Assembly (NCBI GenBank): GCA_964448075.1
Contig: CAYUUR010000002.1
Location: forward strand, 645 to 64,644
Source: an uncultured Candidatus Saccharibacteria bacterium
Lineage (GTDB): Bacteria; Patescibacteriota; Saccharimonadia; Saccharimonadales; CAYUUR01
Length of the DNA: 64,000 nt
Reading direction: 5' to 3'
Shown here: in pieces, positions 1-64,000 of the stretch
Layout: the number at the start of each line of letters is the position of its first letter
How positions within the stretch are numbered: position 1 is the first letter of the stretch
Program-made: the position numbers and the translations under genes
The notes under the pieces: model-generated
Told to the model about the DNA's origin: nothing
The model's input: the letters and a program-made list of their open reading frames with translations, nothing else
Database searches by the model: none

Positions 1-343
1 CACGTATGGCGACCCATCGCGATACAGATGTACTGCCATTCCGACTGATTCGCGGGCATCGTCTTCGTAGTAGCCTTTACCCAGCTTGCCTAGACTCACT
101 TCATCGGCACCCCACAGTTGAGCCGGAAACTTCGGTGACTGCCTTCGGTATAGGTCGGGGCATTTTGAGCCCTGACCCAGATAGTAGACTTCACCATTGT
201 CTGCTAGCCACTGTATTTCCGCATCGGGCAGAGACAATGTAGCAAGTGCAGCGCCTAATTGCCGCTCTCGTGTTTGTGAAACGCTGCGAGCAAAAATTAG
301 CCGTGCTGGCAATTCAGGTTGAAACTTCTCTAAATCACTCATT
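1..343 (-). CDS. hypothetical protein, N-terminal fragment; the gene continues past the left window edge
   Basis: ATG at 341-343 on the minus strand; an open frame of more than 114 codons runs off the window (MSDLEKFQPELPARLIFARS...). Not in the ORF track because it has no stop in the window. Confidence 0.4.
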
Positions 344-383
344 GATTTATATACTATAGCATGTAAATCGAGTTCTGCAAGTA

Positions 384-2978
384 CTACTCAGCGGCAATGA
401 CTTCGGTGGTTTCTTCATCGTCGTCTTCAGTGTCGGCAACGTGCTTAACAAGCGCGAGTGATGCAACGGTGTCTTTGTCATTCATACGCATGATGCGGAC
501 ACCTTGCGTGGCCCGACCGAGCGCAGGAATATCCTTCAGACCAAGACGGATGGTCTGACCCTGGGTTGAGATAATGATTACCTCGTCTTCTTCATCGGTC
601 AGAGCTTTTACGCCAATCAATTTACCTGTCTTGGTGTTCACTACAGCCGAACGGATACCAACACCGCCACGAGCGTGTGCCGTGAACTGAGCTATCTTGG
701 TACGCTTACCGTAGCCGTATTCACTGATAACAAAGATGTTGGTGTCTTCAGAGACAATATCCATACCAATCACCTGATCACCGGCGCGCAAACGGATGCC
801 ACGCACCCCGCGTGATACGCGACCCATTGGTCGTGCGTCTTTTTCATGGAAGCGGATAGCCTGTCCTTGTGAGGTCGAGATAACTACTTCGTTATCGCCG
901 GTTGTCATTCTGATCCAGCGTAATTCATCCCCTTCATCGAGGTTGATAGCAATCAGCCCTGTTTGACGGACATTCTGATACTGCTCAAACGCTGTCTTCT
1001 TCACGACGCCGCGTACCGTACACATCATCAGGTAGCCAGTCTTCTTGTCTTGCTTGCTGACGTTAATAACAGCGCTGACAGTTTCTTCTGGCTGGAGTTG
1101 CAATAGATTGACCAGTGCGACACCCTTGGCACTCAGAGAGGCCGCAGGAACTTCGTAAGTCTTCAGTCTGAATACGCGACCCTTATTGGTAAAGAACAGG
1201 AGGAAATCGTGCGTAGAAGCGTTCACAACGTGCTCGATGACGTCTTCTTCTCGCGTTACCATGCCACGCTTGCCCTTACCGCCACGGCCTTGTTTGCGGT
1301 ATTCGGCGATTGAGCTGCGCTTGATGTAGTTGGCGCTGGTCAATGTGACGGCCACTTGCTCATCAGGAATGAGATCTTCATCGCCGAGACGGTTGAGCTC
1401 TTGTGCTACAACTTTGGTACGACGATCGTCGCCAAATTGCTTCTTAAGGACAAGTAATTCTTCCTTGATGATGGCCAAGATCCGTTTTTCGTCCGCTAAA
1501 ATAGCCTCGAGTTCGGCGATAATCTTAAGGAGTTCGGCGAGTTCGTCCTCGATCTTCTTTCGTTCCAGACCAGCAAGCGTTCGCAGTTGCATAGCCAAGA
1601 TAGCCTTTGCCTGGATCTCAGAGAGCTTAAACTTCTTGATCAGATTAGCCTGGGCTTCCTCAGTTGTCTGGGAGGCCCGAATTGTCGCGATAACCTCGTC
1701 AATGTGATCAAGCGCGATCTTAAGACCCTCGAGGATGTGGGCACGGTCTTTAGCTTTACGGAGTTCAAATTCAGTACGACGGCGAACGACAGTACGACGG
1801 TGCTTGAGGTATTCCTCAAGGATATCTTTGAGCCCAAGCACTCGCGGCTGAATGCCGTCGATAAGCGCCAACATGTTGTAGTGGAAGGTTGTCTGTAGCG
1901 GCGTCATCTTATAGAGCTGGTTCAAAATTTTCTTAGGATAGGCATCTTTCTTGAGGTCAATGACCATACGGACTGCGCCACGCGCCGTTTCGTCACGAAG
2001 ATCAGATATACCCGTAATCTTCTTTTCCTTCACGAGGTCAGCTATCTTCTCGATCAGACTGGTTTTGTTGAGCGCGTACGGAATCTCGGTGATGATAATC
2101 TGATGCTTGCCCTTTTTGGACTCCTCAATATTTGCAACACCACGAACCACAACGCCGCCCTTACCCGTTGCGAACGCGGTACGAATAGAGTCAGCGCCGT
2201 AAATAATACCGCCCGTTGGGAAGTCAGGTCCTTTGACGTGCTTCAATAGGTCATCAAGCGTCGCCTCAGGGTTCTCGATGAGCTCAGTGATGGCGTCGAC
2301 AATTTCGTTAAGGTTGTGCGGTGGGATATTGGTTGCCATACCGACGGCAATACCCATCTGACCGTTCAGGAGTAGGTTTGGCAAGCGAGCCGGTAACACC
2401 TCTGGTTCCATTTCACTGCCATCGTAGTTCTCACGGAATGGCACGGTGTCTTTGTCGATGTCTTCGAGCAATGCTAGACCAGCCTTGGCCATACGCGCCT
2501 CTGTATAACGCTGGGCAGCTGGTGGATCACCATCCATTGAACCAAAGTTACCTTGACCGTCCACCAACAGATAACGGGTAGACCAGTCTTGCGCCAAGCG
2601 TACCATGGCGTCATAAATCGCTACATCACCGTGCGGGTGGTATTTACCCATTACATCACCGGTGATACGTGCGCTCTTCACATACTTTGATCCCGGCTTC
2701 CAGCCGTTCTTGTCCATAGAGTAGAGAATACGGCGGTGCACCGGCTTCATACCGTCACGCACATCTGGCAAGGCACGCGCAACAATCACACTCATGGAGT
2801 AACGCAGGTAGCTGTCTTCCATGACGTCTTCTACGGTACGGAGCTCAAGCGTTCGTGAGTGATCGCTACTAACGCGCTCAGAATTATCAAAGATGTTGTC
2901 TGGGTTACTTAGAATCTCACCGCTGTCTTTAGTGCTATCTGTTGTCATATCGTTATCGTCTTTTTTCTTGTCGTCCAT
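384..2978 (-). CDS. gyrA: DNA gyrase subunit A
   Basis: 864 aa; canonical GyrA N-terminus ([12 protein letters not shown]...KYHPHGD) and repeated C-terminal beta-pinwheel blades. Confidence 0.97.
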
Positions 2979-2979
2979 A

Positions 2980-4965
<1,986 letters not shown>

Positions 4966-5119
4966 TTAGTTTTCCCACTCGTTACAAATAGTATAACGGA
5001 ATTGGGCATTCTGTACAACTTCGTGAAGTCACAGGATTTAAGGGGTGGAATCTCTGTTTCCACGCGACTATTCCCCACTTCTCAGCACAAATTATACAAA
5101 AAGCATGACTTAGGCTTGT

Positions 5120-6841
5120 TTGAACACATGCTTTTATGGTTCAATAAGCAGTAGCATTATACACAAGTACATAAAAAGTAAAAGAAAAAATATGTTCAAT
5201 AAACTCATCGCTAACCTGCCCTTCAATCCAAGTCTGATAAATCAGGTGGCTTTTTACAGTAAGCGATTACGACGAGAAACCGCCATACGGCGTATGGGCT
5301 TTGTGTTTGTTGCTCTGACATTCTTTGTACAGATGTTTGCGGTATTTGCACCTCCTGAACCCTCACTCGCCGCCTCTGGCAACGATGTCATTTATGGTGG
5401 GTTCAGCTCCATTAGCGCTGCAGCTAATAACTGTAAGAGTGATACGCAGGACTTTCGGAAAATCCTCCAGCACTTTGGTATTACGTGTGAAAACATCGAA
5501 CTCGGCACCACCGTCCAGCTCGGACGTGGCGATTATAATGGACAGCTCTACTCAATGGGTCGTCACCGCGCGAGTCGCGGCTGGGACAAAGAAGTTCAGA
5601 TTGACGGCGCCGGCACTCTCTATATGGGGAAAACCGCAGATCGCTGGCGCGCTAGCAGCTTTAAAGCTATTTCCTTAACGAACTCAGCAGGTGCACAGTT
5701 CTATCTCTTATATGATTGCGGTAACCTCGTAACGGTTGGTCCGCCGACTATACCGCCGCCAGTGGAACCACCACCGCCACCACCTACGCCAGTGCGAGTT
5801 GTCGCCTGTAACCTATTATCGATGAGCCTTCCTGATGGCGGCACAGTAAAGGCTGGTTCACTCGTCAGTGTGCGTGGCCGCGCAGCTGGTCGTAACGTTG
5901 CAGCCAACGAATCAGTCAGTATGTATTACGAAATGACCAACAAAGACACTGGGGCTCGTGTTGGCTTTGTGCAAGAAGCACAAGGGGTTGAATTCTCCGA
6001 AAACGGACCTGGTGACCTCAGGTACGCATCTGACCCAACATGGCGCCGCTTCACCATCGACAATCCAGGCGTCTACCAATTCAAGCTGAGCGTTAAGTAT
6101 GACTCAGCCTCAAAGGACGCCATATTTAACGGTATCAATCACTGTCAGAAAACCATCACTGCAGAGAAAGAAGATGTTTGCCCAGAGTTACCGGGTGATC
6201 AAGACAGTTCAGACCAGTGTGAAGTGTGCCCTATTTCTGGCGATAACAACGAAGAGCTGTGTCTCATCCTAAGTAAGAAAGCTGCAAATGACACACAAAA
6301 CATCGATGACGCCAACGGAAAGGTTGCTCAACCGGGCGATCAAGTCACCTACACATTAACCGCGGCTAACAAAAACAAGAAAGTATACAGGGACTTTGTG
6401 GTTGAGGAACCGATCGCTGATGTCCTCGAGTACGCCGATATCGTTGACTTTCACGGCGGTAGACTTGAGACACTCAACGACGTGCAAATGGTGCTATGGC
6501 CCGAAACCGATATTCCAGCTAACGGCAGTATAGATAAACAACTCACTATCAAGATAAAAGACCCCTTGCCTGCCACCAACACGCCGGCATCCGACCCGGC
6601 ATCATTTGATATGCTCATGACCAACATTTACGGCAACAAGATAGACATTCCTCTGCCTCCACCCCCAAGTAAACGAGTTGAACAGACTATTGGCGCCCTG
6701 CCTAACACCGGTCCCGCTGAGAATCTCGCTGCCGCTGTACTGCTTACAACGTTTGTTGGATACTTCTTTGCCCGTAGTCGTCTTATGAGAAAAGAACTGG
6801 ACATTGTCAGAAGTGAATACGATGCAGGAGGCATAGCATGA
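5120..6841 (+). CDS. LPXTG-anchored cell-wall surface protein with a Pro-rich linker and a DUF11-like repeat domain
   Basis: C-terminal LPNTG, then a hydrophobic segment and an RSRLMRK tail (sortase sorting signal). N-terminal signal/TM (MGFVFVALTFFVQMFAVFA). PPTIPPPVEPPPPPPTP linker. GDQVTYTLTAANKNKK is DUF11-like. The true start may be the ATG at 5183. Confidence 0.75.
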   Translation: MNTCFYGSISSSIIHKYIKSKRKNMFNKLIANLPFNPSLINQVAFYSKRLRRETAIRRMGFVFVALTFFVQMFAVFAPPEPSLAASGNDVIYGGFSSISAAANNCKSDTQDFRKILQHFGITCENIELGTTVQLGRGDYNGQLYSMGRHRASRGWDKEVQIDGAGTLYMGKTADRWRASSFKAISLTNSAGAQFYLLYDCGNLVTVGPPTIPPPVEPPPPPPTPVRVVACNLLSMSLPDGGTVKAGSLVSVRGRAAGRNVAANESVSMYYEMTNKDTGARVGFVQEAQGVEFSENGPGDLRYASDPTWRRFTIDNPGVYQFKLSVKYDSASKDAIFNGINHCQKTITAEKEDVCPELPGDQDSSDQCEVCPISGDNNEELCLILSKKAANDTQNIDDANGKVAQPGDQVTYTLTAANKNKKVYRDFVVEEPIADVLEYADIVDFHGGRLETLNDVQMVLWPETDIPANGSIDKQLTIKIKDPLPATNTPASDPASFDMLMTNIYGNKIDIPLPPPPSKRVEQTIGALPNTGPAENLAAAVLLTTFVGYFFARSRLMRKELDIVRSEYDAGGIA

Positions 6842-7401
6842 GCGAGAAATACATTCCCCGCCACGAACAGCGTGAGCATACACCTGACGCGCACGAAAAT
6901 GTTCATGAACATCAAGAGAGACTCGCCCGAAGCGTTGAACACGGTAAAGAAGCTCGTCATGAACAAGCCGAAAAACTCCCTGAGCTACAAGAACAAGCCA
7001 AAGCAGAAGCAATCAGCGGCAAAGAGTTCAGTGTTGCCGAAAAGGAACAACCCCAACCCGTAAGCAACCTTGAGATTAATCGATCGGTCAAAGAAGCATC
7101 GCGACGACGCGTTATGAAACGCGTACGACGTCATTTGCGGCCTGACGAACGTCTGTTGAGCAAAGTCACCCATCAACCCGTTGTAGACGCTGTCAGTCGT
7201 GCTGCCGAGAAAACCATTGCCCGTCCATCAGGACTTTTCGGTGGCGGCCTAGTTGCATTCGTCGGTAGTACTGCATATTTATGGATCGCCCGTCATTACG
7301 GCTATTCGTACAATTATTTCTTGTTCATTGCACTATTCGTTGGTGGCTTTTTCCTTGGGATGACGATTGAGCTACTCGTAAAAAGCCTTCGCAAGAAGTA
7401 A
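6838..7401 (+). CDS. hypothetical His/Glu-rich protein with a C-terminal double TM segment
   Basis: Start overlaps the upstream stop (ATGA). N-terminus is rich in H/E/Q/R (HEQREHTPDAHENVHEHQE). C-terminal GLFGGGLVAFVGSTAYLWI...FFLGMTIELLV hydrophobic helices. Confidence 0.55.
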   Translation: MSEKYIPRHEQREHTPDAHENVHEHQERLARSVEHGKEARHEQAEKLPELQEQAKAEAISGKEFSVAEKEQPQPVSNLEINRSVKEASRRRVMKRVRRHLRPDERLLSKVTHQPVVDAVSRAAEKTIARPSGLFGGGLVAFVGSTAYLWIARHYGYSYNYFLFIALFVGGFFLGMTIELLVKSLRKK

Positions 7402-7403
7402 CC

Positions 7404-10400
7404 TTACTTCACGCTCGAGTCTGATGAAGTCGGTGGAGTATCCGTTTTTGGCGTTGCCGATGTATCGGCTTCTTGTTTGGGATGAAGCATGCCTTCTTGA
7501 TCAATATATATAGTGTCGTTGCTTTCTTCGTGTACAACTGGCGTAGGGCTCCGACGCAACTTTATCTCACCTTCATGACCTGTTTTAACTGGAATATGCG
7601 GCTTAGGAGGTGGCGGCGTTACATGCAATGGCTGCAGCGATGGCTTTATTTCGGCTGGCTCAGCTTGGGCAGGCGACATATCAACGTGACTTGGCGGTTG
7701 AAGTGGCTGCTGTGGCTGAGTCACAGGTGTAGGCGCGGCGGCTGGAGGTGTATTCAAGTATGTATGGTGAGCTGTAGCAGCTGGTACTGGCGGCACCTGA
7801 CTGTGGTGCAACGGCTGTGGATACGCAGGAGGCATCGGTGCAGGTGTATGCTGGACAGCCGACGGGACACCTGCTGGCACTGGTGACGCGACAGGTCGCT
7901 GGCCAAATGCCGGTGCTGGTTGCGGTGGTACTTGTCTAGCCGGAGGAAAGCCTGTAGTCGGCGGCGGAGCAATTGGCTTCGTTCCACGCTTGGCAAGCCA
8001 GTCATCTAAGAATGAAGATCCGGCTGCAGGTCGCGGTGGCACGGCGCGCCCGGCAGGATACCCTGCTGGAGGATATTGACCAGCGGCCGGCATACCAGGT
8101 CGAGCGCCTGGTCTTGCGCCAGCTGGCGCCAATGGTGCAGGTTGTGACCGCAATCTTTCCATTATCTCACCGCTCACTTTTGCTCTTGGACGGCCATGCT
8201 TAGCCGCTGAGAGCTGTTTCAATGCCTGACCGAGTTGTGTATTAGGTTCACCCAAAAGTGGCACCGTAGACATACTAAAGGACTGCGTTGGAACACCGCC
8301 GATAAGCATTCGAACGATCGCGTTATGATTTGGCACGCGCTGCAGGTCATCGACGTCAAAAACAGGCGCAAATTGTTTGGCCAAGAATTCTGCGTCATTA
8401 GTGCCAACACGAAACGCAATTATTGAACCAATGTTACCAAATACCGCATCGCGAATCTCTTCTGTTAGCTGCGTAGTAAACTGGTTTGCCACTGTTAAGT
8501 TCAATCGATACTTCCGAGCCTCTGACAAAATCGTAGCAAAAGAATCAGTCGAGAAGTTCTGGAACTCATCAACGTACAAAGAGAAATCTTTGCGGTCATC
8601 TTCTGGGATATCTGACCGACTCATAGCTGCAGCCTGGAATTTCATTACAAAGATCATACCGAGAAGCTTGGAGTTTAACTCCCCTGTTTTTCCCTTGCTG
8701 AGATTAACAAGCAGTATCTTGCCTTCATCCATAATTTGTCTGATCTGAAAGGCGCTCTCTGTCTGTCCAATAATATTGCGCATCATCTCATTAGAGAGAA
8801 AGGCGCCAAACTTACTGGCCACCCAGCTCGTGACTTCTCCTGATTCATTGGAGCGCTGTGAGTTTGGCCATTCCTTTGTCCAGAAATCCAGGACGTTCTG
8901 ATCAGTAACGTGCTTAAGTTTTGCTTTCATAAATGCTGGGTCAACCAGTAACTTCGGTATATCAACGAACGTTCCACCTGCAGGGTCAGCCATCAGTAGG
9001 AGTGCACAGTTGCGGAAGATATGTTCAAACCGTGGCCCCATCATGCCCTGTCTGTTTGGATCATACAGCTTATATAGAATGTTGATAGCTTCCTGAATCA
9101 AGAAGTCTTTCTGGTCCGGGTTATCGAACTCAAACAAGTTAAGCCCGAGCGGATAGTCCATATCTGACGGACAGAAGTATATGACGTCTTCGGTACGCTC
9201 TTTTGGCACCATAGACAGTAATCGTTCGGCACCGTCGCCATGCGGGTCGATATACGCAAAGCCTTTACCGTTTAACATGTCCTGGAGTGCCAGATTTTCC
9301 ATCATGGTCGACTTACCAGTACCTGTTTGTCCAACAAGATACATGTGACGACGGCGATCTTCGTCAGCCAGTCGTATTGGCTTTTTGACACCGCGGAAGA
9401 CGTTGTAGCCAAGGAACGTCCCTGTCTCGCTCATACTGCGTGGCCCATCAGCTTGTTTAGAACTTTGACGCTCAAGCTGGGACGTTGGAATGTTCTTCTG
9501 GTCCGGGAAGTGGAAGATTGTTGCAAGCTCAACAGAGTTGAGAATATTCTGGTTACACTCCTGCGGGAAAAAGCGCAAAATATATGCTGTTACGAAGCTA
9601 TCGATGTCCTTCGATGGCGTAAACTTGAACCCGTTGCGCCCTGGCGCATCAAACAACGAGAATGAAGCAACGATATTACTCAATATCGTCTGTGAGCGCT
9701 GCACAACGTTTGACGAAGCTACAACGCGTATCAAAACTTCATAGCCTGGGTGGTTAGTCTTGTCATCTATCGCGTCAACGACCGACTGCTCATGAGATGA
9801 AAGATCAGGCTTGTCGCTACCTCCACCACTCTTGTCTTCTGGCGGTTTAACCAGCGCAGTTGCAAGCTGTTTACCCCACTCGCCGACTTGCGCAGTGCCT
9901 TTCTTGCTCTTATCACCTTTTCGTTTCTTACTTGCTACTGCCTGTGCAGTTTTGCGCCAGTCATTGTTTGCCGGTCGCATTAAGATCTGGATACCAGCTC
10001 CATCTTCTTTATCAAGCGTTGATAGCGCATTCAGAATCGACTGTAGAGCATCACGCTTGAGATCTCGGAATGTCGCGATCGGGTAGGCATATGGCTCCTT
10101 CAAAGTCAGCTCACCGCCAACCGTACCGCTGATCTTGCCCACCGGACTGAATATGTTATGTTCAGCAACCTCCTCAAGGCGTGCGGTCGGGTAGGCACTC
10201 ACAACCGCCTGCTTCACTACATCTACAAGTACAATTGGCACAGCAGCATAGAACTGTACAAAACCTCTCGAGCCGATAATTTCAAAAGCAAAATGCCTCT
10301 GGCCATAAAACTTCGTTTTGAAGCCTTTTTGTACGGTGCTCGATATAATATTGTAAACAACTTGTGCTTTGGAAACGTTTTCATCGTTTACTTCGCGAGC

Positions 10401-10586
10401 ATCACGTCCACCCACTTGGGTATCTTCACTTATTGGCGGTAAATGGATTAGGAGCGGCACCATCTTGAGGCCACGTTCGTAGTTCTTCTGCTCACGCAAT
10501 ACCTTCCTCGAGTGAAGATAAATAGCAAAACCTACCCCAGCAGCCAGTAGTAACAGTACGCAAAGAATGATTAAGAATACGCCCAC
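7404..10586 (-). CDS. VirD4/TraG/TraD-family (type IV coupling-protein-like) P-loop ATPase with N-terminal TM anchor and a ~340-aa Pro-rich low-complexity C-terminal tail
   Basis: N-terminal TM (MGVFLIILCVLLLLAAGVGFAIYL). Walker A (YLVGQTGTGKST), YIDPHGD, Walker-B-like LYVDEFQNF. C-terminal third is P/A/G/Q-rich (PAPLAPAGARPGARPG...PPPPKPHIPV). Confidence 0.7.
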   Translation of the reverse strand: MGVFLIILCVLLLLAAGVGFAIYLHSRKVLREQKNYERGLKMVPLLIHLPPISEDTQVGGRDAREVNDENVSKAQVVYNIISSTVQKGFKTKFYGQRHFAFEIIGSRGFVQFYAAVPIVLVDVVKQAVVSAYPTARLEEVAEHNIFSPVGKISGTVGGELTLKEPYAYPIATFRDLKRDALQSILNALSTLDKEDGAGIQILMRPANNDWRKTAQAVASKKRKGDKSKKGTAQVGEWGKQLATALVKPPEDKSGGGSDKPDLSSHEQSVVDAIDDKTNHPGYEVLIRVVASSNVVQRSQTILSNIVASFSLFDAPGRNGFKFTPSKDIDSFVTAYILRFFPQECNQNILNSVELATIFHFPDQKNIPTSQLERQSSKQADGPRSMSETGTFLGYNVFRGVKKPIRLADEDRRRHMYLVGQTGTGKSTMMENLALQDMLNGKGFAYIDPHGDGAERLLSMVPKERTEDVIYFCPSDMDYPLGLNLFEFDNPDQKDFLIQEAINILYKLYDPNRQGMMGPRFEHIFRNCALLLMADPAGGTFVDIPKLLVDPAFMKAKLKHVTDQNVLDFWTKEWPNSQRSNESGEVTSWVASKFGAFLSNEMMRNIIGQTESAFQIRQIMDEGKILLVNLSKGKTGELNSKLLGMIFVMKFQAAAMSRSDIPEDDRKDFSLYVDEFQNFSTDSFATILSEARKYRLNLTVANQFTTQLTEEIRDAVFGNIGSIIAFRVGTNDAEFLAKQFAPVFDVDDLQRVPNHNAIVRMLIGGVPTQSFSMSTVPLLGEPNTQLGQALKQLSAAKHGRPRAKVSGEIMERLRSQPAPLAPAGARPGARPGMPAAGQYPPAGYPAGRAVPPRPAAGSSFLDDWLAKRGTKPIAPPPTTGFPPARQVPPQPAPAFGQRPVASPVPAGVPSAVQHTPAPMPPAYPQPLHHSQVPPVPAATAHHTYLNTPPAAAPTPVTQPQQPLQPPSHVDMSPAQAEPAEIKPSLQPLHVTPPPPKPHIPVKTGHEGEIKLRRSPTPVVHEESNDTIYIDQEGMLHPKQEADTSATPKTDTPPTSSDSSVK

Positions 10587-10587
10587 G

Positions 10588-10992
10588 TTAGTCCTTGCTT
10601 ACCTTAATATCTTTGTTGTATCGCTTCTTTATGTAGTCGGCTTTTACCAGATTAATCTGTTTGTTCTGAAGATGTGGGTCGTTTCGAGTGTTGTCAACGA
10701 TAGCTTTAGCTTTGTTAACCCACTCTTTTTCAATTAAATCCGCGTCATCGGCCATCAGTTGATCGTCACTGAGTGGCGTTGTCGTGCCTGTTGTGGAGGT
10801 GGTAGCAGGATTGGGCACCGCAGGTATAGCAACGCTCGGCACAGAAATAGACGGCGCTTGCGGTGCTGCCTCTGGACCTATGGCAGAACCTTCGCTTGCC
10901 AGACGTTCTGCGAGAGGATCAACTGCACTCACCTCAGGCTGCGGCTTGGGCAAATTATAGTTTTGTGAGTGGTCGTTACTATTTAGGTTCAT
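10588..10992 (-). CDS. hypothetical protein (Pro/Thr-rich N-terminus), translationally coupled to the ATPase
   Basis: 134 aa; 1-nt spacer to the downstream ATPase gene; no recognisable motif. Confidence 0.5.
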   Translation of the reverse strand: MNLNSNDHSQNYNLPKPQPEVSAVDPLAERLASEGSAIGPEAAPQAPSISVPSVAIPAVPNPATTSTTGTTTPLSDDQLMADDADLIEKEWVNKAKAIVDNTRNDPHLQNKQINLVKADYIKKRYNKDIKVSKD

Positions 10993-11039
10993 CGTTGGTA
11001 TGAATTATAGCAAATAAACCTTTAGCTTAACAGAGGCGT

Positions 11040-11453
11040 TTATTGGTTAAAAATATGACTTTTCCGAACATAAAAAACTGTCATTATTAACAGAGTGGCT
11101 AGTAGCAAAATATCGCGAATAGTTAACTGTTCAACAGAGCTCAGCACTAACAGAAATGTCGGTACCGCCGACGCTGAAACGGCAAGCAAACTCACCCGTG
11201 TAACAGACATATTTGGAGTAACCTGATGTAAAAAATACTTAGCAGAATGGTACAAAGCAGCAAAAAAAAGCACAAACGGCACTATAAGCAAAGGTAATGG
11301 AGCGTCTTGGGGGTTCAATAAAAAGATCATGGCCGCCAAAGCCAGCCAAAAAGCTACAATCAGTAGAATTTGCTTATGTTTTTTTACCATGCCTACACTG
11401 TAGCAGTTCATTAAAAAAACATCACGTACTCTGTGATGTTTTATGCGGTTCAA
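11040..11453 (-). CDS. hypothetical small integral membrane protein
   Basis: 137 aa with 3-4 hydrophobic helices; same strand and operon as the ATPase. Confidence 0.5.
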   Translation of the reverse strand: MNRIKHHRVRDVFLMNCYSVGMVKKHKQILLIVAFWLALAAMIFLLNPQDAPLPLLIVPFVLFFAALYHSAKYFLHQVTPNMSVTRVSLLAVSASAVPTFLLVLSSVEQLTIRDILLLATLLIMTVFYVRKSHIFNQ

Positions 11454-11729
11454 AATGGTAGCCAGGACGACAAAACCGCTGCTTTAAATAGACTAATGAG
11501 CGCTTGCCGTCCGATGGCTTGACTGACCGCTCATACTGCGCTTTAGGCGTAGCAGAGCGACGAAGACCTTAGAACCTTTTGAAGAGATTTGTAAGTTTTT
11601 GTGTTCGTAACTTACGCTTATTAATCTACTACAGCATAAGCACTTTGTCAATAGTGTTCTGTACCGTATAGCACAACGTTACAGATCTAAAATTGAACAA
11701 TTATTTATTGTGATTTTTACACTGATCTA

Positions 11730-12275
11730 TTAGTTATGCATTGTTTCTGCGGCAAATATTGCAGCTGGACTGATACGTAAATGGTTTTGCAACATATCAA
11801 CAGCACGTATAATCTTAGTGCGCGATACGCGCTTTTGTGCGCCATCCCATGGGTCAAATATTGTCATCGTTTTGGCACTCGAAGCCAGTACTAATACGAA
11901 ATGTGGATAATGATAATAGGATCCCAACGCGTGATTATCGACATATAGTATGTACGGACGGCTAACGGGATGTTCAAGTAGCTCGGGGATCGAGGTGTAA
12001 TCAATTGAAACGTACTGGTTAGAAAACTGACGTTGCAGCTGGTTTGCATACCCTTTATTGCCAAAACTTATAACTAAGGCACGATTCCGGGCGCCGTAGC
12101 GAACAAACGCCATAAGCATACTCAGTGCGAAATTATCCCGGAAACCAAAAAAACCTTGCTGCATCATGAATCGTTCATAAGTCTCATCGGGCTCTAGGCC
12201 GCAAAGATAGGCCAAACACACACTCAGGCATCCTTGCCCACTCCGCTGTCGATAGTTAAGTTCTCTCATGCCCAT
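11730..12275 (-). CDS. papain-like cysteine peptidase, C39-like (bacteriocin-processing-peptidase fold)
   Basis: Gln-x5-Cys (QRSGQGC), downstream His (HYPHFVLV) and Asp (DPWDG), in the order of the C39/papain catalytic triad plus oxyanion Gln. Confidence 0.5.
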   Translation of the reverse strand: MGMRELNYRQRSGQGCLSVCLAYLCGLEPDETYERFMMQQGFFGFRDNFALSMLMAFVRYGARNRALVISFGNKGYANQLQRQFSNQYVSIDYTSIPELLEHPVSRPYILYVDNHALGSYYHYPHFVLVLASSAKTMTIFDPWDGAQKRVSRTKIIRAVDMLQNHLRISPAAIFAAETMHN

Positions 12276-12664
12276 ATATGCTAGCTTTTGTATTTATATA
12301 TACAAGAGCTTTGGATTTTACCGTCTGTGAGCCGAATTTTGATGCTGATTGGCCGTTTTTTGCCACAAGACGTACTGCAGATAAGAAAAGTTATACACAG
12401 GTTTGTGAAGAAAACAAACATAAACGTGTTGACATAGAAATGGCTTGTTTATAAGATAGGGACAGCACTTGAATAAAAAAAGTGCTCAAAAACAAAAAGA
12501 CTCAAAAACAACGGCTTCTCGCAAGCCGTTGTTCCATAAAAAAGAAAAGCCAAAACTTTAAAACCAAAGTTCACACCACACACAAAAACCTCCAAAAAAC
12601 CTGCCTCATAACGGCAGGTTTTTTTGATATCGCACAAGCCATACGTTATACTAGCGTAAGCAAT

Positions 12665-14185
12665 ATGGGTGCAACCAAATGTATAATTGAGAGTGGGACC
12701 GATGGCACAATCATCGAGGTTGAATGCCACATAAGTAACAGCTTGCCTGGTATGGTAATCGTTGGCGCCGCTAGCAAAGCCGTTGATGAAGCAAAGGAAC
12801 GATTGCGCGCTGCCTTTGCCAATTCACTCATCCCCTTGCCTCGCAAACGGATTACCATTAACCTGGCGCCTGCAGATATTCCAAAAGACGGCGCTGGCTT
12901 TGACATATCAATTGCAGCAGCGATTCTGATAAACGCAAGCATGGGGAAACCTGTCTTTCCTAAAGAAACGCTCTACATAGGCGAATTGGGTTTAGACGGG
13001 AGTACCCGACCGGTTCGTGGCATTATTGGCAAACTGATGGCGGGCCGCAAGAAAGGCTATTCGCATTTTGTCATTCCACAAGCTAACCTTGCACAAGCAA
13101 GTCTTATACCGGGTATTTCCCTGTTCCCAATCACAAGTCTTAAACAGTTGTACGAGCACTTAGCCGAGCACAAGCAGATTACAGAACACCAAACAAACGA
13201 AGACTCGTATCTACCCCCTCAATACAACAACCAAGCGGACCATAACTTTGCACATGTCATTGGTCAAAAACGAGCCAAACGTGCGCTTGAGATAGCTGCA
13301 GCTGGCGGACATAACGTAATTTTAAACGGGCCGCCCGGAACAGGTAAGAGTATGTTGGCGCAAGCTCTACCGACCATAATGCCAGCTCTCACCAGAGAAG
13401 AGATGCTTGAGGTAACACATCTTCATAGTCTTGCCAGTAATACTTTTGAGGAGATCGTAAACACTCGGCCCTTCCGCTCGCCGCATCATAGTTCCAGCAA
13501 TACTGCGATACTCGGTGGCGGCTCTCGTCCGCTGCCGGGCGAGATTAGCCTAAGTCACCACGGTGTTTTGTTTTTTGATGAGTTTCCTGAGTTCAATCGC
13601 TCTGTCATAGAAGCACTGCGGCAACCGCTCGAAGACGGAGTCATCCACGTTGCTCGAGCAAAACAGAGTGTCACATATCCAGCTCGGTTTATTATGGTCG
13701 CCACAGCAAACCCCTGCCCGTGTGGTTATTACGGAAGTCGGCGTGCCTGCACCTGCCTTCCGCAGCAAATTATTAACTACGAAAAGAAGCTTTCGGGGCC
13801 CATCCTTGACCGTATTGATCTATACGTTGAGGTAGAGGAAGTCGCTCACGAACGGCTTCTCAACACCGATACCAACGAAGAGCCAAGCAGCGCGATTCTC
13901 GAACGGGTTGAGAGAGCTCGGCAACTACAAGCGCAACGCTATGAGCCAGCCCGACTGAACCGCACCATGAACAATATCGACATCAAACGTTACAGCCAAC
14001 TCAGCCCTGCTGCGGAACAGCTACTAAACAGAGCTGCGAGCAAACTCGGGCTTTCTGCTCGAGGCTACATGCGCTGCATTAAGGTAGCGCGCACTATCGC
14101 CGACCTGGAGCAAAGCGCTGACACCACACCTGCACATGTCAGCGAGGCTTTGCAATATCGTCGTCAAAGCTCAAGCATAACTTAA
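12665..14185 (+). CDS. comM: YifB/ComM-family Mg-chelatase-like AAA+ ATPase
   Basis: N-terminal Lon-like domain, Walker A (ILNGPPGTGKSM), Walker B (VLFFDEFPEF), C-terminal Mg-chelatase domain. Start moved to the ATG at 12665; the track ORF from 12482 reads through terminator hairpins and a promoter. Confidence 0.85.
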   Translation: MGATKCIIESGTDGTIIEVECHISNSLPGMVIVGAASKAVDEAKERLRAAFANSLIPLPRKRITINLAPADIPKDGAGFDISIAAAILINASMGKPVFPKETLYIGELGLDGSTRPVRGIIGKLMAGRKKGYSHFVIPQANLAQASLIPGISLFPITSLKQLYEHLAEHKQITEHQTNEDSYLPPQYNNQADHNFAHVIGQKRAKRALEIAAAGGHNVILNGPPGTGKSMLAQALPTIMPALTREEMLEVTHLHSLASNTFEEIVNTRPFRSPHHSSSNTAILGGGSRPLPGEISLSHHGVLFFDEFPEFNRSVIEALRQPLEDGVIHVARAKQSVTYPARFIMVATANPCPCGYYGSRRACTCLPQQIINYEKKLSGPILDRIDLYVEVEEVAHERLLNTDTNEEPSSAILERVERARQLQAQRYEPARLNRTMNNIDIKRYSQLSPAAEQLLNRAASKLGLSARGYMRCIKVARTIADLEQSADTTPAHVSEALQYRRQSSSIT

Positions 14186-14248
14186 GACGAGAAATTTCAA
14201 AAAACACCTTATAAAGCCAAAAAATAACCTTGATCTAACATAAGATAG

Positions 14249-14277
14249 TTGACCTCTGTTATGCCATCTGTTACAAT
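14249..14277 (+). promoter_or_regulatory. sigma70-type promoter of the infC-rpmI-rplT operon (TTGACC-17-TACAAT)
   Basis: TTGACC at 14249-14254, 17-nt spacer, TACAAT at 14272-14277, then AGGAG at 14299-14303. Confidence 0.45.
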
Positions 14278-14363
14278 GCAGTAAATCCAAATCATTAAAG
14301 GAGAATAACGGCATCAATAAGTTTACCCGCCTGAATGAACAGATTCGGGCACCACGTTTACGC

Positions 14364-14843
14364 GTGATTGATGAGGAAGGTCAACAGCTCGGCGTCCTTT
14401 CCAAAAGTGAAGCTTTGCAACTTGCTCGCGAACAAGATCTGGACTTGGTAGAAATATCGCCAAACGCCGATCCGCCCGTGGCCAAGATTGTGAACTGGGG
14501 TAAGTTCAACTATGAACGAACCAAGCAGCTCCAAAAAAGCAAACGCAGCGCTAAAGCCACCGCTCTCAAACAGATCAGATTTGGATTAAAGATTAGCGAT
14601 CACGACCTGGGCGTCAAGATGAAGAAAGTTACTGATTTCCTTCAAGCAGGACATAAGGTAAAATTAACCATCGTGTACCGAGGCCGTGAGCTCGCTCATA
14701 AAGAAATTGGCTTTACGCTCGCCGCCAAGGTGATAGAAAGCTTCGGAGAGACCATTATCGTCGACTCGAAACCTCAATTTGCAGGAAAACAACTAAACTT
14801 CGTAGTAAGGAGTAACCCACATGCCAAAGTTAAAGACTCATAG
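14364..14843 (+). CDS. infC: translation initiation factor IF-3
   Basis: IF3 N- and C-domains (VLSKSEALQLAREQDLDLVEI...). The IF3-like N-terminus (INKFTRLNEQIRAPRLRVID) continues in frame upstream of the GTG, so the true start is probably the ATC at 14313. Confidence 0.9.
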   Translation: MIDEEGQQLGVLSKSEALQLAREQDLDLVEISPNADPPVAKIVNWGKFNYERTKQLQKSKRSAKATALKQIRFGLKISDHDLGVKMKKVTDFLQAGHKVKLTIVYRGRELAHKEIGFTLAAKVIESFGETIIVDSKPQFAGKQLNFVVRSNPHAKVKDS

Positions 14844-15015
14844 CGGAACTAAAGACCGCATACGTGTCACCAAGAACGGCAAGATTCGTCGCCGACAATC
14901 TACCGGCAACCACCTGTTGCAAAAGAAATCAGCTGCCCGCAAGCGACGCTTTGCAGGTCTAACTACAATGGTCGGCAAAGAAGCCCGAACCATTAAAAAG
15001 AATCTAGGAGTATAG
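14821..15015 (+). CDS. rpmI: 50S ribosomal protein L35
   Basis: MPKLKTHSGTKDRIRVTKNGKIRRR... is typical L35; overlaps the infC 3' end. Confidence 0.92.
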   Translation: MPKLKTHSGTKDRIRVTKNGKIRRRQSTGNHLLQKKSAARKRRFAGLTTMVGKEARTIKKNLGV

Positions 15016-15018
15016 AGA

Positions 15019-15363
15019 ATGCGCGTAAAAAGAGGCGTCACCGCCCATGCCCGACATCAGAAAATTCGTAAAGCAACCAAAGGCTTTACTCGTGGTAACC
15101 GCTCAAGCGTTCGCCGTGGCAAGCAAGCACTGACTAAGTCATTAGTCTATGCTACACGTGACCGCAAGAATCGTAAGCGTACATTCCGACAGCTATGGAA
15201 CACTCGCATTAATGCGGCTGCCCGCATTAATGGCACAACCTACTCACGCCTGATCGCTGGACTCAAGAAAGCCAACATCACCCTTGACCGCAAGGTAATG
15301 GCTGAGCTTGCTGTAAACGAACCAAAAGCGTTTGAAGCTGTCGTAAAAGCGGCTAAAGTTTAA
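15019..15363 (+). CDS. rplT: 50S ribosomal protein L20
   Basis: [16 protein letters not shown]...RDRKNRKR is canonical L20. Confidence 0.95.
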
Positions 15364-15388
15364 CGCCTAGATAAAAAACCTTACTACG

Positions 15389-15423
15389 AAATGCCATCTT
15401 ATTCTCTAAGGTGGCATTTTTCG
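15389..15423 (+). terminator. intrinsic terminator after rplT
   Basis: AAATGCCA-loop-TGGCATTT followed by a T run. Confidence 0.6.
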
Positions 15424-15433
15424 ATATACTACT

Positions 15434-15862
15434 GTGGTGACTACTCGAAACAGAAAAAACCACTTCTATTATGCCCATCACACCCGTCGCGCTACCGACG
15501 CGCCGTGTCAATTCTGCCACTTTAGTCCAGCCAAGGACGAGATACTTGAGCAAACAAAAACAATGTGGGTCGTACGCAATCTTTTCCCTTACGATGTTTG
15601 GGATACCTCCACCGTAAAGGATCATCTAATGATCGTACCAAAGCGTCACATCGACTCCGTCTCTCACTTTAATGGGTCTGAGCAAACAGAATTCATGCGT
15701 ATGCTCGCTAAATATGAAGCTGCGGGTTACTCAGTTTACGCCCGCGCACCAACCAATAAAATGAAATCCGTCATCCATCAGCACACTCATCTCATCAAAC
15801 TCGGGCCAAAAGTACGAAGCCTGATATATGTAGAAAAACCTCGTCTGCTGTTAGCGAAATAG
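15434..15862 (+). CDS. HIT-family (histidine triad) hydrolase
   Basis: CQFC zinc motif and the histidine triad HQHTHLI. Confidence 0.8.
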   Translation: MVTTRNRKNHFYYAHHTRRATDAPCQFCHFSPAKDEILEQTKTMWVVRNLFPYDVWDTSTVKDHLMIVPKRHIDSVSHFNGSEQTEFMRMLAKYEAAGYSVYARAPTNKMKSVIHQHTHLIKLGPKVRSLIYVEKPRLLLAK

Positions 15863-15863
15863 T

Positions 15864-15894
15864 AAAACCACCCCTAATATCTGGGGTGGTTTTA
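15864..15894. terminator. bidirectional intrinsic terminator shared by the HIT gene (+) and rnpB (-)
   Basis: CCACCCC-8nt-GGGGTGG flanked by A4 upstream and T4 downstream, so it is a hairpin plus U tract on both strands. Confidence 0.6.
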
Positions 15895-15919
15895 CCTCGC
15901 GCGGTACAGCGCTTGTTAT

Positions 15920-16276
15920 AAAGCTAGATTATCTATAAGCCGGGTTCTGTCCCCAGTAAACTGAGGGCTAATCATCTATCTAGCCTTGTTGTCACCAACA
16001 AGGTCAAGCGGATAAGCGATAAACCGTGGCGGGAACCCTAGTAGGTCTATCTCCTTGCAGCAGACAGGGTTTACCTCCTCCCTACGTCACCGTAGGCAGC
16101 TGTGAGCTTTTACCTCACTCGTTTCACCCGTTCCCAACCGAGGCTGGGCGGTATCGTTTCTGTGGCACTTTCCCTAAGGTTTCCCTCGGTTGCCGTTAGC
16201 AACTGTCATTCCCTACGCTGCCCGGACTTTCCTCCCCGTATAAAATACGCGGCGACTAGCCAATAATCTAGCTCTG
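15920..16276 (-). ncRNA. rnpB: RNase P RNA (bacterial type A)
   Basis: Minus strand carries GGAGGAAAGTCCGGGCAG (CR-I/P4 5' strand), GGGTGAAACGAGTGAGGTAAAAGCTCAC (P10.1-P12 conserved) and ACAGAACCCGGCTTATA (P4 3' strand). The P1 pairing AGCTAGATTAT/ATAATCTAGCT closes the molecule. No ORF of 60 aa or more in ~430 nt. Confidence 0.85.
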
Positions 16277-16286
16277 TTATTATACC

Positions 16287-17042
16287 TTAATTATTTGATT
16301 CTGCTACTTCGTCCAGAACTTTGTTGACCATAGCATCAGCCTCTTTATTCTTTTCTCGCGGCACGTGCGTGAAGGTCACACTGTCAAAGGCCTGCTCACA
16401 CTGCTGCACAATCGCCGCATAAATCGGCCAAAGCTCCTTATTCTTAACCTTGTAGACTCCCTTGAGCTGGTTAATAACCAACAAACTATCCATGAATACA
16501 TTGACGCGTTGTGCGCCGAGTCGTTCAGCATCAAGAAGACCGAGCTTAAGCGCCGTGTACTCAGCTTGATTATTGGTTGTAATGCCCATGTAGTGGCCGT
16601 CACTTTTAAGTATATTCCCATCCATGTCGTAAATAACCCAGCCGGCAGCAGACGGACCCGGGTTGCCACGTGACCCACCGTCACCATACAAACTTACCTC
16701 TGTTATATTTGTGTATTTTTTTACAACATTTCCTTCCACTTCATGCTTTTTTTCATGTGGCTGGAACGAAAAGGTTATCTTTGTAGCTATGAGGTCTGGG
16801 TCAAAGTCGTGCGGTGCAATGGCTTCAACTAACAAGTCTTCGTGGTTAGGAAAATCACGCAATCGCCGACTCAAAACCTCGCGGACAGTGATCGTGCCGA
16901 CAGATTCGGAAGCGTCTTGGCTGACAAGTTCTACAGCCTCGCCGACCAAAAAAGGTGCGGCAGCCCCAACCAACAACAATGCATGGCGTTCGCCGCGGCT
17001 AATTTCTTGGATTGCTTTTTGTGTTACTTGGATCGATTGCAT
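16287..17042 (-). CDS. rnhA: ribonuclease HI with a ~115-aa N-terminal domain of unknown function
   Basis: The C-terminal 135 aa carry the RNase H1 D-E-D-D signature (GDGGSRGNPGPSAAGWVI...TNNQAEYTAL...HVPREKNKEAD). The N-terminal half has no recognisable motif. Confidence 0.8.
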   Translation of the reverse strand: MQSIQVTQKAIQEISRGERHALLLVGAAAPFLVGEAVELVSQDASESVGTITVREVLSRRLRDFPNHEDLLVEAIAPHDFDPDLIATKITFSFQPHEKKHEVEGNVVKKYTNITEVSLYGDGGSRGNPGPSAAGWVIYDMDGNILKSDGHYMGITTNNQAEYTALKLGLLDAERLGAQRVNVFMDSLLVINQLKGVYKVKNKELWPIYAAIVQQCEQAFDSVTFTHVPREKNKEADAMVNKVLDEVAESNN

Positions 17043-17082
17043 CTGTTTCTATTCTACCCTATTTTCCCGTACAATAGCACAG

Positions 17083-18111
17083 ATGAAAATTAGCGACTAT
17101 GATTACCAACTCCCTGACGAACTGATTGCCGACCGACCACCTGAACAACGCGGCAGTACGCGATTATTAGTCTTGGACAAAAAATCTGGTGACATCAGCC
17201 ATCATTACTACGCTGATCTTGCTGACTACCTGGACACTGGAGATCTATTGGTTCTCAATAACACGAAGGTTATTAAGGCGCGTTTGATCGCCAAAAACAA
17301 CGACGGCAAGGAACGTGAGTTATTGCTTATCGAAAAGCATGGTAAAGTATTTGGCGTCCATCAACACAAAGTACTGTATCGTGGCCGTATCCGAACAGGT
17401 GAAGTGCTAACCGTTCATATGCACACTATTATCGTCAAGGAGGTACTTGACGGTGGGCTGGCGATTGTCCAAACAGAGGAAAACTTACTTGACCTCGCCG
17501 AACGTTACGGTGAAGTTCCTTTACCGCCCTACATGAAGCGTCACGCCGACCAAACTGATACTGAGCGGTATCAGACCGTTTTTGCGCGTGACGCCGGTTC
17601 TGTGGCCGCTCCAACTGCCTCACTCAACTTTACTGAGGAGCTAGAGGCCAGACTACGCAACAAAGGCGTACACATTGCCTACCTCACTCTGCATGTCGGT
17701 CTTGGCACCTTCCTGCCCATCCGCACTGACAACGTAGAAGAACACCAGATGCACAGTGAATATTATGAGGTGCCTGAAGAAACCGTTGCCGCAATTCGGC
17801 AAGCCAAAAAGTCCCGTAATAAAGTCTGCGCCATCGGCACCACCGTCACGCGCACACTTGAGTATTGTGCAGCTGACATCCTAGACGACAAGCCACAAAA
17901 CCTATCTGGCGAGGCCAACATCTTCATCTATCCAGGCTATGAGTTTAAGATAGTTGACCAATTACTCACCAACTTCCACGCGCCACGCAGTACGGTACTG
18001 ATGCTCACAGCTGCTTTCGCCGGTTGGGACAACCTCAAATTAGCCTACGAGAAGGCCGTTGAAGAAAAGTATCACTTCCTCTCCTACGGCGACTCTATGC
18101 TGATACGTTAG
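17083..18111 (+). CDS. queA: S-adenosylmethionine:tRNA ribosyltransferase-isomerase
   Basis: MKISDYDYQLPDELIADRP...TRLLVL...GTTVTRTLE is canonical QueA. Start set at 17083; the track ORF from 16663 is an in-frame upstream extension antisense to rnhA. Confidence 0.9.
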   Translation: MKISDYDYQLPDELIADRPPEQRGSTRLLVLDKKSGDISHHYYADLADYLDTGDLLVLNNTKVIKARLIAKNNDGKERELLLIEKHGKVFGVHQHKVLYRGRIRTGEVLTVHMHTIIVKEVLDGGLAIVQTEENLLDLAERYGEVPLPPYMKRHADQTDTERYQTVFARDAGSVAAPTASLNFTEELEARLRNKGVHIAYLTLHVGLGTFLPIRTDNVEEHQMHSEYYEVPEETVAAIRQAKKSRNKVCAIGTTVTRTLEYCAADILDDKPQNLSGEANIFIYPGYEFKIVDQLLTNFHAPRSTVLMLTAAFAGWDNLKLAYEKAVEEKYHFLSYGDSMLIR

Positions 18112-18135
18112 AATACGCTAAAATACCTCTGTTAA

Positions 18136-18211
18136 CAGGGTGTAGCTTAGTTGGTAAAGCGCCGGGCTGGGGGTCCGGAGACCGGAGGTTCAAGTCCTCT
18201 CACCCTGACCA
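18136..18211 (+). tRNA. tRNA-Pro (anticodon GGG)
   Basis: Cloverleaf: acceptor CAGGGTG/CACCCTG, D arm GCTT-AGTTGGTA-AAGC, anticodon arm CCGGG-CTGGGGG-TCCGG, T arm GGAGG-TTCAAGT-CCTCT, encoded CCA. Confidence 0.85.
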
Positions 18212-18214
18212 TAA

Positions 18215-18284
18215 AGATTTTGTGGGGACCCCTTGTACGGCTGGGGGCCGTGAGGTCGCAGGTTCAAGTCTTGTCATCCCGACC
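18215..18284 (+). pseudogene. tRNA-Pro-like 3'-half fragment (truncated duplicate lacking an acceptor 5' strand)
   Basis: Repeats the anticodon arm (TACGG-CTGGGGG-CCGTG) and T arm (GCAGG-TTCAAGT-CTTGT) of the upstream tRNA with identical 13-nt spacing. No sequence pairs with the 3' acceptor strand CATCCCG. Confidence 0.3.
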
Positions 18285-18297
18285 TTTATAAACAGAA

Positions 18298-18327
18298 GAA
18301 GCTCGAGGATTTTCTCGAGCTTTTTTG
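18298..18327 (+). terminator. intrinsic terminator after the tRNA-Pro locus
   Basis: AAGCTCGAG-GATTTT-CTCGAGCTT followed by TTTTTT. Confidence 0.65.
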
Positions 18328-18483
18328 TGGCTGATACCGTATGACAACCTGGAATGAACCCAGGTGGGTGCTCTCATATGTCGACCCCCGGCCGACACGA
18401 ATATTGAGCTCCCTAATGATAAATATTCAGATTATCATTTTTTGGCATCAGCCACTTTTATTCTACGCCTTCACTACAAATTC

Positions 18484-19110
18484 TTAAAGTAAAAATTGTA
18501 GAACTGCTTGGTTCATGTCTTGCAAGAATGGACCGATCACACTGTACAGCAACGCAAAGGATACCAAAATAATGACGAGTCCCGTCTGTTCAATTTGTTC
18601 CATTATACGCTGCACAGGCGCGGGTGCCACCGCATACAAAACACGTGACCCATCAAGCGGCGGAAACGGTATCATGTTAAAGACAAAGATAGCTACGTTA
18701 ACGACCAAAAAGATCGACAAAGCCTGCAGTACAAGTAGCGAATCGATACCTACAAATAACCGTAGTAGAACAGCAGTAAACGCAGCCAAGGCAAAGTTAG
18801 TCAGCGGACCTGCTAAGGCAATCAGTGCAGCACCAAACTCCTCGTACTTCACTCGAGCTGGATTGAATGGCACTGGTTTAGCCGCCAAGAACGGTGGTAA
18901 GCCAAGCAACAGAAGCATCATCGGCATAAGTACCGTCAATACGGGGTCAATATGTTTAAGCGGATTGAGCGTCAGTCGACCCTCTTGCTGGGCCGTGTCA
19001 TCCCCCAGCCAAAACGCCGCATAGCCATGCATCGCTTCGTGTATACCGATAGCAACTATCAGCGAAACAAGGTAAAACAGGATGTTAATGCCAGTTAGGT
19101 CAATATTCAT
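18484..19110 (-). CDS. site-2 protease-family (peptidase M50) intramembrane zinc metalloprotease
   Basis: HEAMHGYAAFWLGDD (HExxH in a TM helix), a downstream LDG motif (NMIPFPPLDGSRV) and multiple TM helices. Confidence 0.8.
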   Translation of the reverse strand: MNIDLTGINILFYLVSLIVAIGIHEAMHGYAAFWLGDDTAQQEGRLTLNPLKHIDPVLTVLMPMMLLLLGLPPFLAAKPVPFNPARVKYEEFGAALIALAGPLTNFALAAFTAVLLRLFVGIDSLLVLQALSIFLVVNVAIFVFNMIPFPPLDGSRVLYAVAPAPVQRIMEQIEQTGLVIILVSFALLYSVIGPFLQDMNQAVLQFLL

Positions 19111-19204
19111 GTCATTCTAGTATAGCAAACATTGCGCGTATTTAAGGCTTGACCTACAGAGGTAAAACCGCTACAATACGGCTTTGAATCTTAAGGATAA
19201 AATC

Positions 19205-19399
19205 ATGCAGAAATGTGAAATCACCGGTAAAGGCAAACAATTTGGTCACAATGTGAGTTTCTCACAGCGTCACACCAAGAAAGTTTGGAAGCCAAATCTT
19301 CAGACAAAGACCATCATCGTCGATGGCAAAAAGATCAAGATGAAGGTCAGCGCTCAAGGTATTCGTACACTCAAAAAACAAGGCGTTATTGCTAAATAA
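19205..19399 (+). CDS. rpmB: 50S ribosomal protein L28
   Basis: MQKCEITGKGKQFGHNVSFSQRHTKKVWKPNLQ is canonical L28. Start at the ATG at 19205 (SD AAGGAT upstream); the track ORF starts 7 codons earlier. Confidence 0.85.
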   Translation: MQKCEITGKGKQFGHNVSFSQRHTKKVWKPNLQTKTIIVDGKKIKMKVSAQGIRTLKKQGVIAK

Positions 19400-19430
19400 C
19401 CGCCCTTATCGTAAATCGTAATTGGGATTA

Positions 19431-19461
19431 AAAAGCTCTTCCACGGAAGAGCCTTTTTGTT
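19431..19461. terminator. intrinsic terminator after rpmB (hairpin usable from both strands)
   Basis: AAAAGCTCTTCC-ACG-GAAGAGCCTTTTTGTT. Confidence 0.55.
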
Positions 19462-19476
19462 ATCAGAACTATGTGT

Positions 19477-20106
19477 TTATTTAGAGCGTTCGACAACGAT
19501 CAGCTTGGTTGTCTCATCGATGTCGGTAGATTTCAGCTTGAGTCGCTCGACAGTCTCAGAAACTTCCATAGACAGCCCGGTAAGCGCGTCAGCCAATGTT
19601 TGTTGTGGTACCTCAAACTTGAGGTCTTTGTCATCGTAATGCGTCGGGATAACAATCTTTGGCTCGATTTTCTTGATGAGCTTGAGCGCGCCAATACTGT
19701 CGAGTGTGTAGCCGTTCCCGCCAACAGGGATAATCAGCACATCAATTACGCCGAGTAGCTCCAGCTGCGCTTCAGTAAGATCAGGGTGAACATGACCAAC
19801 GACAGCCACACGGATATCGTCCATCATGAGCCGATACATCACCGCCGTCCGTTTGCTTTCTTCATCAATATGAGCTCGAGCCTGAACGCCGCGCACGGAG
19901 ATGTCGGCAACCTCATACTCACCAGGAAAGTCTATCGACAGCCGTACTTCCGCAGAAACCGGCTCATGAACCCCTGTAAATAGCGCCACATCACCACTTT
20001 TTGTAACAGACTTGGCTCCGAGTTCGCTCAAATTGTCATCAAAGACCAAAGTAGCCTTTTTGTTAGCGATACGTACGCAATTAGCTCCAAAAAACTGAAT
20101 ATCCAT
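19477..20106 (-). CDS. MBL-fold metal-dependent hydrolase (UPF0173-like)
   Basis: HVHPDLTEAQLELLGVIDVLIIPVGG and THYDD metal-ligand motifs of the beta-lactamase superfamily. Confidence 0.7.
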   Translation of the reverse strand: MDIQFFGANCVRIANKKATLVFDDNLSELGAKSVTKSGDVALFTGVHEPVSAEVRLSIDFPGEYEVADISVRGVQARAHIDEESKRTAVMYRLMMDDIRVAVVGHVHPDLTEAQLELLGVIDVLIIPVGGNGYTLDSIGALKLIKKIEPKIVIPTHYDDKDLKFEVPQQTLADALTGLSMEVSETVERLKLKSTDIDETTKLIVVERSK

Positions 20107-20723
20107 TATTTCTTTTTCTCCTCTTTAGTCTTTTTTTCTGTAAATTCACCGTGTTTGTCTATCAGTACCTGCTTTTTGGCACTCATAACACCGGCCAGAA
20201 ACCTATCGTTAATCTGTTTACGGTATTCGAAGTCGCTAACGCCCATTGATACGTAGCGAATCTCCTTGCCTTCTTTTTTCTCGAATGCAGCGACATATTT
20301 GTCTAGCTTGGTTTGATTGACGTCACCTACTACAAGGAAATCAACGTCTACCACAGTATCGCGCGTAAACACACCCGTCAGCAAAGCAATATCAATGTTA
20401 CCAATTGTTTTGAGCTCTTTGAGGCCATCTTCCTTCTCTTCCCCTTTAACGGTCGGCGTTGCCATGGTCTGACCGCCAAACATTGCTGCGAGAGCTTTGT
20501 AGTGTTCATAATCTTGGTTTACTTCGTAATACAGTCTGTTCTTGTTGTCGTCTGATGAAATAATGCCAATGCTCAGCAGATTGGCTAGTTCGCGGCGCAC
20601 CGAATTAATCTGCTCATCGATCTTGCGTGTGATTTCTCGCACATAGAATGAGCGATTAGGGTTACTACAGAAGAGCTGTAGCAACTTTACCCTCGTTTTA
20701 CTCCCAAAAAGTTGTTCTATCAC
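20106..20723 (-). CDS. winged-helix DNA-binding protein with a C-terminal nucleotidyltransferase-like segment
   Basis: N-terminal wHTH (KLLQLFCSNPNRSFYVREITRKIDEQINSVRRELANL). A G-x9-DVD pattern in the C-terminal half. Stop/start overlap (TAATG) with the downstream gene. Confidence 0.5.
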   Translation of the reverse strand: MIEQLFGSKTRVKLLQLFCSNPNRSFYVREITRKIDEQINSVRRELANLLSIGIISSDDNKNRLYYEVNQDYEHYKALAAMFGGQTMATPTVKGEEKEDGLKELKTIGNIDIALLTGVFTRDTVVDVDFLVVGDVNQTKLDKYVAAFEKKEGKEIRYVSMGVSDFEYRKQINDRFLAGVMSAKKQVLIDKHGEFTEKKTKEEKKK

Positions 20724-20743
20724 GTACCTATTGTAACAAATTG

Positions 20744-21637
20744 TTACGCATTGTCTTGTAGTAAATTTTTAACACGTTCATTCGCTTGTTCAACAGTAGA
20801 AATCCACTGTATATCCGCATTACGCTTAAACCAGGTGCGTTGCCGTTTGGCGAGCTGTTTGTCGTTCTGGGCAAACTGCTTTTTGGCAGTTACTAGGTCA
20901 ATGTCGCCAGCAAAATACGGGCGGAACGCGCGATAACCTGGCGCCTGCAAACCAGGCGCATCCCAGCCATATTTTTGTGCCAAGGACTCAATTTCTTCCA
21001 GTAAACCTGTTGTAACCATGTCATCGATTCTTTTTTCAATCCGTTTTTCTAGTAGTTCTCTGTCGATTTTGAGCCCCAGCACCAAAGTACTACCTCTGAG
21101 GGTTTGGCGATCTGACTGCTGACCACCTGTTTCGAGTGCCCTAATCAGGTGACGGGGATTCTGCGGGTTATTTGGCAGCGGTATACCCTTTGCCGCTAAT
21201 GCTTGTTGTAATTCATCTACAGATAACTTTTCTAGTTTTTGTCTTTCTGCTGGATTAGCTGGTGCCCGAAAGGCAAAATCATACAGTACGGCATCGACAT
21301 ACAAGCCCGTCCCACCAACCATAATTGGCAGCTTGCCGCGTGCCAAAATGTCAGCAATTGCCGCCTCGGCCTGAGCCTTAAAGTCGGCTGCGCTGAAACG
21401 CTGGTCAGGCGTTATAACGTCCAAAATGTGGTGCGGTATCAATGATCGGTCGGCAGCCGAAGGCTTGGCTGTGCCGATATCCATGCCTGTATACACGGTA
21501 CGCGAATCAGCACAGATAATCTCGCCGTTGAACTCGTGGGCTAGCTCTATAGCCATGGCCGACTTGCCGCTGGCGGTCTCGCCCACTACGACCACAAGGG
21601 GTCGTAGGGCTGAGGAAATGGCTACTTGGGATGCCAT
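20744..21637 (-). CDS. miaA: tRNA dimethylallyltransferase
   Basis: P-loop VVVVGETASGKSAMAIELA, DSRTVYTGMDIGTAKP and MVGGTGLY are canonical MiaA. Confidence 0.92.
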   Translation of the reverse strand: MASQVAISSALRPLVVVVGETASGKSAMAIELAHEFNGEIICADSRTVYTGMDIGTAKPSAADRSLIPHHILDVITPDQRFSAADFKAQAEAAIADILARGKLPIMVGGTGLYVDAVLYDFAFRAPANPAERQKLEKLSVDELQQALAAKGIPLPNNPQNPRHLIRALETGGQQSDRQTLRGSTLVLGLKIDRELLEKRIEKRIDDMVTTGLLEEIESLAQKYGWDAPGLQAPGYRAFRPYFAGDIDLVTAKKQFAQNDKQLAKRQRTWFKRNADIQWISTVEQANERVKNLLQDNA

Positions 21638-21933
21638 TGAAGTTGCCTTATGTTTATACGATATTGCTCATCTACAGCGACGCCTTCTTGGCGCAATACT
21701 TGCGCGTGGCCTTCGGTGCCACCGGGGAAGCCTTCGGCCAATGAGCCGTCCTTCTTGACGACGCGTTGCCAGGGCAAGCTCTGGTCTCCCCAGTGCGCCA
21801 CGCCCCCAACAACACGCGCCGATCGTGGGCTACCACACAGCGCTGCAATCTGGCCATAGGTCATAACTCGACCCTTAGGGATTTGCGACACGATCGCATA
21901 TACCCTATCCCGAAAGGTATTGTCAGGCTTCAT
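21622..21933 (-). CDS. alkyltransferase-like protein (ATL; MGMT DNA-binding fold with Cys->Trp)
   Basis: YGQIAALCGSPRSARVVGGV is the HTH and Arg finger of the O6-alkylguanine transferase fold. The active-site PCHRV is replaced by PWQRVV. Overlaps the miaA start and the thrS end. Confidence 0.7.
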   Translation of the reverse strand: MKPDNTFRDRVYAIVSQIPKGRVMTYGQIAALCGSPRSARVVGGVAHWGDQSLPWQRVVKKDGSLAEGFPGGTEGHAQVLRQEGVAVDEQYRINIRQLQWHPK

Positions 21934-23803
21934 GCTTGGTTTTTACCCCTTGGAGTGAGGTATGGCTGGTGCGAGCTTTGGTCTCGTTGGCCACTGTACC
22001 GAGGAACTCATCGATCGTGACTGGTGTTTGCTGGGTCTGGACTTCGATGTCTTTACGCACACGCGGCACGACTTCGCCACTGGCAACTTCTTTTTCACCT
22101 ATCACCAATGCGTATGGCACTTTCATCATCTCAGCAGCACGGATTTTCTTGCCAACCGACTCATTACTGTTATCGATGGTCGCGCGCAAGCCCTTAGCCT
22201 TGGCTTTCTCTAAGAATTCTTCAGCACATTTTACGGTTGGTTCTTCTTGGTTCACTGTAATGAGTCTGACTTGTTCTGGCGCTAACCACACCGGGAACTT
22301 CCCAGCAGTATGCTCAATGTACACTGAGAAGAAGCGGTCAAAACTGCCCATGATTGCACAGTGAATCATGATTGGCCGCTGTTTTTCGCCCTTTTCATCA
22401 ATGTAGACTAGCTCGAAGCGCTCTGGTTGAACAAAGTCAAACTGCACCGTTGCCACCTGCCAAACGCGACCAATGGCGTCTTTGGCCATGAAATCGAGCT
22501 TTGGACCATAGAATGCGGCCTCACCTTCTTCGGCGTAATATTCGAGCTTGTTGCGACCGGCTATCTCAGCAAGTTTCTTCTGACCAAAATCCCAAAGCTT
22601 TTGCGGCCCAAGGTATGACTCACTGTCATCTCTCAGGGATAATCGCAAATGAAGCTCCATATCAATCGCCGCATAGAACTCTTGAATCTTCTCTATCAGC
22701 TGGTCAAAAATCTCATCCACCTGATCTGGGCGGCAATACGTATGACTATCATCTTGAGTCAAAGACCGCACCCGTGAAAGGCCATGCAGTTCACCGGTTT
22801 TTTCATCTCGGTAGTTTGTAGTTGTCTCCATTAACTTCACCGGTAGATCACGGTAACTACGTGGTTTCGCAGCATAAATCTGGGCATGATGCGGGCAGTT
22901 CATCGGCTTCATTACAAGCTCATCGGTAGTTTCCTGGCTTTTTACTAGAAACAGCTCATCGCCAAACTTATCCCAGTGCCCTGACTTCTCATACAAATCT
23001 TTCTTTGTAATATGTGGTGACCAGACACGCTCAAAACCGAGCTGTTCGCGGACCTCTTCAGAGAAGTTAATCAAGCCATTCCGTATGTAGGTACCTCGCG
23101 GAGTATAGAGAGGTAGCCCGCTGCCGACTAAATCAGAGAAGATAAACAGGTCAAGTTCTTGACCGAGTTTGCGGTGATCGCGCTTCTTGGCTTCCTCAAG
23201 CATGTTGAGGTACTGACGGAGTTCTTTATCGGTCGCAAAAGCGACGCCGTAAAGGCGCTGCATCTGGGGATTACCTTCTTTGCCACGCCAGTAGGCGCCG
23301 GCGACACGCATCAGCTTGAAGGCTCCGACTTTTCCGGTTGATTCTACGTGCGGTCCACGGCAGAGATCTATGAAGTCACCATTTTGATAGAACGAAACCG
23401 CGTCCATTTTACTGTCGCCTTCGGTGATTGTGCCCAGCTCATCAGCGTCAAGATCTTTGGCAACAGTGGTACCGGCGCGCTTGAGGTCATTCAGTAGCTC
23501 TGATTTATACGGCTGATTGACGTCCTTTGCCCATTTGATCGCTTCGTCTATATCCATCATCGACTTCTTGAAACTCTGATCAGCCTTGATGACATTATGC
23601 ATTTCCTTTTCTATCTTCGGAAAATCCTCTTCAGAAATCTTGGTCTCACCAAGGTCAATATCATAATAAAAGCCGTTTTCTACGACTGGACCAACGCCAA
23701 GCTTAGCCTCTGGCCACAAGGTGGTCACAGCGGTCGCCATAATATGCGCGAGCGAATGTCGCATCGCATGTAGTTGATCTTCTTTGGACTGTTTGTCAGC
23801 CAT
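21923..23803 (-). CDS. thrS: threonine--tRNA ligase
   Basis: 626 aa with TGS, editing, class II core (HRKLGQELDLF, motifs 2 and 3) and anticodon-binding domains. Confidence 0.97.
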   Translation of the reverse strand: MADKQSKEDQLHAMRHSLAHIMATAVTTLWPEAKLGVGPVVENGFYYDIDLGETKISEEDFPKIEKEMHNVIKADQSFKKSMMDIDEAIKWAKDVNQPYKSELLNDLKRAGTTVAKDLDADELGTITEGDSKMDAVSFYQNGDFIDLCRGPHVESTGKVGAFKLMRVAGAYWRGKEGNPQMQRLYGVAFATDKELRQYLNMLEEAKKRDHRKLGQELDLFIFSDLVGSGLPLYTPRGTYIRNGLINFSEEVREQLGFERVWSPHITKKDLYEKSGHWDKFGDELFLVKSQETTDELVMKPMNCPHHAQIYAAKPRSYRDLPVKLMETTTNYRDEKTGELHGLSRVRSLTQDDSHTYCRPDQVDEIFDQLIEKIQEFYAAIDMELHLRLSLRDDSESYLGPQKLWDFGQKKLAEIAGRNKLEYYAEEGEAAFYGPKLDFMAKDAIGRVWQVATVQFDFVQPERFELVYIDEKGEKQRPIMIHCAIMGSFDRFFSVYIEHTAGKFPVWLAPEQVRLITVNQEEPTVKCAEEFLEKAKAKGLRATIDNSNESVGKKIRAAEMMKVPYALVIGEKEVASGEVVPRVRKDIEVQTQQTPVTIDEFLGTVANETKARTSHTSLQGVKTKHEA

Positions 23804-23834
23804 GCTGCTCTCCTTATGGTTTTGTAAGTTTTTA

Positions 23835-23920
23835 GAAATAAAAAGCGCGCTGATTGTACGACATGTACTACCAAGCGCGTCTCGGGTCCAGAATAGCTTC
23901 TAGACGGTTCCACCGGACTT
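23835..23920 (-). promoter_or_regulatory. candidate T-box riboswitch core (T-box sequence plus intrinsic terminator) in the thrS leader
   Basis: Minus-strand leader has GUCCGGUGGAACCGUC (consensus core GGUGGNACCG, N=A). It is followed by GCGCGCU...AGCGCGC-UUUUUAUUU about 35 nt before the thrS SD/ATG. The full leader runs to about 24266. Confidence 0.4.
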
Positions 23921-24266
23921 TTACTTATGATGCTCGTGTTATCGCACACCGCAACCGATAAAGCGAAGCTCCGTGGATGGTGAGGCCACATCAATGCTCG
24001 GTTTCTACTATATCATACCCCTGTTTAGTCATGCAATTATCCCTCAAAATAAAACAAGCGCCGTTCAAAGATTCTCGCAATTATCTTCGAAAGCGCTTGC
24101 ATAAAGCACCGATCAAAACCCTCACACATCAATGAGTATACAGTACTGGTATGATAAGGCTAGTACTTTAATATTGTCTTTTTCACATTCTTCCTGGGGA
24201 TAGAATAAATACCATTTACGATATAAAGAATGTCGGTAGTTTACGATTCGTACCTATGATAGAATC

Positions 24267-24965
24267 ATGTACATGAAGTCTAGGTGGTACGAATCTAAGG
24301 ACGAAGCAGTCGCTATGCGCAAGAACGGCGTCTCGATGACGCAAATCGAACGCAAGCTTGGTATACCCAGATCTACACTGTCAGGCTGGTTTAAGAATAT
24401 TCAACTAACCGAAGAGCAGCGGACTCGGCTGATGCAGAACAGCCGTGACGGGTGGCAAAAAGCACGCCAGCGGGCTGTCGAAGCGCACAATACAAAAAAG
24501 AGCTTACGGCTGATGAACGCCGAAAACGAAGCTTTAGCAGTATTGGACAAAATTGATATGTCACCCGAGGTACTCGACCTTGCGTTCGCGATGCTTTACT
24601 TCGGTGAAGGCGCTAAGAAAAACTTAACTGCAATCGGCAGCTCTGACCCAGTTATGCTACGGTTTGCTCTACTTGTTCTCAAGAAGAACTACGGATTATC
24701 TACTGATGTCATGCGCTTTGATCTCCATCTTCGAGCCGATCAAGATGCTGCAACTTCAAAACAATACTGGGCACAAGAGCTAAATGTGCCGATAGAAAAG
24801 TTTAACTACGTAGCATTTGACAAAAGAACTATCGGTAAACCGACAAGGGATGGTTACAAAGGCGTGTGTTTGATCGCATGCGGGAACATCGCTATTCAAA
24901 GAAAGCTGATTTATCTGTATAATCACTTCTGTGAAAAAGTCGCAAGGCTTGATGAGGGCACGTAG
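24267..24965 (+). CDS. HTH-domain protein, possible degenerate LAGLIDADG-type homing-endonuclease-like selfish gene
   Basis: N-terminal resolvase/transposase-type HTH (GVSMTQIERKLGIPRSTLSGWFKNI). FAMLYFGEG resembles a degenerate LAGLIDADG motif. The stop codon lies inside the first 10 nt of tRNA-Val. Confidence 0.5.
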   Translation: MYMKSRWYESKDEAVAMRKNGVSMTQIERKLGIPRSTLSGWFKNIQLTEEQRTRLMQNSRDGWQKARQRAVEAHNTKKSLRLMNAENEALAVLDKIDMSPEVLDLAFAMLYFGEGAKKNLTAIGSSDPVMLRFALLVLKKNYGLSTDVMRFDLHLRADQDAATSKQYWAQELNVPIEKFNYVAFDKRTIGKPTRDGYKGVCLIACGNIAIQRKLIYLYNHFCEKVARLDEGT

Positions 24966-25032
24966 CTCAGTTGGCTAGAGCGCTTCCTTGACGTGGAAGA
25001 GGTCGGGGATTCGAGTTCCTCCGTGCCCACCA
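24956..25032 (+). tRNA. tRNA-Val (anticodon GAC)
   Basis: Acceptor GGGCACG/CGTGCCC, D arm GCTC-AGTTGGCTA-GAGC, anticodon arm CTTCC-TTGACGT-GGAAG, T arm GGGGA-TTCGAGT-TCCTC, encoded CCA. Confidence 0.9.
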
Positions 25033-25094
25033 TTATTTTAAAGTCGGTCCTGTACCGGCTTTTTGTTATAGTAAGAGTACTTGAAGGAGTAATT

Positions 25095-25298
25095 ATGGAT
25101 TCACAGATAGAACGATTATTGAACGAGATACAGCAACTGATTGCACATATGGAGCGTGAAACGAGAGAAACTGAGGATTACACTCGCAAGAACGACTATA
25201 GTAATGCGCTGCGTAACGCCAACGAATCACGCGATGAGATGCAAAACCTTACCCAGAGGTACCAGCAGCTGATTCAACTCCTTAACAACCGTCGCTAG
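25095..25298 (+). CDS. small coiled-coil protein, hypothetical
   Basis: 67 aa starting MDSQIERLLNEIQQLIAHMERE with AAGGAG 7 nt upstream. The track ORF from 24993 overlaps tRNA-Val and is trimmed. Confidence 0.45.
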   Translation: MDSQIERLLNEIQQLIAHMERETRETEDYTRKNDYSNALRNANESRDEMQNLTQRYQQLIQLLNNRR

Positions 25299-25749
25299 AC
25301 GGCACTTCCACTCGTTTGAGAATAACCGCACCCGGATAATCCCTAGTAATGTTTTGTTGCGGCTTCTCTTTTACAATCAAACCAGCTACCCCAGTATCCA
25401 AAACCGCTCCACAGAACGCATCCGGCAGTTCTGGCTCAGAGTACAGTGGGTGCAATGATGTATCTACCAGCAGTTCAACATCAAGCTGGGCGGCAACAAG
25501 CTCAGCAATCACACGTGGGCTATCATGAAACACGCGTGCGTAACTTCCCGGATACCGCTGACCGATCTGCCGCAGTGAACGCAGCATTGTGGGCGGAATA
25601 TCATAAATGCCAACATCGCACATATTTGTCTCTGCTTCGTCAATAGTGACGGTGCCTGCCATCAACTCATCGAAACCAAAAACACGCAGCTCGGGCCACG
25701 CCGCAAAGGCTCCTGTTACTAGATCATACTTCTCATATTGACTCGCCAT
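25282..25749 (-). CDS. hypothetical protein
   Basis: 155-aa ORF with no recognisable motif; converges on the small coiled-coil ORF. Confidence 0.45.
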   Translation of the reverse strand: MASQYEKYDLVTGAFAAWPELRVFGFDELMAGTVTIDEAETNMCDVGIYDIPPTMLRSLRQIGQRYPGSYARVFHDSPRVIAELVAAQLDVELLVDTSLHPLYSEPELPDAFCGAVLDTGVAGLIVKEKPQQNITRDYPGAVILKRVEVPSSDGC

Positions 25750-25817
25750 ACTACCCCTTACTCACCCAGACATCTTGACATGGTTGAAGTATAGCATTCA
25801 CTTCACTATCTCACGTT

Positions 25818-26594
25818 CTAGGGCTTGTCTGCCTTAATCCATAAACCTTCAAAGAGTATCTTTAGCAAGTCATAGTACTCCGACGATTCTACTAGCAGAC
25901 CTTCTTGTTGGTCATAAGAACTAATCATGGCAATTGAGTCATCAAACAGAATCATCATCGACTTAAACCTACCGATGTATTCTTGCGGCAAATAGCGTGG
26001 TTTTCGGCTGATAATGTCATGTAGATTGAGCTCACCACGCCCGAGTTTTTGTTCCCACAAGCTACGACTGACAATTCCCTGCATCTCTCTGGTCTTTTTG
26101 AAGTACTGAATATACGCGGCCTCACTACTGGCGATAAAGTTATCCTTTGGTGCAATGATATCCCAACGCTTAGTCCGACAATACAACGCCATGTCGATAA
26201 GCCGTCTCACCTCTGCTTCGCCACGATATTGATGCACCGAAAGCTTCGCGTCCGTCTGAACAGATTGCTTTGGAAACAGCGGCAAAAACGCTGCAAGCTG
26301 GCGTTCTTGTTCCGACAAGTCACCGATCTTAGCGTGTAAGTAGCCCGTAATGTCAGTTGGTGGCCGCATAACATAGACGAGTTCGCGGCCAGTTTTTGTC
26401 TCATTTGCTAAACCCTTAACTACGAGTGCATTAAGGGCGTGATACGCGGTTGGACGCTTAATACCCGTAAGAGAAACGAGCTCATTAACCCCTGTTTCTC
26501 CTGCCTTTAAACCGGCAAGATACAGGGTAACTTCACTTGGACTTAAGCCAATTTGCTGCAGGTATGCTTCGATACTATTCATATTATGAATCAA
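25818..26594 (-). CDS. TrmB-family transcriptional regulator
   Basis: N-terminal wHTH of TrmB type (LSPSEVTLYLAGLKAGETGVNELVSLTGIKRPTAYHALNALVVKGL) plus a C-terminal effector-like domain. Confidence 0.7.
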   Translation of the reverse strand: MIHNMNSIEAYLQQIGLSPSEVTLYLAGLKAGETGVNELVSLTGIKRPTAYHALNALVVKGLANETKTGRELVYVMRPPTDITGYLHAKIGDLSEQERQLAAFLPLFPKQSVQTDAKLSVHQYRGEAEVRRLIDMALYCRTKRWDIIAPKDNFIASSEAAYIQYFKKTREMQGIVSRSLWEQKLGRGELNLHDIISRKPRYLPQEYIGRFKSMMILFDDSIAMISSYDQQEGLLVESSEYYDLLKILFEGLWIKADKP

Positions 26595-26721
26595 TATTAT
26601 AATAGATTCTCATCAAATAACACCTTAAATTTTACAAATTACAACTTTGTCTTATATTCTCACCTATTCTAGATTGTAGAAGTATTTCATGCTGTAGCCA
26701 CTAAATAAGGAGAGCAAGACC

Positions 26722-27420
26722 ATGGAATACCCAGGCAACACAACACAAGTAGAGCAGCGCGATATCGTGATAACTGCTGGCGGTACACGAGAGCAGATTG
26801 ACGACGTGCGATTCGTTAGCAACTTTTCTGGTGGCGCACTCGGCCACGCGCTTGCAGAAGAATGTGCGTCTTATGACAGAAACGTACTACTACTGGCACC
26901 CCGGGCTGTTACTGATAGATACGGCGAAATTGAAGGCGTGGAGCACCGCACGTTTTCAAGCTGTGCGGATTTAGACGAGAAACTCAAATCGATCAAGTCA
27001 GCCCGCGTCGTCATGCAGGCAGCGGCTGTCGCGGACTACTCACCTGTCGTCAGTGAAGGCAAAATAAGCTCAAACGAGGACGAGCTTGTCATTAGGATGC
27101 GGCGTAACCCAAAAATTTTGGCGAGTCTCCGTGAGCATTTTGGCAAACATACCTATATAGTCGGCTTCAAACTTCTGAGTGGGGTCAGTTCTGGTGAGCT
27201 GCTGGAAACAGCACGAACCCAAATTGCCGCTAACCGCACTGACATGTGCGTCGCAAACGACCTGAAAAGCATTCACCCTCGTACGCGCACCGTCTATGCT
27301 GTGCCAAGAGGTCAATACCCATCTATGCGCATAAATGGAACCACACGCGACGTTGCGCGACACCTAACATCGCATGTGCTACTGATGAGCGCCGCGCGTG
27401 AAGGAGTGAACCATGGCTAA
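26722..27420 (+). CDS. coaB: phosphopantothenate--cysteine ligase (CoaB domain, stand-alone)
   Basis: ITAGGTREQIDDVRFVSNFSGGALG, AAVADY, RRNPKI, IVGFKLL and CVANDL align motif-by-motif with the CoaB half of CoaBC. Confidence 0.8.
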   Translation: MEYPGNTTQVEQRDIVITAGGTREQIDDVRFVSNFSGGALGHALAEECASYDRNVLLLAPRAVTDRYGEIEGVEHRTFSSCADLDEKLKSIKSARVVMQAAAVADYSPVVSEGKISSNEDELVIRMRRNPKILASLREHFGKHTYIVGFKLLSGVSSGELLETARTQIAANRTDMCVANDLKSIHPRTRTVYAVPRGQYPSMRINGTTRDVARHLTSHVLLMSAAREGVNHG

Positions 27421-28192
27421 CTTTGGTATGTACATCGAGGGGAAACGTGGAAATATCGGCAGAGATCTGGCGGAGCTAGCCACAGAATCAGGTGTCGAAC
27501 TATGTCAGAATCCGCAAGATGCTGAATTTGTGGCACTCTGCGTTCCCGCTCACGCCGCACAGGACATCCTTGACGCCAAAACGCATAGAGACCGCGTCGT
27601 CATCGACTTTTCTGGCGCGGCAAAACGCAGTCGTATAGGCCAATACGGGCTTATGCTACGTGGGTCTGAACCCTGGGACTCTAACCTGAACCGTCATGCA
27701 CGCGTATTTGGCAACCCAGGTTGTATTGCATCGGCTGTTATTAAGGGGCTCCATGTCAGTGGAATCAAAGACCAGAACCCCCGTGAAATCAGTGTCTTTG
27801 CAGTTGGTGGCAGCTCCTACGCTCATGAAATCAGCCCATCTGAAATCAGGCTGGCTAAGCGACTGATCGAGCATCCGCATGTCACCGAGATTGAGACGGC
27901 GCTCGGTGGCATTACAAGGGTGAGGAGTTTCATGCCAGCTGTCTCCGGCGGCGTCGAAAGAGGCTTGCTGGTAGGCGTGACGGGAAAGGTCGAAAGTATA
28001 GTTGGAGCAAACAAGGGAGTTGCCGAGCTTGGCGTACAAGACGTCTCAGAGACAGCAGTGCTAAAGCACCGACTCGAAACACGAGAGGCCGCAGGTGGGT
28101 ACGAATTCTCACTGGGAGTAGTCATCGATAACTTACGCTTTGTCACCCAGAACGCTGTGGACTTAATGCGTTACGTTACGGAGAAAGCTTAA
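27413..28192 (+). CDS. ArgC/LysY-like semialdehyde-dehydrogenase-family oxidoreductase
   Basis: N-terminal dinucleotide fold and the active-site signature VFGNPGCIASAVIKGLHV (NAGP-reductase pattern xGNPGC). Overlaps the coaB-like gene by 8 nt. Confidence 0.6.
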   Translation: MANFGMYIEGKRGNIGRDLAELATESGVELCQNPQDAEFVALCVPAHAAQDILDAKTHRDRVVIDFSGAAKRSRIGQYGLMLRGSEPWDSNLNRHARVFGNPGCIASAVIKGLHVSGIKDQNPREISVFAVGGSSYAHEISPSEIRLAKRLIEHPHVTEIETALGGITRVRSFMPAVSGGVERGLLVGVTGKVESIVGANKGVAELGVQDVSETAVLKHRLETREAAGGYEFSLGVVIDNLRFVTQNAVDLMRYVTEKA

Positions 28193-29271
28193 GCCCGATA
28201 TTCTTCGCAGATGCGTTGCAAATACCGGATGTTGTGAATGCTGGCCAAAGTGCCGGCAAGAGGTTCGGCCACTTTGAACTGGTGACGCAAGAAGCCTTTG
28301 GAGAATCCTTTAACGCAGGCATAGCAGTCACATCTCGGGTCAATAACTTCGGTGCTTTTGGCAAAACGTTCGTTCGTTAGGTGGACGCGCTTGTCCCCTT
28401 CAATCCATACCGTTCCGTGGCGGGCGTTACGCGTTGGTAGAACACAATCGAGCATGTCGATGCCGTGCTCTATTGCAAACCGCAAGTCACGGGGGTCGCC
28501 TACACCCAGCAAGAAGCGTGGACGCGGCGAGTCATCGTAATGATCGGCCAAAAACTTAAGCATACCGTGCATTTCTTCTGTGCTCTCGCCTACTGATAGG
28601 CCACCAATAGCGATACCGTCTACTGGTAAGGATTGTACAATCTCTAGGCTGCGGCGGCGCAGCTCTTTGTCGAGGCCACCCTGGACCACGCCAAACAACA
28701 GTGGCCGCTCACTATCTTTCATGCCTTTGGTGAGACGCTGAAACTCGGCCAAAGAACGCTCCAGCCAACGATGTGTGCGCTTAAAAGCCTCAAGCGTGCG
28801 GTCGCGCCCTTTTGCATCAAGCGCAGTCACATCATCGAAAGCTACAATCATATCGGCACCCAGTTTCATCTGTATCTGAATGGAAATTTCCGGACTCAGG
28901 AACACTGTATCGCCCGTCTTGGGGTCTTTAAAAGTCACGCCGTCTTCGGTAATCTTGTTGATCTTTGCTAGTGAAAACACCTGAAAGCCACCGGAGTCAG
29001 TCAGCATAGGACCTTTGCGGTTAGTAAAGGCGTGTAGTCCGCCAAGTTCAGCAATAGTATCCTCGCCCGGGGCCAGGTGTAGATGGTATGTATTCGCCAA
29101 TACCACCCCAACCCCAGTAGATTCGACCATCTCCGGCGTCAGGCTCTTCACCGCACCCCTGGTACCGTCCGGCATAAAAGTCGGCGTCGGCACATCACCA
29201 GCACGAGTATGCAAAACACCAACTCGCTGAAAGCCGTTTGTATTTTTTACGTTAAAAACAGAGGTGGACAT
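28189..29271 (-). CDS. tgt: queuine tRNA-ribosyltransferase
   Basis: LHTRAGDVPTPTFMPDGTRGAVK, DSGGFQ and the C-terminal CxCxxC...H zinc site are canonical Tgt. Confidence 0.95.
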   Translation of the reverse strand: MSTSVFNVKNTNGFQRVGVLHTRAGDVPTPTFMPDGTRGAVKSLTPEMVESTGVGVVLANTYHLHLAPGEDTIAELGGLHAFTNRKGPMLTDSGGFQVFSLAKINKITEDGVTFKDPKTGDTVFLSPEISIQIQMKLGADMIVAFDDVTALDAKGRDRTLEAFKRTHRWLERSLAEFQRLTKGMKDSERPLLFGVVQGGLDKELRRRSLEIVQSLPVDGIAIGGLSVGESTEEMHGMLKFLADHYDDSPRPRFLLGVGDPRDLRFAIEHGIDMLDCVLPTRNARHGTVWIEGDKRVHLTNERFAKSTEVIDPRCDCYACVKGFSKGFLRHQFKVAEPLAGTLASIHNIRYLQRICEEYRA

Positions 29272-29568
29272 TCCGCTTATTCTAGCACAACCATTGACAT
29301 TATTCTACTGTTATGTTAAGGTTAAGCACGTTAATCGAGGAATGTGTGTGAGTAACAATTCGAGTTCGCTCGAGTCGTTCAAACTGTTTTACGAAGAGTT
29401 AACAGTTCGAACCACGCAAAATCGTGTACGTCGCAATAGACAATCAAGTGTAGCTACCAAGTAGCTACCACCGATACAACCAGCTGGTGGGAGCTGGTTT
29501 TTTGTTTCCCACAGATTTGCCCAAGTTTTCCACTTGCAAAAGCACTAGCGTAATGTCAACATATAGAC

Positions 29569-29979
29569 ATGGTTTGTCTATATTGCTCTGGAAAAACAAA
29601 GATCACTAACTCACGGCACCAAAAACGCCTCAATCAGAAGTGGCGACGCCACACCTGTACTGACTGCCAAGCGGTCTTTACGACTATCGAGTCATTCGAC
29701 CCTGAAACGTCATTAATAGTACAGCACGGTAAAAAACAACTGCCATTTCAGCGAGAACTACTGTTTGTAAGTATCTATGAGAGCCTCAGACACCGCCCCC
29801 AGGCAGCCAAGGAAGCAAAGGCACTCACTGACACCATTCTGGCCCAATTGTTGCCCCTAGCGACCTCTGCAACGCTTACGCGCCAAAATATCGTGGCCAC
29901 CACTGCTAAAACCCTAAAGAACTTTGATAAAGCCGCCCACACCCACTACCTCGCCTTTCATCCTGTTACGAAAAATTAG
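29569..29979 (+). CDS. nrdR: NrdR-like transcriptional repressor (zinc ribbon plus ATP-cone)
   Basis: CLYC...WRRHTCTDCQAVFTTIE matches the NrdR zinc ribbon (RRRR-C-xx-C-x-x-FTT-E), followed by an ATP-cone-like segment. Confidence 0.65.
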   Translation: MVCLYCSGKTKITNSRHQKRLNQKWRRHTCTDCQAVFTTIESFDPETSLIVQHGKKQLPFQRELLFVSIYESLRHRPQAAKEAKALTDTILAQLLPLATSATLTRQNIVATTAKTLKNFDKAAHTHYLAFHPVTKN

Positions 29980-30570
29980 ACACACTCTTACCAGTTAAAG
30001 CTGAGCCTCTACTACTTTTGATTGGCAACAGAAACCGAAACTCCTGTATGTCTGCTCGGCCTTGCCGAGCGAGCCACATACTTTTGCCAGTAGCTGCAAA
30101 AGTATGCAAAAGAGCCACACGCGACTGAAGCCACACGGTTGGCTGGACAGAACTAAAAAGCCGCACCAAAAGAACACCCTTTCAGGGTGGTCTTCACTGT
30201 TCTCTTTGAGTTGTGGAGTTCAGACCGCCTTTTGGTTGGACTCGGCTTTTTAGTGCTGCCACCCACCGGTGTTTCAGAGCGTGACCCCCGCCCGAACGCC
30301 TGTAACTGAAGAGTGTAGTTGTTGCTAAACGCGTCCGGGCGTGGAAGCCGGCATAGAGTGCAAGGCCCTGATTGAGATGTTGTATTGCTTCACAACAAAA
30401 TGGCACGGTCGTGTTTGAGCCGCAGCAAAGCTGCGGTGAGTTGGCCGTGCCGTTGTGAACAATATCAACAGCTCAGTTAAGGACTTGTGCTGCCGGGAGC
30501 TTTTGGTTACTTTTGTCGGCACAAAAGTAACAGAGACGTCAGCTTTAGCTGACAAGAGAAGATCTAACGT

Positions 30571-32163
30571 TTACTTCTTCACAACCTTGTCAGTCACATC
30601 AAAAGTATCCATATAGAGCCCCAACATCAAACGTGTCTGCGAATACAGCCCAGACAACCCGTTGTAGAGCACTGTCGTAACAGGGAACAAAATATACTGT
30701 AGCAACATAAACAAAGTACGATGTGGCTTGTAGCGTTTTGGTCGCGGTGGCAGTAAGCGCAAGCTTAAATACACCGTAACAAACAACCCGAGCATAGCCA
30801 AGGTCTGGATACGACTGACGATGAACGGCAGTTGGTTAGCGGCGATATTATCTGGGTTAAAGAGGATCGGGATAAATGCCGCAAAGGCCAGAATAAGCGG
30901 TGATGTCGCCCATGAAATATGCCCTTCCATCAAGCGGCCAAACTTCATAATCAGGTCACCTTTTGGCACGTTATTCTTGGTAAAGAAACCCTTGTTGGCA
31001 ACATAGGTAATATCTGATGCACCGTACGCCCAGCGCCGCAGTTGCACAAACTGTGCCTTCAGCGTCTTCCAATATGTAGAGGAGATAACGGCGTCTTGAT
31101 AGATTGGCAAATATAACGGGTAGACCTCGTGCTTTCCGTCATAACGGAAATACGTCCGCCAGAACTGATGCCCATCTTCAACTATGGTGCGCACGCTCCA
31201 AAAATCAGTGTCAATCAACGTCTGCAAGCTCTGGGCATGCGACGAAAAGTTGCGAATCATATGCGGCCGTAGCGCCAACACGACATTCCAAAAGGTGTTA
31301 CCGGTGGCAATCACACGGCTCGCCGCCGGTGCGTCCCAAATATTATTCGTAAACACCGGGATAGGCTGGTACGAGACATGTTGTGGTTCAGGCGTCATGG
31401 CATATAGATAACTAAGCGCATTTAGGTAGTGCACGTGCGGGCGATTGTCAGAATCTAACGTCGTAACAATCACGTTCAACGGATCAAGGTCAGTGTCTTG
31501 TTCGATATAACGCAACAATGCTCGGCCTGCATACGTGATGTTTGGCCCCTTACCTATCACCTCGCCCGGTGTGCCGGCAGGGTGTTTTACGCACATGGCG
31601 TGCCTAAAGTGTTTGCCATATGTTTTGGTAAGATCCTTGATGAGCGTATCTGTAGCTTCGCCGCCGCGCTCTTCATATGCAAACACCAATATGACTTTTT
31701 TCATGTCGAACTTACTTTTCAGCACTGCTTGAATAGTCGGTTCCAAAACATCGCGCGTTTCGTTGTATGCCGCAATCATCAGCACATGCGTGAGCTCACT
31801 TGGCTTAACGCGCGCCGCCTTCACCTGCAAACGAAGCAAATTATCATAATGCCACTTGGGGCGCTTGGCCTCAGCGTCACTGCCCTCACCTACTTCAAGC
31901 TCGTTGAGCATGGCGGCCCAATCATATTTTTGCTGTTTTTGTAGCATGTTATAGCCCTGTAGGGACCGAATATTTAAGCCGACGGCCTTTACAAACCACA
32001 GCAGCAGATACGCAATAATTATGAACGCTGCAACACCAGCATTGATCAAGCTCAGGATGAATGGCATCGCCAAGATTGTCCAGCTAATTGCACCAGGAAT
32101 GATTTCGAATAGTCTATATTTTTTGGTCTTTTCAGACTGATACGGTATTTCTATATCTTTCAT
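30571..32163 (-). CDS. processive family-2 glycosyltransferase (cellulose/chitin/PNAG-synthase-like) with integral membrane domains
   Basis: DSD (TLDSDNRP) and the QxxRW motif (QLRRWAYG) of processive beta-glycan synthases. N- and C-terminal multi-TM regions. Confidence 0.8.
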   Translation of the reverse strand: MKDIEIPYQSEKTKKYRLFEIIPGAISWTILAMPFILSLINAGVAAFIIIAYLLLWFVKAVGLNIRSLQGYNMLQKQQKYDWAAMLNELEVGEGSDAEAKRPKWHYDNLLRLQVKAARVKPSELTHVLMIAAYNETRDVLEPTIQAVLKSKFDMKKVILVFAYEERGGEATDTLIKDLTKTYGKHFRHAMCVKHPAGTPGEVIGKGPNITYAGRALLRYIEQDTDLDPLNVIVTTLDSDNRPHVHYLNALSYLYAMTPEPQHVSYQPIPVFTNNIWDAPAASRVIATGNTFWNVVLALRPHMIRNFSSHAQSLQTLIDTDFWSVRTIVEDGHQFWRTYFRYDGKHEVYPLYLPIYQDAVISSTYWKTLKAQFVQLRRWAYGASDITYVANKGFFTKNNVPKGDLIMKFGRLMEGHISWATSPLILAFAAFIPILFNPDNIAANQLPFIVSRIQTLAMLGLFVTVYLSLRLLPPRPKRYKPHRTLFMLLQYILFPVTTVLYNGLSGLYSQTRLMLGLYMDTFDVTDKVVKK

Positions 32164-32167
32164 GACG

Positions 32168-32524
32168 TTATTGAACGACTAGCAGTGCATTACTTACAAT
32201 TAATGCCAAAATCAGTAGCAACAGCGTGAGGACTAATACCACCAGCGACAATTCTCGCTTCTGCTCATAGACACGACTACTTATGGTTGTATTAATCACG
32301 AGGATCAGCACCGCAAAGATAACAAAGCTAATAATTGACAGTACATTACCCGGCAGAAACGGGTTGAGCCCGAGGTTCTCACGGTACTGAACAATGAACC
32401 TACCAGCGGTATTGCCACTCAGCCGTAACAGCACGGTCAGCAAAATCAGAACGGTAAAGAACGCGTTGGCGCTAATTATCGCCAAAACAAACTTGTCATG
32501 TAGGTACTTTTTTGGAATATCCAT
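32168..32524 (-). CDS. small two-to-three-TM membrane protein, likely partner of the GT2 synthase
   Basis: 118 aa, hydrophobic; 4-nt spacer to the GT2 gene on the same strand. Confidence 0.5.
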   Translation of the reverse strand: MDIPKKYLHDKFVLAIISANAFFTVLILLTVLLRLSGNTAGRFIVQYRENLGLNPFLPGNVLSIISFVIFAVLILVINTTISSRVYEQKRELSLVVLVLTLLLLILALIVSNALLVVQ

Positions 32525-32557
32525 TTCTACTATTCTAGAACTTTTTGTTCGATGTTC

Positions 32558-33760
32558 CTAGTCCTTACTCAGGGTTGCGATAACATCGGGCTCAGCAACA
32601 AAGGCATCGTCTGCGTGCAATGCCCTTCGGCCAGAGAGCAACCAGTAGGCTAGCACCATGACGCTCAGCACACTCATAACTTGTACGGCCCGAAACCCAC
32701 CGTAATCACGAAACACCCAGCCCAGCAAAAAACTCATCGGTATACTCAAGGCCGTACCGGCTGCAGTCACTGTAGAAAGTAGCGAAGCGCGTACATTTGA
32801 TGGCGTCGCTTCCTGAATGCGAGTTTCTATCTGGTTATCAAGGGCAGCCGCGGCCACAATTTGCACCATAAAGACCACAAGACCGATGCGGTGATCGACT
32901 AAACCAATAACAATGAGCGGCACGGTACTGGCGATAATGAGCGGTGTCAGACGGGTGCGCAGCCGGTGCGCAATCACACTGCCAAGTGCCCACATAAACG
33001 CATAAATTGCCCAAAGAACACCAACAGCAGTAGCGTCACTGGTGTACCTGAGGATATAGAGCTGACCAAAGTCTGCCTTGAACAGTTCCATCAACGACAA
33101 TGAGATCATCACCACTGTCAGTACTCTTAGGAGCTTGATATGCAGTATCTTCTTTGTTGCACGGCCCAATTCATGCAGTACACGCTCCTTGTGTTCCAGT
33201 CGATGAAAACGTGGTTCTCGTATTGTCAGTAAAAGTACGGCGTTAATAAGGCACGGTACTATTGATATATAAAAAGCGGCCTGGAACGAAAACGCCTCAG
33301 CGACAAAACCACTGCCCACGTTAGCTACACCAACCCCAGCCAAAAACAAACCATATGCCATACCAATCGTTCGACTGTAGTCCTTAGTGCGGCCTTCTTC
33401 CTTCAGGGAATCATAGACAATTGCCTGATAACTACCCTCGATGAGTACTTCATACAAACCAAACAGCAACATACTGAGCACATATAACATCAACCCCTGG
33501 CTTAGCCCTGCCATGAGAGAACAAACACCCAGCATCATTGCGCCCAAGATGAGCGTTCCCTTGCGACTCCACTTGTCGGCCAGAATACCTGTTGGGATAT
33601 CCAAGAGCAACGCACTAAGCAATGCCGCTGCACTCGCCAGCCCCACGCCAACTTCATCAATGCCAATCGTGGCCATAAATAACTTTTCGATACCGTACCA
33701 AAAGACCAGTCCTGTCAGGAAGTTACTGAGGAGCAGTTTCTGAATTTGCGTCAGTTTCAC
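32558..33760 (-). CDS. MFS transporter
   Basis: 12 predicted TM helices and the MFS loop motif (GILADKWSRKGT). Start trimmed to the GTG at 33760 (SD AAGGAT upstream); the longer track ORF runs through tRNA-Gly. Confidence 0.8.
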   Translation of the reverse strand: MKLTQIQKLLLSNFLTGLVFWYGIEKLFMATIGIDEVGVGLASAAALLSALLLDIPTGILADKWSRKGTLILGAMMLGVCSLMAGLSQGLMLYVLSMLLFGLYEVLIEGSYQAIVYDSLKEEGRTKDYSRTIGMAYGLFLAGVGVANVGSGFVAEAFSFQAAFYISIVPCLINAVLLLTIREPRFHRLEHKERVLHELGRATKKILHIKLLRVLTVVMISLSLMELFKADFGQLYILRYTSDATAVGVLWAIYAFMWALGSVIAHRLRTRLTPLIIASTVPLIVIGLVDHRIGLVVFMVQIVAAAALDNQIETRIQEATPSNVRASLLSTVTAAGTALSIPMSFLLGWVFRDYGGFRAVQVMSVLSVMVLAYWLLSGRRALHADDAFVAEPDVIATLSKD

Positions 33761-33782
33761 TGAAGTATCCTTGTAGTACGGT

Positions 33783-33857
33783 TGGTGCGGGTAGGGAGAA
33801 TCGAACTCACCTCTCAGCCTTGGGAAGGCTACATAATAACCACTATACGATACCCGC
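33783..33857 (-). tRNA. tRNA-Gly (anticodon CCC)
   Basis: Minus strand GCGGGTA...TAGCC-TTCCCAA-GGCTG...TTCGATT...TACCCGC-A-CCA. Confidence 0.9.
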
Positions 33858-33979
33858 ACAGGTCAGTTTTTTGGGGTCCCCGGCCAAATCCTTTTGGCTG
33901 GGGTGAAGCGCAAGAATTGTTGGAAGCTGACAGTTTCAAGACACTTCTTGAAACGAAAAGCTGCAATACAATTCTAAGC

Positions 33980-34055
33980 TGGAGCCGGAGATGGGACTCG
34001 AACCCACGACTTGCTATTTACGAAACAGCTACTCTACCAACTGAGTTACCCCGGC
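33980..34055 (-). tRNA. tRNA-Thr (anticodon CGT), discriminator U73
   Basis: Minus strand GCCGGGG-TA-ACTC-AGTTGGTA-GAGT-A-GCTGT-TTCGTAA-ATAGC-AAGTC-GTGGG-TTCGAGT-CCCAT-CTCCGGC-T-CCA. Confidence 0.9.
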
Positions 34056-34507
34056 ATATCCTTAAACATTATCCTGGCCATTTTTACCCGATTACTTATC
34101 TCTCTTCCCCTCCTGCCTCTACCTTTGTTCAACGCTGCATATGTTGAGGTTAGCGAATCACAGTTCGGACAAATTAATCGTAAGTTATCTTCTTGATTAT
34201 TTTGCCACACCCCGTCAATATGATCGGCAACGAGCGGAACCTTGCCAGTTACAATATTAACCTCGTCCCACCCACAAATACAACATTTATCTTCGTACTT
34301 CTCTCGCAAATATCGCTTCACATGACATGAGACTACGCCTAACCGCTGTAGCCCCGTCACCTCACCTGCTCGCCAGCTTTCAATATATAATCTGTATTGG
34401 TAGTTAGCTTGGCATTTATTACTGCAGTACTTGTATGACGCTCTTGCCGTTTTGTTACCACAGTTAATACATATTTTTGGAACATGCTTTTCCGCACCCA
34501 TGCGCAA
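34046..34507 (-). CDS. stand-alone HNH endonuclease (zinc-finger plus HNH)
   Basis: CINCGNK...C..KC zinc finger, then CCICGW...DHIDG...N...NLRLICPNCD (HNH/His-Me finger). The last 10 nt overlap the 5' end of tRNA-Thr. Confidence 0.8.
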   Translation of the reverse strand: MRMGAEKHVPKICINCGNKTARASYKYCSNKCQANYQYRLYIESWRAGEVTGLQRLGVVSCHVKRYLREKYEDKCCICGWDEVNIVTGKVPLVADHIDGVWQNNQEDNLRLICPNCDSLTSTYAALNKGRGRRGREISNRVKMARIMFKDMPG

Positions 34508-34745
34508 ATGATAAAACAGTCTTTAACCAATATCAAGAAGTGCCGTGCTTACCGTAAGCATGTAACGATTTCGATGTACTGACCACAGTAGCAAATGCTC
34601 ACGAATATGTTATCCCTGTTGCTTTCTCTGTTAAAACGTGTATGCTTAAGTCACAGGTTCTTACTAGCCGATACATTGAAAAATGAGTGCTTCTAAGATA
34701 AAAAGGTCGTCCTGTGTTAGTTAACAAAGAAAAGAGTTCTACCAA

Positions 34746-35048
34746 ATGGCTAGTAAGTTATTCGTAGGGGGCCTCCCCTACTCAACTACCGATGACGAAC
34801 TGCAAGAAGTATTTGCCGCACACGGTACAGTACTTTCTGCAAAAGTTATCACTGATCGTGATACCGGTCGCTCAAAGGGTTTTGGTTTTGTCGAGTATGA
34901 AAATGACGACGAAGCTAAAGCTGCAATGAAGGCACTTCACGACTCAGAGCTTGGCGGTCGCCGTATTCTTGTGAACGAAGCTCGTCCACAAGAAAAGCGT
35001 CCACCACGCGACAACAACGGTGGCGGTTATTCAAACAACCGTTACTAA
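34746..35048 (+). CDS. RRM-type RNA-binding protein with a Gly-rich tail
   Basis: RNP-2 LFVGGL and RNP-1 KGFGFVEY, plus a C-terminal NNGGGYSNNRY. Confidence 0.85.
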   Translation: MASKLFVGGLPYSTTDDELQEVFAAHGTVLSAKVITDRDTGRSKGFGFVEYENDDEAKAAMKALHDSELGGRRILVNEARPQEKRPPRDNNGGGYSNNRY

Positions 35049-35055
35049 ATGTTAG

Positions 35056-35092
35056 AAAGAACCCCTCGTTAATCCGAGGGGTTCTTTTTTTA
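35056..35092 (+). terminator. intrinsic terminator after the RRM gene
   Basis: AGAACCCCTCG-TTAATC-CGAGGGGTTCT followed by TTTTTTT. Confidence 0.7.
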
Positions 35093-35117
35093 TTGGCTGT
35101 TCACGTGAGACGAACTA

Positions 35118-35249
35118 TCAGAGGATGGTTGCACTTTTCGAGGGACGACCGCCACCACGGCTAGTCTGACCTCCTTTGCGTGCAATTTCTTTCTGTCGTG
35201 CCTTGTCCATTGCCGCGAAGCCTCGCTTTGCGGGTTTTTTGTCTGCCAT
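35118..35249 (-). CDS. KGG-repeat stress-induced small protein (YciG-like), 43 aa
   Basis: Minus-strand ORF MADKKPAKRGFAAMDKARQKEIARKGGQTSRGGGRPSKSATIL with a strong SD (AGGGGGAG) 7 nt upstream. Below the 60-aa cutoff of the ORF track. Confidence 0.6.
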   Translation of the reverse strand: MADKKPAKRGFAAMDKARQKEIARKGGQTSRGGGRPSKSATIL

Positions 35250-35348
35250 TTGCTCCCCCTTTCACTTAGATGGCCTTCACAGCTTAGGGAAGATTACGAA
35301 TAACAACTATGAAAATTTTCACAGCCACCGTCCTATTCCAATGTATTG

Positions 35349-36866
35349 CTACAAGACGTTAGGATGCTGCTTCTTCCACTGAGCAACTGCGTTATCCCAG
35401 ACGCGCTTATCTGTTGTAAAAGTAAAGCAGTTCTTAGGCAGCTGGTCCTTATACGGCATTGGTCCCTGGCCCAACCATACGAAGGTGTTGTTTTTACAGC
35501 TTTTTAGGTCGGCATTTGGCGGTATATCGAGCCGACCGATACTCGGCGGCCTGTCTGCCATGAATATATTGTTCTCGAGCACCAGACTAGGGCCCTTGCC
35601 CTTTTCAAACCAACCTTTGAACAGCATGCTATAGCCATAGGTACCGTATTTCTCTGGTCTGAACATCGTATAGAACGACTTAAGGCTCATGAGATTATTC
35701 CGAATGGTCCAGGTGTTTTTGCTGCCGTCTGGGTTAATCCCTTCAAACGTTGCTGCGCTAAAGCCAGCGTAACAGCCGTCGAATAGTGAGTTTTCGGTTA
35801 TACCATTGTGCAAGAAGTCGTTCTCGACACAATCATCATGTATGTCAGAAAGATGCACATCTTTTATATGGAAGTTACTGCCCCGTTGCTCCATTCTGAT
35901 ACCATCACCTTGGTTGTGGGCGCGTAAACCCTCCACGAGGAAATCGTTCATGCGGATAGTAAACGCACCGGCATGATGGTAGTCTTTGCTCCAGGTGACT
36001 GTGCGCGAACGGTCGTCCCATGCGCCAGTGTATTTGCCACCATACCAGCAGGCTGGCCCCTTGCCGTCTACAACAATCGCCCATGAGATTGGCACGCCGC
36101 TGGCATCCGATCCATCCCAGTAAGCCTTACTAGCGTCGATTACTGTATTGTTGCTGATGCTATAGTTTTTGAAGGCAGTTTTTTGAAGCTTTGAGATCGA
36201 TTGTCTCGTGCCTTTTCTGCTTAAGCAAGTAGAAACAGGCTGAGTCGATACACTCAGACAATCAGTAAAGCTCGCTGGATTAACGGTGGCGGCCTGGAAT
36301 TCACGCACTGCAGCTTGATACGCGGCTTTTGTCTTGAACTTTTTCTGAGCAGGCTGCGACACAAACCTCGGTTGTGACACGCCTGATTTACTCTTTGCTA
36401 TGAACAGCAGCTCGTCGCCACGGCTCTTTGAAACATTAAGTTGCATTGCAGAAACTTCATTGCCCCACCAGCTTTTGTTAGTCTTGGCGGCAGCAAGCTT
36501 CTGCCCACCGCCTGACTTAACAAAAGTCTGTACCGTTACACTTGCCTGAGCAACAGCTGCCGGTTTGGTAGCCAGGATTGTCACTGTGTAGATGTCGCCC
36601 TTCAGCGCTTTACAGGCACTGAAAGTTACGCCAGCGCTACTTTTAGGATCACTCCTAATGTCTACTTTTGTGTACTTGGCAGCACGCGCAATTAGGTCAC
36701 GCTCCTTCATATGTGAGTAAATGGCGATGGATGCATAGGAGATGACTCCTGTAAATAACACCAACGCGAGCAGTTTTTGCCACATCGGTAGATCGCCAAT
36801 ACCCCGCCGCCCACCAAATTTAACCGCCTTCTGCTTTTTTCTCGTTGTAGTTCTTTTTTGGGCCAT
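35349..36866 (-). CDS. membrane-anchored exported protein of unknown function (possible carbohydrate-active beta-rich fold)
   Basis: Basic N-terminus plus one TM (LLALVLFTGVISYASIAIY), then a ~450-aa Trp/Asp/Asn-rich ectodomain. Same strand as the GT4 and GH15-like genes. Confidence 0.55.
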   Translation of the reverse strand: MAQKRTTTRKKQKAVKFGGRRGIGDLPMWQKLLALVLFTGVISYASIAIYSHMKERDLIARAAKYTKVDIRSDPKSSAGVTFSACKALKGDIYTVTILATKPAAVAQASVTVQTFVKSGGGQKLAAAKTNKSWWGNEVSAMQLNVSKSRGDELLFIAKSKSGVSQPRFVSQPAQKKFKTKAAYQAAVREFQAATVNPASFTDCLSVSTQPVSTCLSRKGTRQSISKLQKTAFKNYSISNNTVIDASKAYWDGSDASGVPISWAIVVDGKGPACWYGGKYTGAWDDRSRTVTWSKDYHHAGAFTIRMNDFLVEGLRAHNQGDGIRMEQRGSNFHIKDVHLSDIHDDCVENDFLHNGITENSLFDGCYAGFSAATFEGINPDGSKNTWTIRNNLMSLKSFYTMFRPEKYGTYGYSMLFKGWFEKGKGPSLVLENNIFMADRPPSIGRLDIPPNADLKSCKNNTFVWLGQGPMPYKDQLPKNCFTFTTDKRVWDNAVAQWKKQHPNVL

Positions 36867-36917
36867 AGATGATATTAGTTCCTTAGACTATCGTACCATA
36901 AGCAGTATCATGGAAGC

Positions 36918-37928
36918 CTACATAAGAACGCGTAGTAGTGTGTCAATCGAATCTTCTAACGTAAAGAATCGTGATGCAACCTCGCGCTCTTTGCGACTGA
37001 CTTCACCGAGTGCAATGGCTTCTTCAATACCCTTCACAAGTGCCTTGGGACTACGCGGCTTGACAAGGGTAAGAAGGCCGCAGTTGGTCTGTGGGATACC
37101 GCCAATGTTACTTGCCACGACCCGACAACCCGCATGCTGGGCCTCGACCGATAGCATACCGAACGGCTCATTGAATACTGAAGGCATTAGAAGTACATCA
37201 TGCCGAGAAAGTACGTTAGCCATGTCTTTAACACTGTTTTGCGCGGGAATAAGCTTGGCATAAGGATATGCCCGCAGCATCTGCTCTAGCGTCTTGCCAG
37301 ATTCTACATTAAGCCCTGCGGTCACAATACTGACCCGCCAGTCAGCCTTCTCACCCTCGTAGCTGAGTCGATGTTGCATCTCAAGCAGCGTGTAGATGCC
37401 CTTCTCCGGGTGCAGACGTCCTGCAAAGATAAGACGCGGATGCTTAACTGGCCTGGATCGTTTGGCGGCGTAATACTCCGGCGCTGCAAACGGAGCAACT
37501 ACACGCATATGACTGACCGGGATCTCTAAAAACAACGCCCATTGCTGAGCGTTATAGAAACTGGTTGCGATAATCATTTTGTCCTGCATCCCCTTGACAT
37601 CGTAGGCATTACGCTGATAGCGGTTTGGCAAAACATTATGTACAATCACAGCCACTAAGCGGTTTCTTTTTTTAGGTGTTTTGAAGTAATTATTAACATG
37701 GACTATGTTGCCTCCTAGCTGAGCTACTTCTTTCCTGCTGGGCAAATATAGGAAAGGGATGTCATCAAAGCCAGGCGATTGTGCCTGCGATTTATTCACC
37801 TCAGTAATCACTACTCGTGCGTCAATGCCTTGGCGCAGCAATTCACGCACCTGACCGGCTGTGTACGTCTCTGAACCACCCGTCCCCGCTAACATTTGTT
37901 CTCCCGGTGGCCAGATGAAATTAATCAT
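36918..37928 (-). CDS. glycosyltransferase family 4 (GT-B, group 1)
   Basis: C-terminal EX7E motif (EPFGMLSVEAQHAGCRVVAS) and GT-B fold. Confidence 0.8.
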   Translation of the reverse strand: MINFIWPPGEQMLAGTGGSETYTAGQVRELLRQGIDARVVITEVNKSQAQSPGFDDIPFLYLPSRKEVAQLGGNIVHVNNYFKTPKKRNRLVAVIVHNVLPNRYQRNAYDVKGMQDKMIIATSFYNAQQWALFLEIPVSHMRVVAPFAAPEYYAAKRSRPVKHPRLIFAGRLHPEKGIYTLLEMQHRLSYEGEKADWRVSIVTAGLNVESGKTLEQMLRAYPYAKLIPAQNSVKDMANVLSRHDVLLMPSVFNEPFGMLSVEAQHAGCRVVASNIGGIPQTNCGLLTLVKPRSPKALVKGIEEAIALGEVSRKEREVASRFFTLEDSIDTLLRVLM

Positions 37929-37979
37929 TATAAGCCTAGTATACTACCGATCTAAATATTCCGTATTCTGTGTTAGCCC

Positions 37980-38951
37980 TTAAGCAAGCTTGCTGCGCAG
38001 CACAAGCGCCATGGCGTGTGACCAGGCTAGAGGTGTATGTGAGCATTGTTTATTATTGGCTAGGTACGACTCGGGTAGACCGTTCTTGGTGTATAAAGAT
38101 TCTGTTCGACGTAAATATTCCTTAGCCTTATCGATGTTACCAAGTTCAAAATTAGCAACGCCCAGCCATGGCAAGCCCATCACCCACTGCGACTCTTCAC
38201 CGTCCTTGGATTCATAAATATCACCAACGTAACGGATAACTCCGTGTTCGCGCAGTAACGTACTTTCGACAGCTGCTACGATATCAGCACGCTTGTAGCC
38301 GCACGGCCAAACCAGCGACAACTGCGCCAAATCAACCTCGTGCCGAGCGCTCTCTCGCGGCAATAGGTTTTCTAGATTCTGTCTTGCCACTGCTAGCATT
38401 TTTTCATCGTACTCGCAAAACCCGGACACTTTCTCAATTCCCTTGATGCAAGCAGCCAACGATGAGGCGTGGAGCGTAGGCTCTTCTTCCCACATGCCGT
38501 TGTCAGCGTCACGCGAATATTGGCAAGTCTCAAGGTAATGCACCAGTTGTTGACAAACCTTTTTCATCTCACTAGTTAGTAGCGACAGGTCAGTTTGGTA
38601 CATTTTCCCCAGCCCTAACAACAGCACACCAACAGCATCGTGCTGCTTATTGCTCCACTCACCGCTCACAATTGCGCCTTCGGCAGTAAAGCGCGGCGGC
38701 AGTACTTGATCGCTTTCTACTGGATAAGTCCTTCTTTCCAGCAGTAAATGATATTTAGCTATGATCCCGCAAAGAGCTTGGTAAACTCTAGCGGCATCCT
38801 TGCTTTGACCGATTTCCTGCAAGGCCAGCGCCACATAGACGTTATCTCGTATCCAAACATGTTGATAGTCGGGGCCGTCTCCAGCAAGAAACAATCCGTT
38901 GGCAAGCTGTTGAGACCTAATCACTTCAAGATCTTTGTTAAAGTCATGCAT
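37980..38951 (-). CDS. glycoside hydrolase 15-related (alpha/alpha)6-barrel protein
   Basis: HVWIRDNVYVALAL and a helical-repeat pattern typical of the glucoamylase/glucodextranase-like six-hairpin fold. Confidence 0.55.
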   Translation of the reverse strand: MHDFNKDLEVIRSQQLANGLFLAGDGPDYQHVWIRDNVYVALALQEIGQSKDAARVYQALCGIIAKYHLLLERRTYPVESDQVLPPRFTAEGAIVSGEWSNKQHDAVGVLLLGLGKMYQTDLSLLTSEMKKVCQQLVHYLETCQYSRDADNGMWEEEPTLHASSLAACIKGIEKVSGFCEYDEKMLAVARQNLENLLPRESARHEVDLAQLSLVWPCGYKRADIVAAVESTLLREHGVIRYVGDIYESKDGEESQWVMGLPWLGVANFELGNIDKAKEYLRRTESLYTKNGLPESYLANNKQCSHTPLAWSHAMALVLRSKLA

Positions 38952-39130
38952 GTATTCATAATAGCAAACATCCTACCGTCTCGCGCCGTGCCCGATACCC
39001 CGAACAAGATTCATTGGAACTACTGCACGTATCGCGCAAGCATGAGCAATAAGAAACGCGTTTGATCGCGTCACATTTGATGAGCCGTAGCGGAGGAAAT
39101 GTGGAACTTTTATGCTCAAGAAAGTTAGAA

Positions 39131-40168
39131 TTACACGGCTTGGTGTTCGTTTTCTGCCGATAACTTTGGGCGATAAAAGTCTTTAAGTTGAGCCATGATG
39201 CTCTCCGGTAGGGTAGTGAGTGCGAGGACATAATTGCGACGCTCCTTGAAAGACTGGGCGTAAACAAAGTCAATGTCTTTTTCACTAAGCAAGGGTATAA
39301 GTTTATCTCCTTCGAGAAGAGTGCGATCATGACTTCTGGGTGGGTCTGCAGGATAATGCTTAGTGAAATCACTTGGGTCGAGCCCCTTATCTTTAATAAT
39401 GCGAAGCATTACAGGTAGCGCAAAGAGCTCCGCCCTGTCGGCAATTGATTGATACAATTTCTTCCTGCTTTCATTAGAAATAGTCTCGTTGACAGCAATG
39501 TTTTCTGGACTGTACTCTCCTGCAAATGCATCGCCAAACGCACCCCATATGTAAGTAGGGATAGGGCCATTATAACCAACCTCTTCGGCGCTTTTTGCTG
39601 TCGCTTGGAGTGCACACCAATAGTCCAGATTAGAACGTGAAGGGTCAAGATCGACAACTTCACGACCTTTGGTATTTTCTAGCAAAGAGGCGTATATATC
39701 ATTGTCTTCGTCGGTTCCATTATAGCCGTGTTCAAGAAGCATGTAAGTAAATCTGCTTGTTCTACCGTTTCCGTCTTCGTAAGGATGGATAGCGTTAATG
39801 GATAAACCAAGAATAAGAGCGGCATCTTCTGGTGACGGGGCTTGCTGAGCAGCTTCGTAGGCAAGTCGCATGAGTGGCTCGCGATCCTCTTTGAGCGGAG
39901 GCTGATGTTCAATGCTACTACCGGATAGCACACCTGTTTGTTGTACGAAGCCACCACCGTCCATATGCCTCCCTGAAGTCGGGATGTTACGTTGAAGACC
40001 GTTGAGGCGATTAAGAAGTGATGAAAAGTCTTCGTAGGAGTGTGCTTCAATAAACTGTTTTGCTGCTTCAGGAGTAGCAAATGTCTCTGCTGCACCAAGG
40101 CGCTCCATTAATGCGACGGCGGTAGGGATTGTCTTTGTTTCGATTGTTGGCGTGATTGTTTCAGACAT
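39131..40168 (-). CDS. Fic/DOC-family protein (putative AMPylase/toxin-like)
   Basis: Fic motif HPYEDGNGRTSR (HPFx[DE]GNGR). Start trimmed to MSETITPT at 40168; the track ORF is an upstream extension running into tRNA-Asp. Confidence 0.85.
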   Translation of the reverse strand: MSETITPTIETKTIPTAVALMERLGAAETFATPEAAKQFIEAHSYEDFSSLLNRLNGLQRNIPTSGRHMDGGGFVQQTGVLSGSSIEHQPPLKEDREPLMRLAYEAAQQAPSPEDAALILGLSINAIHPYEDGNGRTSRFTYMLLEHGYNGTDEDNDIYASLLENTKGREVVDLDPSRSNLDYWCALQATAKSAEEVGYNGPIPTYIWGAFGDAFAGEYSPENIAVNETISNESRKKLYQSIADRAELFALPVMLRIIKDKGLDPSDFTKHYPADPPRSHDRTLLEGDKLIPLLSEKDIDFVYAQSFKERRNYVLALTTLPESIMAQLKDFYRPKLSAENEHQAV

Positions 40169-40402
40169 TGTTGTTCTTTTTTTGTTTTGGCTGTTTACAT
40201 CAGTAATATTACCACAAAAAAGTACTAAAGTCAAACTGTAGGGACCCGACCTTCTGCGCACGGCTGCGGGCTTTCTCGGAGCGAGCTCCTGCGAGAGCCC
40301 TTGCCGACCGAACTGGCGATTCGCGTATTTGCAGAGCAAATCCGCATCGCAGACAAGTCTGCCCAATGAAAAAGCCCAGTCGCAAGGACTGGACTCTTTC
40401 AT

Positions 40403-40479
40403 TGGCGGGCCCGACCGGATTCGAACCGGCGATCTCCTCCGTGACAGGGAGGCATGTTAGGCCTCTACACCACGAGCCC
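40403..40479 (-). tRNA. tRNA-Asp (anticodon GTC)
   Basis: Minus strand GGGCTCG...CCTCC-CTGTCAC-GGAGG...GCCGG-TTCGAAT-CCGGT-CGGGCCC-G-CCA. Confidence 0.9.
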
Positions 40480-40554
40480 GCATCTGTTGTTGCGTTCACT
40501 AAACGAACGAATAACAGGGGCAATCATAGCAAGTTATTGCTCAAAATGCAACGA

Positions 40555-41001
40555 TTACTGGGCTGGTACTTCTTGGTTGGCAGCGATTGTGATGACATTT
40601 ACAATCTGTTTGGTTGACGGTCGGTATATGATGACCTTACGCTTTTCTTGATAAATCAGTAGCTTGTCGCCATTCTTTACGCCTTCAAAAACCGGATTGT
40701 CGGCAAACTTGGCCTCGTCTTTAACAAGCGCTGGGATTGGTTGCTCACCCGTTGGTAGCACCATCACCTTGCCAACTTCACTTACGGTATCTTCTGATTC
40801 CTTGGCTACCGCAGCAGCTGGGTCGTTATAGCGCTTTAACTCTGCCCGCGCGTCCATATACTGCCACACCAAAACGCCAACTGCGAGTACCGCCAGCACA
40901 ACCAAACCTCGTTTGATATTTTTTGGTGTCAGGTGAGCCTTAAAACCCGTTGCTTTTGAACGGGCAGTCTTCCCATCTTCATTAATATATACATTCCCCA
41001 T
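40555..41001 (-). CDS. single-pass membrane-anchored hypothetical protein
   Basis: Likely start MGNVYINEDGK at 41001. TM LVVLAVLAVGVLVW then a ~100-aa ectodomain. Confidence 0.5.
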   Translation of the reverse strand: MGNVYINEDGKTARSKATGFKAHLTPKNIKRGLVVLAVLAVGVLVWQYMDARAELKRYNDPAAAVAKESEDTVSEVGKVMVLPTGEQPIPALVKDEAKFADNPVFEGVKNGDKLLIYQEKRKVIIYRPSTKQIVNVITIAANQEVPAQ

Positions 41002-41119
41002 AATCTTGTAGCTTAAGTTTATCGGGTCTCCCCTGTTTGCGCAACTTGATTTGCCTATGTTAATCCGGGCAAACTCTCGGTACAATATAAGCACCCGTTG
41101 AGGACCTATGAGGAAGTAA

Positions 41120-42064
41120 TTGAAACGTAATATATTTGTCATCACAACTGTTGTTCTAGTACTAATCAGCCTTTTTTTGGGCTATCAGCTCTTCTGCTCC
41201 AAGAAGAACGAGATGCCAACTGAAGCACAAGCCAAGTATCCGCTACTCGCCAAGCGTATATTCCTGGAGAACCCTAACGACACCATTGTTAACTTTACCC
41301 CTCTGCGCAAGCAGATAAGCGATTACTTAGCCAAAACAAAAATCCCGCATAGCTTCTACTTCGAATACCTACCGACGGGGTCAAATATCCGCGATGGCGA
41401 GACCAATGAACTAGTCGGTGCTTCTCTTATGAAGATTCCAATCGTCATGGATCTGTACAAAGCTGCAGAACTCGGCAAAGTTGACCTTGATAAGAAAGTG
41501 ACCGTGACCGCAGAAGCCGTCAGCAACGATGGTGTTTACGGCAATACTGACCAGCTCAAGCCAGGCGACAGCCTTACGCTCAGACAAGCCGCAAAAATTG
41601 CGCTCATCGAGTCAGATAACACAGCTGCCTACGTGGTATACGCAAACACAAAAACCGTCCTCAAAGATGATGAGCTGGCCATCAAAAGCCTCGATGTAGA
41701 GTTTGCTGAAACGAACACCGCAACCGGTAGCTACGTATTGATTGGTTCGCGTGCCTATTCTTCCTTTTTGTCATGCCTCTACTTCTCGTGCCATCTCAAC
41801 CGTGAGCACTCCCAAGAAATCCTCAATCAGCTAACTGAATCAAAGGACAACAATCGACTCCGCGCTGGTGTCCCCGCCGATGTCAAAGTAGCCCGTAAGA
41901 TTGGCTCGTTCAGCAAACAAACCCAGAGCGACTGTGGCATCGTGTATATACCGAATCGCCAATACTCCATCTGTTTGATGCTACAAAGCGACGACGCCAT
42001 GACGAACAATCACTTCAAAGCCATCTCTAAAATGGTCTACGATTACGTATCTACCGCTAATTAG
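41120..42064 (+). CDS. beta-lactamase/transpeptidase-fold serine hydrolase-like protein (class A-like)
   Basis: N-terminal TM/signal. S-x-x-K (SLMK), S-D-N (IESDNTA) and a variant KTG box (KIG). Confidence 0.55.
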   Translation: MKRNIFVITTVVLVLISLFLGYQLFCSKKNEMPTEAQAKYPLLAKRIFLENPNDTIVNFTPLRKQISDYLAKTKIPHSFYFEYLPTGSNIRDGETNELVGASLMKIPIVMDLYKAAELGKVDLDKKVTVTAEAVSNDGVYGNTDQLKPGDSLTLRQAAKIALIESDNTAAYVVYANTKTVLKDDELAIKSLDVEFAETNTATGSYVLIGSRAYSSFLSCLYFSCHLNREHSQEILNQLTESKDNNRLRAGVPADVKVARKIGSFSKQTQSDCGIVYIPNRQYSICLMLQSDDAMTNNHFKAISKMVYDYVSTAN

Positions 42065-45000
42065 TTCTGCGATTGCAGTGGAACATCTACGGTCTTTGCG
42101 TCTTTGACGCTGACCGCGGTCCAGGCAAACTCGATGTCCTCGGTGGCGTCTTCTGACAAGATGATCGTAAAGCCCTCTTCGTCCAGGTCGTCATAGGCAA
42201 ACTGCGTGAACTTACCGTTCTTGATGTTAACTGTCACGACCGGAGTATCTTCGTATGGCTTTTCGAATTCTATCTTCACTTTCTTTTGCGTCTTGTAGAT
42301 AGTAGCGAAGCCGGCGGAATCGTTGTTCTGGGTGAGCCGTCCCTCAATCTGCACATCTTTCTGGAAGATAACTGTGTCGACAAATGTTGCAAGGCGGTAG
42401 AAGATCGAGGCGCCGAGGAACTTGACTGGGCCAGCCACTTCTAACGCGCCATTTGCAAACAAGACACCATCAATAGTAAGGTCTTTGCTAACCGTTGCCG
42501 TTTTCACGATGAAGTTATCCATGTCTATTGCTGGTGTTACAGTACCCGTAGTAGTACTGGTGTTTGTACCTGTAGTGGGCTTGCCTGTCAGTTTGCCGAC
42601 TAGGATTTCTAAGCCTTCTATCTTATTAGCCTTGATGCTATCTGCCGTAATGTCTTTGGCGATGATGCTAAGACCATTTACCTCTAGTGCACTGACGCGA
42701 TCAGCCAATATCTCTGACTGCGGCTCGTCCGTTGCCACTTGCTGCTGTTTGCGGCCAAGTAGGTAGCGAATAATCTCGTCTGATTTTTGCAGCTTCTCAT
42801 CCAAGACACCTTCTTGGAGATTAACCAGTGGGCCAAGCACCGTATCTGGCAGTGTGAAGCCTGAGTCTTGGAATTCTTCCATAGCGACCTCTACTTTTTG
42901 ACCACTATAGTCGACCAAGTTCACAAATACCGTTATAGTCGTGCAGCGCAGATTATCTGGACTTCCTTCTGGACAATCAATAAGCGTGTCAGGATTAACG
43001 TCTTCAAGAGCGACACCGACGACTCGACCAGCAGCCACCGCCTTCATGCCGTGCCCCGGGATACTACTAGATGTGATCCTGTCACCAGATTTTATCTTTT
43101 CGTTCGGCTTAAGAGCAACCTTAACTGGCACGCGACCACTGAGAGCAATCGGATACGAATTATCTTCTTGTGGGCCGATGACAATACCCGGCTGGGTTGC
43201 CACAATTCCCAGTGCCTTATCGTCATATGGCTGGCTGGTCCGACGCACCACGCCAACGTTATTGTCTTCTGAGCTAACAATTTCTCCAGCAGTTAGCGAC
43301 TCAAACGAGGTAAAGCGCTCGGCAAGGTCAGCACCACCAACACCACCCACTTCTGAAGACACACCTGCCATACCATCGACAATCAGCTCACCCCGAATCG
43401 AGGATACATTACTGAAGAACTTATCGACGTCTTGCTCGAGATTTCTGTCGAATTTTTCGAACCATACGTTCGCCGAAGAGCCCATTGCCACCACACCGCT
43501 TTCTACCGAGAAGGCGTCAATGTCATCGGCGTCCGTACCCGACCAACTTGTGCTGGTAGTGTCTGTGACACCAGCATCTGAGTGGTAAAGATTTGATATG
43601 AAGGAATTTCCATAACCACCAAAGACGCTGACTGCCCCACCATCACTACCATTACTCGTTCCAACGTATAAGTCAGGGTTTGTGCCTAAGAAGTTCGAGT
43701 TATTGAGTGCGATCGACGTGACCGTATTGGTGTCCCCGTACAATTTCTCCGGGACAACCTCATAGTTTGAATCAGTGCTTGGCGTTACCGTCCAAGCCGG
43801 GCTAACGGTCAGGGTCGTGCCATCGTTGGCAATGACTCGTCTTGACTGACCAGCGCCTGTTCCGCCAGTAATCTCAACCATACTTCCCACAAATGCGTTA
43901 GTGACGTACGACTCTCCAGAGTCACCAATTGTAGTACTACTGCTTGTAGTCGCAGCCGATACGACTGTCGAAGGTTTAGCCAACGCGCTGCGTCCTTCAA
44001 GATATCGTTTCCTGATTTGTGCCTGACTGAGAGTATCAGATGTAGTAGCGCCACCACTGGCAAAGTAGACATCATCAATATCTCCATCCCAGAAGTTTCC
44101 ACCTGCGGCACCACTAGCGTCCGCACCAATCGTTAAAATTTGTGAAGCATCTAACGTACCGGTTGCTCCAAGCGTCGTGTCACAGCCAACGGCTAGTTTA
44201 CCATCAAGGTATAGACATATACCCGTATCCGTATTGAGAGCCACGACATGGTGCCATTGGTTATCGTTATATGTCTGAGTTGAGGTAACAGAGTCATCAT
44301 ACCCAGCAGTTGCAGCGGTATCCTGAATACCAAAAACGATTTGACCACTTGAGTTCATCTCAACCGTGTAGCCGATACCTTCCGTACCAGCAAACGCACT
44401 GTATCGCTTATCAATTAGAACGTCAGTACCTGTAACAGTCGCAGAGTGCTTAAACCACGCCTCTACATGGAATGAGATGGCCGCAACGTTGAAGTCAGCG
44501 TCTGTATCGCAAGTACCGTCATTATTAGCATCTGAACAGAGGAATTGGCTCGTGCCGTTGAATCTCAGCCCTGTGCCATGAACACCATTAACCCCATAAG
44601 TAGGCGCGACTTCTGGTTCAAGTACACTGTTGCGAATAGTTGCATCCGTCAGATCTCCAGATAGGTTATCAAAACTAAACATACCTCGTTGAGTCCCTGA
44701 CATATAACCAGTCTCGCGGCTAATATTGTAGTTCTTCGACCAACCAATAGAAGTACCAGACGCCGTGTTAGTATCGTGAACTTCTGTTAGCCCAGCGCTA
44801 TGGCCAACATATATCAGATCTGCCGCGTCGTCAGCCATCGATGCACGTTCCATTACTTTCAATGCATCAGGCGCACCCACCGCGAATGTTGGTGCGGCTG
44901 CACCATTTGCCACGTGCGGCAGGTTTGCAGCCTGCTCATCAAACACATCCGTAGGTGTTGCCTGGTCAGCTTTCGCTACATCGATACCGACCGTACCGTT

Positions 45001-48000
45001 TGCTTGCGTACCATATCGCTCTACTTGAGATAAGGTTACGTTGAGTCCGTAGAGACGACCTCTCTTCGTCACATAGACAGAGCTAAACTGATCTGTCAGG
45101 TTATCACCAAAATCAAGCGTTTGCTGTGCGGATAGGTTAATGACCGACATTGAATCATCTGTGGCAGCGGCAATAAACGTCGCACCGTTCAGTGGTCCAC
45201 CGTTTGTTTCGACAGAACTTGATCCATACAGCACCGAGCCGTGCACGGCATTTACAGCGTTATGGCGAATGGCCATAGCCGTACGACTATCGATGTTGTA
45301 CGTAACAGCCGTGTTACGGTTGGCGATATTCTTGTCACCCTGGTCTCGGTCAGTTGTGTTGTAGTTGAACAAACGATCACTTGTGAAGTCGATAGCATAT
45401 AAACCGCCTGCTGCCGAACCGTTTGCGCCGACGTACACAACCCCATTGAGCGCAAAGACACTGGAAGGATCATTGTTTGTATCGACGCCAATCGCGTAAC
45501 CAGATGCATTCTGGTTAAATTTCATGAACATTTTATAGTCATTGGCATCAAATATATACACCGCGCTTGAGGTAGATACGATAATCGCTTTCTTTGGAAA
45601 GGCCGACGAACCACAACGAGTGTCACTGGCAATATTACATGCGTCACCATAGCCATCGTTCTTACTCTCTGAGTACCAGCTCAAAGCTCGAGATGTTGGC
45701 GAGTCTGTCCATGCGCCAACATCAGAATCCTTAGTCGTGTCATATACGAAGATATCTGATATGCCCGTAAGGCCAGTCTGTTTTGAGATACCTTTCTTTA
45801 CAAGGTCGCCGTACAAATCAATCTGCCCCGGGCTCGTGGCGCTACCGACCTGGAACGTACCGTCAGTTTTGAGCGTAGCCACGCCACTGCGGTACAGATT
45901 GGTGTCGCGTGATGAGCCAAAGGCAATGCCGGCTGATGCGGTCGTATTATCAGCGTTACCGCTCAACCATAACGTCTGGGTATCTGCTGCATCAATACGC
46001 ACGCCATAGTCAGTGCTGCCAACGGACTGAGCAGCAACTCGAATTCCATAATTGTTCGCGATAGTTGCTCCTGAGACAGTAGCACTATTTATCTGTAAGC
46101 CTGCAGCCGTAGTGACCGTACCTCCACCTGCCATGCCAATCCCGCCCTCAAGCGCATACGCATCGGTCATGGTCCCGCCAAAGAACACACTCGAAACAGC
46201 GCCACTCACTCCAACGGCTTTTACTACGTCTCCACCGGCGACTCCGATTACCCCGCCCGAAAGGCCATAGATATAATCGGCGCTGCCGAAGGCATTACCG
46301 CCAGCCAAAACGTTAATCCCTTTTACGGTGGAGGTGCCAGTTCCAGCGTTGTCACCGCTTACGGTTAAATCCAGACCAAAGGTATTAATTGTCCCCCCGG
46401 TGGCACCTGACCTTGCCACTACTAATTGCTGACCATAGGTATTGTCAGTACCAGTCGTAACTATACCAGTATCTGAAACTGAAACCTTCAGGCTATAATC
46501 GTCCGCCGCAGTGGTATTGGTACTCGTAAACGCCGTGTCTATCTTGCCATTATCAGCAATAGTAAACACAGTCGTGCCATTGTCTTGAATGATGTAGTCA
46601 CCGGTACCGGCAAGGTTGGTGACTACATTGCCGGAGCCGTTATTCGTGATGGTATACGCAGGGTTGTCGGTCGCATCGAGTGTGTAGCTGTAAGCACCGG
46701 TGTCACTCAGCGTCATGAAGGCTGTTCCGTTATCTTGGAACTCGATATCGCCGGCACTTGCCAGGTTGTAGACGATGTCTGCAGCATCAACTGATGCCGA
46801 CGTAACCCGTAGTGGCGAAGCCGTTGAGCCACTAAGTGTAGCAATATCGGTAATGAATTGATCTTGTGCACCACCCCCGGTTGAAGCAGCGTTCTCAGTA
46901 AAGGTAAAGCCGCTTTCGGCTGCCGTCAGTTGCCAATTCCAGACCACGTTGTTTGCGGCATTGTTGATACTTGCCCCGGTCGTTGCAGCCGTCACCTGAT
47001 CGAGCCGCGCTCCGCTGCCACCAGCACCACAGCCTGCATCAGTCGTGTTACAGACGGTCTTTACGACGCCGTTTTCTATAATCTTCACCTTGTTGAGCGT
47101 TGAGTCATAGAACAAACCGCCGCTGAGCGCACTCAGGTTACTCGTTGGGTCAGCAGTTGTGCCGTCGAGCTGTAGAATCGTCGTAGCCGTATCGGTACCA
47201 GTAGAATTACCTATCTTTACCCTGTTACCGCCGCTGCCACTGCGAGTTGCCGTGTCTACTGTCATCACTGTTTCTGCTGCTGAGGCACTTTGTACCAGCA
47301 AGGCACTGCTGGCAGTACTGACCAGATTCAACGCATCGTCTGTTTTGAGTTGATTGGCTGCACCCCGATATAGGTTAGTGTCTCGTGACGTCCCAAATGC
47401 GATACCAGCCGCTGAAGTAGTCGGGTCAGCTTGATCGTTAGCAATCCATAAGGTTTGTGTACTTGATGCCCCCAGCGCAGCCGTATAGTTGCTACCTGCA
47501 GCCGTATTGCCGCCAACGAACAAGCTATAGGCAGTCGTAATTGTTGAGCCGGCACCCTCACTGACCCCGTCAACATACAAACCATAGGCAGTTGGCACCG
47601 TAAATGTAGCCGCTCCTGTAGCCGCTGCAACACGCAAACCAACAACGCTCGTTGGGTTCGTAGGATTCGTAATCGTCGCACCAATATACCCACCATAGCA
47701 ACCAAAGAGACAATCACGAGCACTGGTGAAGTTTTCCCTCACCTCAAGGGCAGTGGTGAGGATGCTTATTAGACCCGGGTCGCCAACATACAAGGCACCA
47801 TCTACCGCCACTCGAGAGGAAAGTGTATCAGCCGTAAATAGTGGTGTACCCGCAGCATTTTGGATTTCGAACGCTGTGGTTGTGTCGTCTCGCGGCCGTA
47901 TAAGCAAAGCCGTATCAATGGCGCCGCTAAATGCTAAAGTGCCGGCAGTGTATGAAAGCGCTGTTGAGCCGGCCGTAAGGCTAATTGCATCGATGTAAAC

Positions 48001-51000
48001 CGACCGCGCTGTAGCACTATTTTGTTCAATATAGAGGTACGGGTTACCAGAAACAGTGCCAGTCGTAAACGTACAGGTTGCACGCGTCCAGCCAGTGGTA
48101 TATGCAAACCCTGTAGCAAAACAGTCAGACTCAGTCGAACCATCACTAGCATAGCCTGCCCCGAGAGTTCCGTTCAGCAATACAGAAGTTCGAACGTTAA
48201 ATGACAGTGAGTAGGTCGTGGAACTCGTGAGCGTAATTGGGTATTTCACGCCATCACCACTCACCGCCGTCGTATCGAACTTCATTGATTGAGCGCCAGA
48301 GTAACGCTGAGCGTCGGTTTGGTGGACTCGGCTGGTTGAACCCTTTACCTGCCAGCCAGATGGAGCAGTTACTGCCTTGAAGCTCACCTTGTCTACGACA
48401 ATATAACGAGCTGTTGCATCAGTTTGCTTGATATAGAGGTATGGCGTACCGCTGACCGTAGTCGTCGTGACGATACAGTGATACTGCGCCCAGGTTGTAC
48501 TAATTGAGGAACTATTGAGGGTACAGTTAGATTCTGTTGAACCGTCATTGGCGTACCCTGCCGCCAACACAGAGCCGCTCCCCGCTACCGTTCGTGCCCA
48601 GAAGGTCAATTCATACGCCGTACTGTTAGGCAACGTCATGTTATATTTGGCACCATCGTTGGCAGCCGCGGTGGTTGTCAGCACCATCGATTTACTCTTG
48701 TCGTACACATAGGTGCCATCATACCCAATCGAGCCAGCACCCTTAGCTACCCAGTTACCCGAATCAGTCTCAAAGCTTGGGTTATTCATGAGATTGCTGG
48801 AGTCACCTGCTTCAAAGCCGCTGTTACTAATCAGATTGAATTGATTAACAGATGTGTCAACCTTGATAACGCTGTCACCTTCACTGTTTGCGACCGATAG
48901 TGCGCTACTGCTCGTTCCCTGCAATAACGCTCCAGAGAAGCTGGAATTGCCCGTGCTACTTGGTGGCGCCGAGTTAGTAACCCAACTAAGCGTTCCGTCA
49001 TCAACCAAACTACTCCTCGTCACTTCAACATACTGCGATAGTGACGTCCCAGAAATACAGTTGGCGCTCGGACATCGATAAACCCGGTATTTGGTCGCAC
49101 CCGGCACGGTGTTCCAGGTCATCCCTACAATATTATCTGCGGTCAGTGCATTACCTGTGGTCACCGTAAAGACTTTTTCATCACTCGGGTTGCTCTCGCC
49201 ACTCGTGTTGATCGCTGTTACGCGATAACGGAAGGTGTTGCCGGAGGTAAGCGTACCATCCGGCACTTCAGCATTGCTTACTTGACGGAAGTTAGACGGT
49301 GCAGCCAGTTCAGTTATGCTGAACGATCCACCATATTGGGTGTAACTGGTGTCGACAGTCAAGGTATTGTTTAGCTTTACACCCCGGTCGAGGAAGCCAA
49401 TGAGACTGGATGCGACGTCCGCGTTACCCTTATCGCTGAGATGTAGACCGTCCATTGTACCAGCGCCACCAGCACCATTATTATAGAAGCCTTCGCTCTC
49501 TGCCCAGCTAAAGTCACCACCCCACTTGCGCCACAAATCCAAGATGCCACAGCCGTTTTCGTCAGCTAGCTGATAAATGACATCTCGGTAGGACTGCACA
49601 CCAAAGACAGAGGTATCATCTCCCGTCTGCGGTGCTGGGATAATCAGCACACAGTCTGCCGGATCGCTTGACGCCTTGGCTTGACCTATCCATTTTTGGT
49701 AGGACTCTTTGAATCCTTGTGGCGTGGTGTTTGTGCCCTGTTCGTTTGTGCCGTATGCAAAGACCACGAGGTCGGGTCGTGGATCAAACACACCAATCGC
49801 CGAATCGTATGCATTGAATGTACCGTGCGTATACGTACTGGAGGTCGCCATGTTATTAACCCGGATACCTGTATCAAACGTCGCATCAATACCTTCGAGG
49901 TTAATACACTCGTAACCATTGCCACCATTGCCGTCATCAGGGACCGTGATACTCAGAGTGTGGGTTTTTTGCGGATCAAGATCGGCTACATTGACTCGGT
50001 TACCATAACTCAGCGTTGCGCCATTTGTTGTAACCGTACCAGTTGCCGCACCACCATCAACACTATAGTAGAACGAATCAAGGCCAATGAATGAGCTCTC
50101 TGTGTATTGGATGGCTAGATTATTACCACGGAAGTTAATCGTCAGCTCCGCCAGCCCACTCACCGTATTACACACTAGCAATGCACCACCCGCCGCCCCA
50201 CCGTTGCCAAGTGCGTATGATCCATAACTGCCCTGGGTGAACAATCTATTATCATAGGGCTTCTGGAAGCCCGTGCCACCGTCACCGTATTTTTCCTTCA
50301 AAGCTTTTTCTACCAAGGCCGGTGTACTCTTTACTGCCCGGTCAGAACCTGCCAGACCCCACGTAATGCTGTCACCGATAAAGTTGACGACCACCGCTTC
50401 GCTGTTGGCATTAGCCAAAGCACCACGGAAGTGTTTAAGTGACTCGTCAATGTTATAGGTGAAGTCTTTGATGCCTTGCTGGTCGTTACCGCCCAAGTAC
50501 TCAACATTTAGGTTTTCTACCAAGGCAGTTGAAGTAACGGTAATTGGTGGCGTACCCTGTGGCGCGGCTAGCTTGATGTTATTGGTTATGATGCCCGCAC
50601 CCACAAAGCCAGTTTTTTGCGGTCGGTTAACGGTCAACTGGTTGTCGGCCGTGTTGTCGGTGTAGGTTGTGGTCGAGTTATTGGCAATGGTACCGACCAG
50701 CATGAATGGCCCCGTAACGTTATCGTTGATTGGCTGAGCAAGAATGTTGTTTTGAGGAGTTAGGAACGAACGATAAATCTTACGCGCTACTGTTCCTGGA
50801 GGCCCAGCCGATATGCTGGTCAGACTCGCCTGCTGACCTGTGCCGTCAGGTGTCACTGTGCCTGACATAGTACTGAGCGCACTTTCTGCGCCACTGGCAT
50901 TCACATAGCTATATGCCCAAACATATTTTAGGTTCTGAGTAAGGTTACCCGCTGATGTAATAAGACTCGCCGATGGTGCAGCCGGGCGGTTAGAAGTGTT

Positions 51001-52665
51001 CTCGCTGGTTGGCGGCTTAATGTTCGTGTTCAATGAGCCATCGCCATTATTGTCATCTCTTTGACTGACTGATGGGTCAGTAATCGTTCCGCTGGTATCG
51101 GTTGAAGTTCCCGTCAAGCGAAGTGTTGGGTTGTAATAATACGTACTACCACCTGATTGCGTTCGGTAGACACGCATGGCGCTGACATTCTTGACACCAC
51201 CAAACGGCATTTCCTTCAGCGATATGCCATTTGAAGACGCTGCAAAGGTATTGCTAACTGGCCCGGCGGCAGTTTCACCCCACGGCGTCACATAGGTCAG
51301 AACATATGAATAGTTACCAGTGAGTGCGCCCGCTCCAGCTGAACCAACGAGCGGACCAACTTGTGGCGGTGCAATCGGCATTGGCGGAGCATACGTCAAT
51401 GATGTATCGGCTGTGTCATCTGTATAAGTTGTTGTTGTATTGTCAGCAATCTCAGTCAGGAACCTCCAGCCAGTCGTGACACCATCAACTTGCCGTGTGG
51501 TACGGTAGATCTTTCGTGATTTTGTACCTGCAGGACCGGTTGGTATAGCGGTCAGATCAACTTGTTTACTGGCTGGCGCAACACTACTACTGGTCGGGCC
51601 AGGCAAAGTTTCACCGGCGAACGTTGTGTACGTTACTACGTATGTATACGTTCCGTTCAAGTTACCTGCCGTTGCGCTTGCTGTTGCTGTCAGCGCAGAG
51701 GCTGGAGGATCCAGCGCTGCAACGATGTTACCACCTGCGTCTACCCGCCCCATTACCTCGCTTGAGCTGTTCAAGTATCGTTGCAAATCACCGGTCTGTG
51801 CCGCGCTATTGCCTTGGATAACGGAGACTATTTCTGAAGCACTCGTGCCCTGCACCTGCAGGCTTGCTGTTGGGGCAGCGTTGTTAATTCCAACACGCTT
51901 ATTAGTCGTATCAACGTCAAATATTGTTGCCGAACCGGCCGCGTTCTTTACCTGCAACGCTGTTACTGCGTCAGTCTGTGGTTTGAATAACAACGATCCA
52001 GCGTTATCTATAACGAGCACGTCGCTACCACCGCGTTGCAGTTGAAGTATGTCGCCGCTCGCTCCAGTTTTGTTTATTCCAATTGAGTCATTTGAGCTTG
52101 CATCGACCTGCAATGTACCTTGACCGAGCTGCACGATCTCGTCTTTCGTCAGTCCTCCTAAACGTTTAGCATTTTTTGCATATGGCGTTGCACTGAAACG
52201 CGTAAATGGAAGCATTTCGCCATCCCAAGATGGGCTACCGGTGCCGCCAACATCAATCGATAACCACAAGCTGTCCTGGTTCCAGTCGACATTAGTTGAA
52301 AATGCAGTTACTGAGCCAAGATACACAGAAAAGTAGCCATTTTTGACCCGTACCTTGTTAGTACTGTCCCTGGTTTCTGTCCATTCAAGTGTTCCACCAC
52401 AAGGTGATGAGCCTGAAACTTCACAGCCGTCACCATCTTGGTACACCTTAAAACGTAGGTTATAGAATCCATCGGGCACAACTGCACCAGTGTCATCAAG
52501 CAATCGAGCCTGAAAGTTAAGCTGTTCATTGATACCAGTAGAATTATAAGTTTTACTTCGGTAGAGCTGAGTGCTCACCGCTGATATGGCCAAAATCAGA
52601 GCAAGCACGCATATCTGCACTTTCCTACTCTTCCACCAGTGTTTTTTGAGCCGTATGTTGTTCAT
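42061..52665 (-). CDS. giant (3534 aa) secreted/anchored multidomain surface protein, adhesin- or tail-fibre-like
   Basis: Single uninterrupted ORF with an N-terminal signal/TM. Fn3-like repeats (YRYRVTAINTSGESNPSDE), an SGNH/GDSL hydrolase motif (NFIGDSITWG), tandem CBM-like jelly rolls (NPSFE...GSTES.C...PYLYI), a Gly/Ser/Thr-rich fibrous region, a LamG-like domain (NQWHHVVALN) and a conserved C-terminal module (ALSGRVPVKV...TSSSIPGHGMKA). Confidence 0.9.
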   Translation of the reverse strand: MNNIRLKKHWWKSRKVQICVLALILAISAVSTQLYRSKTYNSTGINEQLNFQARLLDDTGAVVPDGFYNLRFKVYQDGDGCEVSGSSPCGGTLEWTETRDSTNKVRVKNGYFSVYLGSVTAFSTNVDWNQDSLWLSIDVGGTGSPSWDGEMLPFTRFSATPYAKNAKRLGGLTKDEIVQLGQGTLQVDASSNDSIGINKTGASGDILQLQRGGSDVLVIDNAGSLLFKPQTDAVTALQVKNAAGSATIFDVDTTNKRVGINNAAPTASLQVQGTSASEIVSVIQGNSAAQTGDLQRYLNSSSEVMGRVDAGGNIVAALDPPASALTATASATAGNLNGTYTYVVTYTTFAGETLPGPTSSSVAPASKQVDLTAIPTGPAGTKSRKIYRTTRQVDGVTTGWRFLTEIADNTTTTYTDDTADTSLTYAPPMPIAPPQVGPLVGSAGAGALTGNYSYVLTYVTPWGETAAGPVSNTFAASSNGISLKEMPFGGVKNVSAMRVYRTQSGGSTYYYNPTLRLTGTSTDTSGTITDPSVSQRDDNNGDGSLNTNIKPPTSENTSNRPAAPSASLITSAGNLTQNLKYVWAYSYVNASGAESALSTMSGTVTPDGTGQQASLTSISAGPPGTVARKIYRSFLTPQNNILAQPINDNVTGPFMLVGTIANNSTTTYTDNTADNQLTVNRPQKTGFVGAGIITNNIKLAAPQGTPPITVTSTALVENLNVEYLGGNDQQGIKDFTYNIDESLKHFRGALANANSEAVVVNFIGDSITWGLAGSDRAVKSTPALVEKALKEKYGDGGTGFQKPYDNRLFTQGSYGSYALGNGGAAGGALLVCNTVSGLAELTINFRGNNLAIQYTESSFIGLDSFYYSVDGGAATGTVTTNGATLSYGNRVNVADLDPQKTHTLSITVPDDGNGGNGYECINLEGIDATFDTGIRVNNMATSSTYTHGTFNAYDSAIGVFDPRPDLVVFAYGTNEQGTNTTPQGFKESYQKWIGQAKASSDPADCVLIIPAPQTGDDTSVFGVQSYRDVIYQLADENGCGILDLWRKWGGDFSWAESEGFYNNGAGGAGTMDGLHLSDKGNADVASSLIGFLDRGVKLNNTLTVDTSYTQYGGSFSITELAAPSNFRQVSNAEVPDGTLTSGNTFRYRVTAINTSGESNPSDEKVFTVTTGNALTADNIVGMTWNTVPGATKYRVYRCPSANCISGTSLSQYVEVTRSSLVDDGTLSWVTNSAPPSSTGNSSFSGALLQGTSSSALSVANSEGDSVIKVDTSVNQFNLISNSGFEAGDSSNLMNNPSFETDSGNWVAKGAGSIGYDGTYVYDKSKSMVLTTTAAANDGAKYNMTLPNSTAYELTFWARTVAGSGSVLAAGYANDGSTESNCTLNSSSISTTWAQYHCIVTTTTVSGTPYLYIKQTDATARYIVVDKVSFKAVTAPSGWQVKGSTSRVHQTDAQRYSGAQSMKFDTTAVSGDGVKYPITLTSSTTYSLSFNVRTSVLLNGTLGAGYASDGSTESDCFATGFAYTTGWTRATCTFTTGTVSGNPYLYIEQNSATARSVYIDAISLTAGSTALSYTAGTLAFSGAIDTALLIRPRDDTTTAFEIQNAAGTPLFTADTLSSRVAVDGALYVGDPGLISILTTALEVRENFTSARDCLFGCYGGYIGATITNPTNPTSVVGLRVAAATGAATFTVPTAYGLYVDGVSEGAGSTITTAYSLFVGGNTAAGSNYTAALGASSTQTLWIANDQADPTTSAAGIAFGTSRDTNLYRGAANQLKTDDALNLVSTASSALLVQSASAAETVMTVDTATRSGSGGNRVKIGNSTGTDTATTILQLDGTTADPTSNLSALSGGLFYDSTLNKVKIIENGVVKTVCNTTDAGCGAGGSGARLDQVTAATTGASINNAANNVVWNWQLTAAESGFTFTENAASTGGGAQDQFITDIATLSGSTASPLRVTSASVDAADIVYNLASAGDIEFQDNGTAFMTLSDTGAYSYTLDATDNPAYTITNNGSGNVVTNLAGTGDYIIQDNGTTVFTIADNGKIDTAFTSTNTTAADDYSLKVSVSDTGIVTTGTDNTYGQQLVVARSGATGGTINTFGLDLTVSGDNAGTGTSTVKGINVLAGGNAFGSADYIYGLSGGVIGVAGGDVVKAVGVSGAVSSVFFGGTMTDAYALEGGIGMAGGGTVTTAAGLQINSATVSGATIANNYGIRVAAQSVGSTDYGVRIDAADTQTLWLSGNADNTTASAGIAFGSSRDTNLYRSGVATLKTDGTFQVGSATSPGQIDLYGDLVKKGISKQTGLTGISDIFVYDTTKDSDVGAWTDSPTSRALSWYSESKNDGYGDACNIASDTRCGSSAFPKKAIIVSTSSAVYIFDANDYKMFMKFNQNASGYAIGVDTNNDPSSVFALNGVVYVGANGSAAGGLYAIDFTSDRLFNYNTTDRDQGDKNIANRNTAVTYNIDSRTAMAIRHNAVNAVHGSVLYGSSSVETNGGPLNGATFIAAATDDSMSVINLSAQQTLDFGDNLTDQFSSVYVTKRGRLYGLNVTLSQVERYGTQANGTVGIDVAKADQATPTDVFDEQAANLPHVANGAAAPTFAVGAPDALKVMERASMADDAADLIYVGHSAGLTEVHDTNTASGTSIGWSKNYNISRETGYMSGTQRGMFSFDNLSGDLTDATIRNSVLEPEVAPTYGVNGVHGTGLRFNGTSQFLCSDANNDGTCDTDADFNVAAISFHVEAWFKHSATVTGTDVLIDKRYSAFAGTEGIGYTVEMNSSGQIVFGIQDTAATAGYDDSVTSTQTYNDNQWHHVVALNTDTGICLYLDGKLAVGCDTTLGATGTLDASQILTIGADASGAAGGNFWDGDIDDVYFASGGATTSDTLSQAQIRKRYLEGRSALAKPSTVVSAATTSSSTTIGDSGESYVTNAFVGSMVEITGGTGAGQSRRVIANDGTTLTVSPAWTVTPSTDSNYEVVPEKLYGDTNTVTSIALNNSNFLGTNPDLYVGTSNGSDGGAVSVFGGYGNSFISNLYHSDAGVTDTTSTSWSGTDADDIDAFSVESGVVAMGSSANVWFEKFDRNLEQDVDKFFSNVSSIRGELIVDGMAGVSSEVGGVGGADLAERFTSFESLTAGEIVSSEDNNVGVVRRTSQPYDDKALGIVATQPGIVIGPQEDNSYPIALSGRVPVKVALKPNEKIKSGDRITSSSIPGHGMKAVAAGRVVGVALEDVNPDTLIDCPEGSPDNLRCTTITVFVNLVDYSGQKVEVAMEEFQDSGFTLPDTVLGPLVNLQEGVLDEKLQKSDEIIRYLLGRKQQQVATDEPQSEILADRVSALEVNGLSIIAKDITADSIKANKIEGLEILVGKLTGKPTTGTNTSTTTGTVTPAIDMDNFIVKTATVSKDLTIDGVLFANGALEVAGPVKFLGASIFYRLATFVDTVIFQKDVQIEGRLTQNNDSAGFATIYKTQKKVKIEFEKPYEDTPVVTVNIKNGKFTQFAYDDLDEEGFTIILSEDATEDIEFAWTAVSVKDAKTVDVPLQSQN

Positions 52666-52813
52666 GTTTGTCTACGTTTAAACGTAACCACATTGTAACT
52701 TGCTCACCCCTTAAGCACAAGGGAAACACCCCTGTTATTGAAATAGGTTATCCACAGGTAAATGTCGTATACATTATTTGTTCGATTTGTAAATTTTGAA
52801 CATTTCTGCGGTT

Positions 52814-53905
52814 TTAGCGAACAACACCTTTAACAATTAAACTGATTGCGATCTTCTCTCCGATCCAAAAACTAAATGTCATTATTGTAACGAGTGCAAA
52901 AGCTGGCCATACCCTATTTGCGCCATCAACAATTTGGTTCTGAAAGATACAAACCGCATCCAACTGACAGCGCTGAGTTAGATTACCTGTTGCAGAAAGG
53001 TTTACTGCCGTCTTACCATCAACGACAACAACCGTCTGAAAGATAGCGCTACTACCACTTGCATCTGTTACGGCAATCTTGACCTCGTACTGACCTGATG
53101 TCTTATAGGTGTGCTTTATTCGCTGATCGCCACCCCCAGAAAACGTAAGCTTTGAGGTTTCACCGTCACCCCAGTCAACCGTAACATCGTACGGCGCTTG
53201 GCCTTTTTGGATACGAAACGTCAGAACCACCGTCTTTGTCGACTGGCTCACACGAAAGAAATTCTTGCTTTTGATAGTAACGCTGGATGTATTTACGACT
53301 GGGGTTTGGCTATTCTGATTGTTCGGCGCAACGGGTTCTGGCTCGACTGTCGGCTCAATTGTCGTGTCGTAAAATACAGTTATCGTAGTGGAGTCTGGTC
53401 CATATTGGTTAAAGATATCTGTAGTCCGAACAAGTAAAACATTACTACCGGGAACCAAACTGACGCCTATCTCATACAACCCATTTGAGTCACAGGTAAC
53501 AGAACCTGCCAATACTGCATTACGGTACACTTCAACGATATAGTCGTGTTCACAAGATCCTGATACGGTAACCAACGCCGAGGTTACCGTAGCGTTACTA
53601 GTTGGTGAACTAATCGTCGCAGGAATACTCGGTGGCGGCCCTGGTACTACCCCACTCAAAGTAACACTGCCAGAATCTGTCACGGTCTGACCACTTACGA
53701 CAACGTGCCGAATAAGAAAAACACTAAGCGCAGAAAGAACAATCAGAAAGAACAGTAACGCGTAAGATGTCTCATGGAATGCTATTCTTTTGCCGGTATG
53801 CCTACGGTGACTGACGTGAATTGGGCGGCGTTTTTTCTGAGACGACGCTTTGACGATACTCGCGCTACGCTTGGTTGCCTTTTTTGCCATCGCGCTTTCG
53901 CCCAC
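52814..53905 (-). CDS. PKD-domain, Ig-like membrane-anchored surface protein
   Basis: Basic N-terminus plus TM, Ig-like segments, a PKD motif (VTVDWGDGETS...HTYKTSGQYEV) and a C-terminal TM. Confidence 0.65.
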   Translation of the reverse strand: MGESAMAKKATKRSASIVKASSQKKRRPIHVSHRRHTGKRIAFHETSYALLFFLIVLSALSVFLIRHVVVSGQTVTDSGSVTLSGVVPGPPPSIPATISSPTSNATVTSALVTVSGSCEHDYIVEVYRNAVLAGSVTCDSNGLYEIGVSLVPGSNVLLVRTTDIFNQYGPDSTTITVFYDTTIEPTVEPEPVAPNNQNSQTPVVNTSSVTIKSKNFFRVSQSTKTVVLTFRIQKGQAPYDVTVDWGDGETSKLTFSGGGDQRIKHTYKTSGQYEVKIAVTDASGSSAIFQTVVVVDGKTAVNLSATGNLTQRCQLDAVCIFQNQIVDGANRVWPAFALVTIMTFSFWIGEKIAISLIVKGVVR

Positions 53906-54875
53906 TTTTACCTTGTGCTTTATTGACGATGTATTGGTTGTAGCGTTTGACGAAAATCACCAGCAACAGCACACCGCCAAGGAAGATAGCAATCAACTTG
54001 TATGGGATAACCCAGAAAGTCATTGAATCTGAGACGATGTTGTTTTTCTCTCCGTAAACGACGTCAGCCTGAACCGTATAGCGGCCAAAAAGTAGCTTGT
54101 TGCTCAATTCTTGCTCAAATTTTCGAGTACTTCCTGGTAATACATTTCCGCCGTTTTCATTGAGAGAGAACGTCTCTACTTCACGTCCGAAGATATTGCT
54201 GACCCGTACGGTACCTGAGGGTTTAAAGAACACGTTGCCAGTGTTTTTGATTCTCTCTGTTATCATAACCGGGCCGTATTCAAATATGCTGCGTCTCTTA
54301 CCATTTTGAGAAGTGAACAATTCACTTACTTCTGCACTTTCCGTAGTATTGCCCGAAACATTCACAAGCATCAACGTTCCGACACTTGCAGATAGTGAGA
54401 CTCCTGTGTCTTCAAGTTCTGGAGGTGTTCCTGTAAAACGAATGACCCCAAAATGACCTCCCGGACTGGCATTGTCAGGAACCCGCAATGTTACTTTAAC
54501 TGATTTTTGCTCACCTGTTTTAAGGGTGATTGTTGGGATTGAAACGATCCAAGATTTAATCGAGTATGGGCTTTCCTCATCCGCATCTAACAGTAACTTC
54601 GGCTGACCATCTTCACCATTGGCGACAAAGTCATTGACCTGTGCCTTTATCACGAGTGAATCTTGCGTGACATTGCGAACACGAATGGTTGAATTAATTA
54701 CCTTGCCTGGATCGGCCTTTAGTTCAATCAGCGGAGGAGAAATCTCCAGACCCTGCCCACTTTGGGCATGACCAATATTGGGAGCCACAAACAGTAGTAA
54801 CAAGATAGAAGCACTTGCAACAATACTCAACACTCTCTTCATACTAGCCGATGTCCCTCTTCCCCAAATTCTCAT
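53865..54875 (-). CDS. secreted Ig-like beta-sandwich protein with a C-terminal TM anchor and KR-rich tail
   Basis: Signal peptide (ILLLLFVAPNIGHA), beta-rich body, C-terminal TM (LIAIFLGGVLLLVIFV) and KRYNQYIVNKAQGKSGRKRDGKKGNQA. Confidence 0.55.
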   Translation of the reverse strand: MRIWGRGTSASMKRVLSIVASASILLLLFVAPNIGHAQSGQGLEISPPLIELKADPGKVINSTIRVRNVTQDSLVIKAQVNDFVANGEDGQPKLLLDADEESPYSIKSWIVSIPTITLKTGEQKSVKVTLRVPDNASPGGHFGVIRFTGTPPELEDTGVSLSASVGTLMLVNVSGNTTESAEVSELFTSQNGKRRSIFEYGPVMITERIKNTGNVFFKPSGTVRVSNIFGREVETFSLNENGGNVLPGSTRKFEQELSNKLLFGRYTVQADVVYGEKNNIVSDSMTFWVIPYKLIAIFLGGVLLLVIFVKRYNQYIVNKAQGKSGRKRDGKKGNQA

Positions 54876-54897
54876 TGATAACAGTATATCAGATTAA

Positions 54898-55974
54898 CTA
54901 GAAGGTTGCGGTTGCAATATACGTCATAGTTGCAGTATATGTACCGGCCTCTGTTGCTGTATCGATATTGGCAATATAGGCTACCTGATAGCGACGAAAT
55001 GACTCAGATGTTCCCTTGCTCGCAACACTATCAGCCGTAACAAAACGGAACTGATCAACAGTGTTATAGGACGCAGTTGGCGTACCCGAGCCAGCACCGT
55101 CAGGGTCTGCACCAATATTAGGGGTAGCGTTGTCGCGCAGGTTGATTCCAAATTGTTCAGTTCCGGTTGTTGACGCAGTTTGAGAGGCAAGCGCCGAAAT
55201 CGTATTACCACCCGAGGTGAGCGTTGCGCCATTAACCGTAATCGCATAACCGCTTCCTCCGTTTGTACCTACGCCCATTTGCGACAAACCAGTACCGGTA
55301 GTGCTTGGTGTCAATGTACCAAGAGATACTGCAGAACCAGTCGCGCCAGAACAACTACTGGTTGTAATGCCGCTCGTGCCAGTACAGAACGTAAGTGTCT
55401 CGTCAACGGTAGCACTCACAGTGATCTGTTGCGCAGTACTCGCAGCAACAACACCGGTATCAACACTTGTTGTCCATGCAGCATCGGAGAACGTACTAAT
55501 ACGGGCGAAGAATGTGGTGTTTTGAGCTGTTGGGTTGGTGATTCCACCAAAGACAACCGTTTGTGAGCCAGTTGGTGCAGCAACGTTACCACTCTTAGAG
55601 ATACGCAGGCTACCCGCTGTGGAGGTGTTAACCGTCCAGCCGGTAGCATCACCAAGGTTGGTTGGCTGTGAAGCAAGTGTTGAACTAGAGTTAACAAAAC
55701 CAGAAGGAGTGGAACATGCGCCTGAGGCTGTCGTACAAATCTGGGCTTGCATTGATTGGAGTACAGTCGCAGATGGTACGGTAAAGTTAAATGTATACGT
55801 AACGCCCGTGCCCGCTCCGGCGGAGTTTGAAAGAGTAACTTTACGTGCGGTTATTTGGGCTGCAGAGACCTGCGCGTTAAAGACAGACTGGAGCGCAAAA
55901 ACAGCTAAAAAAACAGCTATCAACAGATACGTTACTTGCTGAACTTTCTGCTGTGCGTAAATGGTTTTTGACAT
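54898..55974 (-). CDS. Thr/Ser/Gly-rich secreted protein (paralog A)
   Basis: Signal peptide. About 30% T/S/G. Shares TEQFGINL(R/V)(D/A)N and a C-terminal (T/G)TY(T/S) motif with the next gene. Confidence 0.55.
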   Translation of the reverse strand: MSKTIYAQQKVQQVTYLLIAVFLAVFALQSVFNAQVSAAQITARKVTLSNSAGAGTGVTYTFNFTVPSATVLQSMQAQICTTASGACSTPSGFVNSSSTLASQPTNLGDATGWTVNTSTAGSLRISKSGNVAAPTGSQTVVFGGITNPTAQNTTFFARISTFSDAAWTTSVDTGVVAASTAQQITVSATVDETLTFCTGTSGITTSSCSGATGSAVSLGTLTPSTTGTGLSQMGVGTNGGSGYAITVNGATLTSGGNTISALASQTASTTGTEQFGINLRDNATPNIGADPDGAGSGTPTASYNTVDQFRFVTADSVASKGTSESFRRYQVAYIANIDTATEAGTYTATMTYIATATF

Positions 55975-56040
55975 GTTTGATTATTACCTTAAGTACTTTG
56001 CTAAATTGTACTATACATTATAAGCATAAACAACAATTTT

Positions 56041-56781
56041 CTAGTATGTGCCGATACAGACGAGCGTTTGTTCACCACTGTATGTACCGCCAGCCGTAGT
56101 GTTAGCGGCGTTTATGATGTAGGACATCGTGTACTCAGTGAGGCCAGAGCTCGCTGCAGCCGAAGCTATTGTCTCACCAGCAACATACCGAAAGTTGTTG
56201 GCGGTATTGTAGTTACTAGCTGCTGCCCCGGATGAGAAACTGCTATCCGGCGTCTGTTCAGGGTTGTCGCCAAACGTTGTTGGCGAAGTATTGGCAACAA
56301 GATTGATGCCAAATTGCTCAGTACCGGGTACTGAAGGTCCGGTTGAGTTCATGCCGGCCAGCGTGTAAGCGCCTGTACTAGGTGGACTGCCGACTATTTG
56401 CACGATGTATCCGTATGACGTGTAATTAAGAACACTGAATGTTGCGGTGGCGGTGGCGGCGACTGAGGTGGAAAGAGCACCGAAGTTAACATTTGCGGTA
56501 TCAACTGTACAGCTCAGCGATGGATCGTTAGTCGATATTGGACCACTGTCCGCTTTGTAACTGGTTGAACCACTCGGCCCACCACCAACACCATTCACAG
56601 CTTGTTGACCCGGTGCAGTACCATAGTTAGTGGAATTGCTCTCGAGGCTACCGCCTGGCCCCACAAATGACTCTTCGATCTGGAAGTTACTCGACGAACT
56701 CTGCGCCACGACCAAACCAACAGATAGATTAATAGCAGCAACAACGATGCCCAAATAGATCAATACCCTCTTCATCTGCAT
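56041..56781 (-). CDS. Thr/Ser/Gly-rich secreted protein (paralog B)
   Basis: Signal peptide. Shares TEQFGINLVANTSP and the NFRYVAGE/QFRFVTAD region with paralog A. Confidence 0.55.
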   Translation of the reverse strand: MQMKRVLIYLGIVVAAINLSVGLVVAQSSSSNFQIEESFVGPGGSLESNSTNYGTAPGQQAVNGVGGGPSGSTSYKADSGPISTNDPSLSCTVDTANVNFGALSTSVAATATATFSVLNYTSYGYIVQIVGSPPSTGAYTLAGMNSTGPSVPGTEQFGINLVANTSPTTFGDNPEQTPDSSFSSGAAASNYNTANNFRYVAGETIASAAASSGLTEYTMSYIINAANTTAGGTYSGEQTLVCIGTY

Positions 56782-56827
56782 CTATTATACGGATTGTACC
56801 AAACCAGCGCAAAGCGCTTATGGCTAA

Positions 56828-57931
56828 CTATTTATCGATTGAAACGTAGACTTGCGCGGCCTGCTTGTCTTTGAGGTCATTGATATACGTAGAGAGGTCT
56901 TTAAAATTAAAGACGATGTGAGCCCCTTCTACCTTGTCATCGTTTTTGCTAAGTGTCTTCACGATCTCAAGGCTGTAACCAGTGTTGATGATTTCGGAAA
57001 CTTCGCCGGGATTTAGCCGAAACAGCGCATCGGTGGTCTGTGCACTGATGTCCCGGTTAGCCTTATCAATCGTAAAACCAAACTTGCCGCCACGTGCCTT
57101 ACTGACATCATCCTCAGAATACTGCTTGGCAACGTCTTCGAACTTCTGCCCAGACTTCACGAGTGCAAAGGCCTTCTCGGCACGTTGGTTGGTGTCCGTA
57201 TCGATCGCGGCGATTACCTTTTGTTCAAGCAAGCGCTGCTTAATCACGCGCCTGAAGTCATTAACTGTCCAGCCAAAGTTCTGTTTCAAGGCGTCTTCAT
57301 AGGCTTGTTCGCTACCGCCTAGTCTGTTCTGACGACGCAAGATTGTTATCTGGTCGTCAACTTCGGCGTTACTGACAGAAACATTGTTCTGCTTGGCGAG
57401 TTCTTTGACGTAGGCGTCATTCACTACCTTGTCGAGTGCGCGCTTTTTATACTCAGTGAGCTGTTGTTGGCCAGCCTCAGAGTTAAAGTCCAGTTTCTGC
57501 TGGTTTTCGTAAAAGAACGTGTAATGACGGAGTTCAAACAGATAGTTTTCGTATGCCACGAAGCGTGAGCCAGTCTTTGCAACCGGAAACGGCACCACCT
57601 GAGTAACGCGGTAAATAAAGCCTGACGTCGTGTCAAACCGGTACAGTGCAGCTAGACAGTAAGCAAAGAATACGACAGCCAAACTAATGATGATACCCGT
57701 AGATATCAAAACAATACGATGTTTTGAATGCTGCAGTGGGTAGATGTACTTACGGGCACTGCCAAGCACCTCTTCGCGGTGGGCCGCAACGGTCTCGTTT
57801 GTAATCTTGGGCGCCGCAGTAGATTCAGCTGCAGGAGCCTGTTTTTTGCGATTTAGTATTTTTTTAATTCTCTTCTTCATAAGCCTCGTCATCAGTACCG
57901 TATTCATTTTGCATATACGGCTCAACCCCAT
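56828..57931 (-). CDS. prsA: membrane-anchored parvulin-type peptidyl-prolyl isomerase (PrsA/SurA-like foldase)
   Basis: N-terminal TM, SurA-N-like helical domain and a parvulin signature (FEDVAKQYSEDDVSKARGGKFGF). Confidence 0.75.
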   Translation of the reverse strand: MGLSRICKMNTVLMTRLMKKRIKKILNRKKQAPAAESTAAPKITNETVAAHREEVLGSARKYIYPLQHSKHRIVLISTGIIISLAVVFFAYCLAALYRFDTTSGFIYRVTQVVPFPVAKTGSRFVAYENYLFELRHYTFFYENQQKLDFNSEAGQQQLTEYKKRALDKVVNDAYVKELAKQNNVSVSNAEVDDQITILRRQNRLGGSEQAYEDALKQNFGWTVNDFRRVIKQRLLEQKVIAAIDTDTNQRAEKAFALVKSGQKFEDVAKQYSEDDVSKARGGKFGFTIDKANRDISAQTTDALFRLNPGEVSEIINTGYSLEIVKTLSKNDDKVEGAHIVFNFKDLSTYINDLKDKQAAQVYVSIDK

Positions 57932-58469
57932 GCTCTCGCAAAATCTCAGCTATCTGTTTCTGAATCTTTGCGGGATGATGGATGTCTTTTACTACTAAAT
58001 CTCCAATATAAGTTTGTATAAGTATTGTACCAAATCCCAGCATGGTTTCCTGTAATCCGGCAATTTCGTAGTTCAGTGATTTTATCTGCTGCAGACTGAT
58101 GTCTACGACTGACTTATGGAACAGGCCTTTCTGGCTAACCTGAATAAAACGCTGGTCAGTAACTATGAATACACTGAAGTACCAGCTAATCCACGCCGGC
58201 ATAAACAAGACAATCATCAGGATGAACCCGGCAGCTAAACCACCAAAAAAATAGCTATACTCAGGCTTTACCAGCGCTGGGAGCGTTCCTAGAAGCAAGC
58301 CAATCATACCTAGTACCAGACCCTTACGCATAACCACTGGGTGGCGGCGAAAAACCAAAAGAACCTCCTCGTCATCAAACTGATCATCGAAGTATTTAGC
58401 TTTTTGTGGTACTGCGTTCGCCTGCTTGGCTGTTTTTGCCATAGCATTAGCGTAATTGTTTTTGTACAA
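57864..58469 (-). CDS. bacterial PH-domain (bPH_2/DUF304, YdbS-like) membrane protein
   Basis: Two TM helices followed by FIVTDQRFIQVSQKGLFHKS...SL, a bPH_2-like segment. Confidence 0.6.
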   Translation of the reverse strand: MYKNNYANAMAKTAKQANAVPQKAKYFDDQFDDEEVLLVFRRHPVVMRKGLVLGMIGLLLGTLPALVKPEYSYFFGGLAAGFILMIVLFMPAWISWYFSVFIVTDQRFIQVSQKGLFHKSVVDISLQQIKSLNYEIAGLQETMLGFGTILIQTYIGDLVVKDIHHPAKIQKQIAEILREHGVEPYMQNEYGTDDEAYEEEN

Positions 58470-58480
58470 ATAGTCTACTT

Positions 58481-58557
58481 TGGTGACCCGGGAGGGATTC
58501 GAACCCCCGACGCCCGCCTTAGGACGGCGGCGCTCTATCCAGCTGAGCTACCGGGCC
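58481..58557 (-). tRNA. tRNA-Arg (anticodon CCT)
   Basis: Minus strand GGCCCGG-TAGCTCAGCTGGATAGAGC-G-CCGCC-GTCCTAA-GGCGG...GGGGG-TTCGAAT-CCCTC-CCGGGTC-A-CCA. Confidence 0.88.
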
Positions 58558-58619
58558 ACGTAACTAAATTGTAGTCCATACACGTCACTAGCGGTAGTAG
58601 CCTGCGCTGCATGTTTTAT

Positions 58620-59177
58620 CTAAGCGTGCGTAAGGCCTTCATGGACTGTGGTGTAGTCAAACTGTTCACTCTCGTCAAACCACATGCTAATCTCTTGCTT
58701 TGCTTCGTCAACAGAGCCTGAGGCATGCACCAAGTTTGCTGCACCTTTCCTCTTAAGTGAAGCCCTACCGAGACTCAAGTGCGCATAATCGCCACGGATA
58801 GTTCCTGGGGCTGAATCTTTAGGTCCAGTACTTCCGACCATCTTCCGTACAACTTCTACGGCGTGGCCACCCTCCAAGACTAGCGCAATCACAGGAGCAC
58901 TGTGCATATACTGACGAGTTGCCGTAACGATCATTTCACCAATTTCTTCAATCGTCTCGCTGTATTCAACACCATAACTATCCCAATCAGTTTTTGTTTT
59001 GCCACCAACAATCGGCACTAAGTCATCGGGGTAGTGTTTCTTAAGGAGTTCCATCCCCGGAATCATCATCTTCATGCTCACAATCTTTAGTCCTGCTCGC
59101 TCAAACCGCGCAATAATTTCTCCTGCAAGTCCGCGTTGTACTGCATCTGGTTTGAGTATTACTAATGTTCGTTCCAT
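58620..59177 (-). CDS. ndk: nucleoside diphosphate kinase (long-form)
   Basis: RTLVILKPDAVQRGLAGEII and NLVHASGSVDEAKQEISMWF (active-site His), with an internal insertion. Confidence 0.9.
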   Translation of the reverse strand: MERTLVILKPDAVQRGLAGEIIARFERAGLKIVSMKMMIPGMELLKKHYPDDLVPIVGGKTKTDWDSYGVEYSETIEEIGEMIVTATRQYMHSAPVIALVLEGGHAVEVVRKMVGSTGPKDSAPGTIRGDYAHLSLGRASLKRKGAANLVHASGSVDEAKQEISMWFDESEQFDYTTVHEGLTHA

Positions 59178-59289
59178 GAGTTCCCTTCGCTTAGATCTAC
59201 TACTAAAGGCACATTCTAACAGATGTGAAGCCGCTTAACAAACCATTGCCAAGCGACAGCAGCGCAAACGTGTCGTACAATATAAGCAT

Positions 59290-60213
59290 ATGTTGTTTAC
59301 AAAGGCCAAAACCGATTTTCTGGAGTATCTCGAGATTGAACAGAACCGTTCACAGAAGACTATTGCCAACTACGACCATTACCTCACCCGCCTCAGCGAC
59401 TACGCTGGTGACATCAAAGTCGCCGACATCGACCCGGAGCTCGTCCGCAAATGGCGTCTCTGGCTCAACCGCTTAGGCACCAATGTCAGTGATGAGCTGC
59501 AAAAATCTACCCAGAACTACCACCTCATAGCCCTACGGAGCTTCCTAAAATATTGCGCCAAGCGCGACATCCCTACCCTCGCGCCAGATAAGATCGAACT
59601 AGCACGCACCAAGCGAAAACAAGTCACCTTTCTGAACGCAGAAGAAGTCCTAACTCTTTTTAAACAGCCTGACGTAGCGACACTATCGGGTTTACGCGAC
59701 CGAGCCATCTTAGAGTTGCTGTTTTCGAGCGGGCTACGCGTGTCTGAGCTTGTGGGCCTCAATCGCGACCACATCAACCTCAAACGACGCGAGTTCATGG
59801 TACGTGGTAAGGGCCAGAAAGACCGACCAATCTTTATCAGTCCGGAGGCCGCGGCGTGGGTGGAACAATACATCGCAAAACGAGAAGACACATTGCCGGC
59901 GCTATTCATTCGGCACGGTCGCGGTGGAGCCAAAGCCGTTAATACTTCTGGTAACTACAACCGCCTCACCGCCAGAAGCATCCAACGCATGGTGGCACGT
60001 TATGCCCTGCTGGCTGGCATAACCAAGCATGTATCGCCTCATACACTGCGGCACAGCTTTGCTACTGACCTCCTGATGAACGGCGCCGATCTACGCTCAG
60101 TACAGGCTTTACTCGGCCATAGCAACATCGCAACCACACAAATCTACACGCACGTTACCGACCCGCATCTCAAATCCGTTCACGAAAAATACCACCGCCA
60201 CCAGCAAGATTAG
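59290..60213 (+). CDS. xerC: tyrosine site-specific recombinase, XerC/XerD-like
   Basis: SAM-like N-domain plus catalytic R...HxxR...Y (RHSFATDLLMNGADLRSVQALLGHSNIATTQIYTHV). Confidence 0.85.
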   Translation: MLFTKAKTDFLEYLEIEQNRSQKTIANYDHYLTRLSDYAGDIKVADIDPELVRKWRLWLNRLGTNVSDELQKSTQNYHLIALRSFLKYCAKRDIPTLAPDKIELARTKRKQVTFLNAEEVLTLFKQPDVATLSGLRDRAILELLFSSGLRVSELVGLNRDHINLKRREFMVRGKGQKDRPIFISPEAAAWVEQYIAKREDTLPALFIRHGRGGAKAVNTSGNYNRLTARSIQRMVARYALLAGITKHVSPHTLRHSFATDLLMNGADLRSVQALLGHSNIATTQIYTHVTDPHLKSVHEKYHRHQQD

Positions 60214-61352
60214 TATGGTAGACTAGAGAAATTTTCAAGCTTACAACTCTCTGTCGTACGAGGATCAAGCTGGTATGGACCACTCGTACTGCCACTAATT
60301 GGCGCGCCGAGACTAACTTCACTATCGCTCGGCCAAGTGTTAAACCGCTTACAGATTGATTCAAAGGCTTCAACAGCGAATTCAGGATAGACAGAGCTAC
60401 CTGTGGTCAACGGAACACTCACTTTTATTCTACGTAGAACATCGGCAGCCTTGCCAGTTGCGTCAATCTCAGCTTGGGCATTTGCCAATTCTAACGGTGT
60501 ATTGCTCCCTGCCGCAAACGCCTGTACGGTGACATTTACGCCATTGTAGATGGCCTTAAGGCGCAGGAAAGCCGACGCACGGCTCACATTTGTGATCTCG
60601 ACGCTACAAGGGTTTGGTGCGCCGTTTGTATCGCAATTGCCTTTTAAGAACTTACCCTGTGCAGTGCGATCGGTATTGTACGCTGTACTGTTAACACCAG
60701 AAACGACCGAAGCATCATTCGGGTACAAAAACGCATGGAAGGATTGGGCAACTAAATCGTCACGATCGGTTGTGTCTGGTATAAGCATAGCCCTGACAAC
60801 CCCGGTGGTATTACCCCATTTGTTAGGGCCAGATCCATTAGGCACTAGTAAGTTGCCGTTAATCGATGCTGCATCGGTCACGAATGGCGCACTGTTATCT
60901 GTTGATCCCCAGCTGATAACAATCCTATCGATTTGCTGGCCATTGGCGGACTGCACCTTAGTTACCCATGAGCTGTCTGTCGTATCAAGCTTCTTAGACA
61001 AAATATCTGGAGTCGTATCGATCAGGAGACAGCTGACACTCACGTTCGTATTGACGCCAATAGCACCGCCACCGCTGGCAATCGGTGAATTGTTGGCTGC
61101 ACAGTCGTTAATCTCAAGCACATCGTTGCTGGCTATTGCAGCATCAACCGCATCACGCGCGATGTTTACGCCACTCTCAGCCGCATAGAAAGCCTGTGTG
61201 CTCAACTGCTGGTCAAGCGCCTGGCGCTGCTCACGACGCATCAGATTAGCAAAGCCCACGGCAATAAGCGTCACAATACCAAGGATAATCAACGTTACCG
61301 TGATTGCCGCCATGCCTGACTCATTTGACTGTAAGCGCTTATTTTCTGTCAT
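60210..61352 (-). CDS. PilX-like minor pilin / pilus-associated protein
   Basis: N-terminal hydrophobic PilX-N-type segment (GMAAITVTLIILGIVTLIAVGFANLMRREQ) and a Ser/Thr/Asn-rich ectodomain. Confidence 0.55.
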   Translation of the reverse strand: MTENKRLQSNESGMAAITVTLIILGIVTLIAVGFANLMRREQRQALDQQLSTQAFYAAESGVNIARDAVDAAIASNDVLEINDCAANNSPIASGGGAIGVNTNVSVSCLLIDTTPDILSKKLDTTDSSWVTKVQSANGQQIDRIVISWGSTDNSAPFVTDAASINGNLLVPNGSGPNKWGNTTGVVRAMLIPDTTDRDDLVAQSFHAFLYPNDASVVSGVNSTAYNTDRTAQGKFLKGNCDTNGAPNPCSVEITNVSRASAFLRLKAIYNGVNVTVQAFAAGSNTPLELANAQAEIDATGKAADVLRRIKVSVPLTTGSSVYPEFAVEAFESICKRFNTWPSDSEVSLGAPISGSTSGPYQLDPRTTESCKLENFSSLPY

Positions 61353-62041
61353 CGTATTCTCCTAAATAACGTCGTGTTTAGCTCTGAGGTAGCGCACCAT
61401 TGTGAACCAAGCCCTGAGCCAACACAGGTCGCTGTGTTAGGGGTGTCCAAATCAAGCAATTCATTGTCAGCCCCATAGGCAACGCCCACACGGAATGTAA
61501 CCAGCCCGGCATTCGCATCAATCTCTTGTGGAGGGTCAAGCCTAAATAATCGCATCCCTTCGCCAAGCATCTCTTTGCCGTCACTGGCAAGGTTGGTTTG
61601 AGTTATGTCGAGAGGAGCACAAGTCTCTGGACGTGCATCACGCCATAATGCACGTGGCACCCAGTTCTGCTGCTTATCGCCTGGCTCATATGTACTATAC
61701 GTACCAGAACTATTAACCTGCCCGTTAATGATGTAACTGTAGCGATTATTGCCGATGCAGAACGCTTGAACAGTAACTGTATCGCCAGCGGTATTTTGTA
61801 CTGGCAAGGTAGTGCCACTGACTTCGAAATTATTGCTAGAAAACTGGATGGCGCGTGAAACCTCATCACTAATTCCCCGTACCGTCTCTTGCGTACGCGA
61901 GGTCACGACACCTTTGTAATACAAGCGCCCAATCTGCACCAACATCGTCGCCGCGCCAAGCAATAGCACCGAGAAGACTACTGTTGCAATCATGAGTTCA
62001 AGTATCGTAAAGCCTTTTTGTGATTTGTTTAGACGAATCAT
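61349..62041 (-). CDS. type IV pilin-like protein (prepilin-type N-terminal cleavage/methylation domain)
   Basis: KGFTILELMIATVVFSVLLLG (G-F-T-x-x-E class III signal). Confidence 0.65.
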   Translation of the reverse strand: MIRLNKSQKGFTILELMIATVVFSVLLLGAATMLVQIGRLYYKGVVTSRTQETVRGISDEVSRAIQFSSNNFEVSGTTLPVQNTAGDTVTVQAFCIGNNRYSYIINGQVNSSGTYSTYEPGDKQQNWVPRALWRDARPETCAPLDITQTNLASDGKEMLGEGMRLFRLDPPQEIDANAGLVTFRVGVAYGADNELLDLDTPNTATCVGSGLGSQWCATSELNTTLFRRIR

Positions 62042-62496
62042 TCCTGATACCCCCGGTACACTAACTGAGCTTGCTCTTTGCCGCCACCAATCCTATCCCA
62101 GCGTACAGTAACGGTGTACGTCTGGTCGGTTTTATCGACAAAGATATTATAAACACCATTAAGGTTTTTACACTGGTCTGGGTACGACGCGTAGTCGTCT
62201 TGCAAGTAGTCGGCTGGCGGCGTCTCAGAAAAAGCCACCTTGGCCGAACCATTAAAACAAAAACGCCCTGTTTGGTTGGGTATGGCTTTGATGGTTTCTA
62301 CCTGTGACTCAGCAATCTTTGTGGCCTCAGATCGCTCTTGCGCCTGACGACTGTTACGAAGCGCCGCATTGACAATGCTGTAGGCGCCACCAACAATCAT
62401 GCCAAGCACTGCTAGGCTAATCAGCACCTCGACAATTGTATCGCCACGTTGATTACGCTTAAACATTGCAGACCTCTGGTACGTCGTCAACAACAA
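62038..62496 (-). CDS. type IV pilin-like protein (degenerate prepilin signal)
   Basis: RGDTIVEVLISLAVLGMIV; 4-nt overlaps with both flanking pilin genes. Confidence 0.55.
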   Translation of the reverse strand: MLLTTYQRSAMFKRNQRGDTIVEVLISLAVLGMIVGGAYSIVNAALRNSRQAQERSEATKIAESQVETIKAIPNQTGRFCFNGSAKVAFSETPPADYLQDDYASYPDQCKNLNGVYNIFVDKTDQTYTVTVRWDRIGGGKEQAQLVYRGYQE

Positions 62497-63247
62497 GCTC
62501 CGTAGAAATACCTGAAGCAGTGTCCCCTATCGTCATAACAGCCTTACGAGCGGCGGAGCCGTTGTCGTTTGCTAGACACACTGTAGCTGATTTGATTAAG
62601 TTTGATTCCGTTATACCGGCTACCTTAAGGCTGAATGCTTGGCCTCCTGTTGGAACAGAGAATAACCGCGAAGACTGCGAACCGCCAATAGGGTCATCGT
62701 TGGCGTCGTAACTTGCCAGACTCGTCAACAAGGCGATGCCGCTAATCTCAGTGCCTTCGTCATCAAAAACCCCTGTTACCCTTAAGCCAGACTGCATAAT
62801 ATAATCGTCATTATACGCCGTTGGGGCGACCTTTGGCTGAGCTAACGTCAGAGAAGTTACCTCTTTGCCTGCACTCTGACGCTTACCTGCAACAGTCACA
62901 AACGACAATGTCGTACAGCCACCACTACAGCCGGTAAGCTGGACAGCCTTACCAAGGAATATACAGCTTTCGTTCGTTCCCTGTGTATTACTACCGCTAA
63001 CAGTAAAGGAGACTTCCGTACCTGTACCGCTACAAGTAAACGCTTTGGTGTCAGAAAAATAGCCAGTTGTGATGTCGTTCGCAACATCACGTAACTTTGA
63101 CTCAAAATCACGCGTACCCTGCGTAAAGCGTGTTCTTTCTTGCTGCCCATTAAATGCCAGCATCGCCACAATAAACATCGCACTGGTAACAGCCAGCACG
63201 ATCATTGCTTCAATAATCGTAAATCCTCGGTTTTTGAGGCAGTTCAT
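62459..63247 (-). CDS. type IV prepilin (minor pilin) protein
   Basis: NRGFTIIEAMIVLAVTSAMF is the canonical G-F-T-I-I-E prepilin leader and helix. Confidence 0.7.
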   Translation of the reverse strand: MNCLKNRGFTIIEAMIVLAVTSAMFIVAMLAFNGQQERTRFTQGTRDFESKLRDVANDITTGYFSDTKAFTCSGTGTEVSFTVSGSNTQGTNESCIFLGKAVQLTGCSGGCTTLSFVTVAGKRQSAGKEVTSLTLAQPKVAPTAYNDDYIMQSGLRVTGVFDDEGTEISGIALLTSLASYDANDDPIGGSQSSRLFSVPTGGQAFSLKVAGITESNLIKSATVCLANDNGSAARKAVMTIGDTASGISTELVVDDVPEVCNV

Positions 63248-63306
63248 AGGTTCAAGTATAGCATAAGCGCGTTGATTCTACCCTGTTTGTGGCGCATTCT
63301 AAGCGC

Positions 63307-64000
63307 TTAAAAACCAATTAATCCGTTATACCAATCAAGCACTCGAGCTCCAAACAAAAACACCAAGTAGCCGCCGGCGATAAGGAATGGCCCAAATGGC
63401 AGTTTACTCGTACGTTTTGCCTTACCTGCTACCATTAGCGGTAACGCCACGAGCGTACCAATCAGTGAAGAAGTAAAGAGTAGTAGTATGGCTGGCATTG
63501 GCCCGCCCACAATCAACCCCAGGAGCGCCCCTAGCTTAACGTCGCCGCCGCCAATCCATTTGCCGGCCGAAAGCTGAAACAACACGTAAAACAGCCCGCC
63601 ACCAATCAGAACGCCCCAGAAGGCCGTTAGTAGCGGATCAGCGCTACCCTGCCAAACGCACATGACAAGCACCTGCAACAGCGCCAGGATGGTCAGCGGC
63701 CATAGCATTGCATTAGGGAGTATCATCCAGCGGAGGTCATAGACAGAAAGTGCCATGAACCCAACTACATAAGCCAGCCAGAAGCCGAGATACACCCATT
63801 GCTCCGTGTTCATCACCTCTGGCCAGACGAGATACGATAATACAAATAACCCTGCTGTTAACAGCTCAACCAAAGGATACTGCCATGATATTACCTTGTG
63901 GCAGTATCGGCATTTACCACGCAAACTAGCCCAACTAATGACTGGTATGAGGTCTTTCGCAGCAAGCTCGTGCTCACACTCCGGGCACATTGAGCGACCA
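63307..64000 (-). CDS. pilD: prepilin peptidase (A24 family), N-terminus truncated by the window edge
   Basis: CPECEHEL...CRYCHKVISWQYPLVELLTA zinc-binding N-domain and a GGGDVKLGALLGL catalytic Asp box. The expected ~35 aa before CPxC lie beyond 64000. Confidence 0.8.
   Translation of the reverse strand, partial: GRSMCPECEHELAAKDLIPVISWASLRGKCRYCHKVISWQYPLVELLTAGLFVLSYLVWPEVMNTEQWVYLGFWLAYVVGFMALSVYDLRWMILPNAMLWPLTILALLQVLVMCVWQGSADPLLTAFWGVLIGGGLFYVLFQLSAGKWIGGGDVKLGALLGLIVGGPMPAILLLFTSSLIGTLVALPLMVAGKAKRTSKLPFGPFLIAGGYLVFLFGARVLDWYNGLIGF

Follow-up and report, generated by a model that had tools for sequence, protein, structure and literature searches.

A chromosomal T4SS coupling-protein-type ATPase of Saccharimonadia with a DUF8128 domain and a proline-rich tail, and its essential counterpart in Southlakia epibionticum ML1

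Main finding

Saccharibacteria are ultrasmall parasitic bacteria. In the window (the whole 64,000-nucleotide stretch of Saccharibacteria DNA analysed here), the 1060-aa open reading frame at 7404-10586 on the minus strand is a real gene. It encodes a membrane-anchored ATPase of the T4SS coupling-protein (T4CP) type, is a core chromosomal gene of Saccharimonadia, and has a syntenic counterpart, SEML1_0142, that Tn-seq scores as essential in Southlakia epibionticum ML1. The reading that we favor, with modest confidence, is that the protein serves as the receptor-motor of a separately encoded, essential T4SS and that its cytoplasmic tail recruits partners. The protein type was already known; the point added here is the essential counterpart in the one genetically tractable relative, which the published texts that we consulted leave undiscussed.

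The gene and its domain layout

The features to which the text refers are as follows.

7404-10586, minus strand: complete T4CP open reading frame, 1060 aa (TM anchor, DUF8128, T4CP-type ATPase and predicted disordered tail)
10518-10580, minus strand: single N-terminal transmembrane helix, aa 3-23 (Kyte-Doolittle 19-aa windows >2.8)
9432-10466, minus strand: DUF8128 (PF26449) domain, aa ~41-385; modelled fold similar to that of the N-terminal domain of VirB4/TrwK
8151-9419, minus strand: T4CP-type P-loop motor domain, aa ~390-812
9306-9332, minus strand: Walker A GQTGTGKST, aa 419-427, invariant in the family
8769-9119, minus strand: modelled insertion made up of helices only, aa 490-606, which separates Walker A from Walker B and occupies the place of the T4CP all-alpha domain
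8553-8579, minus strand: Walker B LYVDEFQNF, aa 670-678
8466-8489, minus strand: ANQFTTQL, aa 700-707, which aligns with TrwB GLQSTSQL; N/Q...QL invariant
7407-8141, minus strand: cytoplasmic low-complexity tail, aa 816-1060, 24% Pro, indel-rich and poorly conserved apart from two motifs
7986-8015, minus strand: tail motif 1, SFLDDWLAKR, aa 858-867, predicted amphipathic
7482-7517, minus strand: tail motif 2, DTIYIDQEGMLH, aa 1024-1035, near the C-terminus
10588-10992, minus strand: p134, disordered N-terminus and conserved ~55-aa helical C-terminal segment
11040-11453, minus strand: tm137, multi-TM small protein upstream of p134, divergent; seen in 27/80 loci
6838-7401, plus strand: tm187, C-terminally TM-anchored, convergent with the T4CP gene; 55/80 loci
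5120-6841, plus strand: surface protein of 573 aa that has an LPNTG motif and gives weak DUF11/CLIPPER-like matches; synteny kept in 54/80 loci

The T4CP reading frame opens with GTG, which follows the upstream gene's stop codon at a distance of 1 nt; AAGGAC stands ahead of this start. The initial annotation, made from the sequence letters, had described a single reading frame at 7404-10586 with Walker A, YIDPHGD and LYVDEFQNF motifs, and all of these are present (YIDPHGD at aa 445-451); the Walker A, Walker B and Q..QL motifs (aa 419-427, 670-678 and 700-707) are invariant among 53 homologs and align with those of TrwB. It had also divided the protein into an NTPase of ~720 aa and a tail of ~340 aa. 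The motor stands, but the extents do not: residues 720-815 are highly conserved and form strands and helices in the AF2 model, and the folded, conserved part extends to about aa 812-815, which leaves 245 aa, not ~340, for the low-complexity tail. Nor are the first ~720 aa one NTPase, given that aa ~41-385 constitute a separate domain, DUF8128.

A Kyte-Doolittle scan of the whole protein found no second hydrophobic segment with a score comparable to that of the N-terminal helix; two lone 19-aa windows (aa 103 and 112) scored 1.62-1.65, barely over the cut-off of 1.6. Residues 24-40, which flank the helix, include five K/R residues, and this K/R-rich C-flank predicts an N-out/C-in orientation, in which the remainder of the protein would be cytoplasmic.

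The motor is of the coupling-protein type

TrwB (R388; PDB 1E9R/1GKI) and DotL/IcmO (the Legionella T4CP; PDB 6SZ9), in that order, were the sole PDB sequence matches under an E of 0.01, although identity to TrwB is only 17-18%. Foldseek aligned ~440 columns with TrwB (nearly all of TrwB-deltaN70) at a TM of 0.61-0.65, and Cagbeta and DotL were among the further matches. The insertion at aa 490-606 is predicted to comprise seven helices in the AF2 model. The query itself gives weak matches to NCBIfam TraD and Pfam T4SS-DNA_transf/TraG-D_C, passing PF02534 marginally (20.4 bits vs a cut-off of 20.1) and falling under the cut-off of 22 for PF12696 (19.1 bits). P0160, a relative from Patescibacteria that is 40% identical over its full length (~840 aa), passes both PF10412 TrwB_AAD_bind (45 bits) and PF02534 T4SS-DNA_transf (29 bits). 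Together with the plasmid homologs described below, these matches support the assignment of the motor to the T4SS coupling-protein (TrwB/VirD4/TraD) type, as had been proposed initially.

Like TrwB, VirD4 and TraD, the protein has Walker A and B motifs, Q..QL, a predicted all-alpha insertion and an N-terminal anchor. Canonical T4CPs have two TM helices. The present protein differs in having one rather than two, in the ~345-aa cytoplasmic DUF8128 inserted between anchor and motor, in its 245-aa Pro-rich tail, and in its genetic setting: the gene is on the chromosome, with neither a relaxase nor T4SS genes close by, and its counterpart in a relative is essential.

The DUF8128 domain

Of the 120 closest homologs, 119 carry a precomputed PF26449 match, among them P0001, which is 94% identical to the query, and a phmmer search with aa 41-387 returned 1,320 representative clusters, in which DUF8128 was always N-terminal. 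The AF2 model of the domain has a pLDDT of 80.6. When this isolated model was submitted to Foldseek, significant matches were solely to TrwK/VirB4 (E 5e-6 to 2e-4), with a TM of only 0.42-0.44 and ~10% identity to TrwK. The resemblance of the modelled fold to the N-terminal domain of VirB4 suggests that DUF8128 may dock onto the inner-membrane platform of a T4SS. VirB4/TrwK (R388; PDB 7O42/8RTD) also resembles the query in combining an N-terminal domain with a C-terminal motor; it differs in sequence (~10% identity, and the query has no VirB4 Pfam signatures), and the query motor is nearer to those of T4CPs.

A proline-rich tail with two conserved motifs

The tail contains 59 prolines in 245 aa (24.1%, against 4.9% for the rest of the protein; binomial p ~2e-24), which bears out the strongly Pro-rich C-terminus noted at the outset, and no tandem DNA repeat lies beneath it. 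From its composition and missing conservation we infer that it is disordered. Contrary to the first description, it is not "almost pure" low complexity, since conserved islands lie at aa 858-867 and 1024-1035. Of 121 close homologs, 117 carry motif 1 (SFLD[DE]WLAKR) at a distance of 28-66 aa into the tail, and 95 carry the strict pattern of motif 2 (DTI[YF]ID..G.LH), with looser forms among the listed misses; each was found in 0 of 2,400 shuffled tails. Motif 2 is also located at the extreme C-terminus of relatives of 1,267-2,006 aa (as GEVYVDERGN in the 2,006-aa protein). Both motifs keep fixed relative positions, while the rest of the tail is unalignable.

The length of the tail, which had been thought exceptional, is not so, because the P/A-rich tails of same-clade relatives reach ~1,200 aa. 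Tails of 118-389 aa with the C-terminal motif in frame occur among the 120 closest homologs, and the possibility that the tail is an assembly artefact is thereby ruled out. A cell-envelope-spanning role had also been suggested; the N-terminal TM helix with its positive C-flank, and an ATPase that is necessarily cytoplasmic, place the tail in the cytoplasm instead.

C-terminal tails recruit partners in other coupling proteins: that of F TraD binds TraM, and that of DotL binds IcmSW, LvgA and DotN. By analogy, it is plausible that the present tail recruits partners too, and its two conserved linear motifs would fit such a role. The tails of DotL and F TraD differ from it in that they are not Pro-rich and have no motif in common with it.

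A conserved chromosomal locus

Species genomes contain at least 598 relatives, of which the best 80 all come from Saccharimonadia or Patescibacteria MAGs and are 69-89% identical over 815 aa. The gene order in these 80 loci, in a synteny check that covered the window's own neighbour genes, is infC-comM-p134-T4CP-(TM protein, surface protein)-gyrB-gyrA. We conclude that the T4CP gene is a core chromosomal gene of Saccharimonadia. Directly upstream of it, across the 1-nt gap, p134 is kept in 79 of the 80 loci; its conserved C-terminal segment reads ADDxDLIEKEWVxKAKxIV...KADYxKKRYNK, and the protein is likely to be a partner of the T4CP. On the other side, tm187 is probably outside the core module, because its ML1 counterpart, SEML1_0143, is non-essential.

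As the initial annotation had stated, the window appears to hold no other T4SS gene: Pfam detected no VirB4, VirB6 or relaxase domain in 45 scanned ORFs (including nearly all those of at least 150 aa, minus alternative-frame overlaps). Similarly, neither T4SS genes nor a relaxase were found beside the T4CP gene in two listed Saccharimonadia loci (L001 and L002) or near SEML1_0142 in ML1, where the T4SS is ~113 kb distant. The further proposal of an orphan ATPase that serves another export route finds no support as worded. Distance from virB4 is the norm in Patescibacteria, where only 148 of 5,713 T4CP homologs are near virB4 (PMC12102498), and Saccharimonadia have a chromosomal T4SS elsewhere (SEML1_0006-0019 in ML1). 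T4CP homologs are nevertheless present in more Patescibacteria genomes than VirB4 is (2,918 and 2,417 of 3,035, respectively; PMC12102498), and at least some T4CP copies may therefore work without a T4SS.

Relatives on plasmids and in other Patescibacteria

Support for a conjugative ancestry came from plasmids. In hhalign, the family profile aligned with an Embleya plasmid protein (NZ_CP108778, 812 aa) over 718 columns that span the TM-proximal region, DUF8128 and the motor (E 1.3e-53), and with a Shouchella clausii plasmid protein (NZ_CP012476; 883 aa, annotated "DUF87") over 643 columns (E 9e-41). The Embleya protein has the whole TM, DUF8128-like and motor architecture but no tail, and on its flanks lie PrgI, a VirB4-like ATPase, a Replic_Relax relaxase and NlpC/P60. 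In the Shouchella protein, DUF8128, the motor and a disordered C-terminal tail of ~160 aa are present, although this tail is acidic rather than Pro-rich and there is no TM helix; its gene adjoins Replic_Relax, TcpC, TcpE and an AAA_10 ATPase. Among Bacillus plasmids of ~65 kb, one from Bacillus amyloliquefaciens has a like arrangement, as judged by tblastn (25.8% identity) and annotation only. The motors of the plasmid homologs are 26-32% identical to that of the query; unlike it, they are encoded inside T4SS and relaxase clusters and have no p134-like upstream gene. Since the Embleya protein shares its TM, DUF8128 and motor architecture, and the Shouchella protein DUF8128 and motor, beside T4SS and relaxase genes, we take the query, on sequence comparison, to be a monoderm-type conjugative coupling protein that is now chromosomal and without a relaxase.

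The P0160 family of Patescibacteria likewise has TM, DUF8128 and motor, and its genes too lie on the chromosome, well away from virB4; it differs in its length (~810-890 aa), its stronger Pfam T4CP signals and the lack of a tail. Its conserved cassette, a different one from the locus described above, also encodes proteins of ~170 aa (upstream) and ~205 aa and a TM protein that resembles methyltransferases, and no T4SS gene was found within the listed cassettes. In two of three other listed Patescibacteria loci, dnaX lies near the T4CP gene.

Essentiality in Southlakia epibionticum ML1

SEML1_0142 (1,019 aa) has the same neighbours in ML1 (YifB ... 0141-0142-0143-0144-gyrB-gyrA), and its orthology to the query rests on synteny, length and annotation. 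By Tn-seq it was scored ES/ES/ES, with 11/11/9 insertions recovered from an input of 114, and SEML1_0141, the p134 counterpart, was scored GD/ES/ES, with zero insertions recovered. SEML1_0143 and SEML1_0144, the counterparts of tm187 and of the surface protein, were non-essential, as was SEML1_0293, a second T4CP-type paralog of 921 aa with T4CP Pfam domains (PF10412, PF12696 and PF01935). The N-terminal ~360 aa of SEML1_0293 have no domain assignment.

The chromosomal T4SS cluster, SEML1_0006-0019, was also essential. This T4SS has been reported without a recognizable coupling protein, and a protein of the SEML1_0142 type fits that vacancy. SEML1_0142 belongs to class I, being essential from T0, and the T4SS genes mostly to class II (GD at T0), a difference in timing that hints at a more basic role for SEML1_0142.

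Proposed mechanism and alternatives

In the mechanism that we favor, one TM helix anchors the protein in the membrane and is followed by DUF8128 and the motor on the cytoplasmic side. The motor would assemble as a hexamer and hydrolyse NTP, and the 245-aa tail would extend into the cytoplasm as a flexible tether, whose two motifs may dock partners, be they the co-translated p134, adaptors or secretion substrates. Cargo, presumably other than relaxase-bound DNA, would then be handed to the MPF-FATA-like T4SS encoded elsewhere on the chromosome.

A possible, if unlikely, alternative is that the motor has been exapted as a T4SS-independent translocase and forms with p134 an essential membrane machine of its own. 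Such a machine might act in an envelope or cell-cycle process, or in the import or handling of macromolecules such as host-derived nucleic acids. The class I timing is in its favor, as are the excess of T4CP homologs over VirB4 in Patescibacteria, the constant housekeeping neighbourhood (comM and gyrBA), and the tail-less relatives in their own conserved four-gene cassette without a T4SS gene; the authors of PMC12102498 allow for exaptation, and ComEC is dispensable, so that another route of nucleotide acquisition is being sought. Against it, the architecture is that of coupling proteins which Actinomycetota and Bacillota encode within their conjugative T4SS clusters, the VirB4-like fold predicted for DUF8128 suggests docking onto a T4SS platform, no channel-forming partner is encoded beside the T4CP gene, and the T4SS of ML1 is essential and was reported without a recognizable coupling protein.

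More doubtful is the idea that DUF8128 T4CPs are a distinct, ancient branch with a retained VirB4-like N-terminal domain, structurally intermediate between VirB4 and canonical VirD4, which in Patescibacteria now works with p134 and a motif-tipped tail that captures cytoplasmic partners as an essential T4SS-independent machine. If true, this machine might process or import host-derived macromolecules needed by auxotrophic epibionts.

The VirB4-like two-domain layout raises the question of whether the protein, rather than being a substrate receptor, functions as a VirB4-type ATPase in assembly or pilus biogenesis. We regard this as improbable, even though TrwK/VirB4 was the best Foldseek match of the full model (~900 columns) as well as the sole significant match of the isolated N-terminal domain. 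The TM to VirB4 is low (0.29-0.44), and the PDB sequence and profile matches were TrwB and DotL, with no VirB4 chain. In the query and nine relatives, CagE_TrbE_VirB (PF03135) gave no match at E up to 1, and AAA_10 (PF12846) appeared once, in one relative (E 0.079; 12.4 vs a cut-off of 27.5 bits). Moreover, a dedicated VirB4 (SEML1_0008) is already encoded in the genomes, as is a TrsD-like protein, and the plasmid homologs adjoin a separate VirB4-like ATPase.

An FtsK/SpoIIIE-like translocase for chromosome segregation, with the Pro-rich region resembling a linker, is largely refuted. The FtsK-HerA superfamily is common to both, Wang et al. assigned SEML1_0142 by ECOD to the FtsK motor 2IUT, and the essential counterpart lies close to gyrBA. 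However, the best structural matches were VirB4, TrwB, Cagbeta and DotL, with FtsK not among them. Pfam FtsK_SpoIIIE gave no match to the query at E <=0.01 (E 0.02-0.16 in relatives), the FtsK 4TM, alpha and gamma domains went undetected in it, its Pro-rich region is C-terminal rather than a linker between TM region and motor, and ML1 has a canonical, essential FtsK (SEML1_0096).

Finally, it is very unlikely that the gene is a remnant of an integrated conjugative element or a defence ATPase (HerA or MADS mad8-like) with a tail due to drift or artefact: the motor alone has a PADLOC mad8 match (E 5e-16), HerA matches are weak, and homologs do occur on plasmids, but the locus has neither further mad genes nor a relaxase, an integrase or repeats, the neighbours have no PADLOC match, SEML1_0142 is essential whereas Cas9 and Cas1 of ML1 are not, the chromosomal position is fixed in 80 species at the high identity given above, and the tail motifs are conserved in frame.

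The coupling-protein gene and its neighbourhood

The window contains a single 1060-aa ORF at 7404-10586 on the minus strand, in which the motifs quoted in the initial annotation are found as described: the Walker A GQTGTGKST (aa 419-427), YIDPHGD (aa 445-451) and LYVDEFQNF (aa 670-678). A hydropathy scan identifies one transmembrane (TM) segment, aa 3-23, with five K/R residues behind it in aa 24-40; elsewhere, just two isolated 19-aa windows (aa 103 and 112) rise slightly above the cut-off of 1.6. Given the single TM segment and its K/R-containing C-flank, the portion C-terminal to the anchor is predicted to be cytoplasmic. The gene starts with a GTG located one base past the TAA stop of a 134-aa ORF (hereafter p134) and preceded by AAGGAC, which suggests that the two are translationally coupled.

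Features of the locus
5120-6841, plus strand: surface protein of 573 aa carrying a sortase-type LPNTG motif and a C-terminal TM segment
7404-10586, minus strand: 1060-aa coupling-protein (T4CP) ATPase
10588-10992, minus strand: p134, N-terminus variable and disordered, C-terminal ~55 aa strongly conserved
11730-12275, minus strand: 181-aa ORF between the TM-protein gene tm137 and comM

A protein search returned more than 7,800 matches, the best being Candidatus Saccharibacteria/Saccharimonadales proteins of 935-1,207 aa, and DUF8128 (PF26449) was present in 119 of the 120 best-listed homologs. Scanning one genome per species gave at least 598 relatives, the best 80 of which share 69-89% identity over 815 aa. 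Across those best 80 loci, the gene order is nearly fixed: infC, comM(yifB), (tm137), p134, T4CP, (a second TM-protein gene, tm187, and a DUF11-like LPNTG surface protein), gyrB and gyrA. p134 lies directly upstream of the T4CP gene in 79 of the 80, and the tm187/surface-protein pair, on the opposite strand to T4CP, occurs in about 55; the 573-aa surface protein itself is syntenic with T4CP in 54. The matches of this surface protein to DUF11/DUF7927 are weak and below threshold; it also contains the poly-Pro stretch PPTIPPPVEPPPPPPTP. The conserved segment of p134 reads ADDxDLIEKEWVxKAKxIV..T..DP..QN.....KADYxKKRYNK, and the protein has no match in Pfam, NCBIfam or PADLOC. The 181-aa ORF, which likewise has no family match and is found in 2 of the 80 related loci, looks like a lineage-specific insertion.

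The other genes of the window are housekeeping genes (gyrBA, infC, RNase P RNA, queA, tgt, thrS and miaA) and type IV pilus genes. Pfam searches of 45 window ORFs (nearly all those of at least 150 aa, alternative-frame overlaps excepted) detected no VirB4, VirB6 or relaxase, in agreement with the initial reading.

In other Patescibacteria, a tail-less DUF8128-T4CP is encoded in a conserved cassette (L086 9437-13772, L087 9472-18550 and L088 9496-13750). This comprises an upstream protein of ~170 aa with a disordered N-terminus and a helical C-terminus ending ...IPGVNKFFxEQEAKIKTD, a TM-anchored protein of ~176 aa with a GxGDGR SAM-methyltransferase-like motif, and a protein of ~205 aa, none of which has a Pfam match on record. 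BLASTP of the cassette proteins against the window neighbours found nothing, and no homology was detected between p134 and the ~170-aa protein (hhalign probability 0.3%, 75- versus 120-sequence alignments).

A coupling-protein motor and a predicted VirB4-like N-domain

Below E 0.01, the only PDB sequence matches of the protein are TrwB and DotL/IcmO, whether a single sequence, the family profile or the motor alone is used. Pfam matches of the query are marginal (T4SS-DNA_transf, TraG-D_C and DUF87) and its NCBIfam matches to TraD are weak; tail-less relatives from other Patescibacteria, 40% identical to it over ~840 aa, exceed the Pfam cut-offs for TrwB_AAD_bind and T4SS-DNA_transf. The AF2 model of the motor (pLDDT about 80) superimposes on TrwB over ~440 columns with a TM score of 0.61-0.65, also aligns with Cagbeta, DotL and HerA, and has a seven-helix insertion (aa 490-606) at the position of the T4CP all-alpha domain.

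DUF8128 occupies aa ~41-385, and a search for it yields 1,320 representative clusters, in which it is always N-terminal and follows a TM helix. The N-domain was poorly modelled in the full-length AF2 prediction (pLDDT 45-70), but folded alone with a deeper alignment (aa 26-400) it reached pLDDT 80.6 and pTM 0.79. The significant PDB matches of this model are all R388 TrwK/VirB4 chains (E 5e-6 to 2e-4, TMq 0.42-0.44), the remainder having E above 0.01, and the full-length model aligns end to end with TrwK. On this model-based evidence, and at a modest TM score, we read DUF8128 as a putative VirB4-N-terminal-domain-like fold.

A tblastn search of plasmids with the motor gave 616 records, which include proteins encoded among conjugation genes.

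Plasmid homologs of the coupling protein and their gene neighbours
Embleya (Actinomycetota), linear plasmid: 812 aa, N-terminal TM, no tail; hhalign to family profile E 1.3e-53 over 718 columns (anchor-proximal region, DUF8128 and motor); PrgI, VirB4-like ATPase, Replic_Relax relaxase, NlpC/P60
Shouchella clausii, plasmid: 883 aa, no TM, ~160-aa acidic disordered tail; hhalign to family profile E 9e-41 over 643 columns, DUF8128 included; Replic_Relax, TcpC, TcpE, 837-aa AAA_10 ATPase
Bacillus amyloliquefaciens, 65-kb plasmid: 942 aa; tblastn 25.8% identity; Replic_Relax, conjugal transfer protein, PrgI, ATP-binding protein

Since these plasmid homologs of DUF8128 plus motor lie amid T4SS and relaxase genes, the combination is, judged by sequence, the kind of coupling protein used by monoderm conjugative systems; the Embleya protein shares the TM anchor as well. 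Such an origin agrees with the nesting of Patescibacteria VirB4 in the MPF-FATA class, as described in PMC12102498. Identity as a T4CP-family ATPase and monoderm conjugative ancestry are thus well supported. The predicted VirB4-like fold of DUF8128, together with its presence in Actinomycetota and Bacillota plasmid coupling proteins, bears on the divergence between T4CPs and VirB4.

Among plasmid relatives of the motor, the closest (37% identity) is a stand-alone ATPase of 395 aa on Sulfitobacter plasmid NZ_CP081110.1 (L089 8977-10164). Its gene leaves no space for the ~390-aa TM segment and N-domain and lies among transposases on a plasmid typed as non-mobilizable, and so represents an orphan motor-only form in a proteobacterium.

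A clade-specific tail with two conserved motifs

Pro makes up 24% of the C-terminal 245 aa and 4.9% of the body (p about 2e-24). In an alignment of the query and its 120 closest homologs, residues up to about 815 are highly conserved, after which conservation collapses (identity 0.15-0.2, gaps 40-50%), and the strands and helices of the AF2 model continue to residue 812. The tail is therefore 245 aa long, rather than the ~340 residues first proposed. Nor is it almost pure low complexity, as it contains two conserved islands, aa 857-868 and aa 1024-1035. In 117 of the 121 proteins motif 1, FL[DENQ]xW[LMIV]x[KR][KR], lies 28-66 residues from the start of the tail. Motif 2, [DEG][TEDS][IV]x[IVL][DN]xxG, is found in 95 of them, separated from the C-terminus by a median of 24 residues, and most of the listed misses show looser variants of it. 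Neither motif occurred in 2,400 shuffled tails.

The possibility that the tail is an assembly artefact, absent from orthologs, was dismissed, as orthologs carry the tail with its terminal motif in frame; TRF on the DNA found nothing to indicate a tandem-repeat origin. Distant DUF8128-T4CPs (28-36% N-domain identity) are ~810-880 aa long and tail-less, whereas nearer relatives (45-65%), most likely Saccharimonadia, carry tails rich in P/A that range from about 120 to 1,214 aa, beside which the query's tail, initially singled out for its length, is not unusually long. Proteins of 1,267-2,006 aa retain a terminal GE[IV][YF][IV]DxxGN[VI]. The tail is thus confined to the query's clade, differs widely in length and retains a putative docking-type motif at its end. 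The query's tail is rich in Pro; that of the Shouchella plasmid protein is acidic.

Essentiality of the syntenic gene in Southlakia epibionticum ML1

Epibiotic growth of Saccharibacteria requires their T4SS, whose function and substrates are unknown (PMC11665869). In S. epibionticum ML1, the essential T4SS (SEML1_0006-0019) is without recognizable coupling or relaxase proteins, according to the main text of Wang et al. 2023 (PMC10633639). The supplementary table of that study lists two T4CP-type genes, SEML1_0142 and SEML1_0293 (PMC10633639), and the order of genes around the former (SEML1_0138 to 0146) is that of the window.

Tn-seq calls in ML1 at T0/T1/T2 (Tables S1/S2 of Wang et al. 2023, PMC10633639)
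SEML1_0138: YifB; NE/NE/NE
SEML1_0140: hypothetical; NE/GD/GD
SEML1_0141: hypothetical, 139 aa; GD/ES/ES, 0 of 9 input insertions recovered
SEML1_0142: 1,019 aa (NZ_CP124550.1, 136753-139812), syntenic with the query; ES/ES/ES, essential at all three time points, 11/11/9 of 114 input insertions recovered
SEML1_0143: hypothetical; NE/NE/NE
SEML1_0144: DUF11 protein, counterpart of the 573-aa surface protein; NE/NE/NE
SEML1_0145 / SEML1_0146: gyrB / gyrA; ES/ES/ES and GD/ES/ES
SEML1_0293: second T4CP paralog, 921 aa, PF10412; NE/NE/NE

SEML1_0141, the counterpart of p134, is essential at T1 and T2, with no surviving transposon insertions. About 10% of the insertions in SEML1_0142 survive although the gene is called essential, and these may be located in the tail. 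PMC12102498 describes the ML1 t4cp homolog as not essential and possibly exapted; we infer that this is SEML1_0293, which is the sole NE-called one of the two T4CP-type genes found in ML1. SEML1_0142 is not discussed in the available text of PMC10633639 or PMC12102498, and a full-text search on its locus tag gave no paper.

Possible role of the tailed coupling protein

On balance, we lean towards the protein serving as receptor-motor for the Saccharimonadia T4SS, which is essential and encoded elsewhere. In this scheme the VirB3/VirB4 platform may be where DUF8128 docks, and the cytoplasmic tail could act as a flexible tether. By analogy with TraD and TraM, and with DotL and its adaptors, the motifs of the tail would bind p134, adaptors or substrates.

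The main rival, an exapted essential machine that works independently of the T4SS, strikes us as rather improbable, but several observations favor it. T4CP homologs are commoner than VirB4 (2,918 versus 2,417 of 3,035 genomes, PMC12102498); SEML1_0142 belongs to class I, the genes essential at T0, which number only 61 (PMC10633639); and other Patescibacteria encode the tail-less form in a separate conserved cassette. A VirB4-like function is unlikely, as the likeness to VirB4 is structural and model-based only, with no Pfam match to the VirB4 N-domain at E up to 1 in the query and 9 relatives. Substitution for FtsK is also unlikely, since ML1 has a canonical, essential FtsK (PMC10633639) and the query lacks an FtsK Pfam signal. 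A defence or mobile-element role is unlikely too: the PADLOC models mad8 (mads_8) and HerA match the motor only (8151-9419, minus strand). The mad8 match, at E 5e-16 better than every Pfam T4CP model, probably reflects the common T4CP/HerA ancestry of that defence-system component, and the genomic context speaks against a defence role.

The kind of protein, and the location of T4CP homologs far from virB4 in Patescibacteria, are already documented. Absent from the literature we found are the clade-specific tail with its conserved motifs, the predicted VirB4-like N-domain common to plasmid coupling proteins, and the essentiality of the ML1 syntenic gene and its partner. Should the tailed protein indeed prove to be the motor and receptor of the essential T4SS, p134 and the two motifs of the tail would offer ready baits for cargo, and the long-open question of T4SS substrates would become directly testable.

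Other observations in the window

A giant ORF of 3,534 aa (42061-52665, minus strand) with Laminin_G_3 (concanavalin-like lectin) and GDSL lipase domains probably encodes a large surface protein. An RNase H/RVT_3 gene (16287-17042, minus strand) overlaps the 5' part of the queA ORF (16663-18111, plus strand); the latter, as mechanically called, has a TTG start and a Pfam match from aa 144, and its start is probably over-extended. The RNase P RNA (15920-16271, minus strand) adjoins this overlap. A XerC/D-like tyrosine recombinase (59290-60213, plus strand) adjoins the type IV pilus block (60210-63990, minus strand), which encodes a PilX_N protein, an N-methyl pilin and an A24 prepilin peptidase. 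Finally, a 423-aa Fic/DOC-domain protein (39131-40402, minus strand) is encoded next to a tRNA gene (40406-40479).

Follow-up and report, generated by a model that had tools for sequence, protein, structure and literature searches.

A mosaic giant gene in a Patescibacteria genome encodes a predicted surface fibre with a module related to the phi29 gp12 autochaperone

An uninterrupted gene of 3534 codons

The stretch of DNA analysed here, termed the window, is 64,000 nucleotides long and derives from a member of the Patescibacteria (CPR), as identified by the closest locus (L001, from Patescibacteria group bacterium MAG_90) and by the labels of homologs, which are assigned to Pacebacteria, Campbellbacteria, Microgenomates and Saccharimonadales. 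On its minus strand, positions 42061–52665 encode a protein of 3534 amino acids plus the stop codon, starting with ATG. The frame contains no internal stop, and the probability of such a length arising by chance is ~e^-170. A preliminary description of the window had claimed a single uninterrupted minus-strand reading frame of 3534 residues, and had named frameshifts or an assembly chimera as what would undo it; the frame is borne out by an independent copy on the metagenome contig Ga0073934_10010753 (hereafter L002). There, a colinear open frame is 74% identical to window residues 8–3223, with the same domain order and free of frameshifts across 3,259 aligned positions; this copy is incomplete, as the frame leaves the contig at its end. 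The great length of the gene, together with the far shorter version in the related MAG_90 genome, could point to a chimeric assembly or to a pseudogene in decay. Against this stand the colinear L002 copy and its retention of the catalytic residues and cysteine pairs, and we assign this possibility a negligible probability.

An exact-sequence look-up of the 3534-residue protein found no record, and scans of the protein against PHROGs and NCBIfam returned no match. A homolog search with residues 701–1600 also returned zero matches, probably owing to low-complexity words in the query; because a later metagenome scan found L002, the empty search is no evidence of uniqueness. The Pfam scan of the whole protein overlooked the CBM_4_9 modules described below, which a segment-wise scan recovered.

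N-terminus and stalk

Residues 1–35 (52561–52665; this and all further features lie on the minus strand) comprise a basic N-terminus and a hydrophobic stretch, predicted to be a Sec signal peptide or a signal anchor. In a Kyte-Doolittle scan, residues 13–35 are the sole hydrophobic segment of the protein and are preceded by Lys/Arg, consistent with the signal/TM anchor proposed in the preliminary description; the N-termini of the MAG_90 and L002 orthologs are laid out alike. Of the cysteines of the protein, 24 fall into 12 close pairs, ten of which are kept in L002 and one of which is lost there as a pair. Together, the N-terminal segment and the paired cysteines suggest that the protein is Sec-exported. 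A whole-protein scan found neither an LPXTG motif nor a C-terminal hydrophobic tail, so that, were the signal peptide cleaved, retention on the cell would be left unexplained.

Following the signal region, residues 41–175 (52141–52545) form a conserved domain delineated by family comparison, with the consensus INYQGRL...GLF.V.LG...PR. This domain is common to 86 of the 150 best family representatives; it has no Pfam match, and a profile search of the PDB with it gave nothing significant, so that the jelly-roll fold proposed for it in the preliminary description is conjectural.

A first Gly/Ala/Ser/Thr-rich fibre segment (residues 176–321, 51703–52140) diverges from the MAG_90 ortholog past residue ~225. 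It is followed by three Fn3-like repeats (residues 322–690, 50596–51702; individual boundaries 322–424, 436–540 and 562–690), and a fourth lies at residues 1121–1226 (48988–49305). Pfam is silent on these repeats, and it is their repeat profile, which matches the phage virion protein 8jov (6.9e-6), Gp6.1 (1.4e-5) and titin Fn3 domains (1.3e-4), that lends some support to the four Fn3-like repeats read earlier from the translation. A Gly/Ala/Thr/Ser-rich fibrous region, defined by composition, extends over residues 1576–2255 (45901–47940) and holds a ~130-residue module twice (residues ~1653–1784 and ~2136–2275; motif AGIAFG.SRDTNLYR...LKTD); residues 1580–2270 gave nothing significant in a PDB sequence search and have no Pfam relative. 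Closer to the C-terminus, residues 2881–3100 (43366–44025) make up an uncharacterised region that includes a ~60-residue unit (residues 2907–2970), found tandemly repeated in other surface proteins (P0015, P0023 and P0043); a PDB sequence search with residues 2880–3100 likewise gave nothing significant.

An embedded SGNH esterase and candidate glycan-binding modules

Residues 755–1095 (49381–50403) constitute an SGNH esterase domain, matching Lipase_GDSL_2 at 1.2e-14 (55.7 bits against a curated cut-off of 32.9). The SGNH/GDSL signature noticed in the preliminary description thus belongs to a domain with an intact catalytic set: G764-D-S766 (block I), G972-T-N974 (block III) and D1072-G-L-H1075 (block V), all of which are kept in L002. 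An insert of ~170 residues (residues ~790–955) separates block I from the remainder of the domain. Just four PDB sequences matched this part of the protein, among them 8gkd and, as second-best, 4k3u, which we take to be Neisseria meningitidis Ape1; the 4k3u alignment is gapped in the same manner between block I and the remaining SGNH domain. The SGNH fold of Ape1 carries an inserted CBM35 (bioRxiv 10.1101/2021.09.23.461501; PMC9487903). Like Ape1, the O-acetylesterase that acts on peptidoglycan in Neisseria and Campylobacter, the window domain is of the GDSL_2 family and has the same catalytic residues; its insert after block I, similar in size to an accessory domain of ~150–170 residues, is a candidate for a counterpart of the domain inserted in Ape1. 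The similarity is modest (E 1.9e-4) and, while Ape1 is a periplasmic enzyme, the SGNH domain here is embedded in a 3,534-residue fibre. We predict an Ape1-like O-acetyl-esterase, for which peptidoglycan is one candidate substrate.

The protein offers five candidate glycan-binding modules. Two tandem CBM_4_9 modules occupy residues 1290–1575 (47941–48798); the segment-wise Pfam match (3.3e-14, 53.9 bits against a cut-off of 25.9) comprises two stretches, in agreement with the two tandem CBM-like modules first read from the translation, and the region also has a weak CBM22 match in the PDB. A LamG/ConA-like lectin domain, proposed in the same description, is recognised as Laminin_G_3 at residues 2725–2868 (44062–44493; 6.9e-15, 55.9 bits against a cut-off of 27.6). 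A beta-propeller (residues ~2302–2646, 44728–45762) was modelled by AlphaFold with a pTM of 0.69 and matched the BT4663 sensor propeller and WD40 proteins in Foldseek at ~1e-6. Residues 3445–3521 (42103–42333), at the C-terminus, adopt an H-type lectin beta-sandwich fold in the model at moderate confidence (pLDDT ~65–89); the Pfam H-type lectin score of 13.7–14.5 bits falls under the cut-off of 24. The nearest known counterparts of this domain are the H-type lectins (Helix pomatia agglutinin, SLL-2 and the discoidin I/II C-domains) and R-pyocin fibre tips. Both the propeller (residues ~2300–2650) and the H-type-lectin-fold domain were absent from the preliminary description.

A beta-tulip module related to phi29 gp12

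Profile and fold searches identified residues 3103–3248 (42922–43359) as a module resembling the autochaperone domain D4 of gp12, the pre-neck appendage protein of phage phi29 (Peptidase_G2). The best PDB matches of its profile are the D4 chaperone of the Dpo31 tailspike and phi29 gp12, and the fold is a tandem beta-tulip like that of PDB 3gqh. At its N-terminal edge, residues 3112–3116 (A-D-L-A-E, 43318–43332) include D3113 and a second acidic residue, E3116, which align to D692 and E695 of gp12, are invariant in 34 of 34 sequences, and are kept in both orthologs and in phage copies. In gp12 the cut lies at S691/D692, a position taken from the chain start in the PDB, from MEROPS family G2 and from the published end of the mature protein. 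Mature gp12* terminates at residue 691 (PMC6542822), and D4 is a trimerising autochaperone built of tandem beta-tulips (bioRxiv 10.1101/216911).

As in gp12, the module sits distally on a long fibre, and it also ends long reading frames on phage contigs. It departs from gp12 in several respects: i) its sequence is too diverged for the Pfam model, the window protein having no match to PF11962 (Peptidase_G2) at E<=1 and just 9 of 34 family members having weak ones (best 2.1e-4); ii) a Cys-Cys loop (Cys3231–Cys3241) is inserted; iii) the host protein is cellular, with a predicted signal peptide, and not a virion protein; and iv) the module is not terminal. It ends at residue 3248 of 3534, and the ~286 residues beyond it comprise a helical, coiled-coil-like stalk with short strands (residues 3249–3444, 42334–42921; monomer model of low confidence) and the H-type lectin fold. 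Among 170 relatives on viral contigs, the module is terminal in all 80 loci that were kept, with the match beginning at ADLAE; it is terminal also in short proteins from outside the CPR. The preliminary description had likened the C-terminal block to the autoproteolytic chaperone module of phage tail fibres. The phage-type chaperone/autoproteolysis module stands; its position is internal, and the Ser-Lys dyad of the S74 type for which a check had been proposed gives way to the Asp/Glu G2 type of phi29 gp12. Pfam scans of the entire protein and of its segments gave no Peptidase_S74 (PF13884) match. With the endosialidase-type (Peptidase_S74) domain the module shares a general logic, in which a chaperone at the C-terminus of a phage fibre serves trimerisation and cleaves itself; the fold and catalytic residues differ.

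By analogy with gp12, the module probably cuts the chain at A3112/D3113 via the Asp/Glu pair. Such a cut would release the lectin tip, an odd design, and the module may therefore serve as a trimerisation clamp alone. The protein would then still be a surface fibre, with the beta-tulip module as a permanent, uncleaved clamp and the H-type lectin as a covalent distal receptor-binding tip. A lectin placed behind a removable chaperone is indeed hard to rationalise; moreover, neither here nor in most top representatives is the module terminal (104 of the 150 best have more than 200 residues past the last module), 138 of the same 150 bear at least two modules, and the next-best structural matches are non-cleaving beta-tulip capsid decoration proteins. 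To our knowledge, capsid decoration proteins lack the D-x-x-E motif. The invariance of its D and E, and their retention in all three orthologs and in phage copies, fit a catalytic pair and would not be required of a clamp, and we consider a permanent clamp possible yet on the unlikely side; a cleaving module remains our preferred reading.

Mosaic descent and chromosomal setting

The syntenic ortholog in MAG_90 is 2096 residues long and lacks residues 323–1778 entirely, that is, the 1,456-residue enzyme/CBM cassette. The C-terminal half of the window protein is 91% identical to the MAG_90 ortholog versus 57–71% to L002. The N-terminal two-thirds, for their part, are 77–89% identical to L002, although the genes that flank the giant gene share just 55–69% with L002. 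These identity patterns mark the gene as a recombinant mosaic. A search for repeats of at least 40 nt, direct or inverted, found none that involves the gene; with no template/variable repeat pair found, we rejected the possibility that the gene is the target of a diversity-generating (DGR) system.

Five co-directional genes lie upstream (52814–57931) in the same order as in MAG_90: their products are a PrsA/PpiC-like foldase, a pair of paralogous secreted proteins of 246 and 358 residues, a WxLIP_PGBD protein whose C-terminus carries a TM segment, and a PKD protein. The PKD and WxLIP genes are likewise upstream of the giant gene in L002. This conserved synteny suggests a functional tie between the five genes and the giant gene. 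The presence of an RNase P RNA, of six tRNAs and of housekeeping neighbours indicates a cellular context.

This setting bears on the alternative that the gene belongs to a prophage or tailocin and encodes its tail fibre in place of a protein of the cell surface. In favour of this, phage structural proteins are the nearest relatives of the C-terminal module, of the Fn3-like repeats and of the fibre motifs. The protein itself has no PHROG match, starts with a signal/TM segment and contains cysteines in pairs; none of the neighbours scanned with Pfam is a phage gene, the chromosomal surroundings are syntenic between two genomes, and the module, always terminal in phages (80 of 80 loci), is internal here. 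We rejected the prophage reading and consider it very improbable.

A GH15-like gene and glycosyltransferase genes are also found near the giant gene, and these favour another view, in which the protein is not an adhesin and would act as an extracellular glycan-processing enzyme or scaffold, a monomeric string of beads that harvests sugars or acetate from polysaccharides of environmental or host origin. The combination of SGNH, CBM_4_9 and Fn3 domains is one well known from polysaccharide esterases (PMC9487903). Set against this view are the single catalytic domain in 3534 residues, the dispensability of the SGNH/CBM cassette in the syntenic MAG_90 ortholog, and the nature of the conserved core, a phage-fibre-like N-terminal domain and a C-terminal assembly region that would have no role in a soluble enzyme. 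We judge a soluble enzyme or scaffold to be improbable relative to a surface fibre.

A very large family of giant proteins

The module recurs in ~30,571 protein clusters, many of them giants of up to 6,814 residues that share the N-terminal domain. A Pfam scan of 13 such giants found beta-propellers, one S74 domain (P0083) and one endosialidase domain; it found no GDSL or CBM domain in these 13, a scan in which long proteins lose weak matches. No Pfam or NCBIfam model spans the whole protein or the frame of N-terminal domain, cargo and module. The earlier suggestion that this is not a described family therefore holds insofar as no model covers the whole, and fails in that the module is widespread and giant CPR surface proteins have already been published. 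By sequence comparison, the window protein is a member of a very large unnamed family of predicted giant surface fibres, and a good example of it in place of a one-off.

Passages of two published accounts bear on such proteins: host attachment is the role inferred there for giant surface proteins of the CPR, and reshuffling of their domains by recombination has been proposed (PMC8080830, PMC11809585). Like the membrane giants of Vampirococcus lugosii and the FhaB/DUF2341 giants of Patescibacterium danicum, as portrayed in those passages, the window protein is modular, predicted to be membrane- or surface-located, multi-kilodalton and equipped with adhesion-type domains. The domain sets given there are FhaB, DUF2341, WD40, PKD and integrin; a frame running from N-terminal domain through gp12-D4 module to lectin is not described in those passages.

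A model for the giant fibre

Taken together, these observations lead to a model that we consider reasonably probable: a Sec-exported CPR surface fibre, built on the plan of phage tail fibres and tailspikes, that binds glycans, is cleaved by its own module and swaps cassettes. The preliminary description had read the protein as an attachment fibre with glycan-binding and esterase activities; the domain make-up fits, with the attachment function and the substrate as predictions. The epibiotic setting suggested there is reasonable, given the Patescibacteria/CPR relatives of the genome.

In this model, the signal or anchor segment and the conserved N-terminal domain would be located at the cell. 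The Fn3-like and Gly/Ala/Thr-rich stalk would project the SGNH esterase, the two CBM_4_9 modules, the propeller and the LamG domain, in that order; by a rough estimate, such a fibre would measure tens of nanometres. Known relatives of the beta-tulip module, of the coiled-coil stalk and of the H-type lectin fold are trimeric, and by analogy the C-terminal part formed of these three elements most likely nucleates trimerisation. Against a trimeric fibre stands the normally monomeric state of the globular SGNH, CBM, LamG and propeller modules. After trimerisation, the module would probably cleave between A3112 and D3113, as gp12 does between S691 and D692, and the resulting 422-residue, lectin-tipped piece may be retained as a bound cap or shed. 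The fibre would bind glycans of the partner or host envelope and de-O-acetylate them, peptidoglycan being a candidate, which could lead to attachment and local conditioning of the envelope. Its specificity may evolve by gain, loss and exchange of cassettes among lineages.

A bolder version, which we regard as doubtful, holds that CPR bacteria have adopted the full assembly logic of phage tailspikes. The gp12-type cut would arm the fibre or shed the lectin cap, the Ape1-like esterase would strip O-acetyl groups from host peptidoglycan at the point of contact and open the wall, and exchange of the cassette and of the C-terminal head would set host range. If true, swaps of the 1,456-residue cassette and of the C-terminal head would parallel tail-fibre swapping in phages.

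Host recognition and attachment by ultra-small CPR bacteria are poorly understood, and few of these bacteria have been cultivated. The window protein contributes concrete, testable parts to this problem, namely the predicted cleavage site A3112/D3113, the catalytic serine S766 and the five candidate glycan-binding modules. The frame of N-terminal domain, variable cargo and gp12-like module is common to tens of thousands of unannotated proteins, and models for the N-terminal domain and the diverged module would improve the annotation of many genomes. The presence or absence of the cassette, and the recombinant pattern among three related genomes, provide a natural experiment, on a small scale, in the diversification of such fibres.

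Integrity and chromosomal setting of the giant gene

The giant gene (42061–52665, minus strand) is a single uninterrupted 10.6-kb reading frame, as the preliminary description had it; translation proceeds from an ATG start through 3534 residues with zero internal stops, and the chance probability of an open frame this long is ~e^-170. The window is a segment of a bacterial chromosome, with an RNase P RNA, six tRNA genes and ordinary neighbor genes such as those for a PpiC foldase, glycosyltransferases and Fic. The closest public locus is contig L001 of ‘Patescibacteria group bacterium MAG_90’, and protein homologs carry the labels Pacebacteria, Campbellbacteria, Microgenomates, Gottesmanbacteria and Saccharimonadales, which places the source organism among the CPR/Patescibacteria.

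The earlier concern that frameshifts might expose the frame as an assembly chimera was dispelled by L002, a JGI metagenome contig whose open frame spans 3251 residues or more. This frame is colinear with window protein residues 8–3223 at 74% identity, differs by short indels only, and continues past the contig end, ruling out an assembly artefact. Ten of the 12 cysteine pairs are kept in L002, and the C2817/C2828 pair is substituted jointly, as a pair; disulfides in a protein that is exported and subject to purifying selection should behave in this way.

Two other loci in the window were recorded. Positions 34589–35090 (502 nt) are 99.6% identical to L001, with the surrounding DNA at ~78–86%. 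They span the gene for a small RRM-type glycine-rich RNA-binding protein (34746–35048, plus strand) and its upstream region; leader-like Rfam matches near 35012–35150 were all sub-threshold. This identity peak could reflect extreme conservation or recent transfer. Furthermore, a 46-nt copy (18239–18284) of the 3′ half of tRNA-Pro (18136–18211) lies 74 nt downstream of the original at 78% identity. Neither ARAGORN nor Rfam called a tRNA there, and the copy may have been left by an integration event or by the decay of a tRNA.

Domain organization of the window protein

Residues 1–35 comprise a basic stretch and the sole hydrophobic segment of the protein, which does not contain an LPXTG motif. 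A conserved N-terminal domain follows (residues 41–175), tentatively read before as jelly-roll-like, for which Pfam and PDB searches gave no relative. Four Fn3-like repeats (residues 322–690 and 1121–1226) have no Pfam match; a profile of the repeats matches titin Fn3 at 1e-4 and, at ~1e-5, two virion proteins of phages. Downstream lie two CBM_4_9 modules (residues 1290–1575), overlooked by a Pfam scan of the whole 3534-residue sequence and detected at 3.3e-14 with a 311-residue piece; whole-sequence scans will under-report domains in censuses of giant proteins. A fibrous Gly/Ala/Thr/Ser-rich region (residues 1576–2255), containing a ~130-residue module present twice, precedes a beta-propeller (residues ~2302–2646; model pTM 0.69, Foldseek propeller matches ~1e-6), a Laminin_G_3 domain (residues 2725–2868; Pfam 6.9e-15) and an uncharacterised region (residues 2881–3100). 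The C-terminal end is made up of a gp12-like module (residues 3103–3248), a stalk that is helical with short strands in the AlphaFold model (residues 3249–3444), and an H-type-lectin fold (residues 3445–3521). The signal/TM segment, mid-protein SGNH/GDSL esterase, tandem CBM-like modules, fibrous region and LamG/ConA-like domain read previously from the sequence were thus all recovered; the propeller and the lectin fold had been overlooked.

The SGNH/GDSL_2 esterase (residues 755–1095; Pfam 55.7 bits, cut-off 32.9) possesses the catalytic residues S766, N974 and D1072/H1075, which are also present in L002. Between block I (GDS) and the remainder of the fold, ~170 residues intervene. A PDB sequence search with this part returned four matches in total, including 4k3u, 8gkd and 8gld, the latter two labeled ‘SGNH esterases’ in the search output. 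We take 4k3u to be Neisseria meningitidis Ape1, a peptidoglycan O-acetylesterase, and presume that 8gkd and 8gld are also Ape1-type enzymes. In Ape1, a CBM35 is inserted inside the SGNH fold (bioRxiv 10.1101/2021.09.23.461501; PMC9487903); in the window protein, the ~170-residue insert follows block I. For the SGNH domain, ‘Ape1-like’ is a lead rather than an established identity.

An internal gp12-like module

An alignment of the C-terminal module from 34 proteins revealed an invariant D-x-x-E at the module start, together with invariant GR and GD motifs. The best PDB matches of the alignment profile were the Dpo31 tailspike ‘chaperone domain D4’ and the phi29 pre-neck appendage protein gp12, with the D and E aligned to gp12 D692 and E695. 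PDB chain 3gqh starts exactly at D692, and mature gp12* terminates at residue 691 (PMC6542822); a published source reports that D4 homologs had been noticed before in ‘some bacterial adhesion proteins’. The module is confidently modeled by AlphaFold (pLDDT 86–91 in a model of residues 3085–3534), and its DLAE motif is kept in both L001 and L002. Pfam searches of the whole protein and of segments gave no Peptidase_S74 match. The C-terminal block is a phage-type chaperone/autoproteolysis module, as had been proposed, albeit of the Asp/Glu (MEROPS G2) type instead of the Ser-Lys type, and not at the protein end. The predicted scissile bond lies between A3112 and D3113.

In 80/80 phage loci from IMG/VR, the module ends the ORF and the match begins exactly at ADLAE; the module is terminal also in shorter proteins of other phyla. 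In contrast to these gp12-type phage loci, the window protein and its CPR relatives continue for ~290 or more residues, placing the module internally, with a lectin-tipped extension after it. If the module cuts, a 422-residue lectin-tipped piece would be released; if not, it would act as a clamp. The invariance of the D and E residues favors catalysis over a clamp, and we give self-cleavage by the Asp/Glu module an even chance.

Mosaic evolution of the giant gene

L001 and the window have five upstream genes in common, plus a convergent beta-lactamase-family gene, and the syntenic giant gene in L001 encodes only 2096 residues. Its residues 1–345 are 59% identical to window residues 1–322 and are fused directly to the equivalent of window residues 1779–3528, at 91% identity. 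Residues 323–1778 have no counterpart there; this block takes in the SGNH domain with the Fn3-like repeats on either side of it (three before, one after), both CBMs and a portion of the fibrous region. L002 presents the reverse, with 77–89% identity in the N-terminal two-thirds and 57–71% in the C-terminal third. By their flanking genes (PKD 55% and WxLIP 69% identity for L002; 71–98% for L001), L002 is the more distant genome. Judged from these opposite patterns against the flanking-gene distances, the giant gene is, at the level of sequence, a recombinant whose parts differ in their history. Identity to L002 is lowest in the signal/TM segment (30%), LamG (57%) and residues 2881–3100 (59%); the SGNH insert at 61% and the propeller at 64% come next. 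Ligand contact is likely for several of these least-conserved parts. A repeat search found no DGR-type repeat involving the giant gene.

Neighboring genes

A conserved five-gene cluster (52814–57931, minus strand) lies just upstream, in the same order in MAG_90. Its products are a PpiC/PrsA-like foldase anchored in the membrane, a pair of secreted paralogs of 246 and 358 residues (34% identical across the C-terminal 123 residues, no Pfam match), a WxLIP_PGBD protein (WxL-interacting-protein peptidoglycan-binding domain) whose C-terminus bears a TM segment, and a PKD/Glucodextran_B protein with a TM anchor. The cluster is presumably similar to the Firmicutes loci for WxL-type cell-surface complexes.

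At the 3′ end, a convergent Beta-lactamase2-family gene (41120–42064, plus strand) shares 4 nt with the giant gene. On the Campbellbacteria contig L004, a gene of the same family (6546–7538) follows the giant-gene homolog, there on the same strand, and this adjacency may be conserved. Within L004 1–6477, a 759-residue gene call precedes that 1432-residue homolog (P0056) with ~100-nt overlap and extends to the contig end; both calls may belong to a single longer gene that a frameshift or the gene caller has divided.

A large family of modular surface proteins

When 1.84 billion representative proteins were searched with a profile, the module turned up in 30,571 clusters, 7,002 of them at E ≤ 1e-30. 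Among the best 150 representatives, 138 possess two or three modules, 104 extend >200 residues beyond the last module, 86 start with the N-terminal domain of the window protein and 31 end in the lectin-like domain; 16 reach 3,000 residues or more (maximum 6,814). From this census and the common frame, the window protein therefore belongs to a very large unnamed family in which an N-domain and a gp12-like module flank variable cargo. In most best-scoring members (P0080–P0229), tandem D-x-x-E beta-tulip copies are several hundred residues apart; if every copy cleaves, the giants would end up as several pieces. P0083 (4272 residues) bears an additional Peptidase_S74 domain, and an endosialidase catalytic domain occurs in 1 of 13 family giants scanned.

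Earlier reports describe giant surface proteins of CPR bacteria, connect them with host attachment and propose recombinational domain reshuffling; the portions of these reports that describe them give other domain sets than that found here (PMC8080830, PMC11809585). Giant modular CPR surface fibres built from phage-fibre parts are a known kind; new in the window protein are the internal gp12-type module with its lectin-tipped extension and the esterase/CBM cassette.

Taken together, an exported, glycan-binding, esterase-carrying trimeric fibre is the picture we favor, with somewhat better than even confidence. The sequence and fold of the window protein are shown; how it is exported, assembled and cut, what it acts on and what it does for the cell we infer as follows. 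Export would proceed through Sec, with the N-terminus holding or anchoring the protein, possibly helped by products of the upstream cluster, as synteny suggests. Trimerisation would be nucleated by the beta-tulip, the stalk and the lectin fold at the C-terminal end, upon which Asp/Glu self-cleavage is probable. On the resulting fibre, the CBM, propeller, LamG and lectin modules and a single O-acetyl-esterase would be displayed to the envelope glycans of a partner cell. The giant gene supplies exact residues open to test, and brings to light a very large family without a name in current domain libraries.

Follow-up and report, generated by a model that had tools for sequence, protein, structure and literature searches.

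A compact Pam pilus operon predicted in a Saccharibacteria genome, with a chaperone of the DUF916 family

Four minus-strand genes, at positions 52,814-56,781 of the 64,000 nt stretch of DNA that was analysed (the window), very probably make up a Pam pilus operon of minimal size in a genome belonging to the Saccharibacteria (CPR/Patescibacteria). With the same high confidence, its parts are one PamT tip pilin, one two-domain shaft pilin, one chaperone and one PamR-like terminator or anchor. The block belongs to a known kind, being a compact version of the recently described CPR Pam pilus operon. A 2026 preprint describes the Pam system of Ca. Mycosynbacter amalyticus, whose filaments, resolved by cryo-EM, consist of PamA and PamB subunits joined through donor-strand exchange (bioRxiv 10.64898/2026.03.03.709456). 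The same preprint reports the likeness of PamC and PamD to fimbrial chaperones, notes a 'tail fibre-like protein' as a central node of pam neighbourhoods, and proposes how the parts assemble, PamT lying at the tip and PamR at the base; this order rests on AlphaFold complexes, not experiment. The NCBIfam models for this system are NF058578 (CPR_pilus_PamR), NF058579 (CPR_pilus_PamT) and NF058581 (CPR_Pam_pilin_C).

The original prediction had placed seven consecutive genes on the minus strand, and all seven are present in the ORF listing at the coordinates below. They form, as had been proposed, a co-directional set encoding exported or membrane-anchored surface proteins. The features, in the direction of transcription, are:

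58,481-58,557, minus strand: tRNA-Arg(CCT) (ARAGORN; Rfam tRNA, 57.9 bits)
57,864-58,469, minus strand: bPH membrane protein, 201 aa
57,954-58,184, minus strand: PH domain of the bPH protein, aa 96-172
56,828-57,931, minus strand: parvulin (PrsA-type), 367 aa, longest ORF
56,041-56,781, minus strand: PamT-type tip pilin, 246 aa
54,898-55,974, minus strand: two-domain Pam shaft pilin, 358 aa, with a signal peptide at aa 1-38
55,438-55,860, minus strand: nine-strand beta-sandwich N-terminal domain (NTD) of the shaft pilin, aa 39-179 (AF2 model)
55,396-55,437, minus strand: linker of the shaft pilin, presumed donor strand, TAQQITVSATVDET, aa 180-193
54,901-55,395, minus strand: acceptor C-terminal domain (CTD) of the shaft pilin, aa 194-358
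53,865-54,875, minus strand: putative Pam chaperone, 336 aa, longest ORF
54,432-54,725, minus strand: DUF916/WxLIP_PGBD Ig-like domain of the chaperone (Pfam PF06030)
53,907-54,002, minus strand: C-terminal TM helix of the chaperone, then K/R tail
52,814-53,905, minus strand: PamR-like protein, 363 aa, longest ORF, with PKD_4 at aa 234-292 (Pfam, 32.4 bits) within Ig/PKD-like domains, and a C-terminal hydrophobic helix at aa ~332-357
53,630-53,671, minus strand: conserved strand motif of the PamR-like protein, GSVTLSGVVPGPPP, aa 79-92, after the N-terminal signal-anchor
42,061-52,665, minus strand: giant protein, 3534 aa
51,856-52,665, minus strand: conserved N-terminal module of the giant protein, aa 1-~270
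49,423-49,857, minus strand: GDSL/SGNH esterase domain of the giant protein, aa 937-1081 (Pfam Lipase_GDSL_2, E 4.8e-13)
44,062-44,493, minus strand: LamG/ConA-like lectin domain of the giant protein, aa 2725-2868 (Pfam Laminin_G_3, E 6.9e-15)

The co-directional tRNA gene lies between ndk and the bPH gene, at the upstream edge of the string. The bPH/parvulin and chaperone/PamR genes do overlap, but the spans originally given (57,864-57,931 and 53,865-53,905) stem from choosing the longest ORFs. Candidate start codons, and the genes as called on near-identical contigs, point to shorter overlaps. The parvulin probably starts at 57,907, reducing the first overlap to ~44 nt (the gene is called as 359 aa on related contigs), and the PamR-like protein probably starts at 53,890, reducing the second to ~26 nt. 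The most likely start of the chaperone is at 54,842, giving a protein of 325 aa, to which the relative P0001 is 100% identical. The remaining spacers measure 46, 66, 22-55 and 148 nt, and none of the spacers contains a terminator-like hairpin on the minus strand, with scan counts no higher than in shuffled sequence. No usher-like or further Pam genes were found elsewhere in the 64 kb window.

Synteny, which had been suggested as a check, proved to be conserved. The comparison set consisted of 58 species-level loci, nearly all of which carry the label Saccharibacteria or Patescibacteria. The order PamT, one to five pilins, chaperone and PamR recurs across the set, PamR following the chaperone in 53 of the loci. 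Because the full order of PamT, pilin(s), chaperone, PamR and giant gene recurs across these 58 loci, the arrangement is not attributable to chance.

The 246 aa protein scores 272.8 bits against the PamT equivalog (cut-off 240) and 158.9 bits against the pilin C-terminal model (cut-off 55). It consists of a signal peptide and a single Pam pilin C-terminal (acceptor) domain at aa ~94-246, with cysteines Cys91 and Cys242 and no N-terminal beta-sandwich domain. The 358 aa pilin scores 170.9 bits against the C-terminal model (cut-off 55), but as it matches this domain model alone, it is not assignable to PamA, PamB or PamE. Its AF2 model (pLDDT 90.3) has nine NTD strands, an unstructured linker and then the CTD, the layout that the preprint gives for PamA and PamB; the whole model matches only generic two-Ig-domain adhesins in Foldseek. 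More than 1876 relatives were found, and conservation within the family peaks at the junction between linker and CTD, with the top 15-mer at aa 190-204; the cysteine pairs 80/87 and 197/208 are both conserved. The original prediction that the two proteins are paralogs holds for their C-terminal ~123 aa (34% identity, E 1e-16), although in the direction of transcription they precede the 336 aa protein, which they had been said to follow. The WxL-like C terminus suggested as a check for them was not found: the Pfam WxL domain is absent from both paralogs and from 40 relatives at E<=1, and neither paralog has a W-x-L motif, an absence already noted in the original prediction.

The 336 aa protein models as a membrane-anchored, PapD/FimC-like Pam chaperone of the DUF916 family. 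The AF2 model (pLDDT 86.2) contains a signal helix, two Ig-like beta-sandwiches and a C-terminal TM helix, in agreement with the architecture first read from the sequence. The guess that this was a DUF916 protein was also borne out: it scores 28.6 bits against Pfam WxLIP_PGBD (cut-off 27.3), a match found in 40/40 and 104/128 members of two sets of its relatives. The best Foldseek matches were CfaA, RbmA, EfmWxLIP, CsuC, DraB, Caf1M and FimC, with E values of 1e-7 to 4e-10 for the fimbrial chaperones CfaA, CsuC, DraB, Caf1M and FimC, and of 6e-10 to 2e-9, over both domains, for Enterococcus faecium EfmWxLIP (9i1y, 9i25). The model thus matches both EfmWxLIP and the fimbrial chaperones, and EfmWxLIP1 ranks second and third among PDB sequences (E 0.015) with a CPR-only profile. 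None of the NCBIfam Pam models matched the chaperone, and the DUF3324/WxLIP_HBD HMM had no matches in 168 scanned members of its family. Going by the order of accession numbers, it appears to occupy the position of PamD. The 'secreted paralogs' and 'Ig-like anchored protein' of the original description were correctly recognised as exported or anchored, but are more exactly the predicted polymerising pilus subunits and their chaperone.

The 363 aa protein matches the PamR model with an E value of 7.3e-62 over model positions 6-288 of 297, its 208.9 bits falling short of the equivalog cut-off of 300 bits. Most of 51 PamR-like ORFs share the strand motif near the N terminus and a C-terminal 'WP...FWLGE' helix; PamR relatives have PGPPP after the strand motif and a C-terminal membrane helix.

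By analogy with the M. amalyticus work, all four core proteins would be exported by Sec, with the chaperone tethered in the cytoplasmic membrane through its C-terminal helix. A strand donated by the chaperone would cap the incomplete Ig-like CTD of each subunit, and polymerisation would proceed by donor-strand exchange, the NTD-CTD linker strand of each incoming pilin taking the place that the chaperone's strand had occupied in the subunit before it. PamT, which has an acceptor domain but lacks the shaft-pilin NTD, would hence be found at the tip, whilst PamR, which lacks an acceptor domain but has a conserved N-terminal strand and a membrane helix at its C terminus, would stop growth and tie the fibre to the membrane. 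Assembly would need no usher; such usher-less donor-strand exchange is likely, judging from the M. amalyticus preprint. Chaperone-usher pili (Pap/Fim, CFA/I class 5, archaic Csu, Caf1) share the two-Ig chaperone fold, the Ig-like subunit domain and the proposed donor-strand exchange, and the tip, shaft and terminator recall FimH, FimA and FimI. However, here there is neither outer membrane nor usher, the chaperone is predicted to be membrane-tethered, and the donor strand would be, as the preprint describes for Pam, the internal linker of a two-domain pilin rather than an N-terminal extension. No Pfam PapD or fimbrial HMM matched.

Compared with M. amalyticus, the PamT equivalog, the Pam pilin C-terminal domain in both paralogs, the two-domain pilin with nine-strand NTD, conserved linker and paired cysteines, the PamR-like N-terminal strand and C-terminal TM helix, the lack of an usher, the Saccharimonadia-type CPR host and the large fibre-like gene nearby are all shared, as is, by description, a FimC/PapD-like two-Ig chaperone with a C-terminal TM segment. 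However, M. amalyticus has three shaft pilins (PamA/B/E) and two chaperones (PamC/D), whereas there is one of each here; hence details of that system, such as its two filament types, are not transferable. The mature pilin of ~320 aa is smaller than PamB (38.7 kDa) and PamA (55.3 kDa), the PamR-like protein falls below the equivalog cut-off, no ATP synthase genes were seen in the annotated parts of the window, and the bPH and parvulin genes directly upstream are unmentioned in the preprint.

The original bPH, PrsA-type parvulin and PKD assignments agree with the Pfam matches. In the bPH protein, two hydrophobic segments (aa 45-104) precede a bacterial PH domain that scores just over the cut-offs (bPH_3, 24.6 bits against 23; bPH_2, 22.4 against 22). 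The parvulin has a single N-terminal TM segment (aa 73-96), a SurA_N_3 domain (E 2.5e-12) and a rotamase domain (aa 244-329, E 3.7e-14). It shares with PrsA and PpiD parvulins the rotamase, the SurA_N_3-type chaperone domain and an outward-facing, membrane-attached placement, but falls far below the cut-offs of all NCBIfam equivalogs, including PrsA and SurA. Bacillus PrsA is anchored through a lipobox; none was found here, where the TM helix instead follows a basic cytoplasmic tail of ~70 aa. The bPH and parvulin genes are always paired, but the pair adjoins PamT in only 13/45 loci. They are hence clade-specific neighbours lying outside the core operon, and not the conserved parts of the system that they had been taken for; the parvulin, not conserved with the pam genes, probably serves exported proteins generally as a foldase.

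The giant protein is an N-terminally membrane-anchored, fibre-like surface protein and a candidate adhesin/esterase, conserved in its N-terminal module and variable beyond it. The protein has one hydrophobic segment (aa 13-36), and also matches a GDSL structure at E 0.0024. A homologue of the N-terminal module (32-70% identity) directly follows PamR in 41/51 loci, whilst aa 400-1200 are matchless across all compared loci.

The block had originally been likened, loosely, to the Csc/WxL-type complexes of Firmicutes. The Csc/WxL clusters of Lactobacillales comprise a small WxL protein, a large WxL protein, a WxLIP (DUF916-DUF3324-TM) and often an LPXTG protein. If the block were of this type, the small and large proteins would be kept on the wall non-covalently by a membrane-tethered WxLIP, forming an adhesion platform instead of polymerising into a pilus. 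The likeness is genuine as regards the DUF916 domain, the superposition on EfmWxLIP over both domains and the pairing of a TM-tethered two-Ig protein with a small CTD-only protein and a large one with extra N-terminal domain(s) (PMC10599100, PMC9772566); furthermore, WxLIP was predicted by AlphaFold2 to insert a beta-hairpin strand into WxL (PMC10599100), a likeness to donor-strand complementation. However, WxL domains, W-x-L motifs, DUF3324 HMM matches and LPXTG motifs or sortase substrates are all missing; hence this is not a Csc/WxL cluster. Moreover, the loci belong to CPR bacteria instead of Firmicutes, and anchoring is proposed to be through the membrane helix of PamR rather than by peptidoglycan binding. 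The subunits fit the NCBIfam Pam models and their M. amalyticus homologues polymerise into long filaments, as seen by cryo-EM (bioRxiv 10.64898/2026.03.03.709456), whereas none are reported for WxL proteins in the literature examined. A Csc/WxL-type complex is accordingly considered very unlikely, and the original wording, 'analogous but distinct', is a fair summary, the more precise identity being a Pam pilus operon.

Similarly unlikely is the original proposal of a dedicated machinery, made up of the six genes upstream, that would fold, export and display the 3534 aa protein; in it, the parvulin would fold the giant whilst the chaperone, 'pilins' and PamR would form a stalk or socket. The adjacency part of this proposal stands: the giant gene is co-directional, with no terminator-like hairpin in the spacers, its pattern is typical of conserved attachment modules that carry variable distal parts, and the preprint has its 'tail fibre-like protein' as a central node of pam neighbourhoods. 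However, the giant has its own hydrophobic anchor and lies beyond the 148 nt spacer, which holds a promoter-like match; no similarity was seen between its N-terminal module and the pilin profile (hhalign probability 18%), nor, by eye, any donor-strand-like motif of PamR or pilin type in the module. The M. amalyticus filaments consist of PamA and PamB alone, and most pam loci lack the adjacent parvulin and bPH genes. That the genes are mere neighbours without a common function is scarcely credible and disfavoured. The order PilX, Xer, Ndk, bPH, PrsA upstream is kept in the closest relatives, which shows that the clade has local backbone synteny, but the core order also persists in distant loci with other flanks (for instance MarR upstream in L007), and the proteins fit together coherently as subunits, chaperone and anchor.

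As a Pam pilus operon, the block offers only two fresh points: the link between Pam and WxLIP proteins, and the conserved N-terminal module of the giant protein. The thin pilus would probably be the first structure to touch the host bacterium, and the giant, a conserved neighbour of the pam operon, is on the basis of synteny probably a partner in that contact.

All seven of the minus-strand ORFs predicted to run from 58469 down to the giant surface protein gene are present at those coordinates in the ORF listing, and they were correctly described as a co-directional surface system. What the original prediction missed is that the block very probably encodes a pilus: it conforms to the Pam system of CPR bacteria in every respect examined, save that one protein falls below the PamR equivalog cut-off.

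Genes of the pam block and its edges
57864-58469, minus strand, bPH protein, 201 aa
56828-57931, minus strand, parvulin, 367 aa; likely later start at 57907
56041-56781, minus strand, PamT, 246 aa
54898-55974, minus strand, shaft pilin, 358 aa
53865-54875, minus strand, chaperone, 336 aa; likely later start at 54842
52814-53905, minus strand, PamR-like PKD protein, 363 aa; likely later start at 53890
42061-52665, minus strand, giant surface protein, 3534 aa
58481-58557, tRNA-Arg(CCT), at the upstream edge of the gene string
58620-59177, ndk, at the upstream edge of the gene string
41120-42064, plus strand, ORF resembling a class A beta-lactamase or serine hydrolase (E 3e-18 for NCBIfam bla_class_A, well short of the cut-off)

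The two gene overlaps described for this string do exist, but their size is an artefact of taking the longest ORF; with the later starts, which are suggested by gene calls on near-identical metagenome contigs and by candidate start codons, they shrink to around 44 and 26 nt. A 325 aa homologue of the chaperone (P0001) is 100% identical to the protein in the window. Near-identical contigs are present in SRR16481186 and SRR16481187. The remaining spacers measure 46, 66, 22-55 and 148 nt, and at the far end the beta-lactamase-like ORF converges on the stop of the giant gene with a 4 nt overlap. A hairpin scan detected no terminator-like structure on the minus strand in any spacer of the string; the counts from the promoter and terminator scans were not above those of shuffled sequence, hence such scans constitute weak evidence on operon structure.

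The Pam assignment was made with the June 2026 release of NCBIfam, the Pam models of which derive from the preprint describing the system (bioRxiv 10.64898/2026.03.03.709456). The 246 aa protein scores 272.8 bits against the PamT equivalog NF058579, for which the cut-off is 240, and spans positions 5-241 of the 241 in the model. Both it (158.9 bits) and the 358 aa shaft pilin (170.9 bits) match the Pam pilin C-terminal domain NF058581 (cut-off 55), and the paralogy between the two, at 34% identity and E 1e-16, does not extend beyond this domain. The 363 aa protein matches the PamR model NF058578 over positions 6-288 of 297 with an E value of 7.3e-62, its 208.9 bits lying below the equivalog cut-off of 300. 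It contains a PKD_4 domain (Pfam) and has three features in common with the PamR-like ORFs of related loci: a strand-like motif following the signal-anchor (aa 79-92, with GSVTLSGVV in the window), then a spacer reading PGPPP and, at the C-terminus, a hydrophobic helix of the form 'WP...FWLGE'. These fit the proposed terminator, which would donate a strand without having a strand acceptor.

In Candidatus Mycosynbacter amalyticus, cryo-EM showed filaments composed of two-domain pilins, PamA and PamB, which donor-strand exchange holds together, and AlphaFold models were used to propose membrane-anchored FimC/PapD-like chaperones (PamC, WP_260763277.1, and PamD, WP_260763284.1), PamT as a tip pilin with one domain, and PamR as an RbmA-like terminator or anchor, with no usher; the order of assembly rests on these models only (bioRxiv 10.64898/2026.03.03.709456). 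The AF2 model of the shaft pilin in the window (pLDDT 90.3) agrees with the architecture described for such pilins, in which a nine-strand sandwich is joined by a single linker strand to a truncated Ig-like C-terminal domain: it comprises a signal helix, a nine-strand N-terminal beta-sandwich (aa 45-179), a linker modelled as unstructured (TAQQITVSATVDET, aa 180-193) and, at aa 194-358, the C-terminal domain. Two cysteine pairs, 80/87 and 197/208, are conserved, and the most conserved 15-mer of the family, aa 190-204, lies at the junction of the linker and the C-terminal domain. Searches of PDB chain sequences with the pilin and the profile of its close relatives gave no significant match, and neither PamA nor PamB was retrieved; with the whole pilin model, Foldseek yielded only adhesins of a generic kind with two Ig domains (integrins, MSCRAMMs, and CfaE/CfaB at E~1e-3). 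The chaperone model (pLDDT 86.2) has a signal helix, two beta-sandwiches, a membrane helix at aa 281-312 and a basic tail; this FimC/PapD-like fold with a C-terminal TM helix agrees with the published description of PamC and PamD.

The identities, single-chain folds, motifs and synteny come from the present analysis; polymerisation by donor-strand exchange at this locus is presumed, being carried over from the preprint. The tip and shaft pilins, their chaperone and PamR would all be exported by Sec, and the C-terminal domain of each subunit would be capped by the membrane-tethered chaperone until the linker strand of a pilin displaced it in the preceding subunit. The fibre would thus begin at its tip with PamT, and would be ended and tied to the membrane by the N-terminal strand of PamR. 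An usher would be unneeded, because there is no outer membrane.

Gene order in other genomes was studied in GTDB species representatives scanned with the chaperone alignment, which gave 58 loci among the matches listed (the M. amalyticus genome being outside this set); neighbouring genes were read by tblastn with the proteins of the window. Around 51 of the loci are labelled Saccharibacteria, Saccharimonadales/-ia, other Patescibacteria groups, Nomurabacteria or Parcubacteria, six only 'bacterium' or 'uncultured bacterium', and one belongs to a MAG labelled Gammaproteobacteria. PamT, one to five pilin genes, the chaperone and PamR follow one another in a conserved order, with PamR directly after the chaperone in 53 of the 58 loci, and two pilin C-terminal domains are encoded upstream of the chaperone in 20, the same count as in the window. 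The window locus is the minimal form of the system, with a single copy each of tip pilin, shaft pilin, chaperone and anchor, hence it represents a convenient target for reconstitution. Neither a second Pam module nor further Pam genes were found elsewhere in the window.

Some loci depart from this arrangement. One (L044, ~7677-16150) encodes PamT, a pilin, a chaperone, two pilins, a second chaperone, PamR and the giant, and another (L030, ~600-6770) a pilin, a chaperone, PamT, a pilin, PamR and the giant; these duplicated or rearranged modules recall the two-chaperone operon of M. amalyticus. Complete loci of the Saccharibacteria type also occur in MAGs labelled 'Gammaproteobacteria' (L056, CAVXAE010000002.1), 'Nomurabacteria' (L028) and 'Parcubacteria' (L034), which probably reflects binning or labelling errors and not a true occurrence outside Saccharimonadia.

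The suggestion that the foldase forms part of the system did not survive this survey. The bPH and parvulin genes are always found together, yet they adjoin PamT in just 13 of 45 loci and lie within 10 kb of it in 17; hence we rejected them as core pam components, and regard them as neighbours on a clade-specific backbone of PilX, Xer, Ndk, bPH and PrsA. In one locus (L007) a MarR gene takes the place of the pair, and in L028 the pair is downstream of the giant gene. The parvulin has rotamase and SurA_N_3 domains and scores only 34-36 bits against PrsA equivalogs with cut-offs of 343-361. PrsA of Firmicutes is a lipoprotein with its N/C chaperone domain on either side of the parvulin domain; the protein in the window is TM-anchored and no lipobox was found in it.

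The resemblance to the Csc/WxL clusters of Firmicutes, to which the block had been loosely likened, merits closer consideration. Such clusters encode a small protein consisting of the shared C-terminal domain only, a large one that has further domains at its N-terminus, and WxLIP, a two-Ig protein tethered by a TM helix, a hairpin strand of which is predicted by AF2 to insert into WxL (PMC10599100, PMC9772566); the PamT, shaft pilin and chaperone genes of the window closely parallel this logic. The idea that the 336 aa protein might be DUF916-like was borne out. Its first domain matches Pfam WxLIP_PGBD (DUF916, PF06030) at 28.6 bits, where the cut-off is 27.3, as do all 40 close relatives and 104 of 128 diverse ones (best E 2.6e-10), and some homologues in Saccharibacteria already carry the NCBI name 'DUF916 domain-containing protein'. 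The best Foldseek matches of the model in the PDB were CfaA (3.6e-10), RbmA and E. faecium WxLIP, followed by CsuC, DraB, Caf1M and FimC, and both domains of the chaperone, including the second Ig-like one, align structurally to 9i1y and 9i25. In searches of PDB chains, the chaperone and its close-relative profile found nothing significant; only the diverse, CPR-only profile of 128 members reached EfmWxLIP1, ranked second and third among all PDB sequences at an E value (0.015) that is marginal alone. The family is very large, with 9725 clusters at 50% identity for E<=1e-3 with a domain-only profile. Neither WxL nor DUF916 is mentioned in the Pam preprint (bioRxiv 10.64898/2026.03.03.709456).

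The block is nonetheless not a Csc/WxL cluster: it has no WxL domain or motif, no DUF3324 HMM match and no LPXTG motif. The W-x-L tripeptide is absent from both secreted paralogs (246 and 358 aa), as originally observed, and neither has a Pfam family at E<=1; the WxL domain occurs in none of 40 pilin relatives, among which no match to Pfam families of the WxL, fimbrial or spore-coat-U type was found, and the pilin profiles matched no PDB sequence, the 9i25 WxL chain included. DUF3324 (WxLIP_HBD) has no match in either the 40 or the 128 chaperone relatives, and no LPXTG-like motif was detected in the seven proteins, an LPXTG-anchored companion protein being frequent but not obligatory in Csc/WxL clusters. 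Classical chaperone-usher pili are likewise set apart: they employ an outer-membrane usher and a periplasmic PapD-family chaperone, which the protein in the window resembles at the level of fold only, and the seven proteins have no usher or PapD match in Pfam.

The block had also been viewed as a display machine for the giant protein, which is not supported: the giant has its own, single N-terminal hydrophobic anchor (aa 13-36), and its gene is separated by the 148 nt spacer (52666-52813). Two domains were identified in the protein, a GDSL/SGNH esterase at aa 937-1081 and a LamG/ConA-like lectin at aa 2725-2868. A homologue of its N-terminal module (~270 aa, 32-70% identity) directly follows PamR in 41 of the 51 loci with room for it.

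Conserved module of the giant gene
51856-52665, minus strand, N-module (alignment A3; consensus GINEQINFQGRLL...VKNGYFSVYLG...PYA)

Beyond these ~270 aa the protein differs from locus to locus (L009-L066) and ranges from 1817 to 3534 aa; in tblastn searches no locus matched aa 400-1200, and around 15 matched the last ~230 aa. Judged from sequence, this pairing of a conserved N-module with a variable distal part suggests a cell-proximal role in attachment or anchoring and host-specific tips, and an esterase on an epibiont surface fibre could act on lipids or acetylated glycans of the host envelope. The giant is probably the 'tail fibre-like protein' reported as a central node of pam neighbourhoods (bioRxiv 10.64898/2026.03.03.709456). 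No PHROG match attests to a tail fibre nature, the sole matches of the N-module profile, to phage hyaluronidase triple-beta-helix, were insignificant (E 0.05-0.1), and hhalign found no relationship of the module to the pilin family. In a complete-chromosome MAG (L013, the same as L003; OZ246406.1, ~12060-20340), source gene calls place small opposite-strand ORFs where the giant is expected, then a Peptidase_S74 gene; giant-like pieces are still found there by tblastn, and in this assembly the gene may be broken or wrongly called.

A series of genes resembling minor pilins of type IV pili is found immediately upstream of the pam locus, at 60210-63247 on the minus strand and perhaps extending to 63990; hence two different pilus systems sit side by side. 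The order PilX-Xer-Ndk is kept in the closest relatives. Downstream are a Fic-domain protein, a GH15-like protein beside a GT4 glycosyltransferase, and an MFS transporter; such a transporter is also noted for those pam neighbourhoods that are nearest to M. amalyticus (bioRxiv 10.64898/2026.03.03.709456). Six tRNA genes are spread across the window.

Neighbouring genes and other features
60210-61352, minus strand, PilX_N gene
61349-62041, 62038-62496 and 62459-63247, minus strand, N_methyl motif genes
59290-60213, plus strand, XerC/D-like recombinase, between the minor-pilin-like genes and the pam locus
39131-40402, minus strand, Fic-domain protein
36918-38951, minus strand, GH15-like protein, beside a GT4 glycosyltransferase
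32558-33859, minus strand, MFS transporter
15920-16271, minus strand, full-length bacterial RNase P class A RNA (261.5 bits)

A broader reading, which we offer tentatively and consider rather unlikely, is that Pam pili and the Csc/WxL clusters of Lactobacillales are two branches of one ancient, usher-less system of single-membrane bacteria based on membrane-tethered chaperones, and that the N-module of the giant serves for docking, linking a variable host-binding fibre with the Pam apparatus. The case for a common origin is that the first chaperone domain is of the DUF916/WxLIP_PGBD type, that its model superposes on both E. faecium WxLIP and fimbrial chaperones, and that the gene logic is shared. 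If this were true, WxLIP would be a donor-strand chaperone, and strand complementation might serve to assemble WxL proteins, or even to polymerise them.

As the WxLIP link and the N-module of the giant leave the basic picture unchanged, the finding is mainly the correct annotation of an already described system. Pam pili, recognised only in 2026, are thought to be the means by which some CPR/Saccharibacteria epibionts reach and hold host bacteria. Placing the chaperone in the DUF916/WxLIP family connects this pilus with the WxL clusters, adhesion systems of enterococci, listeriae and lactobacilli that are poorly understood, whilst a large, N-terminally anchored fibre/esterase protein with a conserved ~270 aa N-module emerges as a near-constant neighbour of PamR. 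The connection from Pam to WxLIP, and the conserved N-module of the downstream giant, are the aspects worth following.
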